This document shows positions 1 through 64,000 of a DNA stretch of 64,000 nucleotides, one piece after another. Location of the stretch: the IMG/VR virus record IMGVR_UViG_3300027747_002221, positions 124,001 to 188,000 of that record; one strand, 5' to 3'. The notes beneath the pieces are model-generated. The model did not search any database. It was not told the origin of the DNA and saw nothing but the letters and a program-made list of their open reading frames with translations. The position numbers and the translations under genes are program-made. Each line of letters starts with the position of its first letter. The stretch's first letter is position 1.

Positions 1-434
1 GGTTGAGAATTTTTGTCAGTTTTTACCACATAGGTATTATCCTGATTAACTAAAGCTTCCCCGCCGGAACTTTTAACAACATTATTTATGGATTTATCCT
101 GTGCTTGTCTAACCAATGATGCTACAGACGGAGAGGGTTTGCCCGCAAGTGTTCCTATAATTAACGGGCGTTGCATCTCCGATCCATCCATAAACCAACC
201 CACAACCCAAGTTCCTGGTACTATACCTACAGGTGCAGAACCTACTCCTGACGTTGCTGCAGATGTTATAGACTGCATAGGTAGGGCCCATGGTAAATCT
301 GAGGTAGGCAATGCTGTAGTATCCGCAGTATGATGACCGAATACTCTTACCCGGCATCTTCCTAGTTTTTCTGGATCGTCTCTATCCTCAACAACTCCAG
401 TCCACCAGACAAGCTCATTATTACCAAATATCAT
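1..434 (-). CDS. gp5: Baseplate hub/tail lysozyme gp5, N-terminal OB-fold part (runs off the window start)
   Basis: Manual translation from ATG at 434: MIFGNNELVWWTGVVEDRDDPEKLGRCRVRVFGHH...LPWA...GTWVVGWFMDG; classic gp5 N-terminus; ATGA overlap with the upstream gene. Not in the ORF track. Confidence 0.93.
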   Translation of the reverse strand, partial: MIFGNNELVWWTGVVEDRDDPEKLGRCRVRVFGHHTADTTALPTSDLPWALPMQSITSAATSGVGSAPVGIVPGTWVVGWFMDGSEMQRPLIIGTLAGKPSPSVASLVRQAQDKSINNVVKSSGGEALVNQDNTYVVKTDKNSQ

Positions 435-1774
435 TTTCTAGCCTTGTTATATTCTGTCTTTGAAAAAGAATCCTTAACCACATTCATAGTAATATAATGT
501 GTTTTTGGATTTATTTTATGAGATAAATTTGTTATTAGGTAATACCCGGTATATGCCTCATCTCGTTTTGAGGATGTTTTATCCTCGGATGTAGGTGCAC
601 CCGGTTCTCCTTTTGGAAAAATTATTTTTATAATGTTTCCTACTTCTACATCCGTTCTTCCGGGAATTACAATTTCCATTTTAAAATTATTTAATTCCAG
701 CAAATTTGATCTTCTATTACCAAACGTAACCTTTGGTATTTGATCAAAATTGTTTTCCACCTTAGTGAATAATTTAGGAGTACTATAATTAGTTTTTTGG
801 TATGAGTATGGATTTCTTAATATATTCTTATCAAACATTGGGTAGGAATCTTTACTATTTAGATGTGCGTATTTGTCAAATTCCTCGGGATGTTCATATT
901 CTTTTATCTCATATGTTTTGTTGTACACATCGATATCTACTAAAGAACTTGCAAGATATCCTAGTCTACTGTTGTCCAATTGATTTACTGCGGTTTCCAC
1001 AGATAAGGATTTTATCGCATACATAGCCTTGTGTTTTTCATCTACAGATAAAGTTTTTATATATGCCTCAGAATAAACATATTCACCTATTGAGAATGCC
1101 TCTAAATTGGATAATATACTATCCATACTACCAAAATAAAATCCTTTGGTAGTTTCCCAGAATAAAAAATTTGCAGCTTTTCCTGCAGATGGTAAGCATT
1201 TTCCTGCCAACCAATTAATACATTGGATTGGTGTCCACCCGGGACTAATAAATTTTAGTATATTTTTTGGATATTCTAAAAACGTTAAAGTAGTCTTTAT
1301 GCTAGGTCCTGTAATTATATTCCTATTAGCTTGTATGTAATCTATAAAAATATCGTTTATTACTTTTGATGGAGTTCCTTCAAAAGATTTGTATATGGGA
1401 TTTAACACATCATTAAATCCCTCAGTAGACATGATACCTAATTCATAAATTATTGTACTACTATCGTTCACATAATTTTTATTTTCTAATGAATATATTC
1501 TAAAAGTTTTATATATACTATCTTTGTCAGTTAAGCTGGGGGTTTTTACATTTATAAAAAGATATTCATCTCCTATTAATGGAAAAAGTGAGGTTAAATT
1601 TCTGCTATCAGATAAAATTATTGATCCTGTAACAATAGGATCGAATACGCTTTCATAAAGATTAATTTCTACAAGATAATCTAAAAGACTTATACTTATA
1701 CCTTTATTTAATGAAATTAACTTGATTTCATTTATTTCTATTTGCCCGGGGGCTTGTAATATTTCTTGAGACAT
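431..1774 (-). CDS. Baseplate hub/tail protein (gp27/GpD-like)
   Basis: 447 aa between gp53 and gp5; C-terminal IVIPGRTDVEVGNIIKIIFP...YTGYYLITNLSHKI resembles contractile-tail hub proteins. Confidence 0.6.
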   Translation of the reverse strand: MSQEILQAPGQIEINEIKLISLNKGISISLLDYLVEINLYESVFDPIVTGSIILSDSRNLTSLFPLIGDEYLFINVKTPSLTDKDSIYKTFRIYSLENKNYVNDSSTIIYELGIMSTEGFNDVLNPIYKSFEGTPSKVINDIFIDYIQANRNIITGPSIKTTLTFLEYPKNILKFISPGWTPIQCINWLAGKCLPSAGKAANFLFWETTKGFYFGSMDSILSNLEAFSIGEYVYSEAYIKTLSVDEKHKAMYAIKSLSVETAVNQLDNSRLGYLASSLVDIDVYNKTYEIKEYEHPEEFDKYAHLNSKDSYPMFDKNILRNPYSYQKTNYSTPKLFTKVENNFDQIPKVTFGNRRSNLLELNNFKMEIVIPGRTDVEVGNIIKIIFPKGEPGAPTSEDKTSSKRDEAYTGYYLITNLSHKINPKTHYITMNVVKDSFSKTEYNKARK

Positions 1775-2382
1775 TATTGATTTATTAATGCATTATAATC
1801 TGCAAGAACTCTCTCAACAATAGGTGCCTTTAAGATTTTAATTAATCTATAACTCTCATTAGTTAATTCCTCTACCTCATAATTACTTTGAAAATCTGTT
1901 CCTATTTCCGATTCTTTATATGCAATGGGTGTATTAATACCACCATCATCGGGAGTTTCTATGATTAATCTTTTTGGATTTTTGTGTGTAGAGTCTTCCA
2001 ATAAAACAAAGAATGTGTCGACCTGATATCCTTTTGCATTTACCGCTCTATTAGTAGTAAAAATATCTCTTTCGGTGCCATACTTACTTTGTGTTTGTTT
2101 TATTAAATTATCCTGACTAAGAGGCCATTCAAATCTAGGATCTATAATATTATTCGTTAGTAATATTAACCAATGCAAATTAGGTGTGCCATAAAATCTA
2201 AAAGATAATTGTTCGGGGGTTTCCCCACCCAACACCTCATAAGTTTCAAAATAGGAATTGTTATCCTGAAATTCTTTAGATAAAATTGCTCTCTTAAATA
2301 TATCCTGTATTACCTGTTCGGACTGATTATCATCTAAGGTATAAGCAATTCTCGGAAAGTTCTCAAAAAAATTAGTAGCCAT
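1774..2382 (-). CDS. gp53: Baseplate wedge subunit gp53
   Basis: FFENFPRIAY; GETPEQLSFRFYGTPNLHWLILLTNNIIDPRFEWPLS. Confidence 0.9.
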   Translation of the reverse strand: MATNFFENFPRIAYTLDDNQSEQVIQDIFKRAILSKEFQDNNSYFETYEVLGGETPEQLSFRFYGTPNLHWLILLTNNIIDPRFEWPLSQDNLIKQTQSKYGTERDIFTTNRAVNAKGYQVDTFFVLLEDSTHKNPKRLIIETPDDGGINTPIAYKESEIGTDFQSNYEVEELTNESYRLIKILKAPIVERVLADYNALINQ

Positions 2383-3496
2383 TTGCTTGTATTCCTTCAG
2401 ATGTCATCTGTTCTAATTCTTGAAACTTAAGAGACATTCCGATTTCAATAGGAGCACCATCAGGAAATGTTACAAATTGGTCCCCGCCATAATCAACAAC
2501 TAGATCTGTTAAGGCGCATCTGGCAAATTTATGTAAATAATTATTTTCTTTATCTTTATAGTAATACTTTATATCAAATTCAGAAGGATATATGTAAAAA
2601 AATTTAGTTGCGGAAAGTTCTGGATGCATATGTTTTTTAAATGTGGCTATAATATTTTTTACCTTGTCAGTTTCTTGAGGGGTTTTTGGTAAAAATCTAT
2701 AATTAAATTGAAATGTTCTATAATTAACAGATTCAAATAACACTTCTCTAAATGGATTCGTTTTTGTTCTAGAACTTAATTCTAATAAATCAGAAATAAC
2801 TCCTCCTCCTCCAGATTTTAATGTAGGAATTTTAGCTATTTCCGCAAGTGCTCTTGCCCGCGTTTCAGCATCCCCTAGACTTTCAAGTTTTGTTTTAGCA
2901 GAACTTTGAATTAATATGCCTGCTATGGCACCTATATCTTTATTAGTATAGTTTACTCCATATTGAACCACGGGTTTTTCTGATACATGTAATGTAATTA
3001 CATCAGTAAGTCTAGATGTACTACCTGATTTAAAAGCAGGTAAATCTATTGCTTGTACTATTTCAGATATAGCTGCCCCTGCAACCCCTGCGCCTATGGT
3101 TTTTAACACCAGACCTTTCCAATCTCTAACCTTAGACCCGCTTCCAATTGCAACAGCAGCAGCGGTTCCCGCTGCAATAGTTCCTGCATTATCTAATACG
3201 TTTTGGCCTCCAGAAAAAATTTGATCTTGTGCTAACCTAGAACCACGATTATTTAATGCGTTTATTTCTTTTTGTTTGGCGTCGCTTACGAAAAATGATC
3301 GTTGCTCGTTATTCTTTCCAGTTTTTGCTTTATCTCTAGTATTGATAAAAAATGCAACATAGTTTTGTAAATCTGGTTTTTCCCGCAGACCTTCTGGATA
3401 CTCTAACGCACCAACATTATAATCTGTTAGATATTGATTTTTAAAATTTTTTGTTATGTAATCTTCTATTTCAGATGCGCTACCTAAATTAGACAT
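2372..3496 (-). CDS. gp48: Baseplate tail-tube cap gp48
   Basis: NPFREVLFESVNYRTFQFNYRFLPK...YPSEFDIKY...CALTDLVVDY. Confidence 0.88.
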   Translation of the reverse strand: MSNLGSASEIEDYITKNFKNQYLTDYNVGALEYPEGLREKPDLQNYVAFFINTRDKAKTGKNNEQRSFFVSDAKQKEINALNNRGSRLAQDQIFSGGQNVLDNAGTIAAGTAAAVAIGSGSKVRDWKGLVLKTIGAGVAGAAISEIVQAIDLPAFKSGSTSRLTDVITLHVSEKPVVQYGVNYTNKDIGAIAGILIQSSAKTKLESLGDAETRARALAEIAKIPTLKSGGGGVISDLLELSSRTKTNPFREVLFESVNYRTFQFNYRFLPKTPQETDKVKNIIATFKKHMHPELSATKFFYIYPSEFDIKYYYKDKENNYLHKFARCALTDLVVDYGGDQFVTFPDGAPIEIGMSLKFQELEQMTSEGIQANGY

Positions 3497-3505
3497 ATAT
3501 TTCTT

Positions 3506-3513
3506 TATAAATA
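3506..3513 (+). promoter_or_regulatory. T4-type late promoter TATAAATA for gp4/gp2/gp54/gp26
   Basis: Exact TATAAATA 28 nt upstream of the gp4 start. Confidence 0.8.
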
Positions 3514-3528
3514 TTGTTGGGACACTAT

Positions 3529-3536
3529 TATTTATA
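3529..3536 (-). promoter_or_regulatory. T4-type late promoter TATAAATA for gp48/gp53/hub/gp5
   Basis: tatttata on the plus strand, just upstream of gp48; paired with the 3506 promoter in the same 45-nt intergenic gap. Confidence 0.8.
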
Positions 3537-3540
3537 TTAA

Positions 3541-3999
3541 ATGCTATATACCAAAACCTATAAGGGTAAGTTTAGAACCAAGAATCCTTCGAAATATAGA
3601 GGGGATGTGAACAATATTGTATATCGTTCCTTATGGGAATTGCGTTTTATGAAATGGTGTGATTCAAATTCTTCTGTTCAAGAATGGGGATCTGAAACGG
3701 TAATTGTGCCATATATTTCTCCATTGGATAAAAAAGTGCACAGATATTTTGTAGATTTCTACATCAAAGTATTGGATAAAACTGGAGGATTACAGAAATA
3801 CCTAATAGAAATAAAACCTGAAAGATTCACTAAACCCCCAACTATCCCTGCAAGGAAAACAAAAGCATTCATAGATGAAGTATTTCAATATGGTGTAAAT
3901 GAAGCTAAATGGAAAGCAGCATTCGAATTTTGTCAGGACAGAAATATGAAATTTATGGTATTAACCGAAAAGGATTTAGGACTAATTAATGGCAGATAA
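3541..3999 (+). CDS. gp4: Head completion protein gp4
   Basis: YRSLWELRFMKWCD...WGSETVIVPYISPLD...HRYFVDF...IEIKP. Confidence 0.93.
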   Translation: MLYTKTYKGKFRTKNPSKYRGDVNNIVYRSLWELRFMKWCDSNSSVQEWGSETVIVPYISPLDKKVHRYFVDFYIKVLDKTGGLQKYLIEIKPERFTKPPTIPARKTKAFIDEVFQYGVNEAKWKAAFEFCQDRNMKFMVLTEKDLGLINGR

Positions 4000-4570
4000 T
4001 ATATTCCAAACTGTTAGTATGAAAGCAGGTGACACTGAAAAGTCATACAATTGGTATAGAGAACAAGTTAAAAATCTTGGATCTAACTTATCCGGTACTC
4101 AAATACTAAGAAATGAAAAATTAACTTCAAGAATACGCCCAGGTGAAATGTACTTGTTTATGTACGATCCAAAACTTAAAAAGACTTTGCCCTATTATGA
4201 CGCGGTTCCCTTAGTATTACCTTTTCAAATTGTAAAAGATGGGTTTCTAGGTATTAACCTTCACTATCTACCGTATCTTGCAAGATTCAATCTATTGGGC
4301 GAATTAAACAAATTGACATTAGATAAAAGAATAACTGAAAATACAAGAATACAAATATCCTGGCAAATACTAAATAGTTCATCTAAGTATTTAGCAGCAA
4401 CTGCCTGTGTTAAACATTACTTAACCTCACATTTAAGATCAAGATTTTTAAAAATAAATTATACAGATTGGATCACTGCATCTATGTTACCTGTTGAAAG
4501 ATTTAAATCTGATTCAGGAAACGATCCGTCAAAGGCAAAAGTTTGGCGGGACACTTCGAAGAAAATATAG
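3989..4570 (+). CDS. gp2: DNA end protector gp2
   Basis: PGEMYLFMYDPKLKKTLPYYDAVPLV...GFLGINLHYLP. Confidence 0.92.
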   Translation: MADNIFQTVSMKAGDTEKSYNWYREQVKNLGSNLSGTQILRNEKLTSRIRPGEMYLFMYDPKLKKTLPYYDAVPLVLPFQIVKDGFLGINLHYLPYLARFNLLGELNKLTLDKRITENTRIQISWQILNSSSKYLAATACVKHYLTSHLRSRFLKINYTDWITASMLPVERFKSDSGNDPSKAKVWRDTSKKI

Positions 4571-4579
4571 GTAACAATA

Positions 4580-5230
4580 ATGCCATCAGCTTTAGAAAAT
4601 TTTATTTCTCAGATACGTACTTCCGGTGTTGCGCGCCCTAATAGATTTTCTGTTGAAATCTATGCACCACCCTGTATGACCAACTCAAAATTAGATGGAG
4701 TAAGTGCAATACCGCAATTAATTAATTTATATTGTCAGACTGCATCTTTTCCTGGCCAAAATATTGGCGTGAAAGATTTAAGAATAACTGGTCCAACATA
4801 TAAAAGACCAGTTAATATAGATTACGGTGGAGAGGGAATTACCCTTACTTTTTTAGTAGATGGTAAATTTAATGTAAAATCTTTTTTTGATGTATGGATG
4901 CACAAAATAATAGATCCATTTCAATTTCATGCAAATTACGATCATGAAGATACTTCATATACCACAAGTATAGTAATTAATCAAATTAATGAAGTGAAAT
5001 TCCCTGTTGCTAGAGGGACGAGAATCCTTGAGACGACTCTTGAGACACAACCTTATCGGATTGTACTCGAAAATGCTTTTCCTAGAAATATAGGAATGAT
5101 GGAATTGGATCAAAGTTCTCAAAGCACTGCTCATAAAATGAGTGTAACATTTGCTTATAGAAAATTAATTCAGGGAAGTCCAATAACTAAATCTGTAGAA
5201 TATAGTCCAATTGAACCGAATCTACAATAA
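4580..5230 (+). CDS. gp54: Baseplate tail-tube initiator gp54 (gp19-fold)
   Basis: GVARPNRFSVEI...LYCQTASFPG...ITLTFLVD...FFDVWM...AFPRNIG...VTFAYR. Confidence 0.75.
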   Translation: MPSALENFISQIRTSGVARPNRFSVEIYAPPCMTNSKLDGVSAIPQLINLYCQTASFPGQNIGVKDLRITGPTYKRPVNIDYGGEGITLTFLVDGKFNVKSFFDVWMHKIIDPFQFHANYDHEDTSYTTSIVINQINEVKFPVARGTRILETTLETQPYRIVLENAFPRNIGMMELDQSSQSTAHKMSVTFAYRKLIQGSPITKSVEYSPIEPNLQ

Positions 5231-5245
5231 CAAACAAGGAATATT

Positions 5246-5938
5246 ATGTCTTTACCAAAATTACAAACACCTACATATGAATTGATTTTACCTTCTACTG
5301 GGGATAAAATAAAATTTAGACCCTTTCTTGTAAAAGAATATAAAATACTATTAACAACTTTAGATTCGGAAAATGAAGAAATAAATCGAGTGGTTACGGA
5401 ATTGGTTGATGCCTGTACATTCAACAAATTAAAAATAGACGCACTTGCAAATTTTGATATCGAATATATCTTTTTAAATATAAGAGCAAAATCGATAGGA
5501 GAGATTACTAATCTCTTATTAAATTGTAATAATTGTGATAATCAAATATCGTTTGATTTAAATTTAACAAAAGCCGAAGTCGAAAAATCTCCAGAACACA
5601 GTTCAAAAATTAATTTAACTGATAAAATTATTATTGAAATGAGATATCCTAAATTTGATGAAATGATTGATATCTATCAAAATTTTAAATCTGACAGGAT
5701 AGTCGAATTATTAAGTAAATGTATAAAAGCCGTATACACCGAAGATACTGTATATGAAGAGTATACTAAAGAAGAGCTATTGGAATTTGTAAACTCTTTC
5801 TCAAAAAATCAGTTTGAGATGATAGAAAACTTCTTTTTAACTATGCCGAAATTGGTTCAGAATATAGAACAGGATTGTAACGAATGCGGCGCACATAATG
5901 AATTAAAACTTGAGGGTTTGCAGAATTTTTTCGTCTGA
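5246..5938 (+). CDS. gp26: Baseplate hub assembly protein gp26
   Basis: MSLPKLQTPTYELILPSTGDKIKFRPFLVKE...FDIEYIFLNIRAKSIGE; two CxxC motifs; ends EGLQNFFV. Confidence 0.92.
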   Translation: MSLPKLQTPTYELILPSTGDKIKFRPFLVKEYKILLTTLDSENEEINRVVTELVDACTFNKLKIDALANFDIEYIFLNIRAKSIGEITNLLLNCNNCDNQISFDLNLTKAEVEKSPEHSSKINLTDKIIIEMRYPKFDEMIDIYQNFKSDRIVELLSKCIKAVYTEDTVYEEYTKEELLEFVNSFSKNQFEMIENFFLTMPKLVQNIEQDCNECGAHNELKLEGLQNFFV

Positions 5939-6129
5939 CCCTTTCCCATGAGGGGTTGTTAAATTATTTTACGCTAAATTCTACTATGATAACCAAATAT
6001 AATTATTCTCTTACAGAAATAGAAGATATGATACCATGGGAAAGAGACACTTATATATCATTAATTATTACACAAATCAACGAAGAAAACGAAAAGATAA
6101 AACAAAGAAATTTCAGGGATAATCTATAA
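5932..6129 (+). CDS. gp51: gp51-like baseplate hub assembly module (ATG at 5986, or reached by -1 frameshift from gp26)
   Basis: Manual translation: RLTLSHEGLLNYFTLNSTMITKYNYSLTEIEDMIPWERDTYISLI...; YSLTEIE.MIPWERD motif; not in the ORF track. Confidence 0.85.
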   Translation, partial: RLTLSHEGLLNYFTLNSTMITKYNYSLTEIEDMIPWERDTYISLIITQINEENEKIKQRNFRDNL

Positions 6130-8036
6130 TGCTACCAACAAATCCACAATCTATGTCTACTGCCGACAAATCTATTTTAGAAAATTTGAGAGAGCAAGGC
6201 GCACAAATAGATAGACAAACTAGAGTAATGGAAAAACTTGTTGACAGAATTGCAAGGATGATGACTGCTGAAGAAAGAGTGGAAAAGAAAACTAAAAAGA
6301 AAGATAATAGAATTGAAGGTGATACTAAAATAAAAGATGTGCCCGGTTTACTTATAGATAATCTAGCAGATAAAATAGAGGATTCTATTACTAAACAATT
6401 TCTTAAAATTAAGGATAGTTTTAAAAAAGAAAAACAAGAACCTATAGATAGATCGCAGGAACCTGCGTTAACGGAAAAAGAAAAAGAAAAAAAACCAAAA
6501 GATGAAACTGATACTTTAAGAACCATACTAAATAGTATGGTTAGTAATTCTAAATATCAGGAACAGATGACGGAAAATTCTAAAGCATTACAATCTATTG
6601 CAGACAAAACTCTTACTAATGTAGACAATCTAAATGATAATTTAAAAAATATAGAACAACCTGAAGCAAATACTACTGAAAAAGAAAATAAAACTGAAGA
6701 AAAAAATAATAAAAAAGAAGGCAAATTAAATAACAATCAGAAATTAGCTATTGCCATAGGCGCTTCTATAGCTGCGGCATTAAAACCTCAATTTGATACG
6801 TTAGGTAAAACTTTGAAAGAAGCGTTGGAACAGGGTTTTGCAAATTTAGCGTCTTCTATAGATAATATGAGCGGCATGAGTGGCCCTGGAGTAGATATTC
6901 CCCTGGGAGGACCAGACGGCAAGGATGACAAGGGTGGCAAGGGTGGCAAGGGTGGCAAGGGTGGCAAGCTACCAAACCTTATGGATAAGCCAGGGCTCTC
7001 CAGACTCTTCCGGGACCCCCGCACTGCATTAGCTACTGCTGTGGTAGGATCAATAGTTGCAGCCGACCAGTCTAAACCTGAAACAGATGCGTACTTTGAA
7101 GAACAAAGGAAGAAAAAAGAAGCGGAAGAAGCAGCAGCTAAAGCAAGCAGATCTGCCGAGGGCAAAGTGACACAGCGCAAGGAAATTGGCGCGCCCACAA
7201 ATACACTTACACCCAAACAAATTAACGAGCTTAATGAAAAAATTAAAGATGGCACAAATACAAATATAGATAAAGATGGTAAAGTAGTTAGACAAGCGGC
7301 GCCTGCTCCAGTAATTAGCCTAGATAAGATAACCCCGGTCGCGTCCGAAAAAAAGCTAAAAGCTGAAGTTAAGAAAGACGACACGCCAGCTATTGTGGGA
7401 GATTTAAACAGGGTACTCGATATTGACGCCCCAACAAAGCGGCATCCGCTTGCTAACAAACTTGACCAAACAGCTGCAGAGCTTAATATTAACCAAAATG
7501 AAAGCACTTTTAACGATCAAATGAAAAATGATAGCAGGGCGCAAGCAAAGGCATTATCTGCTAAAAAACGAGAAGAAAATGAAAGACTAAAAGCTGCTGA
7601 GAAGATTGATCCGAAAGCTTTAGAATGGGCGAAAAAACGCTATAAAGATCCAAATTTGAGTGATCCTGGATACCTATCTCAAGAAAAAAATAAATCGATA
7701 TTAGAGTGGCTTCAGCAAGAGAAGAATCAAGATTATATCAAACAAAACCCAAATTATAATTTAGAACCAAAGGTGGCTCCGGAAAAGAAATCTGGGGTCA
7801 ACCAACAGAAAAATGATAAAATGGGAATGCTTAACGAAGTAACCGACACAAAAATGGCATTGGCAGACAGTAAAAAAGAACAGCCAATCATTATTACTAA
7901 TAATAATACTAATACCGGGGGTGGTTCAGATCCTGCTCCTATTGGTTTTGGATCCGCTTCGCCGAGAAATACATCTACAGCAATAAATGATTATTTTAGA
8001 AATAATGGTAGGCTACACGATGCTGCTTACGGATAA
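6129..8036 (+). CDS. gp29-like baseplate hub/tape-measure protein
   Basis: 635 aa, helical and low-complexity, directly after gp26/gp51; call rests mainly on synteny. Confidence 0.5.
   Translation: MLPTNPQSMSTADKSILENLREQGAQIDRQTRVMEKLVDRIARMMTAEERVEKKTKKKDNRIEGDTKIKDVPGLLIDNLADKIEDSITKQFLKIKDSFKKEKQEPIDRSQEPALTEKEKEKKPKDETDTLRTILNSMVSNSKYQEQMTENSKALQSIADKTLTNVDNLNDNLKNIEQPEANTTEKENKTEEKNNKKEGKLNNNQKLAIAIGASIAAALKPQFDTLGKTLKEALEQGFANLASSIDNMSGMSGPGVDIPLGGPDGKDDKGGKGGKGGKGGKLPNLMDKPGLSRLFRDPRTALATAVVGSIVAADQSKPETDAYFEEQRKKKEAEEAAAKASRSAEGKVTQRKEIGAPTNTLTPKQINELNEKIKDGTNTNIDKDGKVVRQAAPAPVISLDKITPVASEKKLKAEVKKDDTPAIVGDLNRVLDIDAPTKRHPLANKLDQTAAELNINQNESTFNDQMKNDSRAQAKALSAKKREENERLKAAEKIDPKALEWAKKRYKDPNLSDPGYLSQEKNKSILEWLQQEKNQDYIKQNPNYNLEPKVAPEKKSGVNQQKNDKMGMLNEVTDTKMALADSKKEQPIIITNNNTNTGGGSDPAPIGFGSASPRNTSTAINDYFRNNGRLHDAAYG
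6930..6968 (+). repeat. In-frame 9-bp tandem repeat (AAGGGTGGC)x4 encoding (KGG)4
   Basis: Four exact copies plus AAG read directly. Confidence 0.95.
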
Positions 8037-8042
8037 GTAAAA

Positions 8043-8060
8043 ACCCCGCCGAAGCGGGGT
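8043..8060 (-). terminator. Intrinsic terminator with cUUCGg loop between the convergent gp29-like gene and gp32
   Basis: Minus strand ACCCCGC-TTCG-GCGGGGT followed by TTTT. Confidence 0.88.
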
Positions 8061-8079
8061 CTAATTAAAAGAAGATATT

Positions 8080-9009
8080 TTAATCTTCTGCTAATTTTGC
8101 GAAGTAAGATAAAGACTCATCATCATCTTCAAAATCTACTTCTTTAGCAGGCGCCTTAACGGGCGCTTTTTCTGCCTTTGGAGATAGGCTTGGCTTTGGA
8201 GCTGATACTTGTTCGTCAAGATCAATCTCTTCAGCACGCTTACCCGGAACAGCTCCGGCACTTAATCCCATAACCATTTCGAATTTCTTCTTTAATTCGT
8301 CATAGGATTTAAAGTGTTTCTCATCCAAAAACTGTGTCAATGAATGTTGCTTAGACCAGATTTTCTCAATGTCAGCATCATCTTCAGCAATGTTGCTTGT
8401 TGCTTCAAATTCTGACTTATCATAATTACGATAACCTTCAACCTGACGAATCTTCAACTTGAAGTTTGCGCCTTCCCAAAAATCAAACACATTAATAGGT
8501 TTTTCATCTTGGAATTGTGGTTCAGCCATGTCCTTAATCTTATCAAAGATCTTCTTACCAAATTTATAAAGGAATACTTTACCTTCATTCTCTGGATGAG
8601 CAGGATCCTTAACAATAAGGATGTTGGTTGTGTAGCTTAGCTTACGCTTTTGTTTGCGAGCAATTTCTTTATTTGCTTCAGAACCAGAGTTCCATAGTTC
8701 TGTGTTATGTTCAGAAACAGGATCTGCTTTACCTATAGAAGTTAAGGAATTTTCGATGTACCATTTTCCTCCTGGACCTTGGAATCCATGATTCCAAACT
8801 CTAACCCAGGGCAAGTCTTCGCCTTTAGGTGCAGGTAAAAATCGTAAGACAGCATAACCGTTGCCTGCCTTGTCTACTTCTGGAGACCAGAAGCGATCAT
8901 CAGCGCCACGAGATTCTGCTTGGGGGTTTGCGATCTTTTCTACCTCTTTCATGAGGGAGTCAAATCCGCCGCGGGATTTTCTTAGATCAGATAGTGATGT
9001 GAATGCCAT
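8080..9009 (-). CDS. gp32: Single-stranded DNA-binding protein gp32
   Basis: DDRFWSPEVDKAGNGYAVLRFLP...WYIENSLTSIG...FLYKFGKKIFDKI...GANFKLKI; acidic C-tail. Confidence 0.96.
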   Translation of the reverse strand: MAFTSLSDLRKSRGGFDSLMKEVEKIANPQAESRGADDRFWSPEVDKAGNGYAVLRFLPAPKGEDLPWVRVWNHGFQGPGGKWYIENSLTSIGKADPVSEHNTELWNSGSEANKEIARKQKRKLSYTTNILIVKDPAHPENEGKVFLYKFGKKIFDKIKDMAEPQFQDEKPINVFDFWEGANFKLKIRQVEGYRNYDKSEFEATSNIAEDDADIEKIWSKQHSLTQFLDEKHFKSYDELKKKFEMVMGLSAGAVPGKRAEEIDLDEQVSAPKPSLSPKAEKAPVKAPAKEVDFEDDDESLSYFAKLAED

Positions 9010-9053
9010 AATTTGCCTTTCGTATTAGCGGTGTATAAATTGTATGTTTAGTA

Positions 9054-9242
9054 TTAACGTCGTTTGATTTTGAGTACTGTCGCGTAATCATAATCTAACT
9101 CTCCATTGTCATCATCTAATTTCTTAGCTGATGCAATATTATATATAAGATTCTTATGCTTGTCTATAGCATTTTTCTTCTTAATTGCCCGAAACTTTGT
9201 TTCTTTTTCCCGTTCGGTTTCATTATATCTTTTCTTACTCAT
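9054..9242 (-). CDS. Hypothetical small protein
   Basis: 62-aa ORF co-oriented in the operon. Confidence 0.6.
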   Translation of the reverse strand: MSKKRYNETEREKETKFRAIKKKNAIDKHKNLIYNIASAKKLDDDNGELDYDYATVLKIKRR

Positions 9243-9265
9243 TTGAATTTTTTAATAAACTCCTA

Positions 9266-9490
9266 TTAATTATCTTTCTCTGACGAGACTGCAATGAATG
9301 GCCAATGAGAGACCTTGCGTGTAACGTCTGCCTGATTGTATGCCAATTTTACCAGATACCTTTGAGTCTCTTTTAATGACTCAATAGTCTGTCCTAATAT
9401 TTCTCTTGTCACTTCAATCTCTTTCTCAAGACGCAGAATCTTCTGCGATGTTATGTCCAACTCTTCGTCTAAGTATTCCATTAAACTTTT
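9266..9490 (-). CDS. Hypothetical coiled-coil protein
   Basis: ORF-track 9266..9499; MEYLDEELD start is more likely; co-oriented. Confidence 0.55.
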   Translation of the reverse strand, partial: KSLMEYLDEELDITSQKILRLEKEIEVTREILGQTIESLKETQRYLVKLAYNQADVTRKVSHWPFIAVSSEKDN

Positions 9491-10055
9491 CCTTATCAAA
9501 CTGTAAAAATGGTTTGTATTTTCTTATCAGTCTTGATATATCTGGCCACATAATGTCATTACTGAGGTCTGTGTCAAAGTGTACCAGAAAAGGATTAATC
9601 TTTTCTAATATAACTAAAGTTTCCAGTGTTATCGTTTTTCTAAGAAATGCTTTAATTATATATGGATGCTGTGTTTTTGTGATTTTAAAAGCATCTTCAA
9701 ATTGTTTATTATCTGATTCAAGATCTTCTATTAGGTTATCCAAATCGTTAGTAAAAATATAGGATAAACTTTCAATTCTTTTTTTCCATTCTGCGTAGCG
9801 TTCACTTGCTTCAGAATCAAATAGGCCTCCCCAACGATCTCCTGATGTAAAGTTGGCAACTAAAAAATTTGCTACTTCCTCATCCGAATATGTTTTAGAT
9901 ACCTTTTTAATAGAATATAAATCTTTACGTTTTGCGAAAGCTTGTCGGCTAGCTCTTACTTTACCTCGTTGAGCTATAACATCATAATTTTCGGTAGTAA
10001 AATGTAATTTCAAAGCAATATACATCTTATACACTGAGTATTCATCCATAATCAC
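9426..10055 (-). CDS. gp59: Helicase loader gp59
   Basis: VYKMYIALKLHFTTENYD...RKDLYSIKKVSK...NFLVANF...ITLETLVIL. Confidence 0.9.
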   Translation of the reverse strand: MIMDEYSVYKMYIALKLHFTTENYDVIAQRGKVRASRQAFAKRKDLYSIKKVSKTYSDEEVANFLVANFTSGDRWGGLFDSEASERYAEWKKRIESLSYIFTNDLDNLIEDLESDNKQFEDAFKITKTQHPYIIKAFLRKTITLETLVILEKINPFLVHFDTDLSNDIMWPDISRLIRKYKPFLQFDKEKFNGILRRRVGHNIAEDSAS

Positions 10056-10318
10056 AGGGGTAACTTCCCTCTCTTTTTAAAATAGTTGCCGTCTTCTGCT
10101 TCTATTTGAACCTTATCTTTTAAGGATTGATTTATTAGTTTAGAAATAGATTCAATGTCTATATCTACTTCTTCGCAATATTGAATTATTGCTTCCATAT
10201 AACTAATATCCTGTGCTGCAACTCTACCCTCAATATAAAGTGAAAATTCATTAGGCGATCTAAATTTCTTGGTTATAATTAAGCTATCTGTTAATATGTA
10301 TTGTAATTCTTCACTCAT
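10052..10318 (-). CDS. gp33: Late-transcription coactivator gp33
   Basis: FSLYIE...ISYMEAIIQYCEE..ID.E.ISKLIN.SLKDKVQIEA. Confidence 0.9.
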   Translation of the reverse strand: MSEELQYILTDSLIITKKFRSPNEFSLYIEGRVAAQDISYMEAIIQYCEEVDIDIESISKLINQSLKDKVQIEAEDGNYFKKRGKLPL

Positions 10319-10989
10319 ACTTTTTCCTGGAATAATACGTCATCCATAAAACTCATAAACGTATCTTTATCCACACCAAAATTAACCATCATTGCCGGTG
10401 TGTGAGGATTCTTTTTCTGAAACCTACAATAATGATTATGCTTTTCGTAATAGTCTCTATCCGCATAGGGCACTCCTACATTATAAAGGTAAAAGTTTAA
10501 ATTGTCAATAACTGTTTGTTTAAGTTGATCTAATTCTTCCTGCGTTTGTATATTGCCCGCAGCCAGCATATTTGGACTAAAAATTTCAAGTGCCCATTCA
10601 GGTAACTGTCTTGGTTTAGACCAAGTTAATTTAGACATCTTAGTCTGATACCATTCATATAAAAATGAATCTCCAACTTTAGAAAAATCATGAAATGCCC
10701 CAGTAATTTTATTTTGTCCGCAAACTATATCAAAACCAAATATAGGATCAGGGCAATTATAGTGAGGAAAAATACACATATGCATAACCCACATCTTTTT
10801 AGTTGCAGATGCATCTACAATTTCTATATGTGCTCTTCTAAAATTTTTACTAGTCCAGACATAATTTTTCCAAGAAAAATCCACATCAGTATGCGAATAT
10901 TTAGGATTAATTTCTTCTATACTATATAATTTAAATTTATCTATAAGTGTTGTTGATAATGCTTGCGCCTGCGAAAACATTTCAATCAT
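10315..10989 (-). CDS. Ferredoxin-dependent bilin reductase (PcyA/PcyX family)
   Basis: FRRAHIEIVD, VMHMCIFP, PIFGFDIV, GAFHDFS, LPEWALEIFS, QKKNPHT; adjacent to heme oxygenase. Confidence 0.85.
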   Translation of the reverse strand: MIEMFSQAQALSTTLIDKFKLYSIEEINPKYSHTDVDFSWKNYVWTSKNFRRAHIEIVDASATKKMWVMHMCIFPHYNCPDPIFGFDIVCGQNKITGAFHDFSKVGDSFLYEWYQTKMSKLTWSKPRQLPEWALEIFSPNMLAAGNIQTQEELDQLKQTVIDNLNFYLYNVGVPYADRDYYEKHNHYCRFQKKNPHTPAMMVNFGVDKDTFMSFMDDVLFQEKV

Positions 10990-11518
10990 TATATTCTTTT
11001 ACCATTTCAATGTTATGTTTAAATGCTATAATAGCTTCATCTGCTAAAGACACATCCAATTTAGATCTTACTGTTTTAATAAGTGTAGGAATATCCTCAA
11101 ACTTATACATATGCCCACTGCCAGGAGTTAACTTAGCTAGTTGTTGCCCTCCAAACATATCTCCCATATGTCTAACATATACATGAGCTAATAACTTCTT
11201 AGGATCATCTTGTATACTGTCTAAGTATTGTAGATATGTTAGGGTAGACGGTCTAATCTTAAAAACGGTAGTTGCAAGATCTTCACAAAGTTCAGCCCAA
11301 TCCTGTTGTGCTAATTTTGCTCTTTTAAGATCTTCTATACCGTCAAATATAGCATGTTTGGAAGCTAATATTTCCATTAGTCCATATACATGAAATAATT
11401 GATAAACATAATCTGCATATTTTTCTTTATTTACATTGCCTGCAAATATAGATTTTATAAATGGCTGAGATTCTGCTTCCGCATGAACATCGGCTGTCAA
11501 TTCTTTTAGTGTGCTCAA
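10982..11518 (-). CDS. Heme oxygenase (HemO/Ho1-like)
   Basis: LKELTADVHAEAE (proximal His), LLAHVYVRHMGDMFGGQ distal-helix motif. Confidence 0.92.
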   Translation of the reverse strand: MSTLKELTADVHAEAESQPFIKSIFAGNVNKEKYADYVYQLFHVYGLMEILASKHAIFDGIEDLKRAKLAQQDWAELCEDLATTVFKIRPSTLTYLQYLDSIQDDPKKLLAHVYVRHMGDMFGGQQLAKLTPGSGHMYKFEDIPTLIKTVRSKLDVSLADEAIIAFKHNIEMVKEYND

Positions 11519-12141
11519 TTTGTTTTCCTTGAATTTGCTGCAGTACCGATATATGGTCTATGATCCCATTTATAGTCACGGTAATTGCCATTCTTATTTA
11601 CATAGTGTAAAAATGCTTGTGTTTGTCTTTGACCTTGATACGCATCACGCCAATGATTTAACGTATCGCCTTTATAAACAATAAGATCACCTGGCCATAA
11701 GTTAATGGCTTTCTTTTCACCTGTTAAAGTTTCAAACCAAATTTCCCATGGCTCTTCATCAATGGAAATATTAACGGTTGCTGAATACTCGCAACTTGGT
11801 CTATCCTTGTGTATAGCCATTGTTGCCCCATTATAATATATCCTAGCATACGTGTACGTAGGATATAAATTTTTACCTGTTATTTCTTCTATAAGAGGTT
11901 GAAGTTGTAAGGATAATGCTTCGAACGGGAGTGCAGAATAATATGCGAAACTATTGGATATCTGCTCATCATTAAATGCAAATTTATTATCTTCACTTTG
12001 TCCGTTTGCCATGTATTGTAATTTTCTTAGCAACTCAAACTCTAAATCCATATGGTCTAGTTGTTCTAGAGGAAGTACTCCCCGTACAATCTCATATAAA
12101 TCTGTCGCAAACGTTGGTTCATCTAATGTAGTTGTAGTCAT
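11515..12141 (-). CDS. 2OG-Fe(II) oxygenase superfamily protein
   Basis: HKDRPSCEYSATV (HxD), PGDLIVYKG..LNHWR, QAFLHYV. Confidence 0.88.
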   Translation of the reverse strand: MTTTTLDEPTFATDLYEIVRGVLPLEQLDHMDLEFELLRKLQYMANGQSEDNKFAFNDEQISNSFAYYSALPFEALSLQLQPLIEEITGKNLYPTYTYARIYYNGATMAIHKDRPSCEYSATVNISIDEEPWEIWFETLTGEKKAINLWPGDLIVYKGDTLNHWRDAYQGQRQTQAFLHYVNKNGNYRDYKWDHRPYIGTAANSRKTN

Positions 12142-12163
12142 ATCATTATCCTAAAAAATTTGT

Positions 12164-12187
12164 GTTAGCTTTTAAGGATAAGCTAAC
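12164..12187 (-). terminator. Probable intrinsic terminator after rubrerythrin
   Basis: GTTAGCTT-N8-AAGCTAAC stem; T-run downstream on the minus strand. Confidence 0.55.
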
Positions 12188-12215
12188 AAACCCGTATTAT
12201 ATTAGAAACTACTTG

Positions 12216-12653
12216 TTACTGTGTTTCTTTATGCGCAGCTAATGCCTTGGTAAAACGATTAGCATGGCTACGTTCAGCTTTTGCTAATGTTTCAAACCAA
12301 TCTGCTACTTCTTTAAACCCTTCGTCACGAGCAGTCTTAGCCATACCTGGATACATGTCAGTGTATTCATGTGTTTCGCCGTGAATAGCTGATTCCAAAG
12401 CTTCAGTAGTAGTTTTAGCACTCATACCTGTACCTGGATCACCCGCACCACCCTCGATCAAATATTCCATGTGGCCATGGGCGTGACCAGTCTCACCTTC
12501 AGCAGTACTACGAAACAAGGCGGCAATATCATTATCACCTGCTACATCTGCCATGTTTGCAAAATATAAGTATCTACGATTAGCTTGCGATTCCCCTGAG
12601 AATGCAGCCTTCAAGTTTTCCTCTGTGCGAGTACCTTTAATTTTTTCACTCAT
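12216..12653 (-). CDS. rbr: Rubrerythrin (short form lacking the rubredoxin domain)
   Basis: [23 protein letters not shown]...[10 protein letters not shown]...[14 protein letters not shown]...AERSHA diiron motifs. Confidence 0.93.
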
Positions 12654-12668
12654 ATAATTTTCCTAAAA

Positions 12669-13217
12669 TCAAAAGCTGCGTGTATACTGTAGACGTACTG
12701 CGTCTTTTTCTTCGTCACCGAATGACCGGCTCCAACGAACTGCAACTGCGTCTTGTTTGGTAAGTGCATAACCCACTGCAACGTGTGCGCGTGTTGTCTC
12801 AAACAATTTCTTTGATTCAAAAGAATTACGATAGCGTCCACCTACATCTGCAGTCAAGCCTGCAACTAATGGAAACTTAACACCTGCATCAATAGCGTAA
12901 TGGCTGAAGTGATCTGAGCTGGTAATTTTTTCACCAAGGCGTCCACCTAAATACAATGCACCAAAGCTTTTCTTTGCACGAACTTCAATACCTTGAGAAA
13001 TAGCACCGCTACCAATTTCTGTTTGGCTGTTTTCCATTTTAATACTGTAATCAATACCATCTACTTTGTTACCAACAACAAGTGCTTCCTTGATGTTTTC
13101 TGCGCCGGTTTTGCGATTGCTTTCATCATAGTATTCCAATGATGCATAACCTTGAGCCAATGCGGCACCTGCACTAAATAAAAATGATACTGCTACTAAC
13201 TTAATAATTTTTTTCAA
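12669..13217 (-). CDS. Outer-membrane beta-barrel protein (porin-like)
   Basis: TTG start with AGGAG SD; Sec signal ending AALA; alternating amphipathic strands; C-terminal ...VRLQYTRSF. Confidence 0.8.
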   Translation of the reverse strand: MKKIIKLVAVSFLFSAGAALAQGYASLEYYDESNRKTGAENIKEALVVGNKVDGIDYSIKMENSQTEIGSGAISQGIEVRAKKSFGALYLGGRLGEKITSSDHFSHYAIDAGVKFPLVAGLTADVGGRYRNSFESKKLFETTRAHVAVGYALTKQDAVAVRWSRSFGDEEKDAVRLQYTRSF

Positions 13218-13239
13218 AATAAACTCCTTTTTGTTTTTG

Positions 13240-13289
13240 AATAATAGGTTATTCTGTTGTGAGGAAACCTACCAAAACCCTAGGCAGCG
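13240..13289 (-). repeat. Direct repeat copy B (44/50 identical to 14901-14950, the tmRNA 3' end)
   Basis: Manual alignment, 6 mismatches in 50 nt. Confidence 0.92.
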
Positions 13290-13298
13290 ATTATACTG

Positions 13299-14015
13299 CT
13301 ATTTAGCACTCCAGTATTTAGAGTAATCCAAATTTTTCCAATAATGTTCGTTATTACGATACCAAAAGTTTTTAATAAGATACCATGCCATACCAAAGTA
13401 TCCCATCTGTTGAAATCTTCTATTGTCCTGCCCAAAATAATGTTTTACTAGTTTAAATTTTTTAACGTCATACTTTTTAGAAAGAAAGAAATCTTCACTT
13501 GTACCAAACTTCTCAGGGAACCCACCCAATTTGTCAAACTGTTCTTTTCGTGTTAGCATAAATGCACCAATAGCAAAAGGTACTTTATATTTCATAATAT
13601 TATTTACAGCATTAAACAACATAAAACCAAGCTGCGCTCTTATATCATTATCGTAACATTTTACATACAATCCGACTAAATCAAGATTGCTAGATTCTAA
13701 TTCGTCTACTGCATCACGAATAGTATTAACATTAAAGAAACGAACATCGGCATCGATGAATAGAATATAAGGTGTAGTAACCAATTCAGCCCCTCGGTTC
13801 TTAGCAAAGCTCACAGGACCGCCGTCGATAATTTCAATATTCAATCTACCCTTGTTTGCTTCAATAACATCTCGAGTACTGTCTGTAGAACAGTCTGAAA
13901 TAATAATTCTTGTACTACCTATCATTTGGTAGCGAAGATGCGTCAAGAGATTACATATATAATTTTCCTCATTCTTACATGGGACAACTATTGTTATTTT
14001 ATCACTTAATTGCAT
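13299..14015 (-). CDS. Glycosyltransferase family 2
   Basis: ITIVVPCKNEE, DCSTDST, AKNRGA, LFIDADV (DxD). Confidence 0.9.
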   Translation of the reverse strand: MQLSDKITIVVPCKNEENYICNLLTHLRYQMIGSTRIIISDCSTDSTRDVIEANKGRLNIEIIDGGPVSFAKNRGAELVTTPYILFIDADVRFFNVNTIRDAVDELESSNLDLVGLYVKCYDNDIRAQLGFMLFNAVNNIMKYKVPFAIGAFMLTRKEQFDKLGGFPEKFGTSEDFFLSKKYDVKKFKLVKHYFGQDNRRFQQMGYFGMAWYLIKNFWYRNNEHYWKNLDYSKYWSAK

Positions 14016-14133
14016 ACGTGTGTTTATGATCTATGGACTTTCGTAATGCTTTTAACCACAATTTCTTTTCTTTAACTTTATCATGATTGATACACGCTTG
14101 ATACAACTTCTTTACTATTTTTTGAACTTTCAT
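14002..14133 (-). CDS. Possible small basic protein (43 aa)
   Basis: Manual: MKVQKIVKKLYQACINHDKVKEKKLWLKALRKSIDHKHTYAIK; overlaps the tail of the PlcP-like gene. Confidence 0.4.
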   Translation of the reverse strand: MKVQKIVKKLYQACINHDKVKEKKLWLKALRKSIDHKHTYAIK

Positions 14134-14884
14134 TATCGTTTTCCTTAGTCCAGGTTACAATTTCCCATCGTCCATTATAATGTTCAACAAGAGCAGTACA
14201 AGATTCAACCCAGTCTCCGTCGTTCATATATATGATTCCATCAATCTCTTTAATCTCAGCATGATGTATATGTCCACAAATAACTCCATCATACCCTCGC
14301 TTTTTACAATATCCTGCGAGGTTGTTTTCAAACTGAAACATAAAGTCTGATGCTTTTTTTACTCTATGTTTTAAATACTTAGATAACGACCAATATCCAA
14401 ATCCAAATTTATGACGAACCCAATTAAAACGAGAATTCCAATCTAGAACTAAATCGTATAACTTATCGCCTAGAAATGCTAACCAAGGTGCAAGTCTAGT
14501 AATACCATCAAATAAATCACCGTGCGTTATCAGGTAGTGTTTACCATCAACACCTATATGTTCCGTTTGATTTTTTATTTCAATTAAACCAAAACTGAAA
14601 CCATATGGTATCATTGGCCTTAAGAATTCATCATGATTACCAGCAATGTAGATTACTCTTGTACCTCGTTTAGCGTGTCCAAGAATTCTTCGTACAACAT
14701 TGGTATGAGATTGCTTCCACCGCCATTTATTCTGTTGTATTTTCCATACATCAATAATATCACCTACAAGATATAAAGTCTCGCAAGTATTATGTTTTAA
14801 AAAATTATTTAACTTATCAGCTTGACAATCTCGAGTACCTAAATGAACATCACTTATGAATATTGTTTTATAGGTTCTTTGCAT
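14081..14884 (-). CDS. PlcP-like phospholipase C (LpxH/LpxH2-family metallophosphoesterase)
   Basis: TIFISDVHLGTRDCQA, LYLVGDIID, GNHDEFLR, HGDLFD, WLAFLGD, YWSLS, DGVICGHIHHA, NDGDWVESCTA. Confidence 0.85.
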   Translation of the reverse strand: MQRTYKTIFISDVHLGTRDCQADKLNNFLKHNTCETLYLVGDIIDVWKIQQNKWRWKQSHTNVVRRILGHAKRGTRVIYIAGNHDEFLRPMIPYGFSFGLIEIKNQTEHIGVDGKHYLITHGDLFDGITRLAPWLAFLGDKLYDLVLDWNSRFNWVRHKFGFGYWSLSKYLKHRVKKASDFMFQFENNLAGYCKKRGYDGVICGHIHHAEIKEIDGIIYMNDGDWVESCTALVEHYNGRWEIVTWTKENDNESSKNSKEVVSSVYQS

Positions 14885-14897
14885 AAGTTACCTTTAA

Positions 14898-15213
14898 ATT
14901 AATGATAGGTTATTCTGTTACGAGGAAACCTACCGAAACCCTAAGCAGTGTTTAGGCTGCTAATGCGAACTGTTCGTCGTTTGCGTTTACGTTTTTTGCT
15001 TGATTAACGGTCATCGCCTACCGTGCTGTCCACGCTGTTACTATTTGCCCTGTCGAAACCAATGTCAGGCCCATTAGAAAGAACTCTTTAGTATAGTCTA
15101 TAGCACTTGTCTGTCTCTATACAGGATGAAAAATTCTTTCTGGTGGACCTGGCGGGAGTCGAACCCGCGTCCAGAACATATTTCTCTTTGCTTCATACAG
15201 CAATAACTTACTC
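14898..15213 (-). ncRNA. ssrA: tmRNA, circularly permuted two-piece form
   Basis: Minus strand: T-arm GCGGG-TTCGACT-CCCGC and ...CAGGTCCACCA (ends 15141) come before GGGCCTGACATTGGTTTCGACAGG (starts 15072); 7-bp acceptor stem with G3:U; tag frame ANDEQFALAA-TAA (14984-14952). Outer ends are approximate. Confidence 0.95.
14901..14950 (-). repeat. Direct repeat copy A (3' part of the tmRNA coding piece)
   Basis: See 13240-13289. Confidence 0.92.
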
Positions 15214-15315
15214 TTTTACATTATAAAAAAGACTTTTTGCTATCCAGAACATATAGTTGACTACAACTAAGATGCCCCACATATAAACCCAATGCCAATT
15301 TTCAAACATAAGAAC

Positions 15316-15450
15316 TCACTTACCTTGACCTCTATACTTTTTAAAACTAGTACGTCTGGTTTTATTCATAGCACTTGTTTTAGGTTTGCTACCACCTTGG
15401 CAGGTGCGCTTACTAATAACGTGACCTTTTGTATTTCTACCTGCTGCCAT
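15316..15450 (-). CDS. Small basic conserved-type phage protein (44 aa)
   Basis: Manual: MAAGRNTKGHVISKRTCQGGSKPKTSAMNKTRRTSFKKYRGQGK; GGAG SD. Confidence 0.7.
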   Translation of the reverse strand: MAAGRNTKGHVISKRTCQGGSKPKTSAMNKTRRTSFKKYRGQGK

Positions 15451-15514
15451 AATCTACTCCTTATTATATATGAACTACTAACAAAAATCAAGACAATAGT
15501 TGTTCAAACCATGT

Positions 15515-16168
15515 CTAAATTAATTTTATACGCTTATATTCTAATCTTAAATCCCTAAAACCATTTATCCATGTATTACGTTTTTCCACAAAGATTAATG
15601 GGTCTTCCTCATCCACCGCAATTAAAATTACTATTTGAGGTACAGGGATCTTTGTCATTTCTTCAAAAGCAACGGCATATGCGGAACATTGCATAAAATA
15701 GTCGTGAATATTATCCTTTTCTTTAATCCTTTTAGATGTTTTAAAGTCTATAACAGACATTTTACCATTATATTCTGCAATACAGTCTACTGTACCAGCA
15801 ACTTCTAAATGATCAGAAAATAACGATTGTTCTAACGCATATATGTTGTTTATATTATGTAGTATAGGTTTAAACTTATTCCACATCTCTATATCAAACA
15901 TATCTGGATTCACAGTTTCGTTCAATAGATATTTTTCAGCTAAAGAATGAATTCGAGTACCACGTCTTGCAGCAGTACTCGAAATTCTGTTCGCTTCTTC
16001 TTCACCCACTCGCTTTCGCCATGCCATAATAGATTGTTTTTTAAGCAATCCGGTAACAGTAGTAACTGATGGATATTTGTTACCTGTTGGTGTTTGATAT
16101 ACCCTAGTACCGTCTTCATTTGTAACACGGTTGAGCTTTGGTAGCTCACATTCTATATGATTAAACAT
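15515..16168 (-). CDS. PD-(D/E)xK exonuclease (Cas4/ExoA-like)
   Basis: YPSVTTV, RGTRIH, EVAGTVDCIAEYNGKMSVIDFKTS, YFMQCSAYA. Confidence 0.88.
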   Translation of the reverse strand: MFNHIECELPKLNRVTNEDGTRVYQTPTGNKYPSVTTVTGLLKKQSIMAWRKRVGEEEANRISSTAARRGTRIHSLAEKYLLNETVNPDMFDIEMWNKFKPILHNINNIYALEQSLFSDHLEVAGTVDCIAEYNGKMSVIDFKTSKRIKEKDNIHDYFMQCSAYAVAFEEMTKIPVPQIVILIAVDEEDPLIFVEKRNTWINGFRDLRLEYKRIKLI

Positions 16169-16518
16169 TAAATAAATTTAGTTAAGTCTGGGGGTGTCCA
16201 ACCTTCTGGTTTTAAAATTTTACCATCTTCACGTCGAATAACCTTACCTGTTTTCGCATCAATCTTCCAAAGATTAGATGTTGTAACTTCATTCCATGCA
16301 CCTCGTACATCATATCCTTTCATATGGCAATAACCTAGCGTAACCCAGATTAGATCCATACAAGCATCAAGCTGTTCGACCTCATCTTTATTTTGATATG
16401 CCTCTAAAAACTCATTAAACTCTTCATTTATAAGTTTGTGATATAAGGTGGCATTTTCCTCACTAGGTGTTTGATCACATGCTGTTTGAAATACTTGTAC
16501 ATCTAAAGCCATATTCAT
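16168..16518 (-). CDS. MazG-like/all-alpha NTP pyrophosphohydrolase
   Basis: LINEEFNEF...EQLDACMDLIWV...SNLWK...REDGKILKPEGW. Confidence 0.82.
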   Translation of the reverse strand: MNMALDVQVFQTACDQTPSEENATLYHKLINEEFNEFLEAYQNKDEVEQLDACMDLIWVTLGYCHMKGYDVRGAWNEVTTSNLWKIDAKTGKVIRREDGKILKPEGWTPPDLTKFI

Positions 16519-16531
16519 AATTATATTTTCC

Positions 16532-17155
16532 TTAAGCTAGAACTTGCATATTATGCTCGTAATGTTTTTTACGATCTTCAAGTCCTATTGTACCACCATT
16601 TATCTTTTTTGTCATTGCGAGAACATCCTTTTTATCGGCAATAGCATTAAGTTTGTTCTTTTGCCAAAACCAACAAGCAGATTCTATAGCACCATCCATT
16701 GTTGAGCAATAGGTAATGGCATCTTCCAGGGTTAATCCTATCGAATTAGCAAATGCCTGATAGTTTAGTTTACCTGTAAGTTGAATGGCCCCGCGGCCAC
16801 GGTGTGCCCAGCCATCGCCAGACTCCTCGGGGCCATTCCCCATACGATTTGCATAAATTTTATTTGCAATTTTTTCAGGCTTACGTTCATACTGTTTTGC
16901 CAAAGCTTCATTAGGGAAATACTTTTTAAATAGCCCTAATAATCCCTTTGCACCATAATTTAAATTTTCTTGAAGGACAGTAAAGTCCAAAGACTCATGC
17001 CCACATTGTGCTAAAAATGCAGCAACTCTTTCTACAGTGGTAATCTCATATTTAGGTAATACCTTTTCTAAAGATTCAAATAGATCGCGCGGATTTTTGT
17101 TTCTTGATAAACACTTCTTTAATTTTTCTTCTGTGAAATCGAATTCAAAACTCAT
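16532..17155 (-). CDS. Endolysin, glycoside hydrolase family 19
   Basis: AAFLAQCGHES, ENLNY, YANRMGNG, RGRGAIQLTGK, TKKINGG. Confidence 0.93.
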   Translation of the reverse strand: MSFEFDFTEEKLKKCLSRNKNPRDLFESLEKVLPKYEITTVERVAAFLAQCGHESLDFTVLQENLNYGAKGLLGLFKKYFPNEALAKQYERKPEKIANKIYANRMGNGPEESGDGWAHRGRGAIQLTGKLNYQAFANSIGLTLEDAITYCSTMDGAIESACWFWQKNKLNAIADKKDVLAMTKKINGGTIGLEDRKKHYEHNMQVLA

Positions 17156-17173
17156 AGTTTCTCCTTATAGTTA

Positions 17174-17926
17174 TTATACCAGTTCATACTGGGTTTCGTA
17201 TTTTAACCTTGCTAATATATATTCCTTTACTATAGCAGATCTAACTATATCATCAACTCCGAATTCGAATGTTTTAAAACTTGGCATCATGTCAGCAATG
17301 ACCATAAATTTTTTCAATCCCGACATATCGCTTTTCTTGTATAAATCTGTTTGTCTAAAATCACCGCAAAATATAATTTTGGATCTAACCCCCACTCTAG
17401 TCATTATGGAATTCAATTCCATATCAGTCATGTTTTGACATTCGTCAACTAAAATTATAGAATTGCTTAAAGTTATCCCTCTGACAAAAGATGTAATCAT
17501 AAATTGAACTGCTTTTTGTTCACTCAATCTTTGGAATGCATCTGTTCTATCAAATAGATCCTTGCAAATTTCTACATATGGTTCAGTATATACTTCTGTT
17601 TTTTCTTTTTCGTCCCCAGGTAAATGTCCTATATCCCTGCTAGGTACTGCTGACCTAACTATTACTACTCTCTGATACTGATTCTGTTTATTTAATACTT
17701 CCTCTAATGCGTGATATAATGCTATGTAAGTTTTGCCTGTTCCTGCAACACCGTGTAATAACATAACTTTTGCTTTATCGTATGAATCAAAGAATCCTTT
17801 CTGATTATCTGTTAATGGCTTAATTGTTTTCATGTCATCTAGACACAGTTTCAGTTTATTATTGGCTAATGTTAACTGAGGGGTTTGACTAGATTGCGGT
17901 TGAACACTTGTTCTTGTTTTTGCCAT
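17174..17926 (-). CDS. phoH: PhoH-like ATPase
   Basis: GVAGTGKT, GHLPGDEKEK, SFVRGITL, ILVDECQN, GDFRQTD. Confidence 0.93.
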   Translation of the reverse strand: MAKTRTSVQPQSSQTPQLTLANNKLKLCLDDMKTIKPLTDNQKGFFDSYDKAKVMLLHGVAGTGKTYIALYHALEEVLNKQNQYQRVVIVRSAVPSRDIGHLPGDEKEKTEVYTEPYVEICKDLFDRTDAFQRLSEQKAVQFMITSFVRGITLSNSIILVDECQNMTDMELNSIMTRVGVRSKIIFCGDFRQTDLYKKSDMSGLKKFMVIADMMPSFKTFEFGVDDIVRSAIVKEYILARLKYETQYELV

Positions 17927-18008
17927 GAATTGTCCTCTTAGAATAGTAAGTAAGGAGGCAACGTTATGTATTGACCTCCCAAGTTAAAGAAAGATAACTT
18001 ATCATATA

Positions 18009-18269
18009 TTAGCTTCTGCTCAATTTGTTTTTAAGGTCAGCCTGACGTCCGTTGTTAGACCCAACCCTAGACAACACCTCTCGAAACCCATCATCCACAG
18101 TTCTGATGCCAAGACGAACAGGGTCGCCAAACGCAGGCATAGCAGTATGATGGGATTCGTATTTGGGGGATTTGCAAGAAGGACACTCTTGCGATTCTCG
18201 TTTAGAGATAGAACACATAACTGAAAATATTTCATCGCAGTTAGAACATTTGAAATCATAAAATGGCAT
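18009..18269 (-). CDS. FmdB-family zinc-ribbon protein
   Basis: MPFYDFKCSNC...ECPSC. Confidence 0.8.
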   Translation of the reverse strand: MPFYDFKCSNCDEIFSVMCSISKRESQECPSCKSPKYESHHTAMPAFGDPVRLGIRTVDDGFREVLSRVGSNNGRQADLKNKLSRS

Positions 18270-18307
18270 TAATTAACTCCTGATACATTATATATTATAA
18301 CCTGATG

Positions 18308-18847
18308 CTAGTAATACCAAATAGGTACTTCCCGTTTTTTCCAATTTGCTAGATGCTGTTTAGCGCCTATATAGTAGTTTTTGTAAGAACTTATTGAAGA
18401 TGACACAATAAATTGAGTGGGCATGGCAGGAGTAGGTTCAGACCAGCCTTGTTTGCCAATATTCTTCGGAATGTTTTTTAGAAGGACATAGCAAAGGCCA
18501 TCACGTTCCACTTTGTGAGTTTTACCATAACGATAAGTGTATTCTTCACACAATGTAACCAGCATATTAGATAGCCAAAGATAATTCTCGGTTGATTGTC
18601 TTACCCATATAGCAGAGGGATGATTGGCATGAGTGGATTTATATAGTTTAGAATCCAAATCAGATTCTAATTTCCACCTACGAATTTTTCTGCTAGCTGC
18701 TGTTAGTTCTGTAACCTCGTATCCATCAAGAACTCTGTGTGCGGTAGAAAGTAGTTGCGCATATTCAAGAATCATTTTAACAACATGCTTATCGTTATGT
18801 TGTTTTGCGCATTCTACTGGGTCATTATGTAAATAAAATATGTTCAT
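18308..18847 (-). CDS. Pyrimidine-dimer DNA glycosylase/DenV-like family protein
   Basis: MNIFYL...DKHVVKMILEYAQLLSTAH, HANHPSAIW, EYTYRYGKTH. Confidence 0.72.
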   Translation of the reverse strand: MNIFYLHNDPVECAKQHNDKHVVKMILEYAQLLSTAHRVLDGYEVTELTAASRKIRRWKLESDLDSKLYKSTHANHPSAIWVRQSTENYLWLSNMLVTLCEEYTYRYGKTHKVERDGLCYVLLKNIPKNIGKQGWSEPTPAMPTQFIVSSSISSYKNYYIGAKQHLANWKKREVPIWYY

Positions 18848-19113
18848 AGTGTTTCTATAGATTTCAATATTTCTTGTATAGTATTTTTAGTTTTAATAGA
18901 AAAAACGCCAGACGATTTTGCTTCGACTAGCGCTTTTATAACTGTTAAAGGTTCGTAATCTTCTAAGGTTTTTTCAGTTACCTTTTCTGTAAGATTACCA
19001 AAGACATTTAAAGATATGATTGTCAAAAATATCTGCTCCTCTGTATAAAGAGGAATTTTGTAACCTCGATAATATGTTCTTCTCTCAGGAAACTTGTAAA
19101 TTTTTGCGGGCAT
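18844..19113 (-). CDS. Hypothetical protein
   Basis: 89-aa ORF with ATGA overlap. Confidence 0.6.
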   Translation of the reverse strand: MPAKIYKFPERRTYYRGYKIPLYTEEQIFLTIISLNVFGNLTEKVTEKTLEDYEPLTVIKALVEAKSSGVFSIKTKNTIQEILKSIETL

Positions 19114-19134
19114 ATGATTAACCTCATTCCCGTT

Positions 19135-19142
19135 TATTTATA
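19135..19142 (-). promoter_or_regulatory. Late promoter TATAAATA
   Basis: tatttata in the gap after ligase. Confidence 0.6.
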
Positions 19143-19143
19143 A

Positions 19144-20472
19144 TTATTTGATAGATTTACTAGATTCTGCTTTATCTTTATCTTCACGTAATTCTATAAA
19201 TACGGGAAGGAATAAACTCTCGACCCCTGATCTATCCTTAATACGAGCATTATACTTAACAGTTATAATTTTACCAATAACTTTTTTGGTATATTCATCT
19301 CGTTGTTCATCAGAATACCCAGATCCAACATTTACTCGTATTACGCCGTCACTTGATTCGCAAACCAATGCTCCTAAGCGGCCTACATTCTTACCCGTGC
19401 CTTCTTCCCAATCTACAACTTTTAATTCGCATTCAAGCTCGCCCTTAAACTTGATCTGAGTCTTAGAACGCTTGTCTTCCCAAATACCATCTTTGGATTT
19501 TAAGATTGTGCCTTCTTGACCCTCGGATAAAAACTTTTCAAATATTTTCTGAGCAGTAGCAATATCGTTTACCTGTTTATTCCATACAAATTCAATATAG
19601 TGACCTATCTGTCCTTTTTGCCCTCTCATGTATGACATAGCCTTACTTAGCTTGTCCATCCTTGCACTATAAACTTCCTTATCGATACCTTGTGAGAACT
19701 TTTCAAATGTAATAGCATCCCACAGAGTAGCTCTTACATTGGTTGCTTCTTCCTCACTCATTGTACCTTTGATCGATTTGGATAAAATGCCATTACCTGT
19801 TTGTCTATTGACAGGGTCACCCGTTACGCCTACAACTAGCAATTCACCATCAAAGACCATATCTTCACCATAGAATTTCGCCATGGTAATAAATGGTATA
19901 TCAAATACTTTATTAGGAATAGTTAATTCTTTGCCGTTGCGAGATCTATATTCTACTACTTCGCCCCTGACGATTGCGTTGAATCGCATTCCGTCGAGTT
20001 TAAGTTGGACATAGGCGGGGAATTGGATTTTGTCGACAAGTTTTTGGTCGTATCCAGAAGCCAACATAACTGGGTATGACGGGATAGTTCCTGGCCAAAT
20101 TTTATTAATGGTTGCTTCGGAGACTCCGCAACGCATGTCTTTTGCAATAATACGCTCAATGATTTTTGCATCTTCTTTACTCAGCGATCCTAAAATAAAT
20201 TGTAAGTGATTAATTGCTGCGTGACCTGTCATAACCCTATCAGACAAAACACTAAGATTATCTAGTGCTTCTTGTAAGGACTTATGATTAACATCTTTAG
20301 CAGTATCATAACTTGGGATTTTTCTGATATAAAATTGAACAAATGGATTCAAAGCTAATTTAAACACTCGCTTTAATAATTCATTGGTAGCATTCTTCTT
20401 TAGAATAGCTTCCTTAGCAAGACGAGAATTGTCTAATGCTAATTGTTCAATAACGGTATAAATTGCGCTCAT
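19144..20472 (-). CDS. gp30: ATP-dependent DNA ligase gp30
   Basis: VQLKLDGMR (KxDG), FDGEL, EGTILK, WEDKRS, LFLPVF. Confidence 0.95.
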   Translation of the reverse strand: MSAIYTVIEQLALDNSRLAKEAILKKNATNELLKRVFKLALNPFVQFYIRKIPSYDTAKDVNHKSLQEALDNLSVLSDRVMTGHAAINHLQFILGSLSKEDAKIIERIIAKDMRCGVSEATINKIWPGTIPSYPVMLASGYDQKLVDKIQFPAYVQLKLDGMRFNAIVRGEVVEYRSRNGKELTIPNKVFDIPFITMAKFYGEDMVFDGELLVVGVTGDPVNRQTGNGILSKSIKGTMSEEEATNVRATLWDAITFEKFSQGIDKEVYSARMDKLSKAMSYMRGQKGQIGHYIEFVWNKQVNDIATAQKIFEKFLSEGQEGTILKSKDGIWEDKRSKTQIKFKGELECELKVVDWEEGTGKNVGRLGALVCESSDGVIRVNVGSGYSDEQRDEYTKKVIGKIITVKYNARIKDRSGVESLFLPVFIELREDKDKAESSKSIK

Positions 20473-20491
20473 TTCTGCTCCTTAATGCCTT

Positions 20492-20520
20492 ATTATAACA
20501 TCTTTTAGGAAAGAAGTCAA
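20492..20520 (-). promoter_or_regulatory. sigma70-type early promoter for ligase
   Basis: TTGACT-17-TATAAT. Confidence 0.88.
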
Positions 20521-20714
20521 GCAACTGCATTGAAAAACGGGTTAAAGTGCGGGGTAATAGAAAATTGTAAAGAATACTTGGTTTCTTCCGCAAGTAAATT
20601 CTTTTTAGCTTCCTCTACCTTATCTAAATTAGCATATACCCCGACAATGAGTTTACGTTTAACTCGTTTAATGGCATCCAGATATTTGGCTTCGAGAATA
20701 TATTGATTATACAT
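20517..20714 (-). CDS. Hypothetical protein
   Basis: 65-aa ORF in the operon. Confidence 0.55.
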   Translation of the reverse strand: MYNQYILEAKYLDAIKRVKRKLIVGVYANLDKVEEAKKNLLAEETKYSLQFSITPHFNPFFNAVA

Positions 20715-20910
20715 GAAAATAAAGTCCTTTCGCAGGAACTTCTTGATTTACATATTCATCATCAACAAAATCTAAAGTACCATCAAAATGATATCCCGCC
20801 CCTCGTAAAAACATCTCAATATTTTCTAGAACTTCGGGTAAAAAGTCTTTTTCAAATTCGACAGTTGTTTTCTCATTTCCGTGATCACAAATAAGTGTAA
20901 ATTTAGACAT
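20707..20910 (-). CDS. Hypothetical protein
   Basis: 67-aa ORF in the operon. Confidence 0.6.
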   Translation of the reverse strand: MSKFTLICDHGNEKTTVEFEKDFLPEVLENIEMFLRGAGYHFDGTLDFVDDEYVNQEVPAKGLYFHV

Positions 20911-21181
20911 GGTCTTTACTCATGGTTGTAGTTGTTGTAATTGTTTGATACATAGTCTCAAACTCTTCGTGTTCTTCAAGTTCCAAACTGAAGTTTTGCT
21001 TGTGATATACTTTTGCCATTCGACGAAATGTCTTTTTGGAAAGTTGATACTTATCACAAATTTCTTTAATAGCTTCACGCATAAACTCTCGCTCGCCTTC
21101 GGTGCGAGTCATAGATGCACTAATTTCTTTCATGCAGTCTAAGATAGCTTTACGATCTACTGGGCTTGATGGTATTGTCAT
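20903..21181 (-). CDS. dsbA: DsbA-like double-stranded DNA-binding protein
   Basis: Start corrected to MTIPSS (ATGA overlap); MKEISASMTRTEGEREFMREAI...SKKTFRRMAKVYHKQNF. Confidence 0.8.
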   Translation of the reverse strand: MTIPSSPVDRKAILDCMKEISASMTRTEGEREFMREAIKEICDKYQLSKKTFRRMAKVYHKQNFSLELEEHEEFETMYQTITTTTTMSKDHV

Positions 21182-21951
21182 AATAAAGGTTTCCTTTCTA
21201 TATCTTCTTCGACACAATTATCACCATATTGTATTTCTACAATTTTTAATGGCTTATCAGTTTCATTACAAAGCTGATGCCATTTTGTTTTACTAATATG
21301 AAGACTATCAAATTTTTGATAAACTCCCAAAAGGTAAACATCGGTACCTACATCTATAGTATAGACTGTGGCTGTTCCTTCAGATACAAACCAATGTTCT
21401 GCTCGATCTTGATGCCTTTGCATACTCAAGCATTTTCCTGGTTCTACTGTTAATTCTTTTACCTTGACTTCTTTACCCTGTTCGTGTAAAACCCTATAGT
21501 AGCCCCATGGTCTTTCTGTTTTAGGAGCCTTCCACTCTTGAAGAATCCACGAACTGGAATTCATTTTATTTTCGCCACCAACACCAAATGCGAATGATAA
21601 ATTACAATCTACAACATCCATTTCTGGAATATTATCTTTAGTCCTGTCGCCGCCGTTGGCAAATATAAGTTCGGCATCGGGATAATGTGCTCTTGTCTGT
21701 TGAATAAAATGTTTTGCCGATCCGTCGTCGTCATCAAAGGTAAAAACTTCGTCGACCATTGATAAATTATTAATAACACAAAGTCTTTCGTTCCATGGCA
21801 TAAAGGCTGCACCTTTTTTACGAACAAGCCAATCGTCAGAATTTAATCCAACAATTAATATGTCACCTAAAGTTTTTGCAGCTTTAAAATAAGCAATATG
21901 CCCAGAATGTAGGGGATCAAATCCGCCAGTGATTAAAACAATTTTAGACAT
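21178..21951 (-). CDS. Cytidylyltransferase-like domain fused to mannose-6-P isomerase-type cupin
   Basis: TGGFDPLHSGH (HxGH), FANGGDR; C-terminal ERPWGYY...LSMQRHQDRAEHWFV...IVEIQYG. Confidence 0.88.
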   Translation of the reverse strand: MSKIVLITGGFDPLHSGHIAYFKAAKTLGDILIVGLNSDDWLVRKKGAAFMPWNERLCVINNLSMVDEVFTFDDDDGSAKHFIQQTRAHYPDAELIFANGGDRTKDNIPEMDVVDCNLSFAFGVGGENKMNSSSWILQEWKAPKTERPWGYYRVLHEQGKEVKVKELTVEPGKCLSMQRHQDRAEHWFVSEGTATVYTIDVGTDVYLLGVYQKFDSLHISKTKWHQLCNETDKPLKIVEIQYGDNCVEEDIERKPLL

Positions 21952-22343
21952 TAGCGTCTCATACTTGAAATAGATTTTGCCTCATCATCACTAAAGATGG
22001 GCACGGCATTGGACTTGTGCATTGTTCCAATGCCAATCATTTTTGTTCCTGTATATTGTGGAATTTGTTTTTTGGCAGCAATACCGTCGCCCGTATTTAA
22101 ACTGGGGATGTGCTTAGTTGATTGTCTACCTGCAGGCGCAGATAATTTATAAGACAACGGTTCCGCTGTCATTGCTCTTTTGCGAGATTTTTCTTCTTGC
22201 TCGATGCCTTGATTTTTAAGCAGTTGTTTCCAAGCTGCATCTAACTCTCTTGCCTTACGAGCCTCATCTGCATTACGAAATTTAACTTTGCCTTTTTTCT
22301 TACCCGAAGTAGAAAGCCAAGGACCCACAATATGCATTGTCAT
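21951..22343 (-). CDS. Conserved T4-like hypothetical protein
   Basis: YTGTKMIGIGTMHKSNAVPIFS C-terminal motif. Confidence 0.7.
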   Translation of the reverse strand: MTMHIVGPWLSTSGKKKGKVKFRNADEARKARELDAAWKQLLKNQGIEQEEKSRKRAMTAEPLSYKLSAPAGRQSTKHIPSLNTGDGIAAKKQIPQYTGTKMIGIGTMHKSNAVPIFSDDEAKSISSMRR

Positions 22344-22366
22344 ACGAACTCCAATAATATAATTAT

Positions 22367-22395
22367 ATTATAACACCTTTTTTAATGCTTGTCAA
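22367..22395 (-). promoter_or_regulatory. sigma70-type early promoter
   Basis: TTGACA-17-TATAAT with extended -10 TG. Confidence 0.92.
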
Positions 22396-22512
22396 ATGCT
22401 CTGTATTTATATTCTACTCGATATCTTGAATCATACAAAGGTTCGGGTAAAGGGGCTCCTTGATCTGACCATTTTTCTTTTTCTTCTTCTACTGGTTTAT
22501 CTTTGAACCAGG

Positions 22513-23010
22513 TCAGGATACGCTCAAAGATTTTACTTTTTTTGCTTTTGTTGCCGCCTCTACTTTTGCCTCTACTTTTTGCTTTTCTGGTAATAGATTC
22601 GGAAATGCTTCTCGAACAATATCTTCTTTTAAAGATTTATATTTGGTTTGTAACTTTTTGTCCTTTGCCAAACACAATGCCTCTGCTTCAGACCAATGTA
22701 TACCTTCTAACATCTGAATAAACAGTTGTTCTTTTTTATGTCTAGTAAGATTAATATTGGGATCAAGCCAAACATACATACGTCTAAATTCTGCGTATAG
22801 ATTAGTTTCAGAATAACCTACTGGGATAGTAGTATCCTTTTTGAAGGGAGGTTCCCCTTCGGGTAGATCTAATTTTACAGTTGGATCAAAATTAATCTGC
22901 AGCATGCCCTTTAAGATTGGATGATCATAGGCACGTAACACTTTGACCTTAGATTCTTTGCTGCTCGCTTTTTCAACGTCTTCAAATATTTGTGGTATTG
23001 TAGTTTTCAT
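22513..23010 (-). CDS. Conserved T4-like hypothetical protein next to RNase H
   Basis: NFDPTVKLDLPEGEPPF...KKEQLFIQMLEGIH..EAE.L...KDKKL. Confidence 0.75.
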   Translation of the reverse strand: MKTTIPQIFEDVEKASSKESKVKVLRAYDHPILKGMLQINFDPTVKLDLPEGEPPFKKDTTIPVGYSETNLYAEFRRMYVWLDPNINLTRHKKEQLFIQMLEGIHWSEAEALCLAKDKKLQTKYKSLKEDIVREAFPNLLPEKQKVEAKVEAATKAKKVKSLSVS

Positions 23011-23892
23011 TTAAAATTCCTCTATAACTTCTAGCATATTTTTCATTTTATGTTCAACAAAAAAATCTAGTAACTTGCTTTTATCTTTCGATGGGGTATC
23101 CTCATACCTATTTATGATAGAATTTTTAATATGATCAGGAATGCAACTAAAACTAACTAATTTTTTATTGCGTTCGTAATTTTTCTTAAATTCTGCATCT
23201 TGCGGCATAGCATCAAAATCCTTGTACCAAAGATCTAATTTTTCCTGACGTATTGGTTTTTGTCGTACACCATTCACAATACTATCGTCTGCTGATAGCA
23301 CATTAGGAATACCGTCACCCTTGTCACCTTTAATGATATGTTCAAAAATATATTTCTCAGGGCTAATATCAGGTTTAACATACTTCCTTTGTATAGGGGA
23401 GAACTGTTTTACATTCTCATACTTTTGTAATTGAATAAAGTCATGATCCCCGGATAATACTAGGAACGGCTTAGGTTCATCAAATAAAACACTCTTGGTA
23501 TCATTAGTCTGAGACCATTCTGCGAGTACAGCAATGATATCATCTGCTTCTGCGCCTGCAACATTAATAACCTTGTATGGAAAGAACACTTCAATTTCAC
23601 TACGAATAAGATTAATTGCCTCAAAGATTGTTTTCCAATCAAAGCCAGAATCTTCTCTTGCCTTTTTTCTTCCCGCTTTGTAATAAGGAAAATAATCTCT
23701 GCGCCAATAGTTTTGATTATCGCATGCGATAACTATCTCGCCAAATTCTTTACCGAATTTTTGTTTATATCCTCGTATAGAATTTAAGATCATATGTCTC
23801 AATAGAGGCACTTGAATTTCAATATCATTACGACCACCCACCTCAGCCATTAGATTAGAAATGGCTGTTTGATTAAAGTCAACTACTATCAT
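23011..23892 (-). CDS. rnh: RNase H (T4 rnh-type 5'-3' exonuclease)
   Basis: IVVDFNQ, NYWRRDYFPYYKAGRK, AEADDIIA, SGDHDFIQLQ, GDKGDGIPN. Confidence 0.95.
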   Translation of the reverse strand: MIVVDFNQTAISNLMAEVGGRNDIEIQVPLLRHMILNSIRGYKQKFGKEFGEIVIACDNQNYWRRDYFPYYKAGRKKAREDSGFDWKTIFEAINLIRSEIEVFFPYKVINVAGAEADDIIAVLAEWSQTNDTKSVLFDEPKPFLVLSGDHDFIQLQKYENVKQFSPIQRKYVKPDISPEKYIFEHIIKGDKGDGIPNVLSADDSIVNGVRQKPIRQEKLDLWYKDFDAMPQDAEFKKNYERNKKLVSFSCIPDHIKNSIINRYEDTPSKDKSKLLDFFVEHKMKNMLEVIEEF

Positions 23893-25160
23893 TATAAGTT
23901 TAGCTTTCCTGTGTTTAGTGGACCACGATCTTCCAGTGTAAATATCGTCCCTGTTTTTTGATTGTCTACTTCTATTTTGTAACCACTTGATTTTGCTCCC
24001 GCAGCTATTAATTCTTTCTCAACTATTCTAGCTGCAGCAGATGCGTCTCTTGCTTGCACGACTTGCGTAGAAGCAACTGAGCTGCCCGGGCGAGTAACTC
24101 TTACTTCATATGCAATAGTAACTGCCTCGACTGCATCAGGATTTTGTGTTGATGCGGAATCTGTTGTCGTCGATGCAACTGCTACTTCCGAGGTTGGTTT
24201 AGCTATAAGAGTACCGTCCTCGCTGTCTCTAATAGCTGTACCGTCAAGTGCAGCTTGTTTTGCTGCAACGTATGTGGAAACCGCGGTGGCAACATCCGAC
24301 TTCATAATTTTTTCATAAACACTGCCAGAACACCCAGATAATAAATTATAAACTATATGATTAATTTGCGCTTCAATTGCTGCCTTTAGTGCCGCCTTAT
24401 TAATGGAAGTATTGAATAATGAGTTGAATCTTGTAAGTACAGTATTAAAATCATTTAATGCTGTAGTTAATTCATTAATACCCAACCCACTTAACAGTTT
24501 TTGTTCAATTGCTCTAATTAAATCTCCTTGTTCAAGAGACGTTATTAATTCTTTTAGATCTATATCTGGAACAGAGTTATTAGGTGTACAACCATTCCCC
24601 AATAAATCTTGTAATGAACAACCGCCTGCCGCTTCCGCTCCAGATAAGGTCGCCACTCCCGATAATCTATCAGTAAAATTTTTAAAGGTGTCTAATTTTC
24701 CAGAAACAGTATATAATATACTTACCTGCGATGCCAAAGTTGTTTTTTCCTCTGCCGCGGAAGTATAGGGAGAACTTACTGTGAATGACGGGACTGAATT
24801 TGCATTTGCAGTCCATTGATCTATAACTGCTATACGAGAATTTAAGGGGGTTAACCTTGATGTAATTGCTGTGTTGGTTGCATACGCAGGAAACGCAATG
24901 GGATTTTGAAATAATTGCTGTTGTATTGCTTCTACAAGTTTTTGCGCATTTGTAACATCTGTACCTGCAGCATTAATGGCATTTGTAACTCTATCTATTA
25001 GTGCTCTAATTTCTGTAAGTCCACCAGGAATTCCTAGACCAACTGCTACTTGTCTAGAACCCTGTATTGTTGATGTGTATAATTGTTCTAATGGATTACC
25101 GCCGATTTGCGATAAAACAATTTTTATAAGTTGACAATAACTTAAACTAATACCTGCCAT
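23892..25160 (-). CDS. Hypothetical protein (422 aa)
   Basis: Long ORF; no recognised motif. Confidence 0.7.
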   Translation of the reverse strand: MAGISLSYCQLIKIVLSQIGGNPLEQLYTSTIQGSRQVAVGLGIPGGLTEIRALIDRVTNAINAAGTDVTNAQKLVEAIQQQLFQNPIAFPAYATNTAITSRLTPLNSRIAVIDQWTANANSVPSFTVSSPYTSAAEEKTTLASQVSILYTVSGKLDTFKNFTDRLSGVATLSGAEAAGGCSLQDLLGNGCTPNNSVPDIDLKELITSLEQGDLIRAIEQKLLSGLGINELTTALNDFNTVLTRFNSLFNTSINKAALKAAIEAQINHIVYNLLSGCSGSVYEKIMKSDVATAVSTYVAAKQAALDGTAIRDSEDGTLIAKPTSEVAVASTTTDSASTQNPDAVEAVTIAYEVRVTRPGSSVASTQVVQARDASAAARIVEKELIAAGAKSSGYKIEVDNQKTGTIFTLEDRGPLNTGKLNL

Positions 25161-25163
25161 ATG

Positions 25164-26288
25164 TTACCTCGTAATTTTTAGGATGATTGTATCTATATTT
25201 ATCCTACCATTGACAGCCTGTTCTTTAGATTTAATATTATCTAGGAAAGTTCTTAATTTAACCTTACCCAAAGCGAGCAAATCTTTAATTTGTTCTTCGG
25301 GTTTTCTCAAAGTCTTTTGTTTGGATTTTTCTGGAGACCAATTTTGTAAAGTCGTACCCTTTACAGTCATACCTTTTGTTGATTCGGATGTGTATACCGA
25401 TAATTTTCTTGTTTTCGTATTAAATAACCATACTTGCTCTGCACCTACAAGATCAAATGCCTTCGCAGATGTTAAACCTAATTCATCATCCTTAAGTTTA
25501 TACTTTAAGCTCTTAATTTGTGCAACTGCAGGTTTTTCTCTTGTTGCTCTGACTTTTCGGTTGGCTTTCTTGAACTGACCATACTTGTTACAGTCCTCAA
25601 CGAAAGATTCGAACAATTTTACAATCTTGGTAATCTTACGTTTAGGAAAATTCGAATAACCCTCAACAATTTGAGAGTCTTTAGAATCAGCTACCTCATT
25701 CCATTGATCTAATTTCTTTACTGCCCAAGTTTTTACGAATGTAGTATATGGGGCAGGGATTTGGTTACCCTTTAAATGGGTATATAGATTAAAGTCTTTA
25801 TCCGCAGTACAAAACTCATCTACAAACCCCTCAAGCTCACCAATATACTCAGATGCCTTGTCTTTAATTGCATCTTGAATAGATGGACGCTTAACCACTG
25901 CCACAGGGGTTGTTACTGTGATGACATTTTTCTTAGCATCAAGACGTTTCTTGCCGATCTCGAATAACCGGTTCAATTCTTTATTAAATCCGTCCAAGTG
26001 ATCTTTGCGAATATTGGCGCCTTGCAATAACATACGAGCCATCCAGCCATATGTCATGTGTACATCTTTTTCGTCAACCTCAGCAAATAATTTAGATGAG
26101 CTGGGCATATTATGCTTTACATATTGTGCAAAATACTTGTGAGCATCGCCTCTAGTTTTATCAGTACTATACCAATTATTGATTCTAATCAATGTAATGA
26201 CATAGTCGTTAGCAGTTGGATCTAACTTAGAAACCAACGGTTCAGATAATAGAACTTTGCCTGCGTCGTGCTCACGTTTAGTAGCCAT
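25164..26288 (-). CDS. Conserved hypothetical protein (374 aa)
   Basis: Long ORF; C-terminal LVGAEQVWLFNTKTRKL...KTLRKPEE...GRINIDTIILK. Confidence 0.75.
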   Translation of the reverse strand: MATKREHDAGKVLLSEPLVSKLDPTANDYVITLIRINNWYSTDKTRGDAHKYFAQYVKHNMPSSSKLFAEVDEKDVHMTYGWMARMLLQGANIRKDHLDGFNKELNRLFEIGKKRLDAKKNVITVTTPVAVVKRPSIQDAIKDKASEYIGELEGFVDEFCTADKDFNLYTHLKGNQIPAPYTTFVKTWAVKKLDQWNEVADSKDSQIVEGYSNFPKRKITKIVKLFESFVEDCNKYGQFKKANRKVRATREKPAVAQIKSLKYKLKDDELGLTSAKAFDLVGAEQVWLFNTKTRKLSVYTSESTKGMTVKGTTLQNWSPEKSKQKTLRKPEEQIKDLLALGKVKLRTFLDNIKSKEQAVNGRINIDTIILKITR

Positions 26289-26615
26289 TTATTCTCCAAG
26301 GGTAAATTTGATCTGTTTAATTGAATCGTACCTGCAAGAACGCCATTCATTCTTTTCAATATCGAATACTGAAATGACATTGTCGTTTTCTTTGCGAACA
26401 CGATCTGTCTTTTTCTCAATTTCAGGCAATTTTTCTTCAGCTAAGGTACATTTCATTTCCCTTATTGTATCATCTTTCTTCTTGAAAGTCAAGCCCACGG
26501 TATTTGTCTTCAAAACACTCACTAACCATTCGCGAAATTGTGCTTGTTCCTTGACAGAGGCAGTTTTATACCAATCTGTCATTTCAGACAAATCTGCAGA
26601 CTCGAATTTTTTCAT
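26289..26615 (-). CDS. WYL-like SH3-fold protein (DUF2693-type)
   Basis: LTFKKKDDTIREMKCTL...VFDIEKNEWRSCR. Confidence 0.75.
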   Translation of the reverse strand: MKKFESADLSEMTDWYKTASVKEQAQFREWLVSVLKTNTVGLTFKKKDDTIREMKCTLAEEKLPEIEKKTDRVRKENDNVISVFDIEKNEWRSCRYDSIKQIKFTLGE

Positions 26616-26645
26616 ATTTTCACCTTAAAATAATGTAATTTAAAA

Positions 26646-26810
26646 TTATCGGCCTCGGCCGACTTTTTTCATGATAGTTTTGTTGACTTGGGGAATGTTT
26701 TTTGGTTTTGTATTCTTTGCCAATGCTTGTAAATGAACAAGTGGCTTCGAATTTAATGCTGGCTTGCTGTTTTTAGGCAATTTTTGGTCAATTTCTTTAT
26801 GATCACTCAT
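26646..26810 (-). CDS. Small basic hypothetical protein
   Basis: Start corrected to MSDHKE (AGGAG SD, promoter upstream). Confidence 0.6.
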   Translation of the reverse strand: MSDHKEIDQKLPKNSKPALNSKPLVHLQALAKNTKPKNIPQVNKTIMKKVGRGR

Positions 26811-26831
26811 ATCAACTCCTAATATAGAATA

Positions 26832-26860
26832 ATTATAACACCTTTTGTGGAAGATGTCAA
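26832..26860 (-). promoter_or_regulatory. sigma70-type early promoter
   Basis: TTGACA-17-TATAAT, extended -10. Confidence 0.92.
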
Positions 26861-26865
26861 GCAAT

Positions 26866-26885
26866 AAGTGGGCCGAAGCCCACTT
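26866..26885 (-). terminator. Intrinsic terminator with cUUCGg loop
   Basis: AAGTGGGC-TTCG-GCCCACTT on the minus strand. Confidence 0.82.
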
Positions 26886-26886
26886 T

Positions 26887-27303
26887 TTAAGCAACTCCGG
26901 CTACTTTTTCTTTTGTTCTGCCATAAGCAGCAATTCCAAGAACAGCACCCATTGCAATATGGTATAACCCTGCACCCTGAAGGGTTAATGGCATCCATTG
27001 GCTTGTAACTTGTCCTGCAGACATTGCTTGTAGCATCGACCACAAGATCGGAAACAATACAAAGTCACATGTACAAGTTAACATATAAATCCAACCCATC
27101 ATGGGTCGCATTTTCTTATTGATCCAATCAGTAGAATCCTTATCCAATGCTACTGTGGACTCACCACCTTGACTTAATGCACCACCGCCGCTTTTGAGCA
27201 TCTCAGGATTACCAGATTGGAATCCATTTGGTGGTACTGCATTTGTATTAAATGGTGTAGGGTTTTTTACTTCAGCTGCTGCGTGAGAATCCCAATCTGC
27301 CAT
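26887..27303 (-). CDS. Holin-like membrane protein (3TM/GTA-holin type)
   Basis: MRPMMGWIYM...WMPLTLQGAGLYHIAMGAVLGIAAYGRTKEK. Confidence 0.65.
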   Translation of the reverse strand: MADWDSHAAAEVKNPTPFNTNAVPPNGFQSGNPEMLKSGGGALSQGGESTVALDKDSTDWINKKMRPMMGWIYMLTCTCDFVLFPILWSMLQAMSAGQVTSQWMPLTLQGAGLYHIAMGAVLGIAAYGRTKEKVAGVA

Positions 27304-27377
27304 AACTAACTCCTTTTATTGTTATTATTGATATCATATAAAATGGTGTAGTTGTTATGTCAAATCAACATTCTAGA

Positions 27378-27593
27378 TTACTCGGGCGTTGTGCCCGCTT
27401 TTTTACGAGGACGCTTGACAACTGCCTTTACATCTTCGGTATTTACCTTGCCGTCTTTGTTGACGTCCAAAGTTTCTTTAATTTCTTGTTCTGTTTTGAC
27501 CAAGGCTTCATTTAAAGTCATAGGAGTATTTAGAAACTTATAGCCCCAAACCAATACTCCACCTACGAACACACCCAATAAAAATAATCCCAT
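27378..27593 (-). CDS. Small membrane-anchored protein with EF-hand-like loop
   Basis: N-terminal hydrophobic helix; DVNKDGKVNTED. Confidence 0.6.
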   Translation of the reverse strand: MGLFLLGVFVGGVLVWGYKFLNTPMTLNEALVKTEQEIKETLDVNKDGKVNTEDVKAVVKRPRKKAGTTPE

Positions 27594-27666
27594 AAGATCT
27601 CCCTTTTTCAGTTTTTACATTAGTCCGGCCCGAAACGGCCCAGATTGCTACATATTATATATACCT

Positions 27667-28128
27667 TTACTTCCAATCCTGTAAGGCCTCGTCGAAGTCC
27701 GAGAATCTCTTGACCACGAATCGTTTTGGTAAGGTATCGAAATATCCAAAGTCTTCGGAAGTTTTATCCAGTCGAACTTTAGACTTTATTTGTTCGTTGT
27801 TTAGATCCCCGACAAACACCAAACTAAACGAGGAATACTCAGTTTGGGCTTCGAAAGCAGACTCAGTATAATTATCCTCATAAAAGCCAATAGGTATCAA
27901 GTCTCCGGTATATTTGATTCCAATCTCTTCGAAAATCTTTCGGCGAGCTGCGGCATCTACGGATTCTCCCTTATGGACACGTCCACCAATAGGCCAGTAA
28001 ATGCCTTTACATGGCTCATCTGCTCTTTTAATGAGTAATACTTTATCCTTGTATCTCAATATAATATCAACGCATAAAATGGGTATCTTTTGTATAATTT
28101 TTTTGTATTCATTCGCTTGTATAAACAT
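27667..28128 (-). CDS. NUDIX hydrolase (GDP-mannose hydrolase-like)
   Basis: IPILCVDII, WPIGGRVHKGES...AARRKIFEEIGI. Confidence 0.82.
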   Translation of the reverse strand: MFIQANEYKKIIQKIPILCVDIILRYKDKVLLIKRADEPCKGIYWPIGGRVHKGESVDAAARRKIFEEIGIKYTGDLIPIGFYEDNYTESAFEAQTEYSSFSLVFVGDLNNEQIKSKVRLDKTSEDFGYFDTLPKRFVVKRFSDFDEALQDWK

Positions 28129-28157
28129 AATCTCTTTCTTAATGTATACAGTATTTA

Positions 28158-28550
28158 TTAGTTATCAGCATGGGGTAAATTAGCTATCTGTTTAATAAAC
28201 GCTATTGCTTGTTTAATTTGATCGATATCTTTACGCATAAACGCTGTGCCAATATAGTATCCTTTTATGTTGGATAATCCCATTAGTGTATAACGATCTC
28301 TTACGTATATGTATTCTTTACCGTAGTTATCCGCGAGTTTCTTATGGACGTAGTTATCGAATTCTGCACGGTTGCCCGCCACAATGTATGTTTCCTGTTT
28401 GTCGAGCTTAATATCCTCATCCTCATCCTCGATCATATCATTGAGATCTTCCATTGTGTAGACACCCTTTTTAATCAACATATTACCGAGGCTCTCCTCT
28501 GCTCGTTGTATTTCTTCTTCGGTAAAGACACCCTTTGTATTGAAGGTCAT
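28158..28550 (-). CDS. Hypothetical protein
   Basis: 130-aa ORF. Confidence 0.6.
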   Translation of the reverse strand: MTFNTKGVFTEEEIQRAEESLGNMLIKKGVYTMEDLNDMIEDEDEDIKLDKQETYIVAGNRAEFDNYVHKKLADNYGKEYIYVRDRYTLMGLSNIKGYYIGTAFMRKDIDQIKQAIAFIKQIANLPHADN

Positions 28551-28712
28551 ATTATAGTAACTTTTTTCTGGAGAAATTTTTCTGGGAAATTTTTTTATAG
28601 GGAGATTTTTAAAATCAAGGTTAATATTAGCAGGCCGCTATATGCTATATAAGCATACTAGCACTTTCTGTGTGCTAATTAGGGGGGTCTGTGCTAGAGA
28701 GCTAAAATCCTG

Positions 28713-28886
28713 TTAGGACACTATACGGTATGGGTCTCCTGCCATATCCTCGTGGTAACGCTGTTCGTCTAGATATGCGATACCTTGCTCTACGAGCTCT
28801 ACGTCTACACCTAGCATAACCGCTATGCTATATGCGTTATACCCCTGGTCCATTAGAGGTTCTATATCTATGATCAGATCTTTCAT
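28713..28886 (-). CDS. Small HTH-like protein (57 aa)
   Basis: Manual: MKDLIIDIEPLMDQGYNAYSIAVMLGVDVELVEQGIAYL... Confidence 0.65.
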   Translation of the reverse strand: MKDLIIDIEPLMDQGYNAYSIAVMLGVDVELVEQGIAYLDEQRYHEDMAGDPYRIVS

Positions 28887-28895
28887 GCTATACCC

Positions 28896-29153
28896 TTATG
28901 CGTATTCGTAGAACTTAACTGTGGGGTCTAATGCTGTCAATTGCTTCGCAACTTTGGTCAACTGCTTGTGACGGGCAATAACTGTTGCTCGGGGCAACTC
29001 GCCATCGCAGGTCAAGTTCTCAGGGGATAAATCTGAGTCGATCATATCGGCAATGCGCTGACGGTCTTCTCGAGATGCTAGGCTCAGACCTTTCTTGTTG
29101 AATATCGCATTCCACGAGTTCTTTTGATTCACGTACTCTTTGAGTTCTTTCAT
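28896..29153 (-). CDS. Hypothetical early protein
   Basis: Start corrected to MKELKE (AGGAG SD, promoter upstream). Confidence 0.7.
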   Translation of the reverse strand: MKELKEYVNQKNSWNAIFNKKGLSLASREDRQRIADMIDSDLSPENLTCDGELPRATVIARHKQLTKVAKQLTALDPTVKFYEYA

Positions 29154-29178
29154 GCTTGCTCCTTTGTTACTATGTCTT

Positions 29179-29207
29179 ATTATAACACCGTTTGGTACGA
29201 AAGTCAA
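29179..29207 (-). promoter_or_regulatory. sigma70-type early promoter
   Basis: TTGACT-17-TATAAT, extended -10. Confidence 0.9.
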
Positions 29208-29233
29208 CAATAACCCTTTGGGATACTGGGGTA

Positions 29234-29262
29234 TTGACTCCTGCCCCTTTTGGTGTTATAAT
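29234..29262 (+). promoter_or_regulatory. Plus-strand sigma70-type promoter, antisense to the ATPase gene
   Basis: TTGACT-17-TATAAT with GGTGT immediately before the -10. Confidence 0.75.
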
Positions 29263-30164
29263 TACGCACCTTGAGTAATAACATACTTAGCCAAGTTCTT
29301 CCAATTGCCACCCTCTGCGCGAATCTTTGTCGTTGCTATCAGAGTACGCAAACTCAAATTCTTGATGCTGTTCATGTTGTCGCGCAAAAAGTTGATTGCG
29401 TCTGCTTTGTACGCTGTACTGTATTCCTCGAGAAACTCAGGATCTGCTACAAGCACTTCCATGCGCTCGATCTTTTGACCTTGCGTCATGCTTAGGTCAA
29501 CGCACATTGCTCGCGAACGAACTGCTTGGTCTAAACGCTCGAGGTCTTTGTTTGAGATGAAAATAATTGTACCTGTGAACTTGAATGACCTGGGCAGATC
29601 CTCGTCTTTCATATCTGCGTTCCAGCTGATCCAACGCTCGCCGTATGAGTCAAGAGCGCCTTTAAGCAAATTCAATGCTACGGGGTCTGTCAACACACTG
29701 TCACAGTCGTCAAACACTAGCACTTGGCCGTTGCCTTCGAACAGCGTACGATACAAGCCCTTTGCTGTAGAGAAGCCTTTAATCACCTTATAAGACTTAG
29801 GTGTATTAATGCGAGCACCTACCTCAAACTTAGTGAGGTCTGTGGTGTCTGCCATGCCGTTGGTCTTAAGAGCTTTCAACACCGTGTGCGTCTTACCCAG
29901 GCCGCCTTGACCTGTGATAATTGCTGATGCGATTGTCTTTTTAGCGACCATGCCGACCATCTGCTCTACGAATTCAAAGCGCTCGTTGATACCAAATTCG
30001 GATGCCTTCTCAGTCACATCGTTCTGCACCTGACCTACCACAAAGCCCAGCTTTGCTAACTGGTCTTTTACATAAGATTCGTGTCGTGAGCGTGATACCA
30101 TTTTGCCATCTACGAAACCCTCGAAACGATTCTTGGTGCTGTTGAACTTGACTGCTATTTCCAT
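29262..30164 (-). CDS. AAA+/P-loop ATPase
   Basis: Walker A GQGGLGKT, Walker B VLVFDDCD, IIFISN, AVRSRA; start corrected to MEIAVK. Confidence 0.85.
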   Translation of the reverse strand: MEIAVKFNSTKNRFEGFVDGKMVSRSRHESYVKDQLAKLGFVVGQVQNDVTEKASEFGINERFEFVEQMVGMVAKKTIASAIITGQGGLGKTHTVLKALKTNGMADTTDLTKFEVGARINTPKSYKVIKGFSTAKGLYRTLFEGNGQVLVFDDCDSVLTDPVALNLLKGALDSYGERWISWNADMKDEDLPRSFKFTGTIIFISNKDLERLDQAVRSRAMCVDLSMTQGQKIERMEVLVADPEFLEEYSTAYKADAINFLRDNMNSIKNLSLRTLIATTKIRAEGGNWKNLAKYVITQGA

Positions 30165-30194
30165 TTTGTTTCCTTTTTGCTGTAACATGTCTTA

Positions 30195-30223
30195 ATTATA
30201 TGTGCTTTTGATTAAGCTGTCAA
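30195..30223 (-). promoter_or_regulatory. sigma70-type early promoter
   Basis: TTGACA-17-TATAAT. Confidence 0.9.
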
Positions 30224-30405
30224 CCAAAAACCCTTTGAGCATCAGGGTCATTCTCATAATACTCATTCTCGGCATCTTCGAATATAGCGTTGGTCTCAGA
30301 CCAGAGCTCTAGCTCGCTGACATCTATAGTGGGTCTGGTCTCATATAAGCATCCTAAGACCATACTGATTTGAGTATCAGTTAATTGTATTGTTACTTTT
30401 CTCAT
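30220..30405 (-). CDS. Hypothetical early protein
   Basis: 61 aa, ATGA overlap. Confidence 0.6.
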   Translation of the reverse strand: MRKVTIQLTDTQISMVLGCLYETRPTIDVSELELWSETNAIFEDAENEYYENDPDAQRVFG

Positions 30406-30557
30406 AGTGATTCCTCATATACAATTTCGTCTATAGCACATGCTAAAGCATTAAACGCATTTTGCACAGCATCATTTTCGTCTAAACCGAGTTCGTCTAA
30501 AGCATTTTGCACGCTAATTAATAAGCTGTCTAATTGTTGTTTTTGTAAATTTTGCAT
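30402..30557 (-). CDS. Small acidic early protein
   Basis: Start corrected to MQNLQK (AGGA SD). Confidence 0.62.
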   Translation of the reverse strand: MQNLQKQQLDSLLISVQNALDELGLDENDAVQNAFNALACAIDEIVYEESL

Positions 30558-30584
30558 TTTGTTTCCTTTTCTTAATATGCCTCT

Positions 30585-30613
30585 ATTATAGCACAATTTG
30601 GTGAACCTGTCAA
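30585..30613 (-). promoter_or_regulatory. sigma70-type early promoter
   Basis: TTGACA-17-TATAAT. Confidence 0.9.
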
Positions 30614-30645
30614 CCAATAACCCTATACCCTTACGGGTTATAATG

Positions 30646-30822
30646 TTACTTGCTATAATCATCTACAAAATGCATCAGCTCCTCGTAAACGCACTCATAT
30701 GCATCTGTCATTACGCTATCCAAATCATCATAGTTATCACTACAATATTTGACTGCTTCTGTAATTGAGAGACCGTTGTCTCTAGCAAAATTTGCAAATA
30801 CTACTAGGGGATGCTTACTCAT
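30646..30822 (-). CDS. Small acidic early protein (58 aa)
   Basis: Manual: MSKHPLVVFANFARDNGLSITEAVKYC...; SD and promoter upstream. Confidence 0.65.
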   Translation of the reverse strand: MSKHPLVVFANFARDNGLSITEAVKYCSDNYDDLDSVMTDAYECVYEELMHFVDDYSK

Positions 30823-30856
30823 TTTTAATTTCCTTTTCTTTTCTTAATATGCCGCT

Positions 30857-30885
30857 ATTATAGCACATTCTGACCAAACCGTCAA
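30857..30885 (-). promoter_or_regulatory. sigma70-type early promoter
   Basis: TTGACG-17-TATAAT. Confidence 0.88.
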
Positions 30886-30971
30886 GCAAAGACCCTATAG
30901 CCGAGTAGGACATAGGGTTTTTAAAAATGCAAAAGAATGCAAATTGCAAAACTATTGTATGGGGGATTCTG

Positions 30972-31095
30972 ATAGGCGATTGCTATAATAGAGAATGCCT
31001 ATCGGTTCCTGGATTCTGATAGTCTCCGTCTATAATAGAAGCCGCCTATGGGAAATGCTCTGCAATAGACACAGACTATAATAGTCGCAGGCTAT
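30972..31095. repeat. Three spaced repeats ATAG-N7-CTAT-A-ATAG-N7-CTAT (period 47/46 bp); candidate iterons
   Basis: Units at 30972-31002, 31019-31049 and 31065-31095, in a non-coding gap of about 400 bp next to an AT-rich tract. Confidence 0.85.
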
Positions 31096-31291
31096 GAGGT
31101 TTTGATTTCAAATTTAAAAAATTAATAATAAACTCCGGGATTCTTCACCATATACACACTTTTACGCCATATAAATACCGTCTAATATAGGCTCGATTAT
31201 ACGAGCTCTTGCGAGTTCTAGATAATGCAAATCACGATTCTAGCAGCATCTTATATTGCGTTTAACTATTATAGCAACATAATACTTAACT

Positions 31292-31441
31292 CTACATTCC
31301 ATGTCTTGAGGCAACTTTTCGATCCATCTCTGAGCGCAACTCTGTAGGCAACTCTATACGTGATCCTATAGCCATGCCTATACCGTATCCTAATAGAAAC
31401 CCTATAAAAAGGCCTAATACTATGCACATAACGTATTCCAT
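31292..31441 (-). CDS. Small membrane protein (49 aa)
   Basis: Manual: MEYVMCIVLGLFIGFLLGYGIGMAIGSR... Confidence 0.5.
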   Translation of the reverse strand: MEYVMCIVLGLFIGFLLGYGIGMAIGSRIELPTELRSEMDRKVASRHGM

Positions 31442-31613
31442 ATTATAAAGTACTTTCTAGTTCTTTGATTCGATTGTTCATATTATCCCCAAATACTTTG
31501 ATATATTGCGTAGAAAAAGACAAACATGGTCATAAAGAAAAGCAAAGGTTGCAATATGATAAACCATAAGAACATTATGATAAAATCCGGGTTTAAATAT
31601 TTTAAATATTTTT

Positions 31614-31796
31614 TCATTTTTCAATCCTTACACATCGCATATTCACATATCCTTTTTTACCCTTTGCATCCGCTTCAAATGCACGAATAGCCTGTTCACA
31701 TTTTTCAAAGGTATTAAATTCCATTGTGGGAATCACTGTATTGGTAAAATGCCCATTACTGTTTAACACAATCAAAACAAATACAATAGTGTTCAT
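31614..31796 (-). CDS. Hypothetical protein
   Basis: 60 aa, GGAG SD. Confidence 0.6.
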   Translation of the reverse strand: MNTIVFVLIVLNSNGHFTNTVIPTMEFNTFEKCEQAIRAFEADAKGKKGYVNMRCVRIEK

Positions 31797-31933
31797 TCTT
31801 CAAACTCCAAAAAGATATAGTATGGTACTATTAGTATACCTGTTATCGTCATCAATGCGATGCCGGCCATTAGGTATACTAGATAAAATGGTGTTAGTAC
31901 CCATTCAATTAAATCAACATCAAGACTCATCAT

Positions 31934-32359
31934 TTACTCCCAAGTTCTATGAACTTCTGCAATATGCTCAAGTCCATCATATTCTTCAACAGTATATTCA
32001 ACACCGTCAGGAATATCCACAACTCTCAGGTTGGCGCAATGACCATTGGCAACATCACCTAGTTCTTCAACTACTTGGGCCAATACTGGGTCGTGACGTT
32101 CAATATCTCGTTCATAAAACGATTGTTCAGAACACAATTTATTATATGCTTGGCGATCATTCATAGGCATTGCATAAAATGCTTCACCTTCTTTTCTCTC
32201 AACACGATCTTCTGATTTTACCAACCAATAGGTCCAGAATCCCCAATAACTTTTATCCTGTTCTGGGTAAACAACAATATCTTTAATTTCAAGATATCGC
32301 ATAACAGCTTCGTGACTCAAGTTAAAGCCACCATAACATTTATTGATTACTACTTTCAT
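31934..32359 (-). CDS. Conserved phage hypothetical protein
   Basis: MKVVINKCYGGFNLSHEA...RHDPVLAQVVEELG...VEEYDGLEHIAE. Confidence 0.75.
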   Translation of the reverse strand: MKVVINKCYGGFNLSHEAVMRYLEIKDIVVYPEQDKSYWGFWTYWLVKSEDRVERKEGEAFYAMPMNDRQAYNKLCSEQSFYERDIERHDPVLAQVVEELGDVANGHCANLRVVDIPDGVEYTVEEYDGLEHIAEVHRTWE

Positions 32360-32361
32360 TA

Positions 32362-32760
32362 TCAATCTCCAAAAACTGTTCCACGTTGTTGCTCATAATC
32401 ATAGAATGCTACTAGCTTAGCTGGCTCGTTATTTTCTGGCTTAGCATAATAAACAGTTAAGCCACCTAGATCACGCGATGCATAAAACTGCGTCTCGTTA
32501 AAAATAGTAAGTTCAGCTAACACTTCTAGCTCATCAGAATACTCACGATCGCTGTAGTCTATAGTATAGACTTTAGTGTTATTAATTTTCTCAGATTCTT
32601 TGTCAGTTATTTGATGCACAATGTTGCCCTCGTTTACGTTGGTCTGAAGTTTGTTGAATGCATAATACAAATGCTTCACGTCTGCATCGTCAGAGTACTT
32701 GCCATATACTTTGTCGATAGCTGAAAACATATACTGAAAGTGTTGTTGCTGTGTCTGCAT
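32362..32760 (-). CDS. Hypothetical early protein
   Basis: 132 aa, GGAG SD, promoter upstream. Confidence 0.7.
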   Translation of the reverse strand: MQTQQQHFQYMFSAIDKVYGKYSDDADVKHLYYAFNKLQTNVNEGNIVHQITDKESEKINNTKVYTIDYSDREYSDELEVLAELTIFNETQFYASRDLGGLTVYYAKPENNEPAKLVAFYDYEQQRGTVFGD

Positions 32761-32786
32761 AGTATTCTCCGAGTTGCTAGATCTTA

Positions 32787-32815
32787 ATTATAACACCTTT
32801 GGCATTCTATGTCAA
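32787..32815 (-). promoter_or_regulatory. sigma70-type early promoter
   Basis: TTGACA-17-TATAAT, extended -10. Confidence 0.92.
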
Positions 32816-32829
32816 GCGCTTTCTAGCAT

Positions 32830-33024
32830 TCAATCTCTATCCACTCCAACGCAGATATAGGACTTTCGGTTATCCTGATTTTTCTTGGACAACCGTTTTT
32901 CCTCTCTAAAGCATTCTGTCCAATTATCATAATACTTTAGTGGTTCATACCTAAGATCAACCTTTTGAGTTGTTGGATCCTGTGTAAGAATGGCTACTAC
33001 TAATACTATATCTGGAAAAATCAT
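32830..33024 (-). CDS. Hypothetical protein
   Basis: Likely start MIFPDIVLV. Confidence 0.55.
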   Translation of the reverse strand: MIFPDIVLVVAILTQDPTTQKVDLRYEPLKYYDNWTECFREEKRLSKKNQDNRKSYICVGVDRD

Positions 33025-33028
33025 ATTG

Positions 33029-33256
33029 TTAAATGTAAAAACATTCTCCGCGTTTGTCTGCACCGATAGAATCATACACATACTCACGGACAACAGTATC
33101 CAATGCCTCGCCGTATAGATCATGGTTGCTATCTGCTAATTGCACAAGTTCTTCGTATGTTTGTGCCCAAGTATAATTATTTTGTATTGCTCGCAACACA
33201 ATGCCGTGAATTTCGTTGTTGCCTTCAGGTGAATACATTCCGTAATTGTTTACCAT
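33029..33256 (-). CDS. Hypothetical protein
   Basis: 75-aa ORF. Confidence 0.6.
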   Translation of the reverse strand: MVNNYGMYSPEGNNEIHGIVLRAIQNNYTWAQTYEELVQLADSNHDLYGEALDTVVREYVYDSIGADKRGECFYI

Positions 33257-33564
33257 GCCAATTCCTTTGCTTTAAATCTGATCTGACCTTCATACTCAAA
33301 CTGAGACTTCTCAAAGTCTGTCATATAGTCGTTATCAACCAATTCCCATCCCATCACCTCACGGCGAAAGTATTCGCTGTTCTCTTCAATCTGACTGCGA
33401 AGAGCCATGACCGCTTCGGTGGCTTCTTTCTCACCGCCTTTAAACTTGGGCACAAAGAAGTCTTCGCCACCTTTGAACTTCCAATACTGGGGGCACTCAC
33501 CTTTGCCGTCCCAATCATGTGCGCCATAGTTCTCTTGATCCTGTGTCCAAATGTGCAATTTCAT
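33250..33564 (-). CDS. Conserved phage hypothetical protein
   Basis: MKLHIWTQDQENYGAHDWDGKGECPQYWKFKGG; AGGA SD. Confidence 0.72.
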   Translation of the reverse strand: MKLHIWTQDQENYGAHDWDGKGECPQYWKFKGGEDFFVPKFKGGEKEATEAVMALRSQIEENSEYFRREVMGWELVDNDYMTDFEKSQFEYEGQIRFKAKELAW

Positions 33565-33594
33565 TGTCTGTTCCTTTTTGCTGTTCATGTCATT

Positions 33595-33623
33595 ATTATA
33601 ACACCTTTTGGTCAACCAGTCAA
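33595..33623 (-). promoter_or_regulatory. sigma70-type early promoter
   Basis: TTGACT-17-TATAAT, extended -10. Confidence 0.92.
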
Positions 33624-33654
33624 GAAAAACCCTGCACAGAGCAGGGTTACTATA

Positions 33655-33680
33655 GGTAATAAAAAGGTTTTACCTTTTAG
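33655..33680. repeat. 26-bp exact repeat (also at 36066-36091) containing an AAAAGGT-TTT-ACCTTTT hairpin
   Basis: ggtaataaaaaggttttaccttttag at both positions. Confidence 0.9.
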
Positions 33681-33877
33681 AGATACGTATCTATTTGAGA
33701 TCCCTTAGCTCTAATAGCTTGTATAAAGGCTCTTTGTGTATAAATGATGTCTGCAACTGTCGCGACGAATTGCGTATTTTGCACTTCCACTCTTTCAGGT
33801 AAAGAATGTGCATCTGTACGTCTAAGTTCAGTCACAAGGTTAATAGTAGGGACAACTTCTGCAGAATGAATTCTCAT
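33677..33877 (-). CDS. Hypothetical protein
   Basis: 66 aa, ATGA overlap. Confidence 0.55.
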   Translation of the reverse strand: MRIHSAEVVPTINLVTELRRTDAHSLPERVEVQNTQFVATVADIIYTQRAFIQAIRAKGSQIDTYL

Positions 33878-34011
33878 GTTATAATTTCTTTTATAATATC
33901 TAATGCTATACGAACTGTGTCTAAATCTACGTTTAGACTGGCAGCAATTTCTAGTACATCAAATTTACGTTCAAATAGCTCTCTAATTTGATTTAATAGG
34001 TCTCTTTTCAT
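33874..34011 (-). CDS. Small HTH-like protein (45 aa)
   Basis: Manual: MKRDLLNQIRELFERKFDVLEIAASLNVDLDTVRIALDII...; AGGA SD. Confidence 0.65.
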   Translation of the reverse strand: MKRDLLNQIRELFERKFDVLEIAASLNVDLDTVRIALDIIKEIIT

Positions 34012-34140
34012 TGTAAATTCCTTTTAGTTATTTATACCAACCCCTTAGAGAGATATAGGTGCCGTCAGTATACTCTGCTTCTATTGAGAATGCGCAAAGG
34101 CATACAAGATAAACAAAAATCCATAATAGTGATCTAAACA

Positions 34141-34323
34141 TTACATTTCACCTGCTTGCTGTTGTCGAATATACTCTCCATATAAAAGATTGTATGCTTT
34201 TTGTATTTCATCAGATAGAATAGTTGCATCTTTTTCAATTTGATTAGCAATGGCATTTGCCAATGCTCTGGATAAAAAAATCTCTCGTGTATGCCCAGTA
34301 GGTTCGATTTCAACATTACTCAT
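34141..34323 (-). CDS. Hypothetical protein
   Basis: Likely start MSNVEI. Confidence 0.55.
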   Translation of the reverse strand: MSNVEIEPTGHTREIFLSRALANAIANQIEKDATILSDEIQKAYNLLYGEYIRQQQAGEM

Positions 34324-34732
34324 ACTCTTCTTCCTCATAACTAGGAGTAGTTTCAATTACTACATGACCAAACTGAATTCTTCCGTCCCAATCAGATTCG
34401 CCTCGACCACCCACGGTCACAAAATCCTCATCAAATTCAAGAATAGCGCCTACATCTAAAAATTGGTCAAAATTATCAACATACTTGATATCGTCTAAAA
34501 GAATACAACCAATTGATCCTGAATCTACACTATATGAAAAGCCATAATGATCATGGTATGTTCCATCACCATATGCTGTGCTGTACATTGCAAATCTACG
34601 ACCATCTTTTAATTGAAATTCGCCTTCAAGGACTCGTGTACCCTGTATGGTGATATCACAAATATCTAGCCATTCATCATCGGCCATTACATAGCACAAG
34701 TCGCCAATATAATATTTTCCTGCTGGCATCAT
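34316..34732 (-). CDS. Conserved phage hypothetical protein
   Basis: PAGKYYIGDLCYV...TAYGDGTY...VDSGSIGCI. Confidence 0.72.
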   Translation of the reverse strand: MMPAGKYYIGDLCYVMADDEWLDICDITIQGTRVLEGEFQLKDGRRFAMYSTAYGDGTYHDHYGFSYSVDSGSIGCILLDDIKYVDNFDQFLDVGAILEFDEDFVTVGGRGESDWDGRIQFGHVVIETTPSYEEEEYE

Positions 34733-34734
34733 AA

Positions 34735-35004
34735 TTACAACACTCCTAGTTGTTTCTGAATAACGTAAACAATTTCTTCACGCATACCTGAAGTCATTTC
34801 AAGATATGCCCATGCTGGAAGATATTCATCTAAACGATGTATATCTAAGGGTTTTGGTTGAGCCTGTTTAGTATATTCTTCTAGTTGATCCAGTGTAAAT
34901 GCCCAGTTTGGTCCTTCGACCTCGGCACCCACACTCGATGCTAGTTTTACAATATCTAATCTATTCAAGAAGTTTCTCCGACTGATTCTACAATACGTTG
35001 CCAC
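34735..35004 (-). CDS. Hypothetical protein
   Basis: 89-aa ORF. Confidence 0.55.
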   Translation of the reverse strand: MATYCRISRRNFLNRLDIVKLASSVGAEVEGPNWAFTLDQLEEYTKQAQPKPLDIHRLDEYLPAWAYLEMTSGMREEIVYVIQKQLGVL

Positions 35005-35132
35005 CGATATGCAACAACATTCTCAACCATAGTTACGGGGATATCCAAAACTGCAGCAATTTCATCAATCATAAGATTTGTGCTGCTAAGCAGATCATTA
35101 ATCTCTGCATCCAATTCTGACATTTTACTCAT
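34965..35132 (-). CDS. Small HTH-like protein (55 aa)
   Basis: MSKMSELDAEINDLLSSTNLMIDEIAAVLDIPVTMVENVVAY; AGGAG SD. Confidence 0.68.
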   Translation of the reverse strand: MSKMSELDAEINDLLSSTNLMIDEIAAVLDIPVTMVENVVAYRWQRIVESVGETS

Positions 35133-35142
35133 AGTTTGCTCC

Positions 35143-35412
35143 TTAAAATAAATCAACTTGAACTTGCTTACCTATTTGAGTCGTATTGTAACTGGTCATA
35201 CCACAACCTGTTGGTAACGCCTCACCTTTTCTCTTTGCCTCATAACGCAAATGCGACAAACGCAAAACACCATCGCACGCAGCCTGCCGAAGACTATGAG
35301 TGGCAAACACGCTGGCAACACCACCTACAGTTGTGTAGATTCCAAACCCATCAATTATCACACGGATTTTCTGTGAGTTCTTAAAACCATCGATGAAAGT
35401 CTTTGTACGCAT
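35143..35412 (-). CDS. Hypothetical protein
   Basis: Likely start MRTKTF. Confidence 0.6.
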   Translation of the reverse strand: MRTKTFIDGFKNSQKIRVIIDGFGIYTTVGGVASVFATHSLRQAACDGVLRLSHLRYEAKRKGEALPTGCGMTSYNTTQIGKQVQVDLF

Positions 35413-35413
35413 T

Positions 35414-35623
35414 TTAATCCTTCTTAGGGAAACGAGCAGTCGGGTCAACTAACTTCTTCATACCTGAATTTGATTTGCCTCGAGCTGAGACTGGCTTAGG
35501 ATTTTTGCGACCTTTCAGAACTTCTACAGTTCCGCCGTTAGCTAAAAACTTTGCTAGTGCATCTTCTTGCATTTCTCGTGCTACATCCTTGGGGACTACT
35601 GGGAGATCTTTTACTTCTTGCAT
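35414..35623 (-). CDS. Small basic early protein
   Basis: 69 aa, AGGA SD, promoter upstream. Confidence 0.65.
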   Translation of the reverse strand: MQEVKDLPVVPKDVAREMQEDALAKFLANGGTVEVLKGRKNPKPVSARGKSNSGMKKLVDPTARFPKKD

Positions 35624-35649
35624 CTTGTTTCCTTTTTTGCTATGTGCTT

Positions 35650-35678
35650 ATTATAACATCTAATGGAAAATTACTCAA
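35650..35678 (-). promoter_or_regulatory. sigma70-type early promoter
   Basis: TTGAGT-17-TATAAT. Confidence 0.82.
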
Positions 35679-35702
35679 GCAATAACCATTAGAGTTAACG
35701 GG

Positions 35703-36008
35703 TTACTGTGTATTTAATGTTGGTAAGCACTCACCAATAAGCTGACGCTCAATAGCATGTGCTGCAACTTTACCTCTCACTACAGCTAATTGCTGTGCCA
35801 CGAATGATTCTGGACCAAAAGAGCGAATTGCTTCGCACAATGTCCAGGATTTGCCCTCAGTCAATGCCCGTCGTACATGCTTTTGCACACGTATTTTCAG
35901 ATCACGCTGACGAAATCCCTGCGTAATGCCTATATAGAAATCGCCTGTGACACAATTGGTCAGGCAATATACTATATGTCTACGATCAATTCTCTTTTTT
36001 CTTTTCAT
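35703..36008 (-). CDS. Stand-alone GIY-YIG nuclease domain protein
   Basis: HIVYCLTNCVTGDFYIGIT...R.QKH...AIRSFG.ESF. Confidence 0.8.
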   Translation of the reverse strand: MKRKKRIDRRHIVYCLTNCVTGDFYIGITQGFRQRDLKIRVQKHVRRALTEGKSWTLCEAIRSFGPESFVAQQLAVVRGKVAAHAIERQLIGECLPTLNTQ

Positions 36009-36014
36009 GCTATA

Positions 36015-36043
36015 ATTATAACACCTTTTGGCAAACTTGTCAA
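36015..36043 (-). promoter_or_regulatory. sigma70-type early promoter
   Basis: TTGACA-17-TATAAT, extended -10. Confidence 0.92.
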
Positions 36044-36065
36044 GTATAACCCGTCAGAGAGTAAG

Positions 36066-36091
36066 GGTAATAAAAAGGTTTTACCTTTTAG
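36066..36091. repeat. Second copy of the 26-bp repeat
   Basis: Identical to 33655-33680. Confidence 0.9.
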
Positions 36092-36306
36092 GTTTGTGTT
36101 CCAAACTTATCAGTTTCGTAAGCCCAGTGTACTGTGATCCAATCATCAATACACATTCTTTCAGTTATTTTAGGATCTGCAGGTATATTTTTGCCCGCCT
36201 TTGCCATTAACTCATACCATTTTGGAAAGTATGAAGTTAGTATTGTGTTTTCTGATAGTGTAACCGATACATCCATATCAGGTTCAGAATAAGACCAATA
36301 TTTCAT
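36088..36306 (-). CDS. Hypothetical protein
   Basis: 72-aa ORF. Confidence 0.62.
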   Translation of the reverse strand: MKYWSYSEPDMDVSVTLSENTILTSYFPKWYELMAKAGKNIPADPKITERMCIDDWITVHWAYETDKFGTQT

Positions 36307-36563
36307 TAATCATTACTCTTTTCGTGCAGTTTAGGTTGATAGAATCTTTTTTCCTGAATAGTTAATTCTTTAAAGATTTTCCTAGGGCTTGCACACATAA
36401 TACATTTAGGATTGCCACAGTCCAAAGCATGCTGTTTGACAAACTTGTGTGGTTCCTTTACATCTATACCGTGTGACTTGGCAATCTTTGTTTGCTTTTT
36501 GATATGGACTTCATCCTGATGAAGTCTTGAACTATGTTTTAGTTTGTCCTGTTCCGCGCTCAT
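36306..36563 (-). CDS. Conserved hypothetical protein with C-x4-C-x2-C motif
   Basis: HALDCGNPKCIMCASPRK; start MSAEQD. Confidence 0.68.
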   Translation of the reverse strand: MSAEQDKLKHSSRLHQDEVHIKKQTKIAKSHGIDVKEPHKFVKQHALDCGNPKCIMCASPRKIFKELTIQEKRFYQPKLHEKSND

Positions 36564-36765
36564 TATTAGCACCTTTCTCATTTTCAATTTTAGTATTAAC
36601 TTGTTCTGGATAAAAAATGGGTGCTGCCCATACACCAAATTGAATTGGCTTCCAAAACTTGTGGAAGAGATTATTTAGTAATATTAATATTACCCCAATC
36701 ACAACAAACCCTAACCCAGATAAAATGCAGCCAATTAAAAAATTTGCTGCTTGATCTATTGTCAT
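36532..36765 (-). CDS. Small membrane protein
   Basis: Hydrophobic N-terminal half. Confidence 0.6.
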   Translation of the reverse strand: MTIDQAANFLIGCILSGLGFVVIGVILILLNNLFHKFWKPIQFGVWAAPIFYPEQVNTKIENEKGANNERGTGQTKT

Positions 36766-37001
36766 AATCCTTTCTTTCTATATGCTTGCTTTTCTTCTAA
36801 TCCCACTGTCATTTTTTCATAATCTTTTTTGGTAATTTCCTTAAAAGAATGTTCCTCCACCATCTCTAATGACTTTTCAAATTCTAATAAAGAATGTAGA
36901 TTGTAACCTCTTGCAGGCACTTTAAATTTAAAGCCATCTACCAATACTACACTTATTTGGTAATAGCCATCTCTACTTATCTTTTTAGTGGTTACAGTCA
37001 T
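36762..37001 (-). CDS. Hypothetical protein
   Basis: 79 aa, ATGA overlap. Confidence 0.58.
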   Translation of the reverse strand: MTVTTKKISRDGYYQISVVLVDGFKFKVPARGYNLHSLLEFEKSLEMVEEHSFKEITKKDYEKMTVGLEEKQAYRKKGL

Positions 37002-37026
37002 AACTTCTTAGGTATTTGAAATAGTA

Positions 37027-37269
37027 TCATAGCATGAATTGTTTAAGTAATGTCTTTGCTTGCGGAAACTTGTTTGTGTTTTCCCATTCTGAGTCTGCAA
37101 CCTCAAGTATAATCAAGCGTTGTAATATATCGCAAGTGTTTTGTTCTTCTTTGGATAATGTCTCATACCAATCGAAGAATTCATTCATGTCATCAAGAGA
37201 CCACATCATATCGAGCATTTCAACTTGCTCATAGGTTAACCCGCTTATTTTGACATCTCGGGGATTCAT
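37027..37269 (-). CDS. Hypothetical early protein
   Basis: 80 aa, promoter upstream. Confidence 0.68.
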   Translation of the reverse strand: MNPRDVKISGLTYEQVEMLDMMWSLDDMNEFFDWYETLSKEEQNTCDILQRLIILEVADSEWENTNKFPQAKTLLKQFML

Positions 37270-37297
37270 AGGATTTCCTTTTGGTTGATATGTCTAT

Positions 37298-37326
37298 ATT
37301 ATATAGTCTTTTGTATTAGTTGTCAA
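37298..37326 (-). promoter_or_regulatory. sigma70-type early promoter
   Basis: TTGACA-17-TATAAT. Confidence 0.9.
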
Positions 37327-37492
37327 GTCTTTTTATACTGAGGGATTACAAGGGGGACAAAGGGGAGTTTTTGCTTTATGAGCATCTTATCCTCTTCAAA
37401 ACCTTTACTTGTAGTCCAATATTTATTTTGATTGCTAGTTTTCTTTCTTGCAATCTCATACAGTTCTCGCAAGTAATCCCGGTTAATCTCAG

Positions 37493-37636
37493 TCATAGAA
37501 GATTATTTACCTGTAAGAATTTATATAGTTTTATATAATAGGAAAAGGATGCAGGATACACTTCGGGATCGGGTAATTTCTCACCCCAGCGTTCCTGCAT
37601 TTTGGTATAAAAATCAATTATTTCTTGATCTGTCAT
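37493..37636 (-). CDS. Small conserved-type phage protein (47 aa)
   Basis: Manual: MTDQEIIDFYTKMQERWGEKLPDPEVYPASFSYYIKLYKF...; ATGA overlaps at both ends. Confidence 0.65.
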   Translation of the reverse strand: MTDQEIIDFYTKMQERWGEKLPDPEVYPASFSYYIKLYKFLQVNNLL

Positions 37637-38490
37637 ACATCAACATACTTTAAAGTAAATCTTTCAGCACGTTCTTCATAATTGTCATATCCTCTTGGAT
37701 TGCATACAATACGAGTAGAACCAATCATATAATCAAAATCCTCGTGTGTATGTCCGTGAGTCCACAACTTAATCTGAGGATGATCTAATATGAATGCAGA
37801 TAGATCTGAACTATAGCCACCGTTCATTATTTCTTCATCTTTGTATCGAGGATGAGTCGATAGTTTAGATGGTGCATGATGCCCGACAACTACAAACTTT
37901 TGATTAAATTTACCCTCAGTCATAATGCGAATGTATTCCAACATTTCTCTGTGGTCAACAACTGCATCTTCTGGTGCAAAACGACTTTTACGTTTATGAA
38001 ATTTACCATCCTCATCTTTAAAGATTGTTACCCGATTACTATTTTGAACACAACGGAAGTCATTCATCATGCTTTTCATGTGAAGTAAGGTGATTGGATC
38101 TTCATTATTCATATCAGTCCACAAGGTGCCACCGATGAATGTAGTGTCATCAATAACTTTAGTCTCCTTGTCTAGCAAATACACATTGCTTAACATATTA
38201 GAATCAAGCATTGATTGTAGTTTGTTTTTAGACTCACCAAAATCTCCGTTGTAATGCTCATGGTTACCCATGATAAAGATTACGTGTGGAAATTCGAATG
38301 AACAACGCTTAAAGAAATCTGTAATGCGATTACTGCGAGAACCCTCAAGGAAATTGTGTGGATCAGGTTGACCGATATCGGCAGCAACACAGATATCACC
38401 GCCAAGAATTAATACATCGGCGTTGTCTGTGTTTTGTAAATTGATATCACCAAACTCGAGGTGAATATCTGAGCAAATTGCTACTCTCAT
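37633..38490 (-). CDS. Calcineurin-like metallophosphoesterase
   Basis: SDIHLEF, GGDI, MGNHEHY, GGTLWTD, HHAPS, WTHGHTH, CNPRGY. Confidence 0.9.
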   Translation of the reverse strand: MRVAICSDIHLEFGDINLQNTDNADVLILGGDICVAADIGQPDPHNFLEGSRSNRITDFFKRCSFEFPHVIFIMGNHEHYNGDFGESKNKLQSMLDSNMLSNVYLLDKETKVIDDTTFIGGTLWTDMNNEDPITLLHMKSMMNDFRCVQNSNRVTIFKDEDGKFHKRKSRFAPEDAVVDHREMLEYIRIMTEGKFNQKFVVVGHHAPSKLSTHPRYKDEEIMNGGYSSDLSAFILDHPQIKLWTHGHTHEDFDYMIGSTRIVCNPRGYDNYEERAERFTLKYVDV

Positions 38491-38493
38491 AAA

Positions 38494-38799
38494 TTATTTG
38501 AATAAAATCAAAGCCATTAAAACTGCCTGTGCTATAAAACCTACACCTATAGTAATTATATTGAGTGCATCTTTAAGTACAACTGCTCTTGTGAATAATA
38601 AAACCAATCCTGCCCACATCATTAACACCACATCAAGGCTGGGTGGTTTATCACTTAGTCCTGTAAGTAATGCTAGTAATGAAGGAAGTGTTGCGCAATG
38701 TATTACTATTACTGCCAGCCAACCCATAGTGTCGGCAGAAATTTTATATAGATGCTCATTTAAAAAATTTCTAACAGCATTGATGTTAAAGAAGTTCAT
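38494..38799 (-). CDS. Membrane protein (about 3 TM)
   Basis: Hydrophobic 101-aa ORF. Confidence 0.65.
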   Translation of the reverse strand: MNFFNINAVRNFLNEHLYKISADTMGWLAVIVIHCATLPSLLALLTGLSDKPPSLDVVLMMWAGLVLLFTRAVVLKDALNIITIGVGFIAQAVLMALILFK

Positions 38800-39374
38800 G
38801 TTCTTTCTCCGTAAAAGATGTGTCTACCGATCTGTTCTATCTTTGGTTTTTTCCAATTTGGATTTACATAATCCGCGTGATAATATAATGCGTTATTTAG
38901 AGAAGGTAATCTAAAATTCTCTAATAGAACTTTCTTTGCTACCAATTCACTTTCTTCCCATAGGGGTTTGTATATTGGTCTGATTTTGTGTGTATTCTCA
39001 CAATACCAACTAAATTGACAAACTACCTTTGCATAAAAGATGTTTTTCTGATAAACAACTTCGCATACTGAATTCGCAAACTTTCCAGAATTTACTCTGT
39101 TCATAGTTACTTGTGCCACGCCTACCTTGCCTTCAAACGGTTCGGATGCCGCTTCCCAATATATGTTTCTAGTTAGGCAATCCAATTCTTTCATTCTTGT
39201 GGATGCACTAATATAGTCGGGTGGCCATGATGATTGAGTTTCTTTGAGGTTGCCTAATTTGACTTTACATGTAATTGCCACGGCGGACACTACAAGTGCA
39301 AATCCTATTATTTTAAAGAATTTCGCGGCAAAATCAACAATGGTTGCACTGTTGGTTTTTAAACTAATATCCAT
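38796..39374 (-). CDS. Cell wall hydrolase SleB/Hydrolase_2 family
   Basis: CLTRNIYWEAASEPFEGKVGVAQVTMNRV, CQFSW, ALYYHADYV.P.W, IGRHIFY. Confidence 0.92.
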   Translation of the reverse strand: MDISLKTNSATIVDFAAKFFKIIGFALVVSAVAITCKVKLGNLKETQSSWPPDYISASTRMKELDCLTRNIYWEAASEPFEGKVGVAQVTMNRVNSGKFANSVCEVVYQKNIFYAKVVCQFSWYCENTHKIRPIYKPLWEESELVAKKVLLENFRLPSLNNALYYHADYVNPNWKKPKIEQIGRHIFYGERT

Positions 39375-39464
39375 TTTTTCTCCTATTTGGATCCCCTCTC
39401 AAAAACTGAGACAAAGAGTGCATAGGGCACTATTTTTCTAAGGGATTTATTTGGTCACAGGATA

Positions 39465-39493
39465 ATTATATAGGACTTGACTAGGTTTGTCAA
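39465..39493 (-). promoter_or_regulatory. sigma70-type early promoter
   Basis: TTGACA-17-TATAAT. Confidence 0.9.
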
Positions 39494-39495
39494 GC

Positions 39496-39518
39496 GACCC
39501 GGACAACTAATCCGGGTC
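39496..39518. terminator. Perfect inverted repeat GACCCGGA-N7-TCCGGGTC (terminator or binding site)
   Basis: Read directly; separates the late block from the early block. Confidence 0.6.
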
Positions 39519-39535
39519 TCTGCTAATCCGTAAGA

Positions 39536-39931
39536 TTAAGCTTGTGTTTCTAATTTTGGCACAGTAACTGCTGTCCAATTTAATATGGATTCATCCCATG
39601 TATAGAATGTTCCTTCTGTTTCTGTTGTTGGCATAACTGCCTCAGGTTGTGCAACAGGCGGCTGCCAATAGCATGTGTTCTCATCCAAAATCCAGCTTGC
39701 AAAAGGTTGAGGTGCATAAAATGCATCTCTGCCTGCATCATATACATAACCAATGCCTGCGTAGTTTTTACGCAAAGGAGTGCCACCGTTGCGGTGTGTA
39801 CCACCTTGGGTATTGTAACTTGTTTGAACCCAAGTGCCGGGGTCTCCTACAGCACCTGTGTCAATAAAATCTTGATCAGCAACAATAACTTGTGTTACTG
39901 TTCCGTTTTCTACTTTAGCAAAATGTCCCAT
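39536..39931 (-). CDS. Tail-fibre-associated conserved protein
   Basis: MGHFAKVENGTVTQVIV...WVQTSYN...LRKNYAGIGYVYD..RDAFYAPQPF.SW.LDE.TC.W.PP. Confidence 0.7.
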   Translation of the reverse strand: MGHFAKVENGTVTQVIVADQDFIDTGAVGDPGTWVQTSYNTQGGTHRNGGTPLRKNYAGIGYVYDAGRDAFYAPQPFASWILDENTCYWQPPVAQPEAVMPTTETEGTFYTWDESILNWTAVTVPKLETQA

Positions 39932-39980
39932 TTTTTCTCCTAAAAATTTACCATTGTTGGTAATTGCTACATTGTTTATT

Positions 39981-39988
39981 TATTTATA
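39981..39988 (-). promoter_or_regulatory. Late promoter TATAAATA
   Basis: tatttata upstream of the gene starting at 39931. Confidence 0.72.
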
Positions 39989-40041
39989 TGCCTATTATAT
40001 CTAAAGTGTGTTTTTGATGTTTGAAGTTATTCGGTCTTAGT

Positions 40042-42168
40042 TTACTGTGCAAATGCAATGTAGTAATATGTGCGCCCAGAGGTGTTCAAGGTTGTGCTTG
40101 ATGCCAGTTGAAACCCGCCATTCACTTGAAGACAAACATCCCCAAGAACAGCATTTGCAACTGTTCCACTTAAATTCATACTGTAATTGTTGCCTGTGGT
40201 CATTCCTATAGCCTGGGTAAACATGAACATCCCCTCAGTAGCTTCAAAAATTATTATTGCGCCAACGGTGAAGTTGGTAAAAATTGTTTGAGCCGCGCCT
40301 GCGCCAGCATATTTGCCCGTCACTTGCACGCCAGCGCTATCAGCCCACACCATCCATGCCGACGCTTGGCCTGAAGTAAACCCATTTCCGTACGCAATCC
40401 AAGCCTCACCATCGGTATTCGGCGGGTTGTTCCAAGGGCTTGTTCCAGTCCTTGTAAAGGTACCTGAGCCAAGCGTGTAACGAGCACTTGGATCGTGCGC
40501 ATGCCACAAATACCAAGTTGCGCCAGTTGTTTCCATGTTTTTGAGCATGAAAAAAGTTGGGCGTTGCTGTAGATTCCACGCTACTTGCCCACCATCAAGT
40601 ACACTGCCAACCGTCGATCCATGATCAAACATATTGGGGTAATGATAATTTACCAATACCGCATAATTTGTGGTTGAAACAAGGTTGTTTATCTGCAAAT
40701 TTTCCCCGTCCCATCCACCTGTGTCTGTAGCAGTATTTGTGGCACCGTTTAGAGTCCATGCAAGCTGAGTGTTAGACCCTGATTGATTGTAGTATGAAAA
40801 ATGACGGCTATAAATTTTGTTAGCAACCGCACCTGTTCCGTTTCCTGAGATAACCCAAATAGTTGCCATGTTCATTGGGTATCTGTTGGGGTTTATTGAT
40901 ATGGTGGCAGATGTTGCACCCGCAGTAATTTTTTGCTGTGATTTAAACCCAGCTTGAAATGGTCTGTACTTAGCCGCATTTACATAATAGTCAGAAACTG
41001 GCTGTAGAAAACTGTAGTAATAATAAGCAATTCCGCTCACATTCCAGCCCCCAGTTCCAGCGCTGTAAGAGTAAATGCTTGTAGGGTTAACGTACTGCAC
41101 AACACTACCTGTGCCTGTGGTTAAAGCAAATGGATTGGGCGTAAGGGCACCTGCGGCACTGACTGCGGCGCTTGTTCCAAACCCATCCATAGTCCATCCC
41201 GTTGGGTGATTGGCAGCAGTGCGCGTGAACATCCCCATTGAAAGGCCGTGAGTCCATAGTTGCGATGGCGTTATTGCAGTGGTTTTTGCGGTTCCATCAC
41301 CAACGTAAAATGAACGATTGAATGCCTTTTGCGCCGCCTTGGCTCCATAACTTGCTGCCGAGTCAAACATCCAGACAACATAGGTGCTTGATGATTCGTT
41401 TGTAAACGTACCAGAGGCGTTGTAGCCAACGGTAATTGTATCAGCGCCGGCGCCAACACCTGTCCCCCATATACTGGTTCGGGACGTGTCCATCTGCGCG
41501 ACGGTTTGAACGCTTCCCGAATAACCTGTAAGCAACGTATGTGCGCTTCTAGACTGAGAGGAATTCCACCAAGACATGACGCCATCCGACTTCATAACCA
41601 TTGCCATATTTGGTTGCCAAGCCACTGCAGGTCCAGCGCCAGCGATTGCTCTGTTTGTGGCGTTGTTACCACTATAATAGTTTCTTGTAAACCCAAATGA
41701 AGTATCGCCCGCGTGAAAAGCAAAATACTTCCAAACTACCTTAGTTGTTGCATTTCCCGAGGTAATGGCCGCAGTACCAAAATTAAAAATTAAATCGGTA
41801 CCTGTGGTGCCGCCTCCATCAACTGAAGTAAGGGACTGTGCGTCAAACGATTGGCCTACTGCTCCATTTTGAATATAAGACCCGGCGCCGGGGCCAGAGT
41901 CAAAAATCAACATTGTTCCACTCTCATAACTGCGTGTCCCACTCACCACTTTACCAACCTTTATCAACATCAGGCCCCAGCCATTCGATGTGGTGACTTT
42001 GCCCGGCATCCCTGCGCAGGTAATGCTCCAAGCTGTTCCCAACCCTGTCATTACAGTGCCTGTTTGGAAAAAGTTTTCAATTGGCACACCCGAAAGAACA
42101 GCGGGTAACTTGAGATTTTGCCCAAGACCTTGCGCTGAACCTGATCCTGCTGTTGAGACAAATGGCAT
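40042..42168 (-). CDS. Putative tail fibre/receptor-binding protein
   Basis: 708 aa, G/T/S/A/aromatic-rich, recurring Y.G.G units; GC higher than flanks. Confidence 0.6.
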   Translation of the reverse strand: MPFVSTAGSGSAQGLGQNLKLPAVLSGVPIENFFQTGTVMTGLGTAWSITCAGMPGKVTTSNGWGLMLIKVGKVVSGTRSYESGTMLIFDSGPGAGSYIQNGAVGQSFDAQSLTSVDGGGTTGTDLIFNFGTAAITSGNATTKVVWKYFAFHAGDTSFGFTRNYYSGNNATNRAIAGAGPAVAWQPNMAMVMKSDGVMSWWNSSQSRSAHTLLTGYSGSVQTVAQMDTSRTSIWGTGVGAGADTITVGYNASGTFTNESSSTYVVWMFDSAASYGAKAAQKAFNRSFYVGDGTAKTTAITPSQLWTHGLSMGMFTRTAANHPTGWTMDGFGTSAAVSAAGALTPNPFALTTGTGSVVQYVNPTSIYSYSAGTGGWNVSGIAYYYYSFLQPVSDYYVNAAKYRPFQAGFKSQQKITAGATSATISINPNRYPMNMATIWVISGNGTGAVANKIYSRHFSYYNQSGSNTQLAWTLNGATNTATDTGGWDGENLQINNLVSTTNYAVLVNYHYPNMFDHGSTVGSVLDGGQVAWNLQQRPTFFMLKNMETTGATWYLWHAHDPSARYTLGSGTFTRTGTSPWNNPPNTDGEAWIAYGNGFTSGQASAWMVWADSAGVQVTGKYAGAGAAQTIFTNFTVGAIIIFEATEGMFMFTQAIGMTTGNNYSMNLSGTVANAVLGDVCLQVNGGFQLASSTTLNTSGRTYYYIAFAQ

Positions 42169-42172
42169 AATA

Positions 42173-42928
42173 CTAGGTGTAGTTGGTTCTAGATGCTAAA
42201 ACGGTGTAGGTTGCTGAGGCTGTTTTCATAATTGTGTACACGTACATATCAATACCAGTGCCAGCGCTGTTTGTTGGGGCTGTTCCAGTTGCCCATTTTG
42301 GGGTAACTGAAGTACCGTCAATCGAGAATGCTGATTGATAAAAAGTTATTGAATTTGCTGCTTGGGCGTGAGCAATTGTTATTGCGCTTCCAACAGACAA
42401 TACTGAGTTCAATGTGGTTGTTGAATTAGCCCTGACGTTCAACGTCCAGTTGTTTACGGCGTTAGCTGTATTGTACAAAACTGATTGCGTACTTACGTCG
42501 TAGTTGAATGTTGCTGTCGGCGCGGGTGATGAAATTGTTGCGGTTTCAATTAACGCAGTCACAACCGAATTATTTGCAATACTTCCACTTGCACTGTTAC
42601 TTGTAACAGTAACTGCACTACCTACGACTGTAGCAGTTACTCCAGTACCTACAAAATTAATACTTGTTGTGGCTGTGGATAAAATGTTACCCTCATCAGA
42701 CACGGTTAACGCACTACCACCGCCCCCACTTACGTTGGCAGTTATTGTATTATTTGCAGAAATAAGAATATTATTACCTGCATTTAATACAACAGGAGAG
42801 TAATCATCCCACTGAACAGATGTTCCCCTCAATGCAATTAACTTATATAACTTATTAGTTGTGGGATTATACCATTCATCCCCGAGAGCCCCATTTGGGG
42901 GCTGGGTTGTAGATACTATATGAGCCAT
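42173..42928 (-). CDS. Virion structural/tail-fibre protein
   Basis: 251 aa; C-terminal TPKWATGTAP...GIDMYVYTIMKT domain. Confidence 0.6.
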   Translation of the reverse strand: MAHIVSTTQPPNGALGDEWYNPTTNKLYKLIALRGTSVQWDDYSPVVLNAGNNILISANNTITANVSGGGGSALTVSDEGNILSTATTSINFVGTGVTATVVGSAVTVTSNSASGSIANNSVVTALIETATISSPAPTATFNYDVSTQSVLYNTANAVNNWTLNVRANSTTTLNSVLSVGSAITIAHAQAANSITFYQSAFSIDGTSVTPKWATGTAPTNSAGTGIDMYVYTIMKTASATYTVLASRTNYT

Positions 42929-42930
42929 TT

Positions 42931-45900
42931 TTATGCCTGTGCTTCTGTCCAGCTGATACGAGCGTTAATGTTTGCTGGTACGCCTGCAGGAGACAAGTTT
43001 GTTGCACACAATGTAATCATATCAGGACCATCTGGATACTTACCTAGTAAAGTATTAGCCAGTAAAGATGTACCACCACCTAAAATACTTGTACCAATAT
43101 CTCTGGCCAATGACATATCCTGTTGAGTCGTACCTGAAGCATTCGTGAAGAATGAGAACATATTCTCACCGCCAACGATTGGAGTGGCATTAGCATGTAA
43201 AATATATTGTGCCAAGCTTGAACCACCGACGTTTTGCCAACGACCTTCTGCAGGAGTTCCGTTCAGAATAACCTCAATACGATAAGGTGATGTTGTCAAC
43301 GCATCCATTTGGCGTAGAACCAACTGCATACGATTATTAATTTCTCTTGCACCCATTAATCCTGTTAAACCGCTATCGACGCTAGGTGCAACTCGCAAGC
43401 TAATCATAGCATATCTGTTGTTTGTAGGTAAATTGGCAAGAGCAACGTTTTGACCAATGTTAAACACCAACGATTTATCGTCATCATATTTACCATCCAT
43501 AATTACAGATGAACCCCAGTGACTCATTGTAGAAGCAACTTGAGGCGAATACAATGATACTTGTGTTGGTGTATTTGAAGAATATGTAAATTGACTTGGA
43601 GTAATTGTGCCGCCAGCTGTTGCTCTGTTACCTATTGTTAATGCATTGCCTGTCTTTGCAGTATATGTGATATACTCAATATTAGCATTTCTATTTCCTG
43701 CCTGTTGTACAATTACTGTACCTACATTCGGGAAGTTATTTGCATCTAATACTGTTATAGTAGCACCTGTTGTAGCAGAGCTTGCTAATGTTGCGCCTAA
43801 TATTGTATATGGTGCATATGTAGATGTTTCATATCTTGAAGCCATATTACCAGAACGCATATAAGCTTCAGTATTAAAGTTATTATTAACAATACGATGG
43901 CAATATATTACCTCGCCTCTGTTATTTTTAACACCGAATCTAATAGCACCTGCACCATACCATGAGAAGTCCATGTACCACATCTGCATTCTTGATAAAT
44001 CAAGAGTGTATAAACTATGTCCTGTACCGTCTAATTTATCTATGTTCCATATGCTTTGCGGATACTTGGTATCTATTGTTTTACTTACTAAAGAGTTAAT
44101 TACGTTAACTCCTCTGTATTCTGGGAATATATTTAGAACAGTATCAGATTCAATAGATTGAATTTTATAACTTGTTCCTCTGATTACAATCATATCGCCA
44201 GGTTGTAGTTGAGTACCAAATTTAGTAGCATTACCTGTAACGATTATGTTACCTGTGTTGGCAGAAACCGTTCCAGTAATTTGTTGTGTACTAGATCTCT
44301 TAACACAATATATTTGTTGTCCATCATACTCAAAGAAGAAACCATTTTGTTCGTCAAACATACCTAATCTATTTCTTGAACCATACCATGAGTATGGAGA
44401 AACAACGATTGGGAATCCTGTTGTCGTTGTAGCACTTGGTGTAGTATTGCTTGTGTATGTTAGAGTCAATGGAGAAGGTGCACCTGTTACTGCCCATAAA
44501 CCATTATATCCTGATTCATTTACACCACTTACTGTAATGTTTGCACCAACACCTAAACCGTGAGGTACTTTAGTTAAAACTGTTACTGTTGTACCTGATG
44601 ATGTAATATTATCAGGTGTGATGGATGGTCTAAAAATAGAACCAGTACTAAATTGTACACCTTTACCTGATTGATAGCGGAAATATCTACGAGTTTGTCT
44701 TACAAACTGAGAGTTATGTGCTGGTAATTGATTTGTAAATTGAACACCACCGTCAAACGCTCTGTGCTGTACATAACCTGCTGGTCTCATATACAACGTA
44801 TTTGCTGCGGTATTTAGAGTTGCTGCACCTGCAGTCCAAGTAGTTCCAATGTAGCCGTTAGCAATTAAAGTGTTACTTGTTGGTGTGTTTGCCACATTCC
44901 AAATACCATTTAAACCTGTACTTGCTAGAACACCGACGCCTGTAACGCTTGATGTATTGGTAAGCATAATCTGATTGCCAGGTGTTAAACCGTGGGCATT
45001 GGTAGTGTTAACATAAATTACACCACCTGTAACTGATACGTTATTTACTGCAATCGCTGAATTAGAATAGAATGCACCTGCAAATACATATGTCTTAGTT
45101 GGGTCATATAAAATGTTAGATCCAACAACTGAACTTGGTAGACTCGTTACGGGAATAGTTGTTGTTCTATAAGAGAAACTTACGTTACCTGTAATCTGTT
45201 CAATAACGAACCAACCATCTGCATTTGCTGTGTCAAGTGTACCTTGAACATAAATTGGTTGACCAACATAAATGTTAGGAGAAATTGTATCTGCAATGCT
45301 AACAGTAATTTGTGTATTACCGCCACCTGAATGGAATACGTTAGAGATATTCAATTGACCAGGTTGCGCACCCCAAGTTGTAGTTGGGAAGTTAGGTAAG
45401 CCACCGTTAGCAGGTGGAATTCCAGGAGCAGGGGCATTTAAAAAGAATGCTGTTGGTCTGTTATTCATTAGGGAAATACTTTCCCACTTTGTTGGCTGTG
45501 TGCCATATTCAAAGTCTGTATCAATTAATGACTGAGGTTCCGAAACTCTCATCTTACCTACAGGATCAAGTTGTGATTCCGCAGGAGTTGTTTCTTGATA
45601 TGTCTCTTCAACTAAAATCGACAACTTATCTGTACTGCTCATTGCAGTAGTATTATACGCCAAAAGAATAGTTGTTGATTCTACGTTTGTACCTATACCA
45701 GGACCGCCTTGTGTAGCGGTCATGGCATTAACAAATGATGTAGCGGCCAAATTAGGATCGCTAAAGTTGTAGATTACAGTATTACGTGTTACGTTAGTAA
45801 TTAATAATAATTGTTCTCTGCGGATATTCTTACCATTTACAACAACTGTTCTTGTTGCCGGTGTAAATGTGTAACCTTCTAATATTACGTGCTTTGCCAT
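42931..45900 (-). CDS. Large virion structural/tail-fibre protein
   Basis: 989 aa; KMRVSEPQSLIDTDFEYGTQPTKWE, RQTRRYFRYQSGKG; repeated 'T..AHGL..G..I' beta modules. Confidence 0.65.
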   Translation of the reverse strand: MAKHVILEGYTFTPATRTVVVNGKNIRREQLLLITNVTRNTVIYNFSDPNLAATSFVNAMTATQGGPGIGTNVESTTILLAYNTTAMSSTDKLSILVEETYQETTPAESQLDPVGKMRVSEPQSLIDTDFEYGTQPTKWESISLMNNRPTAFFLNAPAPGIPPANGGLPNFPTTTWGAQPGQLNISNVFHSGGGNTQITVSIADTISPNIYVGQPIYVQGTLDTANADGWFVIEQITGNVSFSYRTTTIPVTSLPSSVVGSNILYDPTKTYVFAGAFYSNSAIAVNNVSVTGGVIYVNTTNAHGLTPGNQIMLTNTSSVTGVGVLASTGLNGIWNVANTPTSNTLIANGYIGTTWTAGAATLNTAANTLYMRPAGYVQHRAFDGGVQFTNQLPAHNSQFVRQTRRYFRYQSGKGVQFSTGSIFRPSITPDNITSSGTTVTVLTKVPHGLGVGANITVSGVNESGYNGLWAVTGAPSPLTLTYTSNTTPSATTTTGFPIVVSPYSWYGSRNRLGMFDEQNGFFFEYDGQQIYCVKRSSTQQITGTVSANTGNIIVTGNATKFGTQLQPGDMIVIRGTSYKIQSIESDTVLNIFPEYRGVNVINSLVSKTIDTKYPQSIWNIDKLDGTGHSLYTLDLSRMQMWYMDFSWYGAGAIRFGVKNNRGEVIYCHRIVNNNFNTEAYMRSGNMASRYETSTYAPYTILGATLASSATTGATITVLDANNFPNVGTVIVQQAGNRNANIEYITYTAKTGNALTIGNRATAGGTITPSQFTYSSNTPTQVSLYSPQVASTMSHWGSSVIMDGKYDDDKSLVFNIGQNVALANLPTNNRYAMISLRVAPSVDSGLTGLMGAREINNRMQLVLRQMDALTTSPYRIEVILNGTPAEGRWQNVGGSSLAQYILHANATPIVGGENMFSFFTNASGTTQQDMSLARDIGTSILGGGTSLLANTLLGKYPDGPDMITLCATNLSPAGVPANINARISWTEAQA

Positions 45901-45904
45901 TTCT

Positions 45905-46372
45905 TTAGTCTCCTAATACGACTCCACCCGCCGTAAACGGGTAACGTCTTGTTTGAATTGATCTACTGATGTTTCTGATAATTATTGAGCAATCGCTTCC
46001 CGGTGAAGGCGCTATGTAAAATACAATATTGTCATTTTCTACTCTATAACCTTGTCTAAATGAATCATATGGTGTTATCCAGGGCCAAGTTGTTTGCCCT
46101 ATATAAGGTTTAACGAGCTGACCTCCCATTGAAACATCTAAATCTTTTGAATCTAATATTGAAGTATTTATAACATTAGAAACAGTCGTTGTATCGACTG
46201 CTAATGTAAAAACTGTTTTATCTCCATCAAATTGAGGAGAGATATCATCCATTACTAAGGGTAATGCAAATCCATTTGCAGCAAGTGTACCGTCTGCTTG
46301 GACAGTTACAACTGCACCAACACTTGCCGTGTTGGGTACTTTAATTTGCGATAGTATTATTTGTGTTGACAT
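45905..46372 (-). CDS. Virion structural protein
   Basis: DDISPQFDGDKTVFTL. Confidence 0.6.
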   Translation of the reverse strand: MSTQIILSQIKVPNTASVGAVVTVQADGTLAANGFALPLVMDDISPQFDGDKTVFTLAVDTTTVSNVINTSILDSKDLDVSMGGQLVKPYIGQTTWPWITPYDSFRQGYRVENDNIVFYIAPSPGSDCSIIIRNISRSIQTRRYPFTAGGVVLGD

Positions 46373-46399
46373 AATAGTCTTCCGTTATTCTAATACTTA

Positions 46400-47296
46400 T
46401 TAGAATGTGATTGTACCTGAGCTATAGAATTTATATACAACATATCCGCCTGAAGATGTTACGACTACATTAGATCCTGTGGTACTTGCAGCAGAAAATT
46501 CTGTAGGATGACGTAAAACAACTATACCAGAACCACCTTGTCCAAATTGCCCAGCACCCGATTGTCCGCCACCTCCACCTCCACCTCCGCCGGTGTTAGT
46601 TAAACCATTATTAACTGCGCCGCCGCTTGAAGGTTGTCCTCGGCCACCGCCCCCCGCACCGCCATTTCCTCCGGGTGTGCCGTCGCCACTTCCCCCGCCG
46701 CCGCCGGCATAGGCAACATTTGCACCTGTAATTAAACTATATCTTCCGTCCCCACCGTTACCCACCGTTACACCGTTGCTACCTACAGCACCTGCGCCCC
46801 CTCCCCCGGCGCCAAAGCCGGCGGCGGTTCCACCTGCAAATCCTTCTACCGGAGTATAGCTACCTGCATTGCCCGGACCTGCCTGCCCAATAGTTTGATC
46901 GCCTGCTGATACATAACCGCCACCGCCGCCGCCGGATCCGCCTGATCTACCATGTCTGTTTGCAGGTGTGACAGAATATGTTCCTCCACCTCCACCTCCA
47001 GATGCGGTTATTGTGGAAAATACAGAATTTGTTCCGTTAGCTCCAAAAGTGGCTGCAGTAGTTCCCCCGGCACCTACGGTGACCGTTATTGGGGTTCCCG
47101 GGGTGAAATCACTATAACCTGTATTAGTTCTGTAGCCGCCGCCCCCACCTCCGCCACCTGCTGAATTACCGCCTGAGCCGCCCCCAGCAACAACTAAATA
47201 TTCTAATGTGAGGACAGAACGGAGAGGAACATTTGCCGAATTTAATCGGTTGTTAACATTATTAAAATTTCTTGCCGTATGGCGTTTTGTTGACAT
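46400..47296 (-). CDS. Glycine-rich (polyglycine II) adhesin-like protein 1
   Basis: EYLVVAGGGSGG...GGGGGGG...YAGGGGG...GGSGIVVLR...VYKFYSSGTITF. Confidence 0.75.
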   Translation of the reverse strand: MSTKRHTARNFNNVNNRLNSANVPLRSVLTLEYLVVAGGGSGGNSAGGGGGGGGYRTNTGYSDFTPGTPITVTVGAGGTTAATFGANGTNSVFSTITASGGGGGGTYSVTPANRHGRSGGSGGGGGGYVSAGDQTIGQAGPGNAGSYTPVEGFAGGTAAGFGAGGGGAGAVGSNGVTVGNGGDGRYSLITGANVAYAGGGGGSGDGTPGGNGGAGGGGRGQPSSGGAVNNGLTNTGGGGGGGGGQSGAGQFGQGGSGIVVLRHPTEFSAASTTGSNVVVTSSGGYVVYKFYSSGTITF

Positions 47297-47628
47297 TAGT
47301 ATATCTCTGAACCAAACAGATTAAAGGTTACGTTACCTTGTAACGAGTAAACTTGCACAGTATCTGTTGCATCCAAAGTCATACCAAGTGTTAATGCAAT
47401 TGCATCCTGTGCAGGTAATGCGGTATCATATGCAATATAGGCATTAGATGGTGTTGGGCTGGTACCTCTGGGAATTACTGCAATCCTAAATGTTACATTG
47501 GATTGAGATAAACTACATATATTTAATGTGGAAATAACTGCACTATTTCCTGCAGGTACGGTATATAATGTTGCATTTGCATTTGCTGCAGGAAAAGCCT
47601 GTCCTAGAATTTTATATTTAATTGTCAT
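47296..47628 (-). CDS. Virion structural protein
   Basis: YKILGQAFP...TLYTVPAG..AVISTLNIC. Confidence 0.62.
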   Translation of the reverse strand: MTIKYKILGQAFPAANANATLYTVPAGNSAVISTLNICSLSQSNVTFRIAVIPRGTSPTPSNAYIAYDTALPAQDAIALTLGMTLDATDTVQVYSLQGNVTFNLFGSEIY

Positions 47629-47638
47629 TTTTTTTTCC

Positions 47639-47794
47639 TTACATTCCCGCCAATAGGAATGGACTTAGTGTTTCTATTACAAGAACGGTTTGTCCTGAAG
47701 AATTAATGGTTACAGAGCCTCCACTAATTGTTGCATGAACCGCAGTAATTGCGTTTGCCGATAGTCCATCTTGTTGAATTTGTGTTAGAGCCAT
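47639..47794 (-). CDS. Small structural protein (51 aa)
   Basis: Manual: MALTQIQQDGLSANAIT...LSPFLLAGM; late promoter upstream. Confidence 0.6.
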   Translation of the reverse strand: MALTQIQQDGLSANAITAVHATISGGSVTINSSGQTVLVIETLSPFLLAGM

Positions 47795-47817
47795 TGTTTT
47801 CTCTTATGTTATACTTA

Positions 47818-47825
47818 TATTTATA
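47818..47825 (-). promoter_or_regulatory. Late promoter TATAAATA
   Basis: tatttata upstream of the 47794 operon. Confidence 0.72.
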
Positions 47826-48662
47826 TTAATTCAAATCTTTGTTCTTGATGGAAAAGACCGAACCTTTGTCTATTTCTATTGAATTCCTCAAATTTCTAAT
47901 TTTTGGTCTCCTTTTTTCGCTCTGTAGCATAGAGTTTGCCCCTATTACTAATAGAATAGCTAACGGATCAAACACTATGATTATGAGTAAAATCATCCAT
48001 GATACTGCTTTTTCCAATATACTTGTGTCCGTTGCCCCATACATAAATGCTGCAATATACTTTATAGGACCTACTTCGGCCTCGACCTTTCGTACTTCAG
48101 CTGCGATTGGCGCACGCTCCTCGCTAATGGCAGCAACAATTTTCTGTTCGGCTTGGATCTCAGACTGAAGCCTTGCACGTTCTTTCTGCTGGGCACGTCT
48201 AATAGTAACTGCCTTCTCCGCACCCGTTTCTGAACTGCTTCTTGCCATGACTTGGTCCACTGCCTCATCCATTTGTTTAAGAGCTTTACGGTTCGCATCA
48301 ATATTATCCTTTGCTGCTTTAATCTTTTCGTCATATATGGATATTTTTGCCAGCACGTCACCTGACACTAAATTTTGATCGCTATGGGCTTTGGATAAGA
48401 ATCCGAATATACCCATGGATGTTAGTAGGGATAAAACTACAACACTGGTAATAAAATACGTTTTCATCAATGTGTTTATTTTGTTCCATTGTCTATATAC
48501 GTAGGATGCTGTTACAAGTTTGCCCACTTCAAGAGCTGCGCCCATTATTAGAATAGGAGTTGGGCTAGCTGAAAAGATATAGGTCAATCCCATGATTGAA
48601 AAATATCCTGCTATACCTGAAATAGCTAAAGCTGTTCCCAATAATATAGCTGCAAAAATCAT
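47826..48662 (-). CDS. Membrane protein with central coiled coil
   Basis: Three N-terminal TM segments, coiled coil, EVGPIKYIA, IIIVFDPLAI TM. Confidence 0.72.
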   Translation of the reverse strand: MIFAAILLGTALAISGIAGYFSIMGLTYIFSASPTPILIMGAALEVGKLVTASYVYRQWNKINTLMKTYFITSVVVLSLLTSMGIFGFLSKAHSDQNLVSGDVLAKISIYDEKIKAAKDNIDANRKALKQMDEAVDQVMARSSSETGAEKAVTIRRAQQKERARLQSEIQAEQKIVAAISEERAPIAAEVRKVEAEVGPIKYIAAFMYGATDTSILEKAVSWMILLIIIVFDPLAILLVIGANSMLQSEKRRPKIRNLRNSIEIDKGSVFSIKNKDLN

Positions 48663-49300
48663 TGAGCCATTAACCTATCTACAAAATTTAACAGTAAGGC
48701 GTGATGCTCACCGTTATGGTATTTTCCTTTTAGCCAACTGTAACTATCATACCAAAATTGTTCGCTTTCAGGATGGCAACCTATAAGTCCTATGTTCTTT
48801 TGAATAATCGCCATCGCATCACCGTTTGCATAAGTAGCGATTGTTTTGTAGTTTCCATTACCAACCAGAGCACAACCATCGTAAAAAAACATCTTTGTGT
48901 CAATTCCATCCCAGTTGATTTCAATATTCTTAGCATGAGGTCTCCTTGTGTCAGTTTTTGGTTGCGTGATATATTGTACTGCATCCACTTTATTTAATAT
49001 GTTAAGATAATGACTACCTGCCCAATAGGCACCCATACAGATGCCTAGATATTTGCCGCCACGATTGACAAAATCAATAACACTAGTTTCGTTATGTTTG
49101 AATAAATTTTTGTAACTATTGCTATCCCCAATGCCGCCAGGAACAGCTATCATATCTACATCGTCAAAGAAATTATTTTCTAGTTTATTTTTGGAAAATA
49201 GTTTAAAACTATACTTATTCCCTAACGATTTCATAATACCATTGCCACTCTGCACTGAGCATTTTGGGTCATGGATAAATAATGCTATAGTTTTTTGCAT
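48659..49300 (-). CDS. BPL_N/class I glutamine amidotransferase-like protein
   Basis: VPGGIGD, YLGICMGAY (nucleophile Cys), GLIGCHPE. Confidence 0.8.
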   Translation of the reverse strand: MQKTIALFIHDPKCSVQSGNGIMKSLGNKYSFKLFSKNKLENNFFDDVDMIAVPGGIGDSNSYKNLFKHNETSVIDFVNRGGKYLGICMGAYWAGSHYLNILNKVDAVQYITQPKTDTRRPHAKNIEINWDGIDTKMFFYDGCALVGNGNYKTIATYANGDAMAIIQKNIGLIGCHPESEQFWYDSYSWLKGKYHNGEHHALLLNFVDRLMAQ

Positions 49301-49301
49301 T

Positions 49302-50057
49302 TTAAAATGGTTTCGTTGCGCTCTGTGTCACTGTGCCGTTGTTGGTGACAGTTTGTGTACTTGATGAATCTGTAGTAACAGCTGCACCCAACATTAAATA
49401 TTCAGTATATGCATCAATCGTTAGTTCTATACTGGGAGCTGATACTGTACTATTATTCGTATCATATCTTGCTTCACCTATAGTAACTCTAAAATTAGTT
49501 ATGTAACCGGGAAAATATCCACCATAGTATCTACCCACTTGATCAGATGAACCATACCAATCATACGAATCTATACAAGTTCCTGCAGGAAAACTAGTAG
49601 GATCAAAATTACCTGCTGCAAATGATGCACGATAGCATGTAACAGGTGCACCTGGACTACCCAATGTGCCTACATACATTGTTTCTAAACCATTGGGGTT
49701 GCGGTTTAAAATAATATATTGCCATGTGTTTGTTTGTAATGTTCCAGGAGACCAAGTATAAGTTATTGTGCCATGTCCGCCAGATACATCTAACATGATA
49801 TTATAATCATCAGTTGTAAATAGATGCATACCATATTCATTGGTAGTACCTAACCATCCCCTGGAAGTAAAATCGCTATTATTATAAAACCAGCCTTCTA
49901 TTGTAAAAGCTCCAGCGCTCATAGTTAAACCTGGATTTAAACTCAAATATTGATTGGTGCCGTTAAAACTTAAACTACCTCGTAGTGTGGGACCAGGGAG
50001 AGGCGGGGGAGGAGAAACTGTTATTCCTCCGTTAATTCTTGTCCCATTTATTAGCAT
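49302..50057 (-). CDS. LamG/concanavalin A-like domain virion protein
   Basis: SLSFNGTNQYL, FTIEGWF, WQYI, GYITNFRV. Confidence 0.82.
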   Translation of the reverse strand: MLINGTRINGGITVSPPPPLPGPTLRGSLSFNGTNQYLSLNPGLTMSAGAFTIEGWFYNNSDFTSRGWLGTTNEYGMHLFTTDDYNIMLDVSGGHGTITYTWSPGTLQTNTWQYIILNRNPNGLETMYVGTLGSPGAPVTCYRASFAAGNFDPTSFPAGTCIDSYDWYGSSDQVGRYYGGYFPGYITNFRVTIGEARYDTNNSTVSAPSIELTIDAYTEYLMLGAAVTTDSSSTQTVTNNGTVTQSATKPF

Positions 50058-50065
50058 ATATTTCC

Positions 50066-50746
50066 TTAGAACGGATTCAATGAAGAACTTGTTACAGCAC
50101 CATTATTAGTAATTGTTATATTATTTGTTGACGAATCTTTTAGGAAATTAGCATCATTCGAGGTGTTTAATAATAATTGGGTACCCCCGATTGCACTCAA
50201 TGGTGAGGTAGGGACAGTAATTGTTGATCCGATGTAAAGTGCTGTGCCGCTAACAATTCTAAAATTGCTTATACGACCATTAAAATAACCATTACCTTGC
50301 ACCGCACTATATGCAATATCAATTGATCTATTTGCTGTACTATTATATCCTATGCCACTTTGGGACATTACAGAAACTCCGTTTACATAAAGTGTAAGAG
50401 TTCCACTTGCTCTTACTAATGCAATATGATGCCAGGTCCCTACAGTTATTACTGTATTAGTAGCACTATTGCGTATACCGCCTTCACCAAAGTAGTAAAT
50501 ACCCCCATTACCATTAAGATCTACATTATCACGATCAGAACTAAAATACCACAAACGCCCAGAAAGATTATTGGGGTAAATCCAGGTTTCCATAGTAAAA
50601 TCGTTTGTTCCAAAAGCAAACGCAGAACTTGACGGGGTATTTAAATATTGACTTGTGCCATTAAAGGATAAACTACCCTGCAATACGGGGGCTGCCGGAG
50701 GAGAAATTGTCATTCCACCTTGTTGTCTCATTCCTGTTATTATCAT
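50066..50746 (-). CDS. LamG/concanavalin A-like domain virion protein
   Basis: SLSFNGTSQYL, DFTMETWIY, WHHIALVR...LYVNG, FNGRISNFRIV. Confidence 0.88.
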   Translation of the reverse strand: MIITGMRQQGGMTISPPAAPVLQGSLSFNGTSQYLNTPSSSAFAFGTNDFTMETWIYPNNLSGRLWYFSSDRDNVDLNGNGGIYYFGEGGIRNSATNTVITVGTWHHIALVRASGTLTLYVNGVSVMSQSGIGYNSTANRSIDIAYSAVQGNGYFNGRISNFRIVSGTALYIGSTITVPTSPLSAIGGTQLLLNTSNDANFLKDSSTNNITITNNGAVTSSSLNPF

Positions 50747-50750
50747 ACGG

Positions 50751-51695
50751 TTATCCGGTAAATGTTATCGTTCCTGGTCCAGTAAATGTATAATATACAT
50801 TGCCATTTGAAGTAGTAACAGTGTTACTACCTGTAATATTAGATGTTGCAGTAAAATATGCAGGATGTGCAAAAATAGCCACGCCTGATCCGCCAGCTCC
50901 GCTTGCCGATGTGGCGGTGTGTGCACCAGCACCACCTCCACCGCCGGTATTTACGTTACCGGCAACAGCCTGGAATGCTGTACCTGGCGGATTCTCTCCG
51001 CCGCTCCGTCCGCCTCCGCCGAGGCCACCGGGACTAGGAGCAACGGGAGAAAAACTATAATCTGCAGCTCCACCGCCGCCGCCGGCATAATAATTACCAT
51101 TTACCCATGCATTACCATCGCCGCCATATCCTTGTAATGTTCCAGTTTTTCCTGTAGTACCAGCGCCACCGCCCCCACCGCCATACTGTCCGCCACCTGT
51201 TCTTGAATTTCCTGGGGCGCCAGGATTTCCCTGTCCTGCTGTACCTGTACCGCCCGTATTGTTTGGGCCTCCACTACCTGCTGAATTTCCTGCACCTCCG
51301 CCCGATCCCCCGGGACGACCATTGTACTGTGGTGAGAAGTATCCTGTGCCGCCACCGCCACCGCCTGCAGCAGTTAATGTGCCTGTTAACGGAGAAGCTA
51401 AGATTGAGGGTGTACCGGGTTCGCCCCAGTTACCGCCATATGGCGCGCCAGCATTTCCTGCACCACCGCCACCTATTTGTGTAACGGCAAAGCTAGCAAA
51501 CACTCCTGTTGATAATACAAAACTGTTTGCAATATATCCACCTGCACCACCGCCGCCACCATAATAATTGGCACCTCCACCGCCGCCTCCGCCAACCAAT
51601 AGATATGATAATGTAAAGGGCGGGGGTGGGGGTGGCGGTGGTTCGATGTATTGTGCGCCGCCAGATAATACTGCGCCGCCTGTTAAAATTAACAT
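50751..51695 (-). CDS. Glycine-rich adhesin-like protein 2
   Basis: Leader + poly-Pro + polyglycine motifs; ends TFTGPGTITFTG. Confidence 0.75.
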   Translation of the reverse strand: MLILTGGAVLSGGAQYIEPPPPPPPPFTLSYLLVGGGGGGGANYYGGGGGAGGYIANSFVLSTGVFASFAVTQIGGGGAGNAGAPYGGNWGEPGTPSILASPLTGTLTAAGGGGGGTGYFSPQYNGRPGGSGGGAGNSAGSGGPNNTGGTGTAGQGNPGAPGNSRTGGGQYGGGGGGAGTTGKTGTLQGYGGDGNAWVNGNYYAGGGGGAADYSFSPVAPSPGGLGGGGRSGGENPPGTAFQAVAGNVNTGGGGGAGAHTATSASGAGGSGVAIFAHPAYFTATSNITGSNTVTTSNGNVYYTFTGPGTITFTG

Positions 51696-51704
51696 ATTAT
51701 TTCC

Positions 51705-52847
51705 TTAAAATAAGATTGTACCTGAGCTGGTAAATTGATAAACTCTATATCCACCACTTACTGTTATTGTAGGTGAGCCGGTAGTTGTAGTAGCTGCTGT
51801 GTAAGTATCAGGATAACGTATAATTACTATACCTTTACCGCCTGCACCGCTTGGACCACCGCCACCTCCGCCTCCACCGGTATTTTCTGCTCCGTCTAAT
51901 ATGCAGTTTGCAATGGCATTAGTTTGCCCTGGTTTTGCACCACCGCCGCCTGCGCCGCCATACCCTACTCTACGTCCTGCGCCGCCACCTGCATAATACC
52001 TACCTGTACTAGTAATTGCTACTCCTGTATTTGTAGCTGTACCGTTTACATTCATGTAATAAATACCTGTACTACCTGTACCCGTACCTCTTGCAATTAT
52101 ATACGAATTAGCTGGAATTCCGGTACCAGTAACTTGTGTACCTACATCAATTATTCCATCACTAACTGCGGTTACAGTTAATGTATTATTTGAGGAAAAT
52201 ACTGATGCTGTTCCAGTGAAAGGAATTGTTGCATTGCTTTTTACCCCAATGCCACCAAAGCCCTCTGTAGCGGCTGTGCCACCTTGACCACCTGCACCAC
52301 CACCACCCGAACCGTTATCGTTACTATTATTTGTACCGCAATCATATCCCTGGCCGGTAGTTCCTAAACCTTGTACACCCATAATTTGGGCGGCACCTCC
52401 ACCACTACCACCATTACCAACACCTTCTGTGTCATAACGGCGAGGCGAAGTGCCAGAGCTGTTTGGTCCGCCAGCGCCGCCACCAAGTGATGTAATTGTT
52501 GTTATACCACTACCAGATATGGACGAGTTACTACCTTTAAATCCGGAAGTTTCTTCACCATTTACGCTTGCACCACCTGCACCAACTGTAATAGTGTATG
52601 TTACATTTGAACTAATACCAGTTAAGACAGATTCTGCATTTGCACCTCTACCTGAAGATTCGCCGGCGATTGAAGAACGATATCCACCAGCACCACCGCC
52701 ACCTGAGCCAATTGCATCATATCCTCCACCGGAGCCGCCGCCTGCAACAACTATAAATTCTAACGTAGTAGGGGGAGGAGGTGGGGGAGGAGGTATATAT
52801 GTTGCGCCTCCAAATATTGTTGCTCCGCCTGTGATTGTAATTGGCAT
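51705..52847 (-). CDS. Glycine-rich adhesin-like protein 3 (with inserted domain)
   Basis: Same scaffold; extra segment of about 70 aa before YYAGGG. Confidence 0.75.
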   Translation of the reverse strand: MPITITGGATIFGGATYIPPPPPPPPTTLEFIVVAGGGSGGGYDAIGSGGGGAGGYRSSIAGESSGRGANAESVLTGISSNVTYTITVGAGGASVNGEETSGFKGSNSSISGSGITTITSLGGGAGGPNSSGTSPRRYDTEGVGNGGSGGGAAQIMGVQGLGTTGQGYDCGTNNSNDNGSGGGGAGGQGGTAATEGFGGIGVKSNATIPFTGTASVFSSNNTLTVTAVSDGIIDVGTQVTGTGIPANSYIIARGTGTGSTGIYYMNVNGTATNTGVAITSTGRYYAGGGAGRRVGYGGAGGGGAKPGQTNAIANCILDGAENTGGGGGGGGPSGAGGKGIVIIRYPDTYTAATTTTGSPTITVSGGYRVYQFTSSGTILF

Positions 52848-52859
52848 CTTATTTCCTAA

Positions 52860-53816
52860 TTAAAATGTGATTGTTCCTGAGCTGGTCCAAATATATATTC
52901 TATATCCACCTTCTATAATAACATTTGGACTGCCCGTAGTATTCGATGCGGCTGTGTATGTATCTGCATATCTAATAATAGCTACACCTTTTCCGCCGTT
53001 CCCTCCACTTGCTGATCCTGCTGGGTATGAAACTCCTCCACCACCACCGCCTGTGCCTGAAGTTCCATTTGTTCCTGGTATACTCGCGCCGGTGGCGCCT
53101 GCTCCGCCACCACCAGCTCCACCAGCTCCACCTGCGGCACTTGCTCCACCCCCACCGCCGCCGCCGGCGAAATATACATTACTGCCAACAACATTTCCTA
53201 TATTATAAGTTGTGGCTTGTGTTGTAGTAATGATTGTCGAAACTTTACCGATACCACCCGCTTTGCCTGTAGTGCCAACGCTCGCCCCGTCCTCACCTGC
53301 AGCACCTGCTCCACCTCCGCCTCCGCCTGAATAAGCTCCGCCAGTACCACCACGATTACCAAATCCTCCACTAGCACTAGTAGGTTGTAGTCCTGCCCCA
53401 TATGTGGTATGATCGGCTCCGTTCCACGATGCTCCGCCACCTGAACCACCTGCTGTGGCATTTGTATATGGACCATAAAAACCACCCGTGCCTCCACCAA
53501 TAGCTATAACATTACTCGAAGCCAAGATAGATGAGTTCGAACCATTATTGCCGCCGCCGCCGGTGCCGCTTACGCCTGTTCCACCTGCTCCAACAATTAC
53601 TGTTATGAGAGACCCTATGGTAATAGGTAATGCAGTATTTGCTACATATCCTCCTGCACCACCACCACCGCACCCTAAATTAGGAGCACTTGCGCCCGAA
53701 CCACCGCCAGCTACTACCAGATATTCTACTGAACTAAGTACCGGTGGAGGAGAAGGTGGAGGAGGTGTTAAATTAAATCCTGAAAGTGATACGCCGCCTG
53801 AGATTGTAATTGGCAT
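52860..53816 (-). CDS. Glycine-rich adhesin-like protein 4
   Basis: Same scaffold; ends WTSSGTITF. Confidence 0.75.
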   Translation of the reverse strand: MPITISGGVSLSGFNLTPPPPSPPPVLSSVEYLVVAGGGSGASAPNLGCGGGGAGGYVANTALPITIGSLITVIVGAGGTGVSGTGGGGNNGSNSSILASSNVIAIGGGTGGFYGPYTNATAGGSGGGASWNGADHTTYGAGLQPTSASGGFGNRGGTGGAYSGGGGGGAGAAGEDGASVGTTGKAGGIGKVSTIITTTQATTYNIGNVVGSNVYFAGGGGGGGASAAGGAGGAGGGGAGATGASIPGTNGTSGTGGGGGGVSYPAGSASGGNGGKGVAIIRYADTYTAASNTTGSPNVIIEGGYRIYIWTSSGTITF

Positions 53817-53824
53817 CTTATTTC

Positions 53825-53884
53825 CTACCTAAATGTAATTGTTCCAGATTGCCAGAATCTGAAAATGATGTTTTGCGTTTGCAT
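53825..53884 (-). pseudogene. Orphan C-terminal remnant of a glycine-rich paralog (19 codons)
   Basis: MQTQNIIFRFWQSGTITFR, versus NIIYRFWQSGTIIFN at the end of 54824..55774. Confidence 0.8.
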
Positions 53885-53888
53885 AAAT

Positions 53889-54815
53889 TTATCCAACGAA
53901 TCTTATTGTGCCAGGACCAGTAAATGTATAATATACATTGCCATCTAAAGTAGTAACAGTATTACTACCTGTAATATTAGATGTTGCGGTAAAGTACGAA
54001 GGATGTGCAAAAATAACTACCCCTGATCCTCCAGATCCTCCGGCAGTGGCTCCACCTGCCGGATGGGAACCTGCGCCGCCACCGCCCCCAGTATTTACGT
54101 TGCCTGCAAGAGCAAGGAATGTTGTTCCCGGAGGATTTGCGCCGGATCCTCGACCGCCGCCGCCTAAACCACCAGGAGAAGGTGATAGGTTAGCAAAATT
54201 ATAATCTTGCCCACCTCCTCCTCCGCCTGCATAGTAATTACCATTTATCCATGCATTACCGTCACCACCTTGACCTTGCAAGGGACCTGTTCTTCCTGCA
54301 GTACCAGCACCACCGCCCCCACCTCCAGTTTGTCCAAGGGGTGGTCTTGAATTTGCAATTCCGCCAGGATTTCCTTGTCCAGCTGTACCTGCACCTCCAG
54401 TATTAGCTGGTCCTGAGTTGCCAGATGGATTTGCTGCTCCGCCACCCGATCCGCCAGATAGTCCATTAAAGTTAACGCCATCATTTGTACCGCCACCACC
54501 ACCACCTACGGCAATAAGATTTGCACTAAATGCTGCAGAAGATAGGGTTGACGGGGTGCCACTTGCACCTGCTGCACCGCCCCCAGCACCCCCGCCCCCC
54601 AGTGTAAAATTAAAACTATACGAAGATAAGGTGGGCACCACAATACTATTGGCAATATAGCCTCCAGCACCGCCGCCTCCAGCATAAAATGCCCCGCCGC
54701 CGCCACCCCCGCCTGCTACTAATAGATAACTTAATGTAAAGGGTGGTGGTGGCGGAGGTGGAGGGGTAAGGGTAAGCCCTGAAAATATTACACCGCCGCT
54801 AATTGTTAATGCCAT
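53889..54815 (-). CDS. Glycine-rich adhesin-like protein 5
   Basis: Close paralog of 50751..51695. Confidence 0.75.
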   Translation of the reverse strand: MALTISGGVIFSGLTLTPPPPPPPPFTLSYLLVAGGGGGGGAFYAGGGGAGGYIANSIVVPTLSSYSFNFTLGGGGAGGGAAGASGTPSTLSSAAFSANLIAVGGGGGGTNDGVNFNGLSGGSGGGAANPSGNSGPANTGGAGTAGQGNPGGIANSRPPLGQTGGGGGGAGTAGRTGPLQGQGGDGNAWINGNYYAGGGGGGQDYNFANLSPSPGGLGGGGRGSGANPPGTTFLALAGNVNTGGGGGAGSHPAGGATAGGSGGSGVVIFAHPSYFTATSNITGSNTVTTLDGNVYYTFTGPGTIRFVG

Positions 54816-54823
54816 ATTGTTTC

Positions 54824-55774
54824 CTAATTAAAAATAATTGTTCCGGATTGCCAGAATCTGTAGATGATGTTGGCATTGGCATAGGTTACGTTTGGTGAAC
54901 CTGTGGTTGTTGCAGTTGCAAATGTATTTGGATAACGAATAAACGCAATACCAGAACCACCAGCAACACCATTAATAAATGGTGATCCGCTTGGGGAGGT
55001 TCCTCCACCGCCTGCACCACCTCCAGTATTTACGGTACCTACAGTACCCAAACCTGAGCCCACCGCCCCTGCGCCACCGCCACCTAAACCGCCTGTGCCT
55101 GCAGTTCCTCTACCGTTCCATGTGCCGCCACCACCACCGCCAGCATAATACACATTAGCACCTGTTATTGTAGAGGGTGATCCGTCTCCGCCTGAACCAG
55201 CACCACCAGCTCCGCCAGATCCACCAACTGCTCCTGCACCACCTCCACCCCCACCTCCATAATTATTACCAGGTGAACCCGACCCACCAGGATTGCCTTG
55301 TCCAGGCGTCCCTGTTCCGGCAGCACCTGCCGTTGGAGCAGGACCATAGCCTCCACCTCCACCTGATCCTCCAGGTTTTCCTGCATAACCAGTAGCAGAA
55401 GTTATACCGCCACCGCCACCGCCGCCAATGGCAATTACATTTGATGCATAGGATGCTGCAGTTATCGAAGTATTTGCGCCATTTGCACCTGCAAGAGTAG
55501 CTTCTACGTTAGCAGAACCTATACCTCCAGCACCACCTGCGCCAACTGTTATTGTATATAACGTACCGGGAGTGACTGCCAATGCACTATTGGTTATTAA
55601 TCCTCCTGCGCCAGCTCCAGCAACACCACCATCATTACCAACAGTGGCCCCTGAACCACCGCCCCCCGCAACAACTAAATATTGTACTGAACTAAGTGGG
55701 ACAGGTGGAGGTGGTTCAGATGCATATAACGCGCCGCCTACTAATGCCATTCCGCCTGTGATTGTAATTGACAT
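54824..55774 (-). CDS. Glycine-rich adhesin-like protein 6
   Basis: Same scaffold; ends RFWQSGTIIFN. Confidence 0.75.
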   Translation of the reverse strand: MSITITGGMALVGGALYASEPPPPVPLSSVQYLVVAGGGGSGATVGNDGGVAGAGAGGLITNSALAVTPGTLYTITVGAGGAGGIGSANVEATLAGANGANTSITAASYASNVIAIGGGGGGGITSATGYAGKPGGSGGGGGYGPAPTAGAAGTGTPGQGNPGGSGSPGNNYGGGGGGGAGAVGGSGGAGGAGSGGDGSPSTITGANVYYAGGGGGGTWNGRGTAGTGGLGGGGAGAVGSGLGTVGTVNTGGGAGGGGTSPSGSPFINGVAGGSGIAFIRYPNTFATATTTGSPNVTYANANIIYRFWQSGTIIFN

Positions 55775-55783
55775 ATTATGTTC

Positions 55784-56701
55784 CTAACTAAATGTGATTG
55801 TTCCTGAGCTATAGAAGTTGTATACAACATTTCCACCTGAAGATGTTACAACTACATTAGCTCCTGTGGTATTTGCAGCAGAATATGCAGAAGGATGACG
55901 CAAAACAACTAATCCAGACCCGCCGGTTGCTCCCACCCCTCCATACGAACTAGCCCAACCGCCACCGCCACCGCCACCACCAGTATTAGTATTACCATCT
56001 ATGCCGGCATTATTACTGAAATTACCAGCGCCACCGCCGCCTGTGCCACCTGTACCTTGTGTACCTGGTCCATTTCTAGTTCCGCCTCCACCGCCGCCTG
56101 CGTAATTTAATCCAGTTATACTAGATGATGTGCCAGCTCCACCATTACCAGCAACACCCGGTGTTATCCCATTTGCATTTACACCTGCAGAAGCAGAGCC
56201 ACCGCCACCGCCACCCAAATACGCGGGTGAAGTAGTGCCTGTGCCGCCTGCGTATCCTTCTACCGGACTATAACTGCCTTCATTTCCTGTGCCTCCTAAT
56301 GGGTGTCCTCCAGAACCACCTCCGCCGGATCCGCCATTTTGTCCCGGAAGCGTACCTGGCCCTTGATCTGCGCCGACCCCGCCACCTCCGCCAGTAGTGG
56401 AAATACTAACCACACCGCCTATTAATGATGAATTGGCGCCTTTGCCGCCCTGTTGAAGAGCACCGGCATTGGCCTGCCCTGCAGAACCTCCGCTGCCAAC
56501 AGTAATAGTATATGGGGTGCCTGGGGCAATAGTTACGGTAGATTGTCTTAATCCTCCAGCACCACCGCCTCCCCCGCTATTACCGGCACCTCCGCCCCCA
56601 CCTGCAACTATTAGATAATCTATTAAACTAAGTGGGGGAAGCGGCACAAATACGGATAGCCCGTTTGATATTGCCACTCCGCCTGTGAATATAACTGGCA
56701 T
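55784..56701 (-). CDS. Glycine-rich adhesin-like protein 7
   Basis: C-terminus closely matches 46400..47296. Confidence 0.75.
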   Translation of the reverse strand: MPVIFTGGVAISNGLSVFVPLPPLSLIDYLIVAGGGGGAGNSGGGGGAGGLRQSTVTIAPGTPYTITVGSGGSAGQANAGALQQGGKGANSSLIGGVVSISTTGGGGGVGADQGPGTLPGQNGGSGGGGSGGHPLGGTGNEGSYSPVEGYAGGTGTTSPAYLGGGGGGSASAGVNANGITPGVAGNGGAGTSSSITGLNYAGGGGGGTRNGPGTQGTGGTGGGGAGNFSNNAGIDGNTNTGGGGGGGGWASSYGGVGATGGSGLVVLRHPSAYSAANTTGANVVVTSSGGNVVYNFYSSGTITFS

Positions 56702-56702
56702 A

Positions 56703-57107
56703 TTATTTTCCTATTTTTATATGCGTTCTATGTACTCTGCATTGTATTTGGCCATTATAATAATCTTCAGTTTCCAATACTCTGCGATCCATTTGTTCTC
56801 TTGCCTCAAGATAATTACAAGATCCCTTATTGGGACAAATATGTAATATCTCTCTTATAAATTTATCTGTTCCAACTGTCTCTACATCCTTTTTAACTTC
56901 TTCGGATGAGGACCAATAATCTCGCCAATCTGATTCGACCTTTATACGCTTCTTTTTGCCCTTAACCTGTTTAGTTTTACGAAACCAAAAAAGTTTTTTA
57001 CCTATGTATTTCCGTCCAGTAACAGTATTTGTAATCAAATATACATAACCATACGCAGTTTCTGGTATTTCCTCAAAGGGAATATTATTATAAAGCCACA
57101 TAAACAC
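56703..57107 (-). CDS. GIY-YIG nuclease (Seg-like, short)
   Basis: YGYVYLITNTVTGRKYIGKK...WRDYWSS...REILH. Confidence 0.82.
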   Translation of the reverse strand: MFMWLYNNIPFEEIPETAYGYVYLITNTVTGRKYIGKKLFWFRKTKQVKGKKKRIKVESDWRDYWSSSEEVKKDVETVGTDKFIREILHICPNKGSCNYLEAREQMDRRVLETEDYYNGQIQCRVHRTHIKIGK

Positions 57108-57123
57108 CTATCTAAATAAGTAT

Positions 57124-57492
57124 TTATTGTTCTATAATTTCCCATATATCTCCATCTTCGGAGTATCTGTCGGTATCCACACGGGGTGGGACTATGAAAT
57201 AGTCCTCAGGATCCGTCATTACATCCTCGAGTCGCTCGGTTGCCAAACCTTTGCCCATTGTGCCAGTCTTAATGAACATGGATGTCTGTACAGATTTCTT
57301 ATATCTGTGATATTCTGACTCATCCCGAGCCATATAATCTTTTTGCTTTTCAGAGAATACTTGTTTCTGTTCCTCCGACCATTGCCTTGAATTGGCACAA
57401 GCCCGGGTGCAAAATTTACCGGGCTTGTTGTGTTGTATCCCACACTTAGGACAGGTCTTCGTCGTCGTTGTCGAGATCTTCGTATTGCTCAT
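57124..57492 (-). CDS. Hypothetical zinc-finger protein
   Basis: CPKC...FCTRACAN. Confidence 0.6.
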   Translation of the reverse strand: MSNTKISTTTTKTCPKCGIQHNKPGKFCTRACANSRQWSEEQKQVFSEKQKDYMARDESEYHRYKKSVQTSMFIKTGTMGKGLATERLEDVMTDPEDYFIVPPRVDTDRYSEDGDIWEIIEQ

Positions 57493-57625
57493 CTATTTGA
57501 TCTTCATCTATAGTGGCACCGCAGAATGGACAAAACCCTACATTATAATGACGTTCGTCAAGATCATGTTTTATCTTGAAGACGGCATCACATTCGATGC
57601 ACTCGTGGTGTTTATTTTTTGCCAT
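57446..57625 (-). CDS. Small zinc-ribbon protein with acidic tail (59 aa)
   Basis: Manual: MAKNKHHECIECDAVF...FCPFCGATIDEDQ... Confidence 0.65.
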   Translation of the reverse strand: MAKNKHHECIECDAVFKIKHDLDERHYNVGFCPFCGATIDEDQIDEQYEDLDNDDEDLS

Positions 57626-58065
57626 GTGTCGATTCCTCTCTTCTTTGCTTCAGTTTCAAATACTCTTGTTCTTAGATCTGATGAACTAAAGTAATGATCT
57701 CGCTTGTTAAAATAAATGTCAATTTTTCTTTTCTCACAGATAACTTTGCCTGTGTACTCAGTATCTCTATACTCTTCACCCAAGATACGAACATCAATAG
57801 GTAAAGACATAAAGATATCTTCAAGTTCTTTTTCTGTAGAATATACAATAATCTCATCGACGTGTTTACAAGCTGCAACTTGTATTTGTCGTTCGATTAT
57901 GGATTGTACGGGTTTGTTTTTACTTAACCTGTCGATTGTTGGGTCGACTTGGATTGCTGCGATTAAATGATCGCATTGTCTTTTTGCCTCTTCAAGCATG
58001 ATAACATGACCAGCATGAAAGAGATCAAAAGTACTGCAAGTAATTCCTATAATTTTATTACTCAT
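57571..58065 (-). CDS. Glycerol-3-phosphate cytidylyltransferase-like (TagD family)
   Basis: STFDLFHAGH, QVDPTIDR..KNKPVQSIIER, RDHYFSSSDLR. Confidence 0.88.
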   Translation of the reverse strand: MSNKIIGITCSTFDLFHAGHVIMLEEAKRQCDHLIAAIQVDPTIDRLSKNKPVQSIIERQIQVAACKHVDEIIVYSTEKELEDIFMSLPIDVRILGEEYRDTEYTGKVICEKRKIDIYFNKRDHYFSSSDLRTRVFETEAKKRGIDTWQKINTTSASNVMPSSR

Positions 58066-58529
58066 ATTTGCTCCACTTCAATTTTACATTGATTTAAAAA
58101 TTCTATACCATTAGTATTTCTATAAGGGGTACGATAGAATACTTTATTTATACCTGCCACATGAATCATTTTACTACATTCAAAACAAGGTGCATGGGTA
58201 ATATACATTGTAGCGCCCTCGCCTGATTCTGTCGAACGAGCTAATTTACCTATAGCATTTGACTCAGCATGAATTACCTCAGCTTTAGTCTTTAATGTAT
58301 AGTTTGCACCTTCGTATTCTTCGATGGATTGACCGACACCATAAGTAAAAGTTTCTCGTATTACATCTTCACAGTTGTTATCCCATCCCGCAGGAGTACC
58401 ATTATAACCTATAGATATAACCCTATCATCTTTAGTTATAATAGCACCAACCTTTAATCTTCTCGCATAAGATAGATCTGCATATGCCTCCGCAGCCGTC
58501 ATATGTGCATAATCAATTTTCTTCGGCAT
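58062..58529 (-). CDS. cd: dCMP deaminase
   Basis: ISIGYNGTP, HAESNAI, THAPCFECSK. Confidence 0.93.
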   Translation of the reverse strand: MPKKIDYAHMTAAEAYADLSYARRLKVGAIITKDDRVISIGYNGTPAGWDNNCEDVIRETFTYGVGQSIEEYEGANYTLKTKAEVIHAESNAIGKLARSTESGEGATMYITHAPCFECSKMIHVAGINKVFYRTPYRNTNGIEFLNQCKIEVEQI

Positions 58530-58695
58530 TCCATTTACCTTCAGGGCATTTTTCCCATTTAATTAATGTCTTGCCCCATATGGCGCAACCGCACGAATCA
58601 CAAAATTTTGCACCAATAATAATTTTTTTATGTTCACACGTATCACAAATTTGTCTGCGAACTATTACGTAGTTTGTTTTTTTATCGGAATCCAT
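58513..58695 (-). CDS. Small Cys-rich protein
   Basis: ICDTC...CDSCGC...KCPEGKW. Confidence 0.65.
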   Translation of the reverse strand: MDSDKKTNYVIVRRQICDTCEHKKIIIGAKFCDSCGCAIWGKTLIKWEKCPEGKWNAEEN

Positions 58696-58883
58696 TTTTT
58701 ACACCAATAATTAGGTTTCACCTTAGCATCCCAGGTTTTACAATATTTTGTTCCTGGTACATATGCCCCACAATTTGCGCAATTTTCTTTACTATTACCT
58801 AAAGCATATGCAGGAGGTAATTTTTTATTAATTAAAGTACCATCAGGATACTTTCTTTCTCTTATCTCATCAAAATTTTTCAT
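58665..58883 (-). CDS. HiPIP-like small Fe-S protein
   Basis: Y...ENCANC...YC..W...V..NYWCKKW four-Cys pattern; start MKNFDE. Confidence 0.5.
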   Translation of the reverse strand: MKNFDEIRERKYPDGTLINKKLPPAYALGNSKENCANCGAYVPGTKYCKTWDAKVKPNYWCKKWIPIKKQTT

Positions 58884-59863
58884 GCAGCCTTTCCCCACAC
58901 ATCATGCCAGTTTCCTGACAAGGCACCTTTTGCGTAGTCTGTTGCTCTGTTTTCAAAGAAATTAGTATGCGTTGGAGCATTGATCATTTCTTCAACCCAT
59001 GGTAAAGGATTCTTTTTACGCTTAAAGATGCCTTTTAGTCCAAGACTAATTAGACGTCTGTCAGCAATGTAACGAATATATTCCTTTACGTCGTTCTCTG
59101 TTAACCCTTCGATAGCGCCAGATTTGAAAGACAGTTCAATAAACTTATCTTCAAGACTAACCATCTTCTCCGCAATCGAGTAGATCTTTTCTTTGAGAGT
59201 ATCATTCCATATCTCCTTATTTTCTTCGATGTAGTTACGGAATAATTTAATCATGCCCTCGGCGTGTTGTGTCTCATCAACAATAGACCAAGTAACAATT
59301 TGTCCCATACCGCGCATCTTACCCATACGAGGGAAGTTAAGTAACATAATAAAGGAACTGAATAGTTGCATACCTTCAGTAAATGCGCTGAACACCGCAA
59401 TATGTTCTGCGGTTGAAGCAATCGTACCATTCTTAGATGAAATATCAAGAACAAAGTCATGCTTATCTTTCATTTCTTGATATTCTAGAAATTGATTGTA
59501 AGTTGTTTCTGGTAATCCTAGTGTCTCAATTAAATGAGAATATGCCGCAATATGTAATGCCTCACGGGCTGCAAAACCCATAAGCATCATTCTTATTTCA
59601 GGTTGCGGAAAGTAAGGTAGATAATTTTTGACATATCCACCAGCGACATCAATATCTCCCTGAGTAAAGAATCGGAAGATGTGCGTAAGGAATTGTTTTT
59701 CTTCATTTGATAATTTCTTTTTCCAATCTTTAACATCCTCATGCATGGGTACTTCGGTATGTAACCAATGGCTTTGTTCATGTTTTAACCATGCATCATA
59801 TGCCCAGGGGTAATTAAAGGGTTTAAACGAATTTCTATCATCCGTCATTTTTGTCTTTTTCAT
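58880..59863 (-). CDS. nrdB: Ribonucleotide reductase class Ia beta subunit
   Basis: FFTQGDIDV, EALHIAAYS (E-x-x-H, radical Tyr), EGMQLFSSF, DETQH, NFFE. Confidence 0.96.
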   Translation of the reverse strand: MKKTKMTDDRNSFKPFNYPWAYDAWLKHEQSHWLHTEVPMHEDVKDWKKKLSNEEKQFLTHIFRFFTQGDIDVAGGYVKNYLPYFPQPEIRMMLMGFAAREALHIAAYSHLIETLGLPETTYNQFLEYQEMKDKHDFVLDISSKNGTIASTAEHIAVFSAFTEGMQLFSSFIMLLNFPRMGKMRGMGQIVTWSIVDETQHAEGMIKLFRNYIEENKEIWNDTLKEKIYSIAEKMVSLEDKFIELSFKSGAIEGLTENDVKEYIRYIADRRLISLGLKGIFKRKKNPLPWVEEMINAPTHTNFFENRATDYAKGALSGNWHDVWGKAA

Positions 59864-59878
59864 TTTTGCCTATTCTTT

Positions 59879-60202
59879 TTATACAGAAAAACTACTACCA
59901 CAACCACAGGTTGTTTCCGCATTTGGATTTTTTATAACAAACTGTGAGCCTTGTATATCTTCTTTGTAATCTATGCTTGCACCTTGTAGATACTGCATGC
60001 TCATAGCATCTATTAATATTTTAGTTTTTTCGAGAGGTATTTCAAAATCATCCTCATTCATTACCTCATCAAATGTAAACCCATAGCTCATTCCACTACA
60101 ACCACCACCTTGTACAAATGTCCTTAAACATAAATCGGGATTACCCTCTTCTATAAAAAGATCTAAAATTTTTGTCTTTGCTGATTCTGTTATGGTTATC
60201 AT
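59879..60202 (-). CDS. erpA: A-type Fe-S carrier, ErpA-like
   Basis: [21 protein letters not shown]...[18 protein letters not shown]. Confidence 0.85.
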
Positions 60203-60834
60203 TTTTGTCCCTCGTACATTACTGTGTTAGTTTCGCCGAGTGCCCATTTTGAATCCGTTTCAACTGACCATTTCTTTGTTGCAACTTTAAAGTCTGGGTA
60301 TTTTAGTTCTTTTGGATTACTACTTGGTTCTAATATGATTAAACGATTATTTGGCTGAGCAGCAAACTGACCATTATCACACTGGATGAAATTATAAGAC
60401 TTGTGATCCTCGACATCCTCGCTAAAACCTGTATCAAGTGTGTTAAAATCAGGATGAGCACTATCAACTGTAAAAAGATAAACACCATACATCCAATCTC
60501 CATTTTTTAATTTAAACTTACACTTCATTGATTGTAACTGTGCTTTCTTTATAACAGCTATATCATATGAAAGGCAATCCCACAACTGAAGATAATCTAA
60601 AGGTAGAGGTTCTCCCTCAATTGGTTTCCAACAATATGCATGCAGAGGTAATTTATCATACAATGCGCCATAATTATTTAGATATGATTCAATACGAAAT
60701 GCTTGGCCTCTTAGAGACTTAACACTAACCCACCAGCAAGGTTCAAGTTCTCCGTGACCTTTTTCAAAATCATAAAGAAATTCTTTGCGAACAAAACATT
60801 TTACTGTAGGAAGATTTGCTACGATATGTGCCAT
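60199..60834 (-). CDS. Conserved phage hypothetical protein
   Basis: 211 aa; [23 protein letters not shown]. Confidence 0.75.
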
Positions 60835-61161
60835 TTATACCCTAAAACTTTCTCCGCAACCACAGCGGTCTCGTTCGTTTGGATTTTTAAAATCGAATCC
60901 CTCGTTTAGACCATTTCTAACCCAATCCATGGTCAATCCTTTCAGATATATATCACTTTTTATATCAACTAAAACTATAAAATCTTTATGTGCGTAATTA
61001 ATTACACCTACGGTTTCTTCATACTTATCCACATATTCAAGTGTATATGCCAATCCACTACAACCTGTAGTTTTTACGCCTAGTTTAATACCAACACCCT
61101 TACCCCGTTTCTGAAGTTGAGTTTTAATTTTATCATATGCTTTTTCAGTTAACGAGATCAT
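60835..61161 (-). CDS. iscA: A-type Fe-S carrier IscA
   Basis: RGKGVGIKLGVKTTGCSGLAY...GLNEGFDFKNPNERDRCGCGESF. Confidence 0.92.
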   Translation of the reverse strand: MISLTEKAYDKIKTQLQKRGKGVGIKLGVKTTGCSGLAYTLEYVDKYEETVGVINYAHKDFIVLVDIKSDIYLKGLTMDWVRNGLNEGFDFKNPNERDRCGCGESFRV

Positions 61162-61528
61162 GTTTCTTCTTATAGTCTAATACTGCAGCCTTTATAGCAT
61201 CTTCTGCTAAAATAGAACAATGTATTTTTACTGGCGGGAGAGCAAGTTCTTCAGCAATGGCACTATTTTTGATAGTGAATGCTTCATCCAATGTTTTCCC
61301 TTTGACCCATTCTGTAACGAGTGAACTAGAAGCGATTGCGGAACCACATCCATATGTCTTGAAGCGAGCATCTCTAATAATACCATCTTCTACCTTTATT
61401 TGTAGTTTCATGACGTCGCCACAAGCAGGTGCCCCCACCATACCTGTGCCGATTGTGTCGTCTGTCTCAAACTTGCCTACATTCCGAGGGTTTTCGTAAT
61501 GATCGATTACCTTATCTGAGTAGGCCAT
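61145..61528 (-). CDS. iscU: Fe-S scaffold IscU
   Basis: MAYSDKVIDHYENPRNVG, GAPACGDVM, FKTYGCGSAIASSS, LPPVKIHCS. Confidence 0.96.
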   Translation of the reverse strand: MAYSDKVIDHYENPRNVGKFETDDTIGTGMVGAPACGDVMKLQIKVEDGIIRDARFKTYGCGSAIASSSLVTEWVKGKTLDEAFTIKNSAIAEELALPPVKIHCSILAEDAIKAAVLDYKKKHDLVN

Positions 61529-61531
61529 ATA

Positions 61532-61780
61532 TTACCAAGTTACTTCGCCGCTAGAAATCTTTCTTAGGCCCATATTAATAGCACCCATTAAAAGCATTTG
61601 ATATTCCGCAGGAACTACAAAGCCATAATTTGTTTGTACTATTACTAATACACCTGCTACAATATTAGCCCAGAAAGTTTTACTATAGTACCACTTTTTG
61701 CCTGTTGCTTCGCTTACCATTGCTTCGTTAACTGCTTCAATAATTTTTTCGTTAACTACTGTTTCTTTTTTCGTTGCCAT
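61532..61780 (-). CDS. Small membrane protein (holin-like)
   Basis: KKWYYSKTFWAN followed by two hydrophobic segments. Confidence 0.5.
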   Translation of the reverse strand: MATKKETVVNEKIIEAVNEAMVSEATGKKWYYSKTFWANIVAGVLVIVQTNYGFVVPAEYQMLLMGAINMGLRKISSGEVTW

Positions 61781-61838
61781 TTTATTTCCTTATTTTTAGA
61801 TGTTTACCGCCGCATAATGGGCATTCTTCTTACATAAT

Positions 61839-62006
61839 TTAATTATTTCCCTTGACAATATTATCGTCTTTATCTCGGCATTCCGCGCATTCGCACTTAT
61901 TACAAGAACAAGGGTTAGAAGGGCAGGAGCCCTGACAATGAGCGTCGTGTCCACACCTTTGGCATGTGTATCTGACGTATTGTTCATGTAAAAATGGTGT
62001 TTGCAT
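61839..62006 (-). CDS. Small Cys/His-rich protein (55 aa)
   Basis: CQRCGHDAHCQGSCPSNPCSCNKCECAEC. Confidence 0.6.
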   Translation of the reverse strand: MQTPFLHEQYVRYTCQRCGHDAHCQGSCPSNPCSCNKCECAECRDKDDNIVKGNN

Positions 62007-62008
62007 AT

Positions 62009-63820
62009 TTAACCTTCGCAAGCCAAACAAGTATCACCCTCAATTATTGCTTTCATATCTAATTCTTTAATAACTTCTCTTTCAATTCTTTTAGAGACTT
62101 TATCTGCTTTGCCAATCTTTTCAGAGCGGCAATAGTAAAGGGTTTTCAATCCTTGCTTCCATGCCATAAAATGTACAGCATGCAAATACATAATATTTGC
62201 ATCTGGTCTAAAGAACAGATTAACAGATTGTGCTTGATCTATATATTGCTGTCTATCGGCGGCGTGTTGGATAACCCAGCGTTGGTCTATTTCCATAGAT
62301 GTTTTAAATACATCTTTTGTCCAATCATTCATCCAAGTTAAGTGTTGTACTGACCCGTCATTCGCAATAATTGAAGACCAAATGTCATTATAATCATTTT
62401 GAGATATTGTTCCACTATCGCTAGATAAATGATCTTGAATAACTCTATCAAGCCATTTATTTTTATTAAGCATAGAACCACTTAGTGTATCTTGTCTATA
62501 GGCGTTAGCACGTAATGGCTCAACGGAAGGAGAAGTATTTCCCATAATAATAGAAGAAGAAGCGTTAGGAGCAATAGCAAGCATATGAGAAAAACGTCTA
62601 CCTGTACCTGCAGCATCGGGCGCCTCGCCCCTCTCATGTCCTAATTTAAGATTTGCTTCATCTAATCCTTTTCGAATATGCTTAAAAATTTGTAGGTTTC
62701 TTCCCACTGCCATGGACGATTCCCAAGGAATATTATTTTTTTGTAAAAAGGCGTGCCAGCCTAGGGCTCCAATACCAATGCTACGCTCATTCCGAGCAGA
62801 GTAAATAGCCCTGGAAATGGCACTAGGTGCATTATCAATAAAATACTGTAGAACATTATCAAGCATTTCAGCAACATCAGCAAGGAAGAGAGGGTCAGAT
62901 TTCCATTCATCGTAGTACTCCAAATTTAAAGATGACAAACAACATACCGCGGTGCGTTCTTTATCTGTAGGTAAAATAATCTCAGAACATAAATTAGATT
63001 GTTTGATACTTAAACCAAGCTTCTTCTGAAAATCTGGCATCGCTCTGTTACTGGTATCAATAAAATGTAGATATGGTTCACCTGTTTGCATTCTCATTTC
63101 AATAATACGTTGCCATAATTCTCTAGCTGAAATAGTATCACGTACTTCTCCGGAATGAGGATCTTTTAATTCCCATGTATCATCTGCATCTTTATCCAAC
63201 ATACATTTTTCAACTAATTGCATAAAGTTATCAGTAATATTAATACCGTGATGTAAATTAAGTGTCCTCATATTAGGATCACCTGTTGGTTTACGCATTT
63301 CTAAAAATATGAGAATATCCGGATGAGAAATATCAAGATAAGCGGCATAACTACCCCTACGAGTCCTACCTTGTCTATAAGCGAGAGATGATGCGTCATA
63401 TGTGCGAAGGTGGGGCATAACTCCAACCGACTTATCATCCGCTGAACGAATTCCAATACCAATTCCAACTCCTCCGCCCAGCATACTGAGCCAATTTACT
63501 TCCGCCAAACAATCAACCAAGCCTTCAGCACTATCATGTAGATAAGGGAGAAAGCAAGAAATAGGAAGACCACGCTTACTGCGACCAAAGCTAAGAATGG
63601 GAGTAGAATAAGAAAGCCAATGCTTGGATGAGTACTCATAAAGTCTCTGTGAATGCTTCTCATTAGTGCCAAACGCTTTGGATACATATGCGAACCTTTC
63701 CTGAGGAGAAACCTCATCTTCTGTCATATAACTTTCTTTTAATCTTTTAATTCCCAATTCATCAAATAAACTATCTCTAGTATAATTGACATTAATCCCA
63801 TGGACTACATCTTTAGTCAT
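62009..63820 (-). CDS. nrdA: Ribonucleotide reductase class Ia alpha subunit (short; no ATP cone evident)
   Basis: PISCF, QGRTRRGSYAAYL, QSNLCSEI, AIAPNASSS, KTLYY, C-terminal CLACEG. Confidence 0.96.
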   Translation of the reverse strand: MTKDVVHGINVNYTRDSLFDELGIKRLKESYMTEDEVSPQERFAYVSKAFGTNEKHSQRLYEYSSKHWLSYSTPILSFGRSKRGLPISCFLPYLHDSAEGLVDCLAEVNWLSMLGGGVGIGIGIRSADDKSVGVMPHLRTYDASSLAYRQGRTRRGSYAAYLDISHPDILIFLEMRKPTGDPNMRTLNLHHGINITDNFMQLVEKCMLDKDADDTWELKDPHSGEVRDTISARELWQRIIEMRMQTGEPYLHFIDTSNRAMPDFQKKLGLSIKQSNLCSEIILPTDKERTAVCCLSSLNLEYYDEWKSDPLFLADVAEMLDNVLQYFIDNAPSAISRAIYSARNERSIGIGALGWHAFLQKNNIPWESSMAVGRNLQIFKHIRKGLDEANLKLGHERGEAPDAAGTGRRFSHMLAIAPNASSSIIMGNTSPSVEPLRANAYRQDTLSGSMLNKNKWLDRVIQDHLSSDSGTISQNDYNDIWSSIIANDGSVQHLTWMNDWTKDVFKTSMEIDQRWVIQHAADRQQYIDQAQSVNLFFRPDANIMYLHAVHFMAWKQGLKTLYYCRSEKIGKADKVSKRIEREVIKELDMKAIIEGDTCLACEG

Positions 63821-63837
63821 TCTTACTCCAATTTTTA

Positions 63838-64000
63838 TTATTTTACTGATTCAAAAATTTGTTTTTGAATTCGATACCATTCAACCCATGCATCATTTTT
63901 GACTGCACATTCATAATATGTCGTATAATTTATTGCTACTGTTTTAGATATATCACTTAGCTTAGCATCTTCTTTTAATTTTTCAAGTTGAGGACACTTA
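63838..64000 (-). CDS. Probable outer-membrane spanin (Rz1-like), 3' part only
   Basis: Manual: KCPQLEKL...NYTTYYECAVKNDAWVEWY..QKQIFESVK; starts beyond the window. Confidence 0.55.
   Translation of the reverse strand, partial: KCPQLEKLKEDAKLSDISKTVAINYTTYYECAVKNDAWVEWYRIQKQIFESVK

What the first reader, a model, noticed from the sequence alone, without database searches (positions are those of the whole stretch)
13299..14884. Candidate phage lipid-remodelling system: PlcP-like phospholipase C + glycosyltransferase
Seen: the 267-aa phosphoesterase carries the motif set I associate with PlcP (SDVHLG..CQA, GDIID, GNHDE, HGD.FD, WLA.LGD, YWSLS, GVICGHIHH, GDWVESCTA), and a GT2 gene lies just downstream. 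Known: in Sinorhizobium, SAR11 and other marine heterotrophs, PlcP (often annotated UDP-2,3-diacylglucosamine hydrolase) cleaves phospholipids to diacylglycerol under P starvation, and a neighbouring glycosyltransferase (Agt, GT4) makes P-free glycolipids. Inference: the phage mines host membrane phospholipid phosphorus for DNA synthesis and back-fills the membrane with glycolipid, using a GT2 instead of GT4. phoH lies about 2 kb away. A membrane change could also block superinfection.
Basis: partly seen in the sequence, partly recalled or inferred. Interest (0 to 1): 0.85.

Follow-up and report, generated by a model that had tools for sequence, protein, structure and literature searches.

The report
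Phage-borne PlcP phospholipase plus glycosyltransferase cassette
A large T4-like aquatic phage carries a bacterial-type phospholipase C (PlcP, routinely mislabelled LpxH) followed by a glycosyltransferase, which probably lets the phage strip phosphorus from host membrane lipids and replace them with sugar lipids, a role not yet reported for phages in the papers I searched.

Summary
A 267-aa metallophosphoesterase (14081-14884, minus strand) and a 238-aa GT2 glycosyltransferase (13299-14015, minus strand) are intact, and every quoted motif is present.

The enzyme is a PlcP-family protein, not LpxH:
- It is 53% identical (E 1e-91) to the P. aeruginosa PA3219 orthologue and 45% identical (E 2e-82) to the S. 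meliloti PlcP orthologue.
- It scores 390 bits on an HMM built from cellular PlcP-like proteins encoded directly upstream of agt; E. coli LpxH scores 37.
- It falls far below both NCBIfam LpxH cut-offs.

The glycosyltransferase link rests on context:
- 581 IMG/VR contigs encode close relatives.
- In 84 loci examined, the gene directly after plcP is an Agt-like GT4 in 48, this GT2 in 34, and never both.
- 64 of 80 sampled proteobacterial loci have plcP followed by the GT4.

This supports a phage lipid-remodelling cassette in which GT2 has replaced Agt. The GT2 acceptor remains unproven: its fold is generic GT-A, 5 of 78 loci carry it without plcP, and no cellular plcP-GT2 pair was found. No Pho box was found, and phosphorus mining is an inference. 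The host is probably not SAR11, because the adjacent two-piece tmRNA is of the betaproteobacterial type.

I rate it a new variant of a known system, interest about 0.65.

The parts
14081..14884 (-). plcP-like gene: 267-aa metallophosphoesterase of the PlcP (phospholipase C) family, LpxH-like fold
   Evidence: The ORF is intact. Pfam Metallophos. NCBIfam LpxH equivalogs score only 49.5 and 34.3 bits against cut-offs of 134 and 190. It is 53% identical to the P. aeruginosa PlcP orthologue and 45% to the S. meliloti PlcP orthologue. It scores 389.9 bits on an HMM of agt-linked cellular PlcPs. The AF2 model has pLDDT 88.8 with a helical insertion at 127-195, and the 16 best PDB matches are all LpxH. 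Catalytic D12, H14, D42, N83, H84, H121, H205 and H207 are invariant in 52 relatives.
14002..14133 (-). 43-aa basic ORF bridging plcP and the glycosyltransferase and overlapping both; probably a real small gene of unknown role
   Evidence: tblastn finds it in sister loci of both GT2 and GT4 type. It is intact in all 6 distinct full-length DNA matches. pN/pS is 0.21 in its own frame against 1.17 and 1.73 in the other two frames. It has no family hit.
13299..14015 (-). 238-aa GT2 (GT-A fold) glycosyltransferase with no transmembrane helix and an aromatic, basic C-terminal tail; proposed diacylglycerol glycosyltransferase occupying the Agt position
   Evidence: Pfam Glycos_transf_2 59.1 bits and Glyco_transf_21 37.7 bits. 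The D88xD90 and E174-D175 motifs are invariant. The maximum 19-residue hydropathy is 1.06, and residues 196-238 are 30% F/W/Y with 7 basic and 3 acidic residues. Of the 80 best viral loci with this GT2, 71 have plcP directly upstream. It is mutually exclusive with GT4 in the same position.
15463..15491 (-). sigma-70-like promoter match (TTGATT-17-TATAAT) upstream of a 44-aa ORF, the tmRNA, plcP and GT2; tentative
   Evidence: Consensus scan, 10 of 12 positions. The number of such sites in the region is not above the shuffled expectation, so this is only a candidate.

Best explanation
The cassette is a phage copy of the bacterial PlcP-glycosyltransferase lipid-remodelling pathway.

Step 1. The sequence shows family membership; the chemistry is inferred. 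The 267-aa protein is a cytoplasmic, membrane-peripheral, Mn-type metallophosphoesterase of the PlcP family. It cleaves the phosphodiester of host glycerophospholipids, giving diacylglycerol and a phospho-headgroup.

Step 2, inferred. Host phosphatases free phosphate from the headgroup, and the phosphate feeds nucleotide synthesis for a 222-kb genome.

Step 3, inferred from gene context. The downstream glycosyltransferase transfers a sugar from a nucleotide sugar onto the diacylglycerol, so the membrane stays intact until lysis. The result is a phosphorus-free and possibly receptor-altering bilayer. In about 58% of sister phages this enzyme is an Agt-like GT4. In this phage and about 41% of its relatives a monotopic GT2 has replaced it, probably by cassette recombination and perhaps with a different sugar or linkage.

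Expression appears to come from a phage or sigma-70-type promoter rather than a Pho box. Remodelling would then be imposed during infection whatever the host's own Pho state.
For: PlcP identity:
- BLASTP gives 53% identity, E 1e-91, to the P. aeruginosa protein encoded directly upstream of its family-1 glycosyltransferase (PA3219/PA3218 arrangement).
- It gives 45% identity, E 2e-82, to the single S. meliloti homologue next to sinR/sinI.
- Validated PlcPs are only 46-47% identical to each other (PMC8528852).
- On the tree, path lengths are window to Pa PlcP 2.56, window to Sm PlcP 3.31 and Pa to Sm 2.95, while all three are 12-14 from E. coli LpxH.
- On an HMM of 61 agt-linked cellular proteins the window scores 389.9 bits and E. 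coli LpxH 37.1.
- On the LpxH equivalog models E. coli LpxH scores 389 and 364 bits, the window 34 and 49.5.
- The catalytic residues are invariant, and the fold is LpxH-like with a helical cap.

Coupling to a glycosyltransferase:
- Of 84 phage loci, 48 have GT4, 34 have GT2 and none has both. One of the two exceptions is a truncated contig.
- The phage GT4 is 38% identical, E 4e-75, to P. aeruginosa Agt1.
- 64 of 80 sampled proteobacterial loci have plcP followed directly by a homologue of that GT4.
- GT type is interleaved on the PlcP tree, needing 11 changes, as expected for cassette swapping.
- 71 of 80 GT2 loci have plcP directly upstream.
- The GT2 has no transmembrane helix but an aromatic, basic tail typical of interfacial binding.

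Phosphorus link elsewhere:
- Pelagibacter phage Mosig has its plcP homologue divergent from pstS.
- Mosig's host, HTCC1062, lacks plcP (PMC4796936).
- Cellular plcP without agt sits next to ppk or a patatin gene.
Against: No enzyme activity was tested.

The GT2 acceptor is not shown:
- Profile and fold searches return only generic GT2 enzymes such as TarP, WrtF, GtrB, DPMS and ArnC.
- The best PHROG hit is a weak GtrB-like O-antigen conversion family, 28.6 bits.
- None of the 80 cellular plcP loci has a homologue of this GT2.
- 5 of 78 informative viral loci carry the GT2 without plcP, three of them among ribonucleotide reductase genes.
- The GT2 model is only moderate, pLDDT 75.

Other weaknesses:
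- No Pho box with 3 or fewer mismatches lies within 5 kb.
- The tree has a single LpxH outgroup on a saturated branch and no LpxH2 or other LpxH-like paralogues.
- The MED193 and HTCC7211 reference sequences could not be obtained.
- Identification of the S. meliloti gene as the SMc00171 orthologue rests on synteny with sinR/sinI recalled from memory.
Confidence: 0.6

Rival explanations
1. The phosphoesterase is PlcP, but the GT2 is an unrelated surface-modifying enzyme. It would glycosylate LPS/O-antigen or a polyprenyl-phosphate carrier, as in GtrB- or TarP-type serotype conversion, to block superinfection. It would be an independent mobile gene that often lands next to plcP.
For: There is a PHROG hit to GtrB-like O-antigen conversion, 28.6 bits, E 1.8e-6. 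Foldseek matches include the prophage TarP, GtrB, ArnC and DPMS at E about 1e-7 to 1e-6. The GT2 stands alone in 5 of 78 loci, three of them among ribonucleotide reductase genes. No cellular plcP-GT2 pair was found in 80 loci. Pelagimyophage glycosyltransferases have been read as O-chain modifiers (PMC7029224).
Against: It lacks the C-terminal transmembrane helices of GtrB, ArnC and DPMS; the maximum 19-residue hydropathy is 1.06. No GtrA- or GtrC-like partner is adjacent. It sits directly after plcP in 71-73 of 78 loci. It is strictly alternative to an Agt homologue in that position, 34 against 48 with none carrying both, which an unrelated mobile gene would not be expected to be.
Confidence: 0.22
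2. The biochemistry is as proposed, but the selected benefit is not phosphorus supply. The phage changes the host envelope to exclude competitors, alter receptor or porin function, resist membrane-active agents, or prepare for lysis. Any phosphate gain is incidental.
For: There is no Pho box near the cassette, and a sigma-70-like promoter lies upstream, so expression need not track phosphorus status. A phage-encoded outer-membrane-like protein follows the GT2, and a homologue of it lies near plcP in a sister locus. Lipid remodelling changes predator and phage interactions and polymyxin sensitivity in bacteria (PMC9457565, PMC9804370, PMC8528852).
Against: Mosig pairs plcP with pstS and carries no glycosyltransferase next to plcP, which fits phosphorus acquisition better than membrane redesign. 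The cellular pathway is a phosphorus-stress response (PMC4796936). By my own rough estimate, a small cell's phospholipid holds a few million phosphorus atoms, about ten 222-kb genomes' worth.
Confidence: 0.15
3. The gene is what databases call it: LpxH (UDP-2,3-diacylglucosamine diphosphatase), boosting or altering lipid A synthesis.
For: JGI and GenBank annotate it this way. The best solved-structure matches are LpxH.
Against: LpxH equivalog models score 34-50 bits against cut-offs of 134 and 190, while E. coli LpxH scores 364-389. Identity to E. coli LpxH is 24% over 122 residues, E 1e-5. The phosphate-binding GNRD of LpxH is GNHD here, invariant in 52 relatives. The closest homologues are the paralogue linked to agt, including in P. 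aeruginosa, whose true LpxH (PDB 5b49) matches at only 19 bits.
Confidence: 0.03

Closest known systems
PlcP-Agt lipid-remodelling pathway of Proteobacteria (S. meliloti SMc00171; Phaeobacter MED193_17359; SAR11 HTCC7211 PB7211_983/PB7211_960; P. aeruginosa PA3219/PA3218)
   Same: The enzyme family is the same: 45-53% identity to two validated orthologues, with all catalytic residues kept. The gene order is the same, plcP followed at once by a glycosyltransferase. Sister phages carry a true Agt homologue, 38% identical to P. aeruginosa Agt1.
   Different: It is encoded by a lytic T4-like phage. No Pho box was found. In this window the partner is a 238-aa GT2 (GT-A fold) instead of the GT4 (GT-B fold) Agt. 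A conserved 43-aa ORF lies between the two genes. The phage clade is at most 57% identical to any sampled cellular PlcP.
LpxH (UDP-2,3-diacylglucosamine diphosphatase, lipid A pathway)
   Same: Both are calcineurin-like metallophosphoesterases with a helical lipid-binding cap inserted in the core. LpxH gives the best structural matches, TM about 0.5-0.6.
   Different: Sequence identity is about 18-24%. It fails both curated LpxH models. It has GNHD instead of GNRD. Its genomic partner is a lipid glycosyltransferase rather than lipid A genes.
plcP followed by other glycosyltransferases in marine heterotrophs (types 3 and 5 of Sebastian et al. 2016; processive Pgt of Mesorhizobium loti, CAZy GT21)
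   Same: This is a bacterial precedent for plcP being followed by a non-Agt glycosyltransferase that makes glycosyl-diacylglycerols (PMC4796936). The window GT2 passes the Pfam Glyco_transf_21 threshold, 37.7 against 21.7 bits.
   Different: No Pgt sequence was available for comparison. The GT21 hit is weaker than the general GT2 hit and may be clan cross-talk. None of the 80 sampled cellular plcP loci holds a homologue of this GT2.
Phage phosphorus-related auxiliary genes (pstS, phoA, phoH of cyanophages and pelagiphages) and the plcP homologue of Pelagibacter phage Mosig EXVC030M
   Same: These are host-derived genes carried by T4-like aquatic phages that bear on phosphorus economy. The Mosig homologue is 50.6% identical and lies next to pstS.
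   Different: Those genes import or signal phosphate, whereas this cassette would recycle an internal pool, the membrane lipid. The Mosig gene is annotated as LpxH and has no glycosyltransferase partner.

Membership tests
PlcP (metallophosphoesterase phospholipase C of lipid remodelling) | Calcineurin-like metallophosphoesterase metal-binding motifs (DxH, GDxxD, GNH[D/E], H, GHxH) | tested here: met
   D12, H14, D42, D45, N83, H84, D85, H121, H205 and H207 are invariant in 52 aligned relatives. Pfam Metallophos 41.5 bits.
PlcP (metallophosphoesterase phospholipase C of lipid remodelling) | Sequence similarity to experimentally validated PlcPs at the level those share with each other (46-47% identity; published screen E < 1e-40) | tested here: met
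   53% identity, E 1e-91, to the P. aeruginosa PA3219 orthologue. 45% identity, E 2e-82, to the S. meliloti orthologue. Reference values come from PMC8528852 and PMC4796936. The published query itself (MED193 EAQ46983) could not be obtained.
PlcP (metallophosphoesterase phospholipase C of lipid remodelling) | Groups with agt-linked PlcPs and apart from LpxH | tested here: met
   HMM of 61 agt-linked cellular proteins: window 389.9 bits, E. coli LpxH 37.1. Tree path lengths are 2.6-3.3 to the two references and 12-14 to LpxH. Caveat: there is one LpxH outgroup and no LpxH2.
PlcP (metallophosphoesterase phospholipase C of lipid remodelling) | LpxH-like fold with a helical cap insertion for lipid binding | tested here: met
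   AF2 pLDDT 88.8 with helices at 127-195 inserted in the core. The top 16 Foldseek matches are LpxH, covering about 260-270 alignment columns each.
PlcP (metallophosphoesterase phospholipase C of lipid remodelling) | Encoded next to a gene that uses diacylglycerol (agt, btaAB, pgt) | tested here: inconclusive
   Sister phages: an Agt-like GT4 in 48 of 84 loci. This window: a GT2 of unproven acceptor in the same position.
PlcP (metallophosphoesterase phospholipase C of lipid remodelling) | Pho-box (PhoB) control, as in the bacterial operons; this defines the pathway's regulation, not the enzyme | tested here: not met
   No CTGTCATNNNNCTGTCAT match with 3 or fewer mismatches between 9312 and 20225; 12 matches in the window against 5.8 expected. 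The host's own Pho-box consensus is unknown.
PlcP (metallophosphoesterase phospholipase C of lipid remodelling) | Mn-dependent hydrolysis of PE, PG or PC to diacylglycerol | not testable with these tools
   Needs an enzyme assay or lipidomics.
LpxH (lipid A UDP-2,3-diacylglucosamine diphosphatase) | Score above the curated equivalog cut-offs (TIGR01854 190.35; NF003743 134) | tested here: not met
   Window 34.3 and 49.5 bits. E. coli LpxH control 388.9 and 364.3 bits.
Agt (GT4 diacylglycerol glucosyl/glucuronosyl-transferase) | GT-B fold, Glyco_transf_4 plus Glycos_transf_1 domains, homology to validated Agt | tested here: not met
   The window enzyme is GT2/GT-A. No Agt homologue lies anywhere in the 64-kb window. 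The GT4 of sister phages does meet the feature.
GtrB / polyprenyl-phosphate glycosyltransferases (phage serotype conversion) | GT2 catalytic domain plus C-terminal transmembrane helices, with GtrA and GtrC partners | tested here: not met
   The catalytic-domain resemblance is weak: PHROG 28.6 bits and PDB sll0501 19.6 bits. There is no hydrophobic segment, maximum 19-residue hydropathy 1.06, and no partner genes.
Pgt-type (GT21) processive diacylglycerol glycosyltransferase | Membership of GT21 and homology to Mesorhizobium/Agrobacterium Pgt | tested here: inconclusive
   Pfam Glyco_transf_21 scores 37.7 bits against a cut-off of 21.7, below the general GT2 hit of 59.1.

The most novel reading that the evidence does not exclude
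A widespread lineage of large aquatic T4-like phages reprograms host membrane lipid composition during infection with a modular cassette: plcP, a small ORF, and interchangeable GT4 or GT2 modules. Relatives were found on 581 IMG/VR contigs. The cassette would convert phospholipid into phage DNA phosphorus and into glycolipids whose headgroup depends on which glycosyltransferase module the phage carries. The GT2 would then be a previously unrecognised, minimal (238-aa, monotopic) class of diacylglycerol glycosyltransferase found so far only in phages. Part of the environmental 'PlcP' and 'lpxH' signal, and of the glycolipid pool in phosphorus-poor waters, would be viral.
Probability: 0.4. Interest if true: 0.8.

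Novelty: new variant of a known kind. Interest (0 to 1): 0.65.

Why it matters
Lipid remodelling is a main way aquatic bacteria lower their phosphorus quota, and PlcP abundance is used as a marker of phosphorus stress in ocean metagenomes.

If phages carry and express the pathway:
- Infected cells would gain an internal phosphorus source. By my own order-of-magnitude estimate, this is comparable to the host chromosome.
- Part of the 'bacterial' PlcP and 'lpxH' gene counts in metagenomes and viromes would be viral and misfiled under LPS synthesis (PMC10653327, PMC9611531).
- The GT4/GT2 alternation offers a natural experiment on which glycolipid headgroups a phage prefers, and points to a compact new lipid glycosyltransferase.

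In the full-text library searched, no paper describes a phage-encoded PlcP or PlcP-Agt cassette.

Tried and rejected
- **Megablast of 20 kb of the window against GenBank phages:** no match, so there is no close cultured relative.
- **Sequence search of PDB:** only weak LpxH hits and no PlcP structure.
- **Pho-box scan:** nothing near the cassette.
- **GT2 acceptor:** NCBIfam, a PDB profile search, AF2 plus Foldseek, PHROGs and PADLOC gave only generic GT2 resemblance. tblastn against plasmids gave identities of 34% or less to unannotated glycosyltransferases.
- **Genome scan:** it sampled only 600 candidate rows, so the closest cellular donor may have been missed.
- **Reference sequences:** MED193 and HTCC7211 PlcP and any Pgt or MgdA sequence could not be obtained. 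Wei et al. 2018 (PlcP manganese and residue study) is not in the held library.
- **S-SRM01 homologue:** left out of the second tree because it sat on a branch of length 9.7 in the first.
- **Rooting on E. coli LpxH:** unreliable because that branch is saturated (length 10). I make no claim about the donor lineage or the direction of transfer.
- **PADLOC:** no defence-system match for any cassette protein.
- **Correction to notebook entry 4:** 15, not 17, of the 40 scanned sister loci carry a permuted tmRNA.
Full report
**What is there**

The window is part of a large T4-like phage. It encodes a gp32-type single-strand DNA-binding protein, baseplate and tail proteins, an ATP-dependent ligase and ribonucleotide reductase. 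It is identical to part of a 222-kb IMG/VR contig.

On the minus strand lie, in order:
- a 217-aa PD-(D/E)XK nuclease;
- a 44-aa basic ORF;
- a permuted tmRNA;
- the 267-aa phosphoesterase (14081-14884);
- a 43-aa ORF (14002-14133) that overlaps both of its neighbours;
- the 238-aa GT2 (13299-14015);
- a 182-aa signal-peptide protein;
- a rubrerythrin.

phoH lies 2.3 kb away.

**Is the enzyme PlcP or LpxH?**

Public annotation calls this protein and its relatives LpxH. Four tests say otherwise.

1. The two curated NCBIfam LpxH equivalog models score it at 49.5 and 34.3 bits, against cut-offs of 134 and 190. E. coli LpxH, run as a control, scores 364 and 389.
2. I built an HMM from 61 proteobacterial homologues chosen only because they are encoded directly upstream of an Agt-like GT4. 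On it the window protein scores 389.9 bits and E. coli LpxH 37.1.
3. Two orthologues of experimentally validated PlcPs turned up in the plasmid collection, which holds some mislabelled chromosomes.
   - The P. aeruginosa gene overlaps a downstream family-1 glycosyltransferase, which is the PA3219/PA3218 arrangement described in PMC8528852.
   - The S. meliloti gene is the only homologue in its record at E 1e-10 or better and lies beside sinR/sinI. Its equation with SMc00171 rests on my memory of the locus tags.
   - The window protein is 53% identical (E 1e-91) to the first and 45% identical (E 2e-82) to the second.
   - Validated PlcPs share only 46-47% identity with each other.
   - By contrast, P. 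aeruginosa LpxH (PDB 5b49) matches at 19 bits.
4. On a maximum-likelihood tree the window lies 2.6 and 3.3 substitutions per site from the two references. They are 2.95 apart from each other, and all three lie 12-14 from E. coli LpxH.

The metal-binding residues are invariant across 52 relatives. The family has GNHD where LpxH has GNRD. The AlphaFold model (pLDDT 88.8) shows the phosphoesterase core with a helical insertion at residues 127-195, and its 16 best PDB matches are LpxH. That fits a homologous lipid-handling enzyme but says nothing about substrate.

**Is the glycosyltransferase part of the same function?**

This rests on comparative context.

- 581 IMG/VR contigs encode a relative of the phosphoesterase.
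- In the 80 best of these plus four loci from long assemblies, the gene directly downstream is a 332-aa GT4 in 48 and the 236-238-aa GT2 in 34. None carries both.
- Of the two exceptions, one contig ends just after plcP. The other has a glycine-rich protein instead.
- The phage GT4 is 38% identical (E 4e-75) to P. aeruginosa Agt1.
- Homologues of that GT4 follow plcP directly in 64 of 80 sampled Alpha-, Beta- and Gammaproteobacterial loci. The GT4 version is therefore the canonical plcP-agt operon carried by a phage.
- The GT2 occupies exactly that position. On the PlcP tree the two types are interleaved, needing 11 changes in the best tree, although well-supported branches force only one. This fits repeated cassette exchange among close relatives.
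- Searching from the GT2 side gives 418 viral contigs. Of the best 80, 71 have plcP directly upstream, 2 have one gene between, 5 have no plcP and 2 are uninformative.
- No Agt homologue is present anywhere in the window.

Two unrelated glycosyltransferase folds alternating in one position behind the same enzyme is the strongest argument that the GT2 does the Agt job or a variant of it.

**What remains open about the GT2**

- It has the DxD and ED motifs of inverting GT-A enzymes and no transmembrane segment. Its 43-residue tail is 30% aromatic and net basic, as in monotopic membrane enzymes.
- Family and fold searches do not resolve the acceptor. It scores on Pfam GT2 and, more weakly, GT21. 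Its NCBIfam hits are all far below cut-off. PDB and Foldseek hits spread over TarP, WrtF, GtrB, DPMS, ArnC and hyaluronan synthase. It has one weak PHROG hit to GtrB-like O-antigen conversion.
- None of the 80 cellular plcP loci carries a homologue.
- A few phages keep the GT2 alone among ribonucleotide reductase genes.
- A surface-modification role therefore stays alive as a rival. The lack of GtrB-type membrane helices and partner genes argues against it.

**Regulation and ecology**

- No Pho box with up to three mismatches lies within 5 kb.
- A sigma-70-like promoter match sits upstream of the 44-aa ORF, tmRNA, plcP and GT2 run, but such matches are no more frequent here than in shuffled sequence.
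- Expression independent of the host Pho regulon is therefore plausible but not shown.
- The phosphorus-supply reading is inference. It is helped by Pelagibacter phage Mosig, whose plcP homologue (50.6% identity) lies back to back with pstS and whose host, HTCC1062, lacks plcP (PMC4796936).
- It is also helped by cellular loci in which plcP neighbours polyphosphate kinase.
- My own rough estimate is that a small cell holds a few million phospholipid phosphorus atoms, about ten 222-kb genomes' worth. This assumes about 2 square micrometres of surface, three phospholipid leaflets and half of the area occupied by lipid.
- The host is unlikely to be SAR11. The phage's two-piece tmRNA matches Rfam beta_tmRNA at full length (134 bits). 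The nearest cellular PlcPs, at 49-57% identity, come from mixed Proteobacteria.
- The phage clade is monophyletic (99% SH-aLRT), and no sampled cell protein exceeds 57% identity.

**Comparison with what is known, and novelty**

The PlcP-Agt pathway is well established in bacteria (PMC4796936, PMC8528852). Full-text searches combining PlcP, LpxH, lipid remodelling, phage, virus and auxiliary metabolic genes found no report of a phage-encoded PlcP or PlcP-Agt cassette. The pelagimyophage survey does not mention it. Two viromics papers list viral 'lpxH' under lipopolysaccharide synthesis.

I therefore rate the enzyme as a new, phage-borne member of a known family. The window's cassette (GT2 in place of Agt, an intervening conserved small ORF, no Pho box) is a new variant of a known system.

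**Verdict**

- Observation confirmed.
- PlcP identity: high confidence, about 0.9.
- Functional coupling of plcP with the downstream glycosyltransferase position: about 0.7.
- The GT2 as a diacylglycerol glycosyltransferase: about 0.5.
- Phosphorus mining as the selected benefit: plausible but untested.
- Overall confidence in the combined explanation: 0.6.
- Interest: 0.65.

Noticed in passing
window 14879-15244 (-): A permuted two-piece tmRNA with tag ANDEQFALAA abuts the plcP start codon. It scores 134 bits on Rfam beta_tmRNA (threshold 84) and 138 bits on tmRNA_permuted. 15 of 40 sister loci scanned carry one within a few kb of plcP, with varied tags. Two-piece tmRNAs in aquatic myophages are already described (PMC9004378). 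The betaproteobacterial type hints at the host.
   Followed up: partly
window 14002-14133 (-): A 43-aa basic ORF overlaps the end of plcP and the start of the GT2. It is present with both GT2- and GT4-type cassettes. pN/pS is 0.21 in its own frame against 1.2 and 1.7 in the other frames, from only 6 distinct sequences. It has no family match and its function is unknown.
   Followed up: partly
window 12669-13217 (-): A 182-aa protein with a signal peptide and a C-terminal ...YTRSF looks by eye like a small outer-membrane beta-barrel. It has no hit in Pfam, NCBIfam, PHROGs or PADLOC. A 73%-identical homologue lies 2 kb upstream of plcP in L003. It may belong to the same envelope-altering gene island.
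   Followed up: partly
window 46400-47296 and 50751-56701 (-): A tandem array of at least seven paralogous glycine-rich proteins of about 300 aa (27-33% Gly, poly-Pro near the N terminus, Pfam Gly_rich_2). It accounts for the GC rise to 0.47-0.52 in this stretch.
   Followed up: partly
L003 (513-kb contig), L006 (378-kb contig): plcP-agt cassettes 80-86% identical to the window's plcP lie on contigs of 340-513 kb. Their flanks look phage-like: GP38 adhesin, CsgF/CsgG curli genes, dCMP deaminase and many small ORFs. These are either very large phages or concatenated assemblies.
   Followed up: no
L001 (Pelagibacter phage Mosig) 4894-6729: The Mosig plcP homologue, annotated as LpxH, is divergently adjacent to a pstS phosphate-binding protein gene and has no glycosyltransferase partner. 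Its host, HTCC1062, is reported to lack plcP.
   Followed up: partly
L119, L125, L149: In cellular loci where plcP is not followed by agt, the downstream gene is polyphosphate kinase (two Roseateles loci) or a patatin-like phospholipase (Arcobacteraceae).
   Followed up: no
L182, L184, L222: The same GT2 (73-77% identity) occurs without plcP, inserted among ribonucleotide reductase genes. In L182 and L184 a GATase-like gene is also adjacent. The GT2 can therefore move and persist on its own.
   Followed up: partly
window 37633-38490 (-) and 21178-21951 (-): The window holds a second, unrelated calcineurin-like phosphoesterase ORF (285 aa). It also holds a cytidylyltransferase-like plus mannose-6-phosphate-isomerase-type cupin protein that might supply an activated sugar.
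   Followed up: no
literature: PMC10653327, PMC9611531: Viral 'lpxH' (K03269) is listed among auxiliary genes of surface oligotrophic seawater and Lake Baikal viral transcripts, under lipopolysaccharide biosynthesis. These may be plcP.
   Followed up: no
window 15316-15450 (-): A 44-aa, very basic ORF lies just downstream of the best promoter-like site and upstream of the tmRNA. It has only a faint PHROG hit of unknown function (20 bits).
   Followed up: no

What the first reader, a model, noticed from the sequence alone, without database searches (positions are those of the whole stretch)
14898..15213. Circularly permuted (two-piece) tmRNA carried by a phage
Seen: the acceptor piece (T-arm, CCA at 15141) precedes the coding piece (GGGCCUG at 15072). 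A 68-nt intervening segment has self-complementary ends (AGAAAGAA 15076-15083 / TTCTTTCT 15134-15141). The G3:U pair and tag ANDEQFALAA are intact. Known: two-piece tmRNAs occur in Alphaproteobacteria, some cyanobacteria and a betaproteobacterial lineage (for example Dechloromonas, which has a very similar tag). Phage tmRNAs are known, but I do not recall a characterised permuted one. Inference: it is host-derived, functional in ribosome rescue during infection, and a host marker.
Basis: partly seen in the sequence, partly recalled or inferred. Interest (0 to 1): 0.8.

Follow-up and report, generated by a model that had tools for sequence, protein, structure and literature searches.

The report
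Two-piece tmRNA gene in lake phage
A large T4-like phage from lake water carries a complete, circularly permuted ribosome-rescue RNA (tmRNA) gene; such genes are already known in phages, and this one belongs to a large group seen almost only in phages, so it is a poor guide to the host.

Summary
On the minus strand, ARAGORN and two Rfam models (RF01850 134 bits, RF04321 138 bits) call a permuted tmRNA. The acceptor piece ends in CCA at 15141. A 68-nt spacer follows, then the coding piece from 15072, with tag ANDEQFALAA. The window is a T4-like phage (IMG/VR contig of 222 kb from lake water).

Across 106 related phage genes, 94% of pair cells are paired (44-50% in shifted controls), G3:U is invariant, and the spacer's closing stem covaries. 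Tag positions 1-3 and 6-10 are kept through synonymous codon changes, so the tag frame is probably translated.

Permuted tmRNAs in phages are already published (Melnitz, pelagiphages, Caulobacter phages; Buchholz 2022), so this is a new member of a known kind.

The "host marker" inference is not supported. Hundreds of phage contigs carry this type. In the tree most of them, including the window's, lie apart from all 46 sampled bacterial genes. A cultured cyanophage (BUCT-ZZ01) carries the same phage type. No cellular gene with this tag was found in limited scans.

Lake metatranscriptomes show high depth over the coding piece, but only for the family as a whole. Processing in this phage is untested.

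The parts
15141..15213 (-). Acceptor piece of the tmRNA; its 5' end is not mapped. Contents: 5' strand of the outer helix 15202..15197; 5' strand of the inner helix 15178..15172; T-arm 15168..15152; 3' strand of the acceptor stem 15151..15145; encoded ACCA 15144..15141.
   Evidence: ARAGORN 3' tRNA domain; Rfam alignments; covariation on 106 phage homologues.
15073..15140 (-). Intervening segment (spacer), 68 nt, with no ATG. Its ends pair (15141..15132 with 15085..15076, extended to 13 bp in the fold), which prolongs the acceptor stem in the precursor. Inferred to be cut out.
   Evidence: Sequence. Fold z = -4.6. All 10 closing-stem pairs show changes on both sides and about 90% of cells are paired in the family. 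Duplex energy of the spacer ends has median -9.9 against -3.2 kcal/mol for mismatched partners.
14905..15072 (-). Coding piece. Contents: 5' strand of the acceptor stem 15072..15066 (G3 at 15070); 3' strands of the inner helix 15052..15046 and outer helix 15029..15024; small hairpin 15023..15008; tag frame; 3' hairpin 14932..14906. The 3' end is not mapped.
   Evidence: The 3' hairpin and the conserved CCUCGUAACAGAA loop are kept across the family, and conservation stops after the hairpin.
14952..14984 (-). Tag reading frame: resume codon GCA at 14984..14982, peptide ANDEQFALAA, stop TAA at 14954..14952. U and A stand at -5 and -4 before the resume codon (GUAAAC|GCA).
   Evidence: In a sample chosen without regard to the tag, positions 1-3 and 6-10 are kept with synonymous codon changes.
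15208..15309 (-). Mini-ORF of 33 aa (MFENWHWVYMWGILVVVNYMFWIAKSLFYNVKE), hydrophobic, just upstream of the acceptor piece. The block 15322..15223 is about 85% identical to the whole tmRNA spacer of other phages (L310, L038, L057, L326), where this ORF sits between CCA and G1. The TATAAT at 15225..15220 aligns with the TTTGAT end of that spacer.
15463..15491 (-). Best promoter-like site upstream (TTGATT, 17 nt, TATAAT; 10 of 12 matches). It is followed by a Shine-Dalgarno sequence and a 44-aa basic ORF (15450..15316). It is a candidate start of a transcript that runs through the tmRNA.
   Evidence: This is a consensus match only.
15515..16168 (-). PD-(D/E)XK exonuclease gene upstream. It is the synteny anchor: relatives with 65-100% identical exonuclease carry a permuted tmRNA just downstream.
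14081..14884 (-). Metallophosphoesterase gene immediately downstream. Its ribosome-binding site and ATG (14884) occupy the place of the last hairpin of the Rfam beta model, and no terminator lies between it and the tmRNA.

Best explanation
This is a complete, circularly permuted ssrA gene of a T4-like lake phage. It was inherited within a phage lineage rather than recently copied from the host. Shown: the gene order, all tRNA-like elements, and the tag frame. Also shown: the structure is conserved by covariation, the tag peptide is conserved through synonymous changes, and the gene holds the same position in related phages. Inferred: the gene is transcribed as one precursor, probably together with the small ORFs upstream and the genes downstream, since no terminator follows it. 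In that precursor the spacer's long stem stacks on the acceptor stem. Host RNase P would cut 5' of G1 (15072). Host endo- and exonucleases would trim back to the encoded CCA (15141). This would leave two RNAs held together by the acceptor stem and two helices. Host alanyl-tRNA synthetase would charge the RNA through G3:U. With host SmpB and EF-Tu it would enter stalled ribosomes. Translation would resume at GCA, add ANDEQFALAA and stop, so the ribosome is freed and the truncated protein is marked for host proteases. The likely benefit is a sustained supply of free ribosomes during infection, when host transcription stops and mRNA is being degraded.
For: Identity: ARAGORN permuted call with tag; RF01850 134.3 bits and RF04321 137.7 bits. 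Structure under selection, on 106 phage homologues less than 93% identical: 94.3% of cells paired against 44-50% when partners are slid; 35 of 40 pairs changed on both sides; 0 of 500 shuffles reach the observed values; G3:U in 106 of 106; T-arm and acceptor stem 100% paired. Spacer stem: about 90% paired with covariation, z = -4.6, ends far more complementary than mismatched controls. Tag translated: in 81 unique genes found with a tag-independent pattern, 80 start A(A/S)N and 77 end AA; Leu8 uses TTA, TTG and CTA and Ala9 uses four codons, while positions 4-5 vary freely. Vertical inheritance: the tmRNA lies just downstream of the exonuclease gene in relatives at 65-100% identity and is absent in those at 60% or less. 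Phage lineage: starred phage-only sets hold the window. CCA is encoded in 143 of 152 phage genes against 13 of 43 bacterial ones, and the spacer median is 86.5 nt against 29 nt. RNA: lake metatranscriptomes give depth 260-4265 over 14884-15059 against 0-23 over flanking genes.
Against: No experiment shows processing, charging or tagging for any phage two-piece tmRNA. The RNA-seq signal comes from short contigs shared with relatives; their loose ends match other IMG/VR variants. Depth over the window-specific 5' end and spacer is zero. So expression of this particular gene is not shown, and summed DNA of many relatives could add to the depth. The central part of the long helix does not pair as in the Rfam beta model (pairs flagged). 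No convincing promoter lies directly upstream. SmpB was not found among the 20 small and medium ORFs tested, so function depends on host SmpB accepting this RNA. The host is unknown.
Confidence: 0.8

Rival explanations
1. Recent capture from the host: the gene is a copy of the host's own ssrA, so it names the host as a betaproteobacterium with a two-piece tmRNA.
For: RF01850 is the best clan model. Dechloromonas and Azonexus tags differ by one residue. The ultimate origin of the lineage in Betaproteobacteria is likely.
Against: The window falls in a starred phage-only set, and all 46 sampled bacterial permuted genes lie elsewhere. Cyanophage BUCT-ZZ01, isolated on Synechococcus elongatus, carries the same phage type. 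A genome scan for the core plus this tag gave 0 hits (too strict as one search shows). A metagenome scan for short-spacer genes with this tag gave 19 contigs of 37-46% GC (one of 56%), and the neighbours tested in two of them were phage-like. Phage genes differ in a consistent way: encoded CCA and a threefold longer spacer. Buchholz 2022 reports a mismatch of the same kind for Melnitz.
Confidence: 0.15
2. The RNA works against host trans-translation or redirects it: it competes with host tmRNA for SmpB, or adds a tag with a different fate, rather than simply adding rescue capacity.
For: A tRNA-like-domain-only tmRNA of mycobacteriophage DS6A is of a kind shown to inhibit tmRNA (PMC4131195). 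A sister clade of the window's phage has the odd tag ANDNSYRMVA, which lacks the LAA end. Buchholz 2022 raises selective tagging as a possibility.
Against: The window's tag is a canonical proteobacterial-style degradation tag ending ALAA. 66 of 81 tags in the unbiased family sample end ALAA. The resume context and the whole tRNA-like domain are intact.
Confidence: 0.1
3. A remnant of an integration site (attP carrying a piece of ssrA) or a decaying pseudogene without function.
For: tmRNA genes are common integration sites and phages often carry ssrA fragments (PMC4383910 abstract).
Against: Both pieces are complete, with no mismatch in the acceptor stem, T-arm or inner helix. The structure and the tag are under purifying selection across more than 100 phage genes. 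The genome is T4-like, and no integrase appeared among the roughly 40 ORFs tested.
Confidence: 0.03

Closest known systems
Two-piece (permuted) tmRNA of Betaproteobacteria, Rfam RF01850 (Rhodocyclales such as Dechloromonas, Azonexus, Thauera)
   Same: Same gene order, tRNA-like domain and inner and outer helices, the small hairpin after the helix, the tag position, and the conserved loop CCUCGUAAC after the tag. The score is above the gathering threshold. The Dechloromonas/Azonexus tag ANDEQFAIAA differs by one residue.
   Different: It sits in a phage. The spacer is 68 nt, against a median of 29 nt in the sampled bacteria. CCA is fully encoded, as in only 13 of 43 bacterial genes. The central helix pairs of the model are not formed, and the model's terminal hairpin is replaced by the next gene's ribosome-binding site. 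In the tree it lies apart from all sampled bacterial genes.
Two-piece tmRNA of OM43 phage Melnitz and of pelagimyophages (Buchholz et al. 2022, PMC9004378)
   Same: A permuted tmRNA carried by a T4-like aquatic myophage without an integrase, whose type does not match what the host would predict. The window's gp32 and bilin reductase have their best hits in pelagimyophages HTVC008M and Mosig.
   Different: Those are reported as alphaproteobacterial type, and in Melnitz the gene is joined to a glutamine riboswitch. Here the type is beta, no riboswitch reaches Rfam thresholds in the window, and blastn finds no similarity to those phages' tmRNAs.
Unannotated permuted tmRNAs of Synechococcus phage BUCT-ZZ01 (ON615601) and Ralstonia jumbo phage RsoM2USA (MG752970)
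   Same: Both match beta-type permuted models: RF01850 94.5 and 92 bits. BUCT-ZZ01 falls inside the phage-only part of the tree. They are the only cultured-phage relatives found.
   Different: Only about 69-70% identical over the coding piece. The tags differ: ANDETFSMALAA in BUCT-ZZ01, and ARAGORN's call for RsoM2USA looks unreliable. The phage backbones and hosts differ.
Caulobacter two-piece tmRNA (Keiler, Shapiro and Williams 2000) and phiCbK-like phage tmRNAs
   Same: The one two-piece tmRNA whose processing from a single precursor and whose function were shown experimentally. It is the model for the mechanism proposed here. phiCbK-like phages are listed as carrying permuted tmRNAs.
   Different: Alphaproteobacterial type with a different sequence and tag. 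This comparison rests on my own knowledge and on citations in PMC9004378; it was not tested here.
One-piece tmRNAs of mycobacteriophages (Bxz1 group) and Bacillus phage G; tRNA-like-domain-only RNA of DS6A
   Same: Phage-carried ssrA as an auxiliary translation gene (PMC4131195).
   Different: Standard gene order, or no tag frame at all in DS6A; unrelated phages and hosts.

Membership tests
tmRNA, permuted gene form (Rfam RF04321) | Covariance-model score at or above the curated gathering score | tested here: met
   137.7 bits against 47, E 6.5e-27, full model 1-213.
tmRNA, permuted gene form (Rfam RF04321) | tRNA-like domain: 7-bp acceptor stem with G3:U, T-arm, discriminator A and CCA | tested here: met
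   GGGCCUG/CAGGUCC plus ACCA and a 5-bp T-arm. In 106 homologues G3:U is invariant, and the acceptor stem and T-arm are 100% paired with changes on both sides.
tmRNA, permuted gene form (Rfam RF04321) | Acceptor (3') piece encoded upstream of the coding (5') piece on one strand | tested here: met
   3' tRNA domain at gene positions 55-93 and 5' tRNA domain at 162-189.
tmRNA, permuted gene form (Rfam RF04321) | Tag reading frame with an alanine resume codon, a conserved upstream context and a stop codon; peptide under selection | tested here: met
   GUAAAC|GCA ... UAA encodes ANDEQFALAA. Synonymous variation at conserved residues in an unbiased family sample.
tmRNA, permuted gene form (Rfam RF04321) | Precursor processed into two RNAs | tested here: inconclusive
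   Metatranscriptome contigs give high depth on the coding piece, none on the spacer and little on the acceptor piece. They are shared with relatives and are contigs, not reads.
tmRNA, permuted gene form (Rfam RF04321) | Alanylation, SmpB binding and trans-translation activity | not testable with these tools
   Needs biochemistry or genetics.
Betaproteobacterial two-piece tmRNA (Rfam RF01850) | Covariance-model score at or above the gathering score, and best of its clan | tested here: met
   134.3 bits against 84, E 8.8e-41.
Betaproteobacterial two-piece tmRNA (Rfam RF01850) | All helices of the family model are formed | tested here: not met
   Pairs in the central part of the long helix are flagged as non-standard. 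The terminal hairpin coincides with the ribosome-binding site and ATG of the next gene. The outer helix, inner helix and the other hairpins are formed.
Betaproteobacterial two-piece tmRNA (Rfam RF01850) | Groups within the cellular betaproteobacterial genes | tested here: not met
   The window lies in starred phage-only sets, and the 46 sampled bacterial genes lie elsewhere. The bacterial sample is only 120 pattern-selected loci, so this is provisional.
Phage-encoded tmRNA (auxiliary translation gene) | Lies inside a phage genome, not at a prophage-host junction, and is conserved in position among related phages | tested here: met
   T4-like genes on both sides. Same position downstream of the exonuclease gene in relatives at 65-100% identity.
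ssrA fragment at an integration site (attP) | Only part of ssrA is present, next to an integrase | tested here: not met
   The gene is complete. No integrase among the roughly 40 ORFs tested; not every ORF was tested.

The most novel reading that the evidence does not exclude
The window's tmRNA belongs to a large lineage of two-piece tmRNAs confined to phages. The lineage would have left Betaproteobacteria long ago and now moves among unrelated phages (T4-like, jumbo, cyanophage) in lakes and seas, whatever the host's class. It has its own hallmarks: an encoded CCA, a long structured spacer and a preferred tag, ANDEQFALAA, that was not found in any cellular genome. In part of the lineage the spacer doubles as a small gene for a membrane peptide, and in the window that gene has moved to just upstream of the tmRNA. 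The gene's precursor would then yield three products.
Probability: 0.4. Interest if true: 0.6.

Novelty: new member of a known kind. Interest (0 to 1): 0.4.

Why it matters
The gene itself is an ordinary, correctly recognised example of something already reported, namely large aquatic phages that carry two-piece tmRNAs. Three points have wider use.

- The tmRNA type should not be used to name a phage's host. The same phage type sits in a cyanophage and in phages of unknown hosts, which echoes the Melnitz case.
It is unannotated in at least two GenBank phage genomes, so phage annotation pipelines miss it.
- The conserved stem that closes the spacer, and the small ORFs inside some spacers, are concrete and testable features of how permuted tmRNA precursors are made and cut.

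Tried and rejected
- Megablast of 6 kb around the gene against GenBank phages found nothing.
- My first IMG/VR pattern had the wrong spacing and found nothing.
- The first genome scan (core TGGTTTCGACAGGG plus the exact tag) gave 0 hits. It was too strict, because only 18 of 124 phage loci with this tag have that core. It therefore does not prove absence from bacteria.
- The tag was not found in the supplements of the tmRNA database paper or of Buchholz 2022, nor in any held paper.
- Sharkady and Williams 2004 is not held.
- RNA evidence cannot be assigned to this phage. The contigs are short, are shared with relatives and branch into other variants.
- SmpB was not among the 20 ORFs of 116-309 aa tested. 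The rest of the window and of the 222-kb genome was not examined.
- Cyanophage host: heme oxygenase and a bilin reductase are present. However, the reductase is closest to the pelagiphage Mosig enzyme (40%) rather than cyanophage PcyA (about 30%), and no psbA appeared among the ORFs tested. The host stays open.
- The TATAAT at 15225..15220 has no -35 partner and aligns with the end of a spacer relic, so I do not call it the promoter.
- I first looked for spacer ORFs with an internal stop only and found no relatives of the window's mini-ORF. Reading the frames through showed them.

Full report
**1. The observation.** Read on the minus strand, window 15213..14905 contains the following in order.
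- A T-arm (15168..15152).
- The 3' strand of an acceptor stem, CAGGUCC (15151..15145), followed by ACCA ending at 15141.
- A 68-nt segment (15140..15073).
- GGGCCUG (15072..15066), which pairs with CAGGUCC and gives a G3:U pair.
- Further on, the frame GCA AAC GAC GAA CAG UUC GCA UUA GCA GCC UAA (14984..14952), which encodes ANDEQFALAA.

ARAGORN reports one gene in the whole window, a permuted tmRNA at 14861-15233(-) with this tag. Rfam gives beta_tmRNA (RF01850) 134.3 bits against a gathering score of 84, and tmRNA_permuted (RF04321) 137.7 bits against 47, both over the full models. The spacer folded with the acceptor stem gives -29.1 kcal/mol, z = -4.6, and no shuffle out of 200 does as well.

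**2. The setting.** The window is phage DNA. It encodes gp32, the gp59 helicase loader, baseplate and tail proteins, a large virion protein about 40% identical to those of cyanomyophages, endolysin, PhoH, MazG-like pyrophosphohydrolase, ATP-dependent ligase, and both RNR subunits. The same DNA is IMG/VR contig 3300027747_002221 of 222 kb. RNA runs that hold parts of it are lake and river metatranscriptomes. No GenBank phage is close at the DNA level.

The window also encodes heme oxygenase and a bilin reductase. The reductase is nearest to the enzyme of Pelagibacter phage Mosig (40%) and not to cyanophage PcyA (about 30%). gp32 is nearest to pelagiphage HTVC008M (57.5%). The host therefore cannot be named from these genes.

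**3. Is the gene alive?** I collected relatives in three ways.
- Through the neighbouring exonuclease gene.
- Through the tag.
- Through a 15-nt core that ignores the tag.

Where ARAGORN made a call at the matched site, it was a permuted tmRNA. I aligned 106 sequences less than 93% identical to each other and scored the structure read off the window. The result:
- 94.3% of cells are paired, against 44-50% when the partners are slid by one to three columns.
- 35 of 40 pairs have changes on both sides, and no shuffle out of 500 reaches the observed values.
- The T-arm and acceptor stem are paired in every sequence.
- G3:U is present in 106 of 106.
- The inner 7-bp helix and the outer 6-bp helix that hold the two pieces together both covary.

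In the tag-independent sample, 80 of 81 tags begin A(A/S)N and 77 end in AA. Positions 1-3 and 6-10 keep their residues while the codons change: Leu8 is TTA, TTG or CTA, and Ala9 uses four codons. Positions 4-5 vary freely. That pattern is expected only if the frame is translated. The U and A at -5 and -4 before the resume codon are nearly invariant.

**4. The spacer.** The stem that closes the intervening segment is a family trait, not an accident of this sequence. All ten pairs show changes on both sides and about 90% of cells are paired. The two ends of one spacer pair with a median of -9.9 kcal/mol, against -3.2 for ends taken from different phages. In the precursor this stem stacks on the acceptor stem. 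It leaves ACC on one side and a short, nearly invariant leader (UGAU; UAAU in the window) on the other. This is the shape of a pre-tRNA whose leader and trailer pair.

Phage genes differ from the sampled bacterial ones in two consistent ways.
- The spacer is longer: median 86.5 nt against 29 nt.
- CCA is fully encoded in 143 of 152 phage genes, against 13 of 43 bacterial genes.

**5. Ends of the gene.** Conservation across the family stops right after the hairpin 14932..14906. The Rfam beta model's last hairpin falls on the ribosome-binding site and ATG (14884) of the next gene. No terminator follows. Upstream, the only good promoter-like site is at 15491..15463. It is followed by two small ORFs. 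I infer one long transcript from which the tmRNA pieces are cut, but this is not shown.

**6. RNA evidence.** In three lake metatranscriptomes, contig depth is 260-4265 over 14884-15059. It is 0-42 over the acceptor piece, zero over 15060-15103, and 0-23 over the flanking genes. The contigs are about 50 nt long and branch into sequences that match other IMG/VR tmRNA variants. The signal therefore shows that this tmRNA family is abundant in lake RNA libraries. It does not show that this phage's copy is expressed or processed. Summed DNA of many relatives cannot be fully excluded either.

**7. Is it new?** No.
- Buchholz et al. 2022 (PMC9004378) describe a two-piece tmRNA in the OM43 myophage Melnitz.
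- They count 53 ARAGORN-permuted tmRNAs among public phage genomes, mostly aquatic. They list Caulobacter, Pelagibacter, Synechococcus and other phages with ARAGORN-permuted calls.
- Huge phages with tmRNA and SmpB are also on record (PMC7162821).
- None of these has been tested at the bench.
- I found two cultured phages with beta-type permuted tmRNAs that are unannotated in their records: Synechococcus phage BUCT-ZZ01 (RF01850 94.5 bits, tag ANDETFSMALAA) and Ralstonia phage RsoM2USA (92 bits).

**8. But in a tree of the two pieces, the window plus 97 viral sequences are split by a starred branch from all 46 sampled bacterial permuted genes (Rhodocyclales, a few Alcaligenaceae, Cupriavidus) and 13 viral ones. 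A starred branch or set has at least 95% SH-aLRT support.

With the tag columns removed and more sequences added:
- the window lies in a starred set of 48 made only of viral and metagenome sequences;
- BUCT-ZZ01 lies in another such set of 65;
- all the bacteria lie in a set of 78.

BUCT-ZZ01 was isolated on Synechococcus elongatus. From published work that I did not test here, that host has a cyanobacterial-type two-piece tmRNA. The phage type thus occurs in a phage whose host is not a betaproteobacterium.

A genome scan for the core plus this tag found nothing, but that pattern was too strict. A metagenome scan for short-spacer genes with this tag found 19 contigs, of 37-46% GC apart from one of 56%. 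The neighbours I tested in two of them (L382, L387) were phage-like; two ORFs of the 56% GC contig matched no family. Viral contigs nearest the bacterial side of the tree (L017, L112) also carry phage genes.

The bacterial sample is partial and the tree is unrooted. The safe statement is that the gene is of betaproteobacterial type by ancestry, is inherited and exchanged among phages, and does not identify the host.

**9. Inheritance in this phage's own lineage.** Relatives with 94-100% identical exonuclease carry the gene 180-285 nt downstream of it, with tags ANDEQFALAA or ANDSQFALAA. A 79% relative has ANDEQFALAA. A 69% relative has ANDEVYALAA about 1.9 kb downstream. The 65% group has ANDNSYRMVA. 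Seven relatives at 51-60% have none in the DNA held for them.

**10. A side finding.** The block 15322..15223, just upstream of the acceptor piece, is about 85% identical to the entire spacer of the tmRNA genes of L310, L038, L057 and L326. In those genes a Shine-Dalgarno sequence right after CCA precedes a small hydrophobic ORF (MFENWHWVY.WGI...). In the window that ORF (15309..15208, 33 aa) stands outside the tmRNA gene, and the window's own spacer has no ATG. About 20 of 148 distinct phage spacers have such an SD plus ATG ORF. Fifteen of these are strongly hydrophobic, and in nine the stop codon is the UGA of the conserved leader, 4 nt before G1. I did not test whether these peptides are made.

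**11. Verdict.** The most likely function is ribosome rescue with host SmpB, AlaRS and proteases. It is a new member of a known kind. The host-marker inference should be dropped. The most novel reading still open is a phage-restricted tmRNA lineage with its own architecture, including coding spacers.

Noticed in passing
window 15208-15322 (-); L310, L038, L057, L326, L017, L020, L336 spacers: A 33-aa hydrophobic mini-ORF just upstream of the tmRNA is homologous to ORFs that lie inside the tmRNA spacer (between CCA and G1) in other phages. About 20 of 148 distinct phage spacers carry an SD plus ATG ORF, often ending at the UGA 4 nt before G1.
   Followed up: partly
window 15316-15450 (-) and 15463-15491 (-): A 44-aa very basic ORF (MAAGRNTKGHVISKRTCQGG...KKYRGQGK) with a strong Shine-Dalgarno sequence, preceded by the best sigma-70-like site of the region (TTGATT, 17 nt, TATAAT). 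Function unknown.
   Followed up: no
window 10315-12653 (-): A pigment and iron gene cluster: a ferredoxin-dependent bilin reductase (closest to Pelagibacter phage Mosig at 40%, cyanophage PcyA about 30%), heme oxygenase and rubrerythrin. Such genes suggest a cyanophage, but here they resemble the pelagiphage version.
   Followed up: partly
L400 (Synechococcus phage BUCT-ZZ01, ON615601, record 116861-117279) and L401 (Ralstonia phage RsoM2USA, MG752970, about 331650-332060): Both GenBank records hold a beta-type permuted tmRNA (RF01850 94.5 and 92 bits) that is not annotated. In BUCT-ZZ01 two 'hypothetical protein' CDSs overlap it.
   Followed up: yes
L135-L144, L152 (relatives with 65% identical exonuclease): The sister clade's tmRNA tag is ANDNSYRMVA. 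It ends in MVA instead of LAA, so it may not be a normal ClpXP degradation signal.
   Followed up: no
L228, L270 (Cupriavidus); L172, L195, L196, L241, L271 (Pelistega, Oligella, Alcaligenaceae): Two-piece tmRNA genes occur in Burkholderiales families; in this sample, members of Burkholderiaceae (Paraburkholderia, Burkholderia, Caballeronia) have one-piece genes. The Cupriavidus pair groups, weakly, with phage sequences L017, L056 and L112. I did not check whether these copies are second copies carried on prophages.
   Followed up: no
window 50751-56701 (-): A row of similar-sized ORFs (305-380 aa), at least three of which match the same family of unknown function (phrog_2295), in a block of 47-52% GC inside a 38% GC window.
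   Followed up: partly
window 3541-3999 (+): An ORF with a TnsA-like endonuclease N-terminal domain, on the opposite strand next to baseplate and tail genes. It may be a homing-endonuclease-type insertion.
   Followed up: no
L018 1932-2007; L400 1680-1755: A tRNA with anticodon CUA (reads UAG; ARAGORN labels it tRNA-Pyl) lies close to the tmRNA in a 135-kb IMG/VR phage contig and in BUCT-ZZ01. It is a possible suppressor tRNA.
   Followed up: no
window 14081-14884 (-) and 37633-38490 (-): Two metallophosphoesterase genes in one window. The first starts 22 nt after the tmRNA's 3' hairpin.
   Followed up: no
L007, L016, L032, L018, L281, L301 (IMG/VR, several on contigs of 135-364 kb): tmRNA spacers of 200-232 nt, far longer than any sampled bacterial one, in contigs several of which also carry tRNA genes near the tmRNA. 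ARAGORN missed some family members altogether (about 24 of 108 loci with the core pattern).
   Followed up: no

What the first reader, a model, noticed from the sequence alone, without database searches (positions are those of the whole stretch)
29179..36091. Repeated promoter cassettes, seven with an upstream TAACCC-N11-GGGTTA palindrome
Seen: 13 minus-strand TTGA(C/G)N-17-TATAAT promoters lie between 20492 and 39493. Seven of them (29179, 30195, 30585, 30857, 33595, 35650, 36015) have, about 3-4 bp beyond the -35, a dyad of consensus TAACCC-N11-GGGTTA with a variable spacer (exact at 30618-30640; AAACCC-N11-GGGTTA after 33623). Known: PeSL (promoter early stem-loop) cassettes mediate modular shuffling in T4-type phages. 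Inference: fixed arms with a one-turn variable spacer look more like a dimeric regulator site at the class II activator position than a terminator, defining an early sub-regulon. Some copies can also fold as hairpins.
Basis: partly seen in the sequence, partly recalled or inferred. Interest (0 to 1): 0.65.

Follow-up and report, generated by a model that had tools for sequence, protein, structure and literature searches.

The report
Hairpin-plus-promoter cassettes in a T4-like phage
The repeated palindromes are the stem-loop halves of terminator-promoter cassettes (PeSLs, already known from T4-type phages) that flank small early genes in an uncultivated freshwater T4-like phage and mark where these genes are swapped between strains; they do not look like a regulator's binding site.

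Summary
All 13 minus-strand TTGA(C/G)N-17-TATAAT promoters exist. Seven have a dyad 3-6 nt upstream of the -35. The conserved core is only ACCC...GGGT. The spacer is 11 in four copies, 12 in two and 19 in one.

The window lies in a 222-kb T4-like phage from freshwater metagenomes. Each dyad belongs to an 80-110-nt repeated cassette: hairpin, U-rich tail, strong promoter, conserved leader and ribosome site. The cassettes sit between ORFan genes.

In 120 distinct promoters from this phage and its relatives, 55 carry the dyad. Spacers are 11-13 or 19-21. Distance to the -35 is 6-7 or 14-15. A T-rich run nearly always follows the dyad. All long-spacer copies are stable hairpins. A 10-bp helix across 39 N11 copies shows covariation. 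More distant relatives carry a well-formed ACCC-TAC-N5-GTA-GGGT hairpin fused to a different promoter type, so N11 looks like inherited stem-loop geometry.

Strain variants break and rejoin inside the cassettes. This matches PeSLs (Arbiol 2010; Comeau 2014). The class II activator reading is not supported: the dyad centre is near -51, and both spacing and phasing vary. Whether the weak copies terminate transcription was not testable. Verdict: new member of a known kind.

The parts
29151..29233 (-). Cassette 1. Dyad 29211-29233 (TACCCC-N11-GGGTTA, or ACCC-N12-GGGT); -35 TTGACT 29202-29207; -10 TATAAT 29179-29184; 25-nt leader with AAGGAG; ATG 29151-29153 of an 85-aa ORFan.
   Evidence: hairpin dG about -3.5 to -10 kcal/mol
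30162..30250 (-). Cassette 2, in front of the AAA-type gene 29262-30164. Dyad 30228-30250 (TGACCC-N11-GGGTTT); -35 30218-30223; -10 30195-30200; ATG 30162-30164. It is a chimera: the dyad half matches another cassette type in L011, and the leader half matches the AAA-gene cassettes of L008 and L012. ORF 30220-30405 reads through the dyad and stops at the TGA inside the -35.
30555..30640 (-). Cassette 3. Exact TAACCC-N11-GGGTTA at 30618-30640, which can also fold as TATA(A)CCC-GTAA-GGGTATA; -35 30608-30613; -10 30585-30590; ATG 30555-30557.
   Evidence: (repeat D3)
30820..30918 (-). Cassette 4. Long hairpin ACCCTAT-N13-ATAGGGT at 30892-30918 (ACCC-N19-GGGT, dG about -12 to -13 kcal/mol), followed by CTTTGC; -35 TTGACG 30880-30885; -10 30857-30862; ATG 30820-30822 of a 58-aa ORFan. 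It is a tandem paralogue of cassette 3 (79% over 82 nt, 272 nt apart).
   Evidence: (D3); a natural variant lacks 30583-30854
33562..33680 (-). Cassette 5. Extra AT-rich hairpin after the stop codon (33655-33680, AAAGGT-AAA-ACCTTT); dyad 33627-33649, which is the 8-bp stem AACCCTGC-TCTGT-GCAGGGTT plus TTTTC (dG -13.7 kcal/mol). This is the only window copy that meets a simple terminator rule. -35 33618-33623; -10 33595-33600; ATG 33562-33564.
   Evidence: (D4, D15)
35621..35705 (-). Cassette 6. Decayed dyad 35683-35705 (TAACCC-N11-TGGTTA). Its TAA is the stop codon of the GIY-YIG ORF. -35 TTGAGT 35673-35678; -10 35650-35655; ATG 35621-35623. The L021 counterpart (same upstream sequence; L021 244-348 matches window 35734-35629) is the intact hairpin TAACCCTTT-N5-AAAGGGTTT.
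36006..36091 (-). Cassette 7. A 26-nt copy identical to 33655-33680 at 36066-36091; dyad 36047-36069 (ACCC-N12-GGGT; dG about -4 kcal/mol); -35 36038-36043; -10 36015-36020; ATG 36006-36008 only 6 nt after the -10 (leaderless start). Its loop resembles the intact hairpin ACCC-TAC-TCTCT-GTA-GGGG of L022.
   Evidence: (D4, D15)
39465..39517 (-). Eighth related unit. Strong hairpin AGACCCGGA-N5-TCCGGGTC (39497-39517, dG about -18 kcal/mol) lies 3 nt upstream of a perfect TTGACA-17-TATAAT promoter.
29234..29262 (+). Mirror-image promoter TTGACT-17-TATAAT on the opposite strand, abutting dyad 1 and pointing antisense into the AAA-type gene. The dyad therefore sits between two back-to-back promoters.
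   Evidence: (I1); weaker in L010; absent from L008 and L009, where the stop codon directly precedes the dyad
35703..36008 (-). Stand-alone 101-aa GIY-YIG nuclease-domain ORF lying between cassettes 7 and 6.
   Evidence: phrog_5123 E=1.1e-7; homologues in L018 and L019 pass the Pfam PF01541 cut-off; it lies on the opposite strand in L019
26965..26987 (.). Exact TAACCC-N11-GGGTTA that is not part of the system. It lies inside a conserved coding sequence, and its arms vary at synonymous sites in relatives.
26832..26885 (-). For comparison: a promoter of the same family preceded by an unrelated terminator hairpin, AAGTGGGC-TTCG-GCCCACTT (26866-26885).
   Evidence: orthologues in L010 and L011 keep the hairpin with different stem sequences

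Best explanation
The dyads are the stem-loop modules of PeSL-type cassettes: a hairpin with a U-rich tail, then a strong sigma70-type early promoter, then a conserved leader and ribosome site. The cassettes separate small ORFan genes in a hyperplastic early region of an uncultivated freshwater T4-like phage.

Inferred mechanism: as RNA, the hairpin plus UYWUU tail attenuates or terminates transcription coming from the upstream module and caps that module's 3' end. The promoter then re-initiates, so each ORFan is an insulated expression unit.

Shown here: the 80-110-nt cassettes are near-repeats, and strain variants have their junctions inside them, so ORFan modules are deleted, swapped, re-ordered and inverted there. 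That homologous recombination between cassettes causes this is inferred.

Also inferred: the fixed arms and one-turn spacer are inherited geometry. The ancestral form is an ACCC-TAC-(5-nt loop)-GTA-GGGT hairpin. Many copies in this phage have lost the inner stem and kept only the GC clamp next to the U-tract.
For: T4-like phage: Gp23 at 470 bits; structural protein about 40% identical to T4-like cyanophage proteins; major capsid protein about 66% identical to Pelagibacter and Methylophilales myophages.

Cassettes are paralogous repeats spanning dyad, promoter and leader (D1-D4, D15). The flanking ORFs have no Pfam family.

Family survey: 55 of 120 distinct promoters carry the dyad. The T-rich tail after GGG is T53/55, Y, W, T47/55, T46/55.

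Upstream ORF stop codons lie before or inside the dyad in 41 of 42 cases.

All 14 long-spacer copies have dG of -9.4 kcal/mol or lower, and their loops add stability (z = -2.7). 8 of 41 short copies are canonical stems.

Covariation: a 10-bp helix over 39 N11 copies is 78% paired. The score is 0.172 against 0.122 in shuffles (1 of 500 reach it) and at most 0.10 in slid controls. 6 of 10 pairs show changes on both sides.

More distant relatives carry well-formed ACCC-TAC-N5-GTA-GGGT hairpins fused to a different promoter type, GTTTACTTTAAT...TATAAT.

Shuffling:
- Homology with four relatives starts exactly at the -35 of cassette 2.
- Cassette 2 is a chimera with its crossover in the promoter.
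- Metatranscriptome contigs show joints 30582>30855 (deletes the ORF between tandem cassettes; 13 nt shared), 30183>33593 and 30869>30219. Six loose ends also fall inside cassettes.

Published PeSLs have the same architecture, lineage-specific conserved stems and a demonstrated terminator function (PMC2839356, PMC4122927).
Against: Only one of the seven window copies passes a simple terminator rule.

33 of 41 short-spacer copies have only 4-8 paired arm bases around a 9-12-nt loop (median dG -7.2 kcal/mol). Their loops are no more structured than shuffled loops.

Other strong terminators in the same genome use varied stems. So the ACCC/GGGT arms are conserved as sequence, beyond what hairpin stability requires.

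In L019, and at window 29211-29233, the dyad lies between divergent promoters. In L019 nothing obvious is there to terminate.

No transcript 3' ends could be read, because all runs are kept as contigs.
Confidence: 0.62

Rival explanations
1. One reading: the dyad is the operator of a dimeric activator or repressor that co-regulates a subset of early promoters.
For: The ACCC/GGGT arms are conserved as sequence while the spacers vary. Generic terminators of the genome do not share them. Most short copies are weak hairpins. Some dyads lie symmetrically between divergent promoters. In two promoters (genome position 33875; L014/L021) the arms bracket the -35.
Against: Arm spacing is 11, 12 or 13 in similar numbers, plus 19-21. 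Distance to the -35 is 6-7 or 14-15 nt, a shift of about 8 nt that would move a bound protein to a different face of the helix. The centre is near -51 or -60, not -41.5. The arms covary like base pairs. The T-tail and the A-rich stretch before GGG are asymmetric. The nested double-stem versions do not fit one protein geometry. No candidate regulator was found among the adjacent ORFs.
Confidence: 0.06
2. The conserved stem is a recognition or cleavage site, as a DNA hairpin or cruciform, for a phage recombination or structure-specific nuclease. That nuclease would actively promote cassette excision, insertion and inversion. Arbiol et al. speculated this for GGGG...CCCC stems. The cassette-embedded stand-alone GIY-YIG protein would be one candidate.
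For: The arms are conserved as sequence across clades with two different promoter types. Inverted arrangements pivot on the dyad: window 29234/29207, and L019 882/929, where the GIY-YIG module is flipped. A GIY-YIG domain ORF sits between two cassettes. The published speculation is in PMC2839356.
Against: The junctions that could be placed are scattered over the -35, the promoter spacer, the -10 and the leader rather than at one point in the dyad. That fits homologous recombination. The GIY-YIG ORF is absent from most related loci that carry cassettes. No biochemical evidence exists.
Confidence: 0.12
3. The hairpin acts mainly after transcription. It would be a 3'-end protective cap or an RNase processing site that sets mRNA half-lives, with little termination.
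For: The short stems are too weak for efficient termination. The dyads lie at or over stop codons. Covariation supports pairing but does not say what the pairing is for.
Against: A conserved U-rich tail directly after the stem is the signature of intrinsic termination. PeSL stem-loops tested in RB49 were effective terminators (PMC2839356).
Confidence: 0.12
4. The weak copies are decaying relics with no present function. They persist only because they are dragged along with the promoter during cassette recombination.
For: Cassette 6 has lost an arm base relative to its L021 counterpart. The inner stems of cassettes 1, 2 and 7 are gone relative to distant relatives. One ORF now reads through a dyad.
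Against: A at -1 (51 of 55 copies) and T at +1 (53 of 55) flanking the CCC/GGG cores, and the tail Ts (46-47 of 55), are conserved about as well as the promoter hexamers, while the loops are free. That argues for continued selection.
Confidence: 0.08

Closest known systems
PeSLs (promoter-early stem-loops) of T4-type phages: RB49/phi1 (Arbiol et al. 2010, PMC2839356) and PST/T4, nt-1/KVP40 (Comeau et al. 2014, PMC4122927)
   Same: A composite intergenic cassette with the stem-loop directly upstream of a near-consensus sigma70 early promoter, followed by a Shine-Dalgarno site and start codon. It is repeated many times in an ORFan-rich hyperplastic region. The stem consensus is lineage-specific (nt-1: A3-4G3-loop-C3T3-4; here A-ACCC-loop-GGGT-T). 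Indels, replacements and re-orderings between close relatives have their junctions inside the cassettes.
   Different: The stem polarity differs (C-run 5', G-run 3'). In the window the dyad abuts the -35 (3-6 nt) with no AT-rich block between them. Most copies have lost the inner stem, leaving 4-8 bp arms around an 11-12-nt loop. The same hairpin occurs in sister clades on a GTTTAC-type promoter. The host lineage is a freshwater 'far-T4' phage related to Pelagibacter and Methylophilales myophages, not an enterobacterial or Vibrio phage. Terminator activity and mini-circles were not tested here.
Rho-independent (intrinsic) terminators
   Same: A GC-rich stem base followed at once by a U-rich tract, placed at or just after stop codons, partly mirrored by an A-rich 5' flank. 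The stem shows covariation.
   Different: Most window copies have loops of 9-12 nt and dG above -8 kcal/mol, so they fall outside the usual rules. The arm sequence is conserved rather than free.
Class I/II activator sites and palindromic operators (for example CRP at -41.5 or -61.5)
   Same: A short inverted repeat upstream of the -35, with a spacer of about one helical turn in many copies.
   Different: The spacing and the phasing to the promoter vary. The arms covary. The flanks are asymmetric. The centre is at about -51 or -60.
Integron attC sites
   Same: An imperfect palindrome with conserved ends and a variable centre, at the 3' end of small gene cassettes that are shuffled. This is an analogy only.
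   Different: There is no GTTRRRY/RYYYAAC core and no integrase or attI. Each cassette here carries its own promoter. The junctions are spread along the cassette, as in homologous recombination.

Membership tests
PeSL cassette | Resides in a T4-type phage genome | tested here: met
   Gp23 PF07068 at 470 bits in the same 222-kb record. T4-like structural protein and major capsid protein relatives.
PeSL cassette | Near-consensus sigma70-type early promoter | tested here: met
   Met at sequence level: TTGAC(A/T/G)-17-TATAAT with TGn extended -10 in all seven copies. Promoter activity was not measured.
PeSL cassette | Stem-loop-forming sequence directly upstream of the promoter, with a lineage-typical conserved stem | tested here: met
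   Dyads lie 3-6 nt from the -35. 55 of 120 family promoters carry one. The helix covaries. Stability ranges from -3.5 to -13.7 kcal/mol across the seven window copies (about -18 at the eighth unit, 39493).
PeSL cassette | The stem-loop works as a transcription terminator or attenuator | not testable with these tools
   Only assembled contigs of RNA runs were available, so no 3' ends could be read. Sequence proxies are mixed: the U-rich tail is present, but only 1 of 7 copies passes a simple rule.
PeSL cassette | [quoted passage not shown] | tested here: not met
   In the window the gap is only TTG, TTGG, TTC, TAC or CTTTGC. 18 copies in relatives do have TTTGAAAAAGAT-type blocks, at 14-15 nt from the -35.
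PeSL cassette | Shine-Dalgarno site and start codon of the next gene at the 3' end | tested here: met
   Conserved leaders CAT(A/G)...AAAGGA(A/G)-N5-8-ATG in six copies. The seventh is leaderless.
PeSL cassette | Clustered in a hyperplastic region of ORFans | tested here: met
   All dyad cassettes of the genome lie between window positions 29151 and 39517. The neighbouring ORFs have no Pfam family. Gene content differs between close relatives.
PeSL cassette | Indels and replacements between close relatives have junctions in the cassettes | tested here: met
   three joints and six loose ends inside cassettes; homology blocks start or end at 30223, 30840 and 33679; chimeric cassette.
PeSL cassette | Mini-circles formed between neighbouring cassettes | not testable with these tools
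   This needs inverse PCR or raw reads with circular junctions.
Dimeric transcription-factor operator (class II activator) | Fixed half-site spacing | tested here: not met
   Spacing is 11 (18 copies), 12 (19), 13 (4) and 19-21 (14). In the window it is 11, 12 or 19.
Dimeric transcription-factor operator (class II activator) | Fixed position and helical phase relative to the promoter (centre -41.5) | tested here: not met
   The centre is about -51 in the window. The distance from GGG to the -35 is 6-7 (32 copies) or 14-15 (18 copies) in the family.
Dimeric transcription-factor operator (class II activator) | A cognate DNA-binding protein | not tested
   No HTH-type family was found among ten adjacent ORFs. 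No binding data exist.
Intrinsic terminator | Stable GC-rich stem with a short loop, followed by a U-tract | tested here: inconclusive
   The U-tract is met. The stem-and-loop rule is met by 1 of 7 window copies. In the family, all 14 long copies and 8 of 41 short copies are well-formed stems.

The most novel reading that the evidence does not exclude
The ACCC...GGGT stem may not be only a relaxed terminator. It may be a sequence-specific handle, read as a DNA or RNA hairpin by a phage protein such as a structure-specific nuclease or recombination helper. One candidate is the small GIY-YIG protein embedded in the cassette array. Such a protein would actively drive excision, insertion and inversion of promoter-bearing ORFan modules, giving a promoter-carrying counterpart of integron attC sites in T4-like phages. 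This would explain three things: why the arms are conserved across clades that use different promoter types, why the inner stem may decay, and why some dyads sit between mirror-image promoters.
Probability: 0.12. Interest if true: 0.7.

Novelty: new member of a known kind. Interest (0 to 1): 0.34.

Why it matters
It extends PeSL-type terminator-promoter cassettes from cultured enterobacterial and Vibrio T4 phages to an abundant uncultivated freshwater lineage. A phage-borne beta-type tmRNA suggests the host is a betaproteobacterium.

Independent lake metagenomes and metatranscriptomes show natural strain variants whose junctions lie inside the cassettes. That is field evidence for cassette-mediated modular shuffling.

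The work also gives a concrete, testable puzzle. The 4-bp GC clamp and the spacing of the hairpin are conserved across clades with different promoter types, while the inner stem decays.

Tried and rejected
- Megablast of the region against cultured phages found no match.
- Rfam found no family in 28800-36400, even at E up to 1.
- MotA and AsiA families were not found. The controls also stayed silent, so absence is not shown. By position, the TGCTTGAC upstream context is not a MotA-box promoter.
- I tested whether the cassettes act as three-frame stop traps. They close no more reading frames than promoters without a dyad, so I rejected the idea.
- I tested whether ACCC/GGGT is simply this genome's usual terminator stem. 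Other strong terminators use both polarities and varied sequences, so I rejected that too.
- A position-by-position covariation test on the close clade alone was weak (p = 0.02-0.3). It became clear only when the N11 copies of the distant clade were added.
- RNA runs could not show transcript starts or ends, because all are kept as contigs and depth is low.
- The exact palindrome at 26965-26987 was rejected as a family member.
- A PDB sequence search with the GIY-YIG ORF gave nothing meaningful.

Full report
**Context.** The window is bases 124001-188000 of a 222,055-bp IMG/VR virus record with 35.6% G+C. The record is a T4-like phage. It encodes a Gp23 major capsid protein (PF07068, 470 bits). 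A 989-aa virion protein is about 40% identical to proteins of T4-like cyanophages. The capsid protein is about 66% identical to those of Pelagibacter phage HTVC008M and the Methylophilales Melnitz phages. Near-identical DNA occurs in many freshwater and lake metagenomes. A betaproteobacterial-type tmRNA gene in the window (RF01850, 134 bits) hints at the host.

**Check of the observation.** All 13 minus-strand TTGA(C/G)N-17-TATAAT promoters are present at the stated places. They belong to a genome-wide set of 33 very strong minus-strand promoters with a conserved spacer and a TGn extended -10, consensus gcTTGACA...CAAAAGGTGTTATAAT.
- The dyad TAACCC-N11-GGGTTA is exact at 30618-30640.
- It has one mismatch at 29211-29233, 33627-33649 and 35683-35705, and two mismatches at 30228-30250 and 36047-36069.
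- The seventh copy, at promoter 30885, is ACCC-N19-GGGT (30892-30918).
- Two others read better as N12.
- An eighth promoter (39493) has a strong ACCCGGA...TCCGGGT hairpin 3 nt upstream.

The motif is enriched: 10 matches against 2.3 +/- 1.45 in shuffles. In the genome, 7 of 26 minus-strand ACCC-N3-21-GGGT sites end 3-6 nt before a strong -35. The other exact match (26965-26987) is a coding-sequence coincidence. It encodes ...PLTLQGAGLY..., and its arms vary synonymously in relatives.

**Anatomy.** Each dyad is the 5' part of an 80-110-nt repeated cassette made of dyad, promoter and a conserved leader (CAT(A/G)...AAAGGAA-N-ATG).
- Pairs of cassettes are 77-79% identical over about 80 nt.
- Two cassettes share an extra, identical 26-nt AT-rich hairpin after the stop codon.
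- The ORFs between cassettes are short and have no Pfam family. One exception is a 101-aa stand-alone GIY-YIG domain protein.
- Upstream ORFs end before the dyad, in its 5' arm (TAA-CCC) or in its loop (TAA or TGA just before AGGGT).
- One ORF (30220-30405) reads through the dyad and stops at the TGA inside the -35, because a TAA seen in relatives is CAA here.

**Relatives.** I used the AAA-type protein (29262-30188) as an anchor and fetched 44 related loci. Loci with at least 72% identity use the same promoter type. I pooled 120 distinct promoters from the genome and these loci. Of these, 55 have a CCC...GGG dyad ending within 20 nt of the -35.
- Spacer lengths are 11 (18 copies), 12 (19), 13 (4) and 19-21 (14).
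- The distance to the -35 is 6-7 nt (32 copies) or 14-15 nt (18 copies).
- The profile is A-n-n-A-CCC ... R-A-A-GGG-T-Y-W-T-T. The T-rich tail is present in almost all copies and is stronger than its A-rich mirror on the 5' side.
- All 14 long-spacer copies are stable hairpins (dG of -9.4 kcal/mol or lower, loops contributing, z = -2.7). Some are nested ACCC-N-ACCC-GTAA-GGGT-N-GGGT stems or 13-15-bp stems with G-U pairs.
- Only 8 of 41 short copies have an extended stem. The rest pair through the arms alone (median dG -7.2 kcal/mol).
- In the window, only the 33623 copy meets a simple terminator rule.

More distant relatives (anchor identity 50-61%) carry the same element as a well-formed hairpin, ACCC-TAC-(5 nt)-GTA-GGGT. 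There it is fused to a different, T4-early-like promoter, GTTTACTTTAAT...TATAAT. This accounts for the N11: 3 + 5 + 3 nt of inner stem and loop. Several window loops are recognisable decayed versions. For example, cassette 7 has ACCC-T-TAC-TCTCT-GAC-GGGT, against ACCC-TAC-TCTCT-GTA-GGGG in L022.

On a gap-free alignment of 39 N11 copies, a 10-bp helix is 78% paired. Six of the ten pairs show changes on both sides. The covariation score is 0.172, against 0.122 in shuffles (1 of 500 reach it) and at most 0.10 when the partners are slid.

**Operator or hairpin.** Several results speak against a dimeric regulator at a class II site and for a base-paired hairpin with a terminator-like tail:
- The arm spacing varies.
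- The distance to the -35 has two modes about 8 nt apart, which is not a helical repeat.
- The centre lies near -51 or -60 rather than -41.5.
- The flanks are asymmetric.
- Nested double stems exist.
- The arms covary.

Three points remain in favour of sequence-specific recognition. The ACCC/GGGT clamp is conserved as sequence, while other strong terminators of the genome use varied stems. Most short copies are weak hairpins. And some dyads lie between mirror-image promoters: window 29234(+)/29207(-), and L019 882(-)/929(+). In L019 the GIY-YIG module is inverted and nothing obvious transcribes into the dyad.

**Shuffling.**
- Homology between the window and L008, L010, L011 and L012 begins exactly at the -35 of cassette 2. 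Other blocks end in the leader of cassette 4 (30840) and at the stop codon before cassette 5 (33679).
- Cassette 2 is a chimera. Its dyad half matches another cassette type in L011, and its leader half matches the AAA-gene cassettes of L008 and L012.
- Contigs from four lake metatranscriptome runs show a 272-nt deletion joining the tandem cassettes 4 and 3 (30582>30855, 13 shared nt). This removes the 58-aa ORF between them.
- The same runs show a join of the leaders of cassettes 5 and 2 (30183>33593), a re-ordered arrangement (30869>30219), and six loose ends inside promoter or leader segments.
- The junctions are spread over the cassette, which fits homologous rather than site-specific recombination.

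These contigs cannot show transcript ends or strand, so termination itself is untested.

**Comparison with the known.** This matches the published PeSLs of T4-type phages: a stem-loop shown to terminate in RB49, a sigma70-like early promoter, a Shine-Dalgarno site, clustering in ORFan-rich hyperplastic regions, lineage-specific conserved stems, and indels at the cassettes (PMC2839356, PMC4122927). Arbiol et al. already speculated that the conserved stem might be bound by a recombination protein.

The differences here are:
- the C-then-G polarity of the stem;
- the dyad abutting the -35 without an AT-rich block;
- widespread decay of the inner stem;
- the same hairpin on two promoter types in sister clades;
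- the phage lineage. In a T4-like cyanophage, S-PM2, only a few candidate stem-loops were seen (PMC4503421).

**Verdict.** This is a real, non-random feature, best read as a new member of the PeSL kind. The regulator-site inference is not supported. An open question remains: why the 4-bp clamp and the spacing are kept while the inner stem decays. 

Noticed in passing
window 14879-15244 (-): The phage carries a tmRNA gene of betaproteobacterial type (RF01850 at 134 bits; it also matches the permuted tmRNA model). ARAGORN reads the tag peptide as ANDEQFALAA. This is a hint that the host is a freshwater betaproteobacterium.
   Followed up: partly
window 29234-29262 (+): A full mirror-image copy of the early promoter (TTGACT-17-TATAAT with TGn) sits back-to-back with promoter 29207 across the dyad and points antisense into the AAA-type gene. 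It is weaker in L010. In L008 and L009 it is absent and the stop codon directly precedes the dyad. It could produce an antisense RNA, or it could be a scar of an inversion at the palindrome.
   Followed up: partly
window 30920-31300: About 400 bp have no convincing ORF. They hold two tandem 42-nt units (30964-31005 and 31011-31052), each with an internal inverted repeat (GATAGGC...GCCTATC around TCTATTATAG). The stretch is conserved in L008 (85%) and covered by metatranscriptome contigs. It might be a small RNA or an origin-like element. No Rfam family matches.
   Followed up: no
window 35703-36008 (-); L019 545-847 (-); L018 1526-1828 (+): A stand-alone 101-aa GIY-YIG nuclease-domain ORF has its ATG 6 nt after the -10, so the mRNA is probably leaderless. 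It is fused in the same way to a promoter cassette in three lineages. In L019 it lies on the opposite strand, so the module appears to move or flip together with its cassette.
   Followed up: partly
window 30220-30405 (-): This ORF runs through dyad 2 and ends at the TGA inside the -35 hexamer. In L010 and L011 the homologous ORF stops at a TAA in the loop; the window has CAA at that position.
   Followed up: yes
window 33655-33680 and 36066-36091: Two identical 26-nt copies (CTAAAAGGTAAAACCTTTTTATTACC on the minus strand) form a second, AT-rich hairpin between the stop codon and the dyad. The sequence resembles an inverted, degenerate copy of the GGGTA...AAAAAGGTTGACA flank seen in L019 and L020.
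   Followed up: partly
L022-L046 (for example L027 546-572, L030 7863-7889, L022 7934-7960): Relatives whose anchor protein is only 50-61% identical carry the same ACCC-TAC-N5-GTA-GGGT hairpin. There it directly abuts a different early promoter type (GTTTACTTTAAT-N-TATAAT), so the -35 itself forms the U-tract.
   Followed up: partly
genome position 33875 (outside the window); L014 88; L021 7966: In these promoters TAACCC lies 5 nt upstream of the -35 and (A/G)GGT(T/A) lies directly after it. The dyad arms therefore bracket the -35 hexamer. Many cassette promoters also have GGTT or GGGT right after TTGAC(A/G).
   Followed up: no
window 26965-26987: This exact TAACCC-N11-GGGTTA lies inside a conserved membrane-protein-like coding sequence. 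It is a chance match, and it shows that a single exact palindrome proves little.
   Followed up: yes
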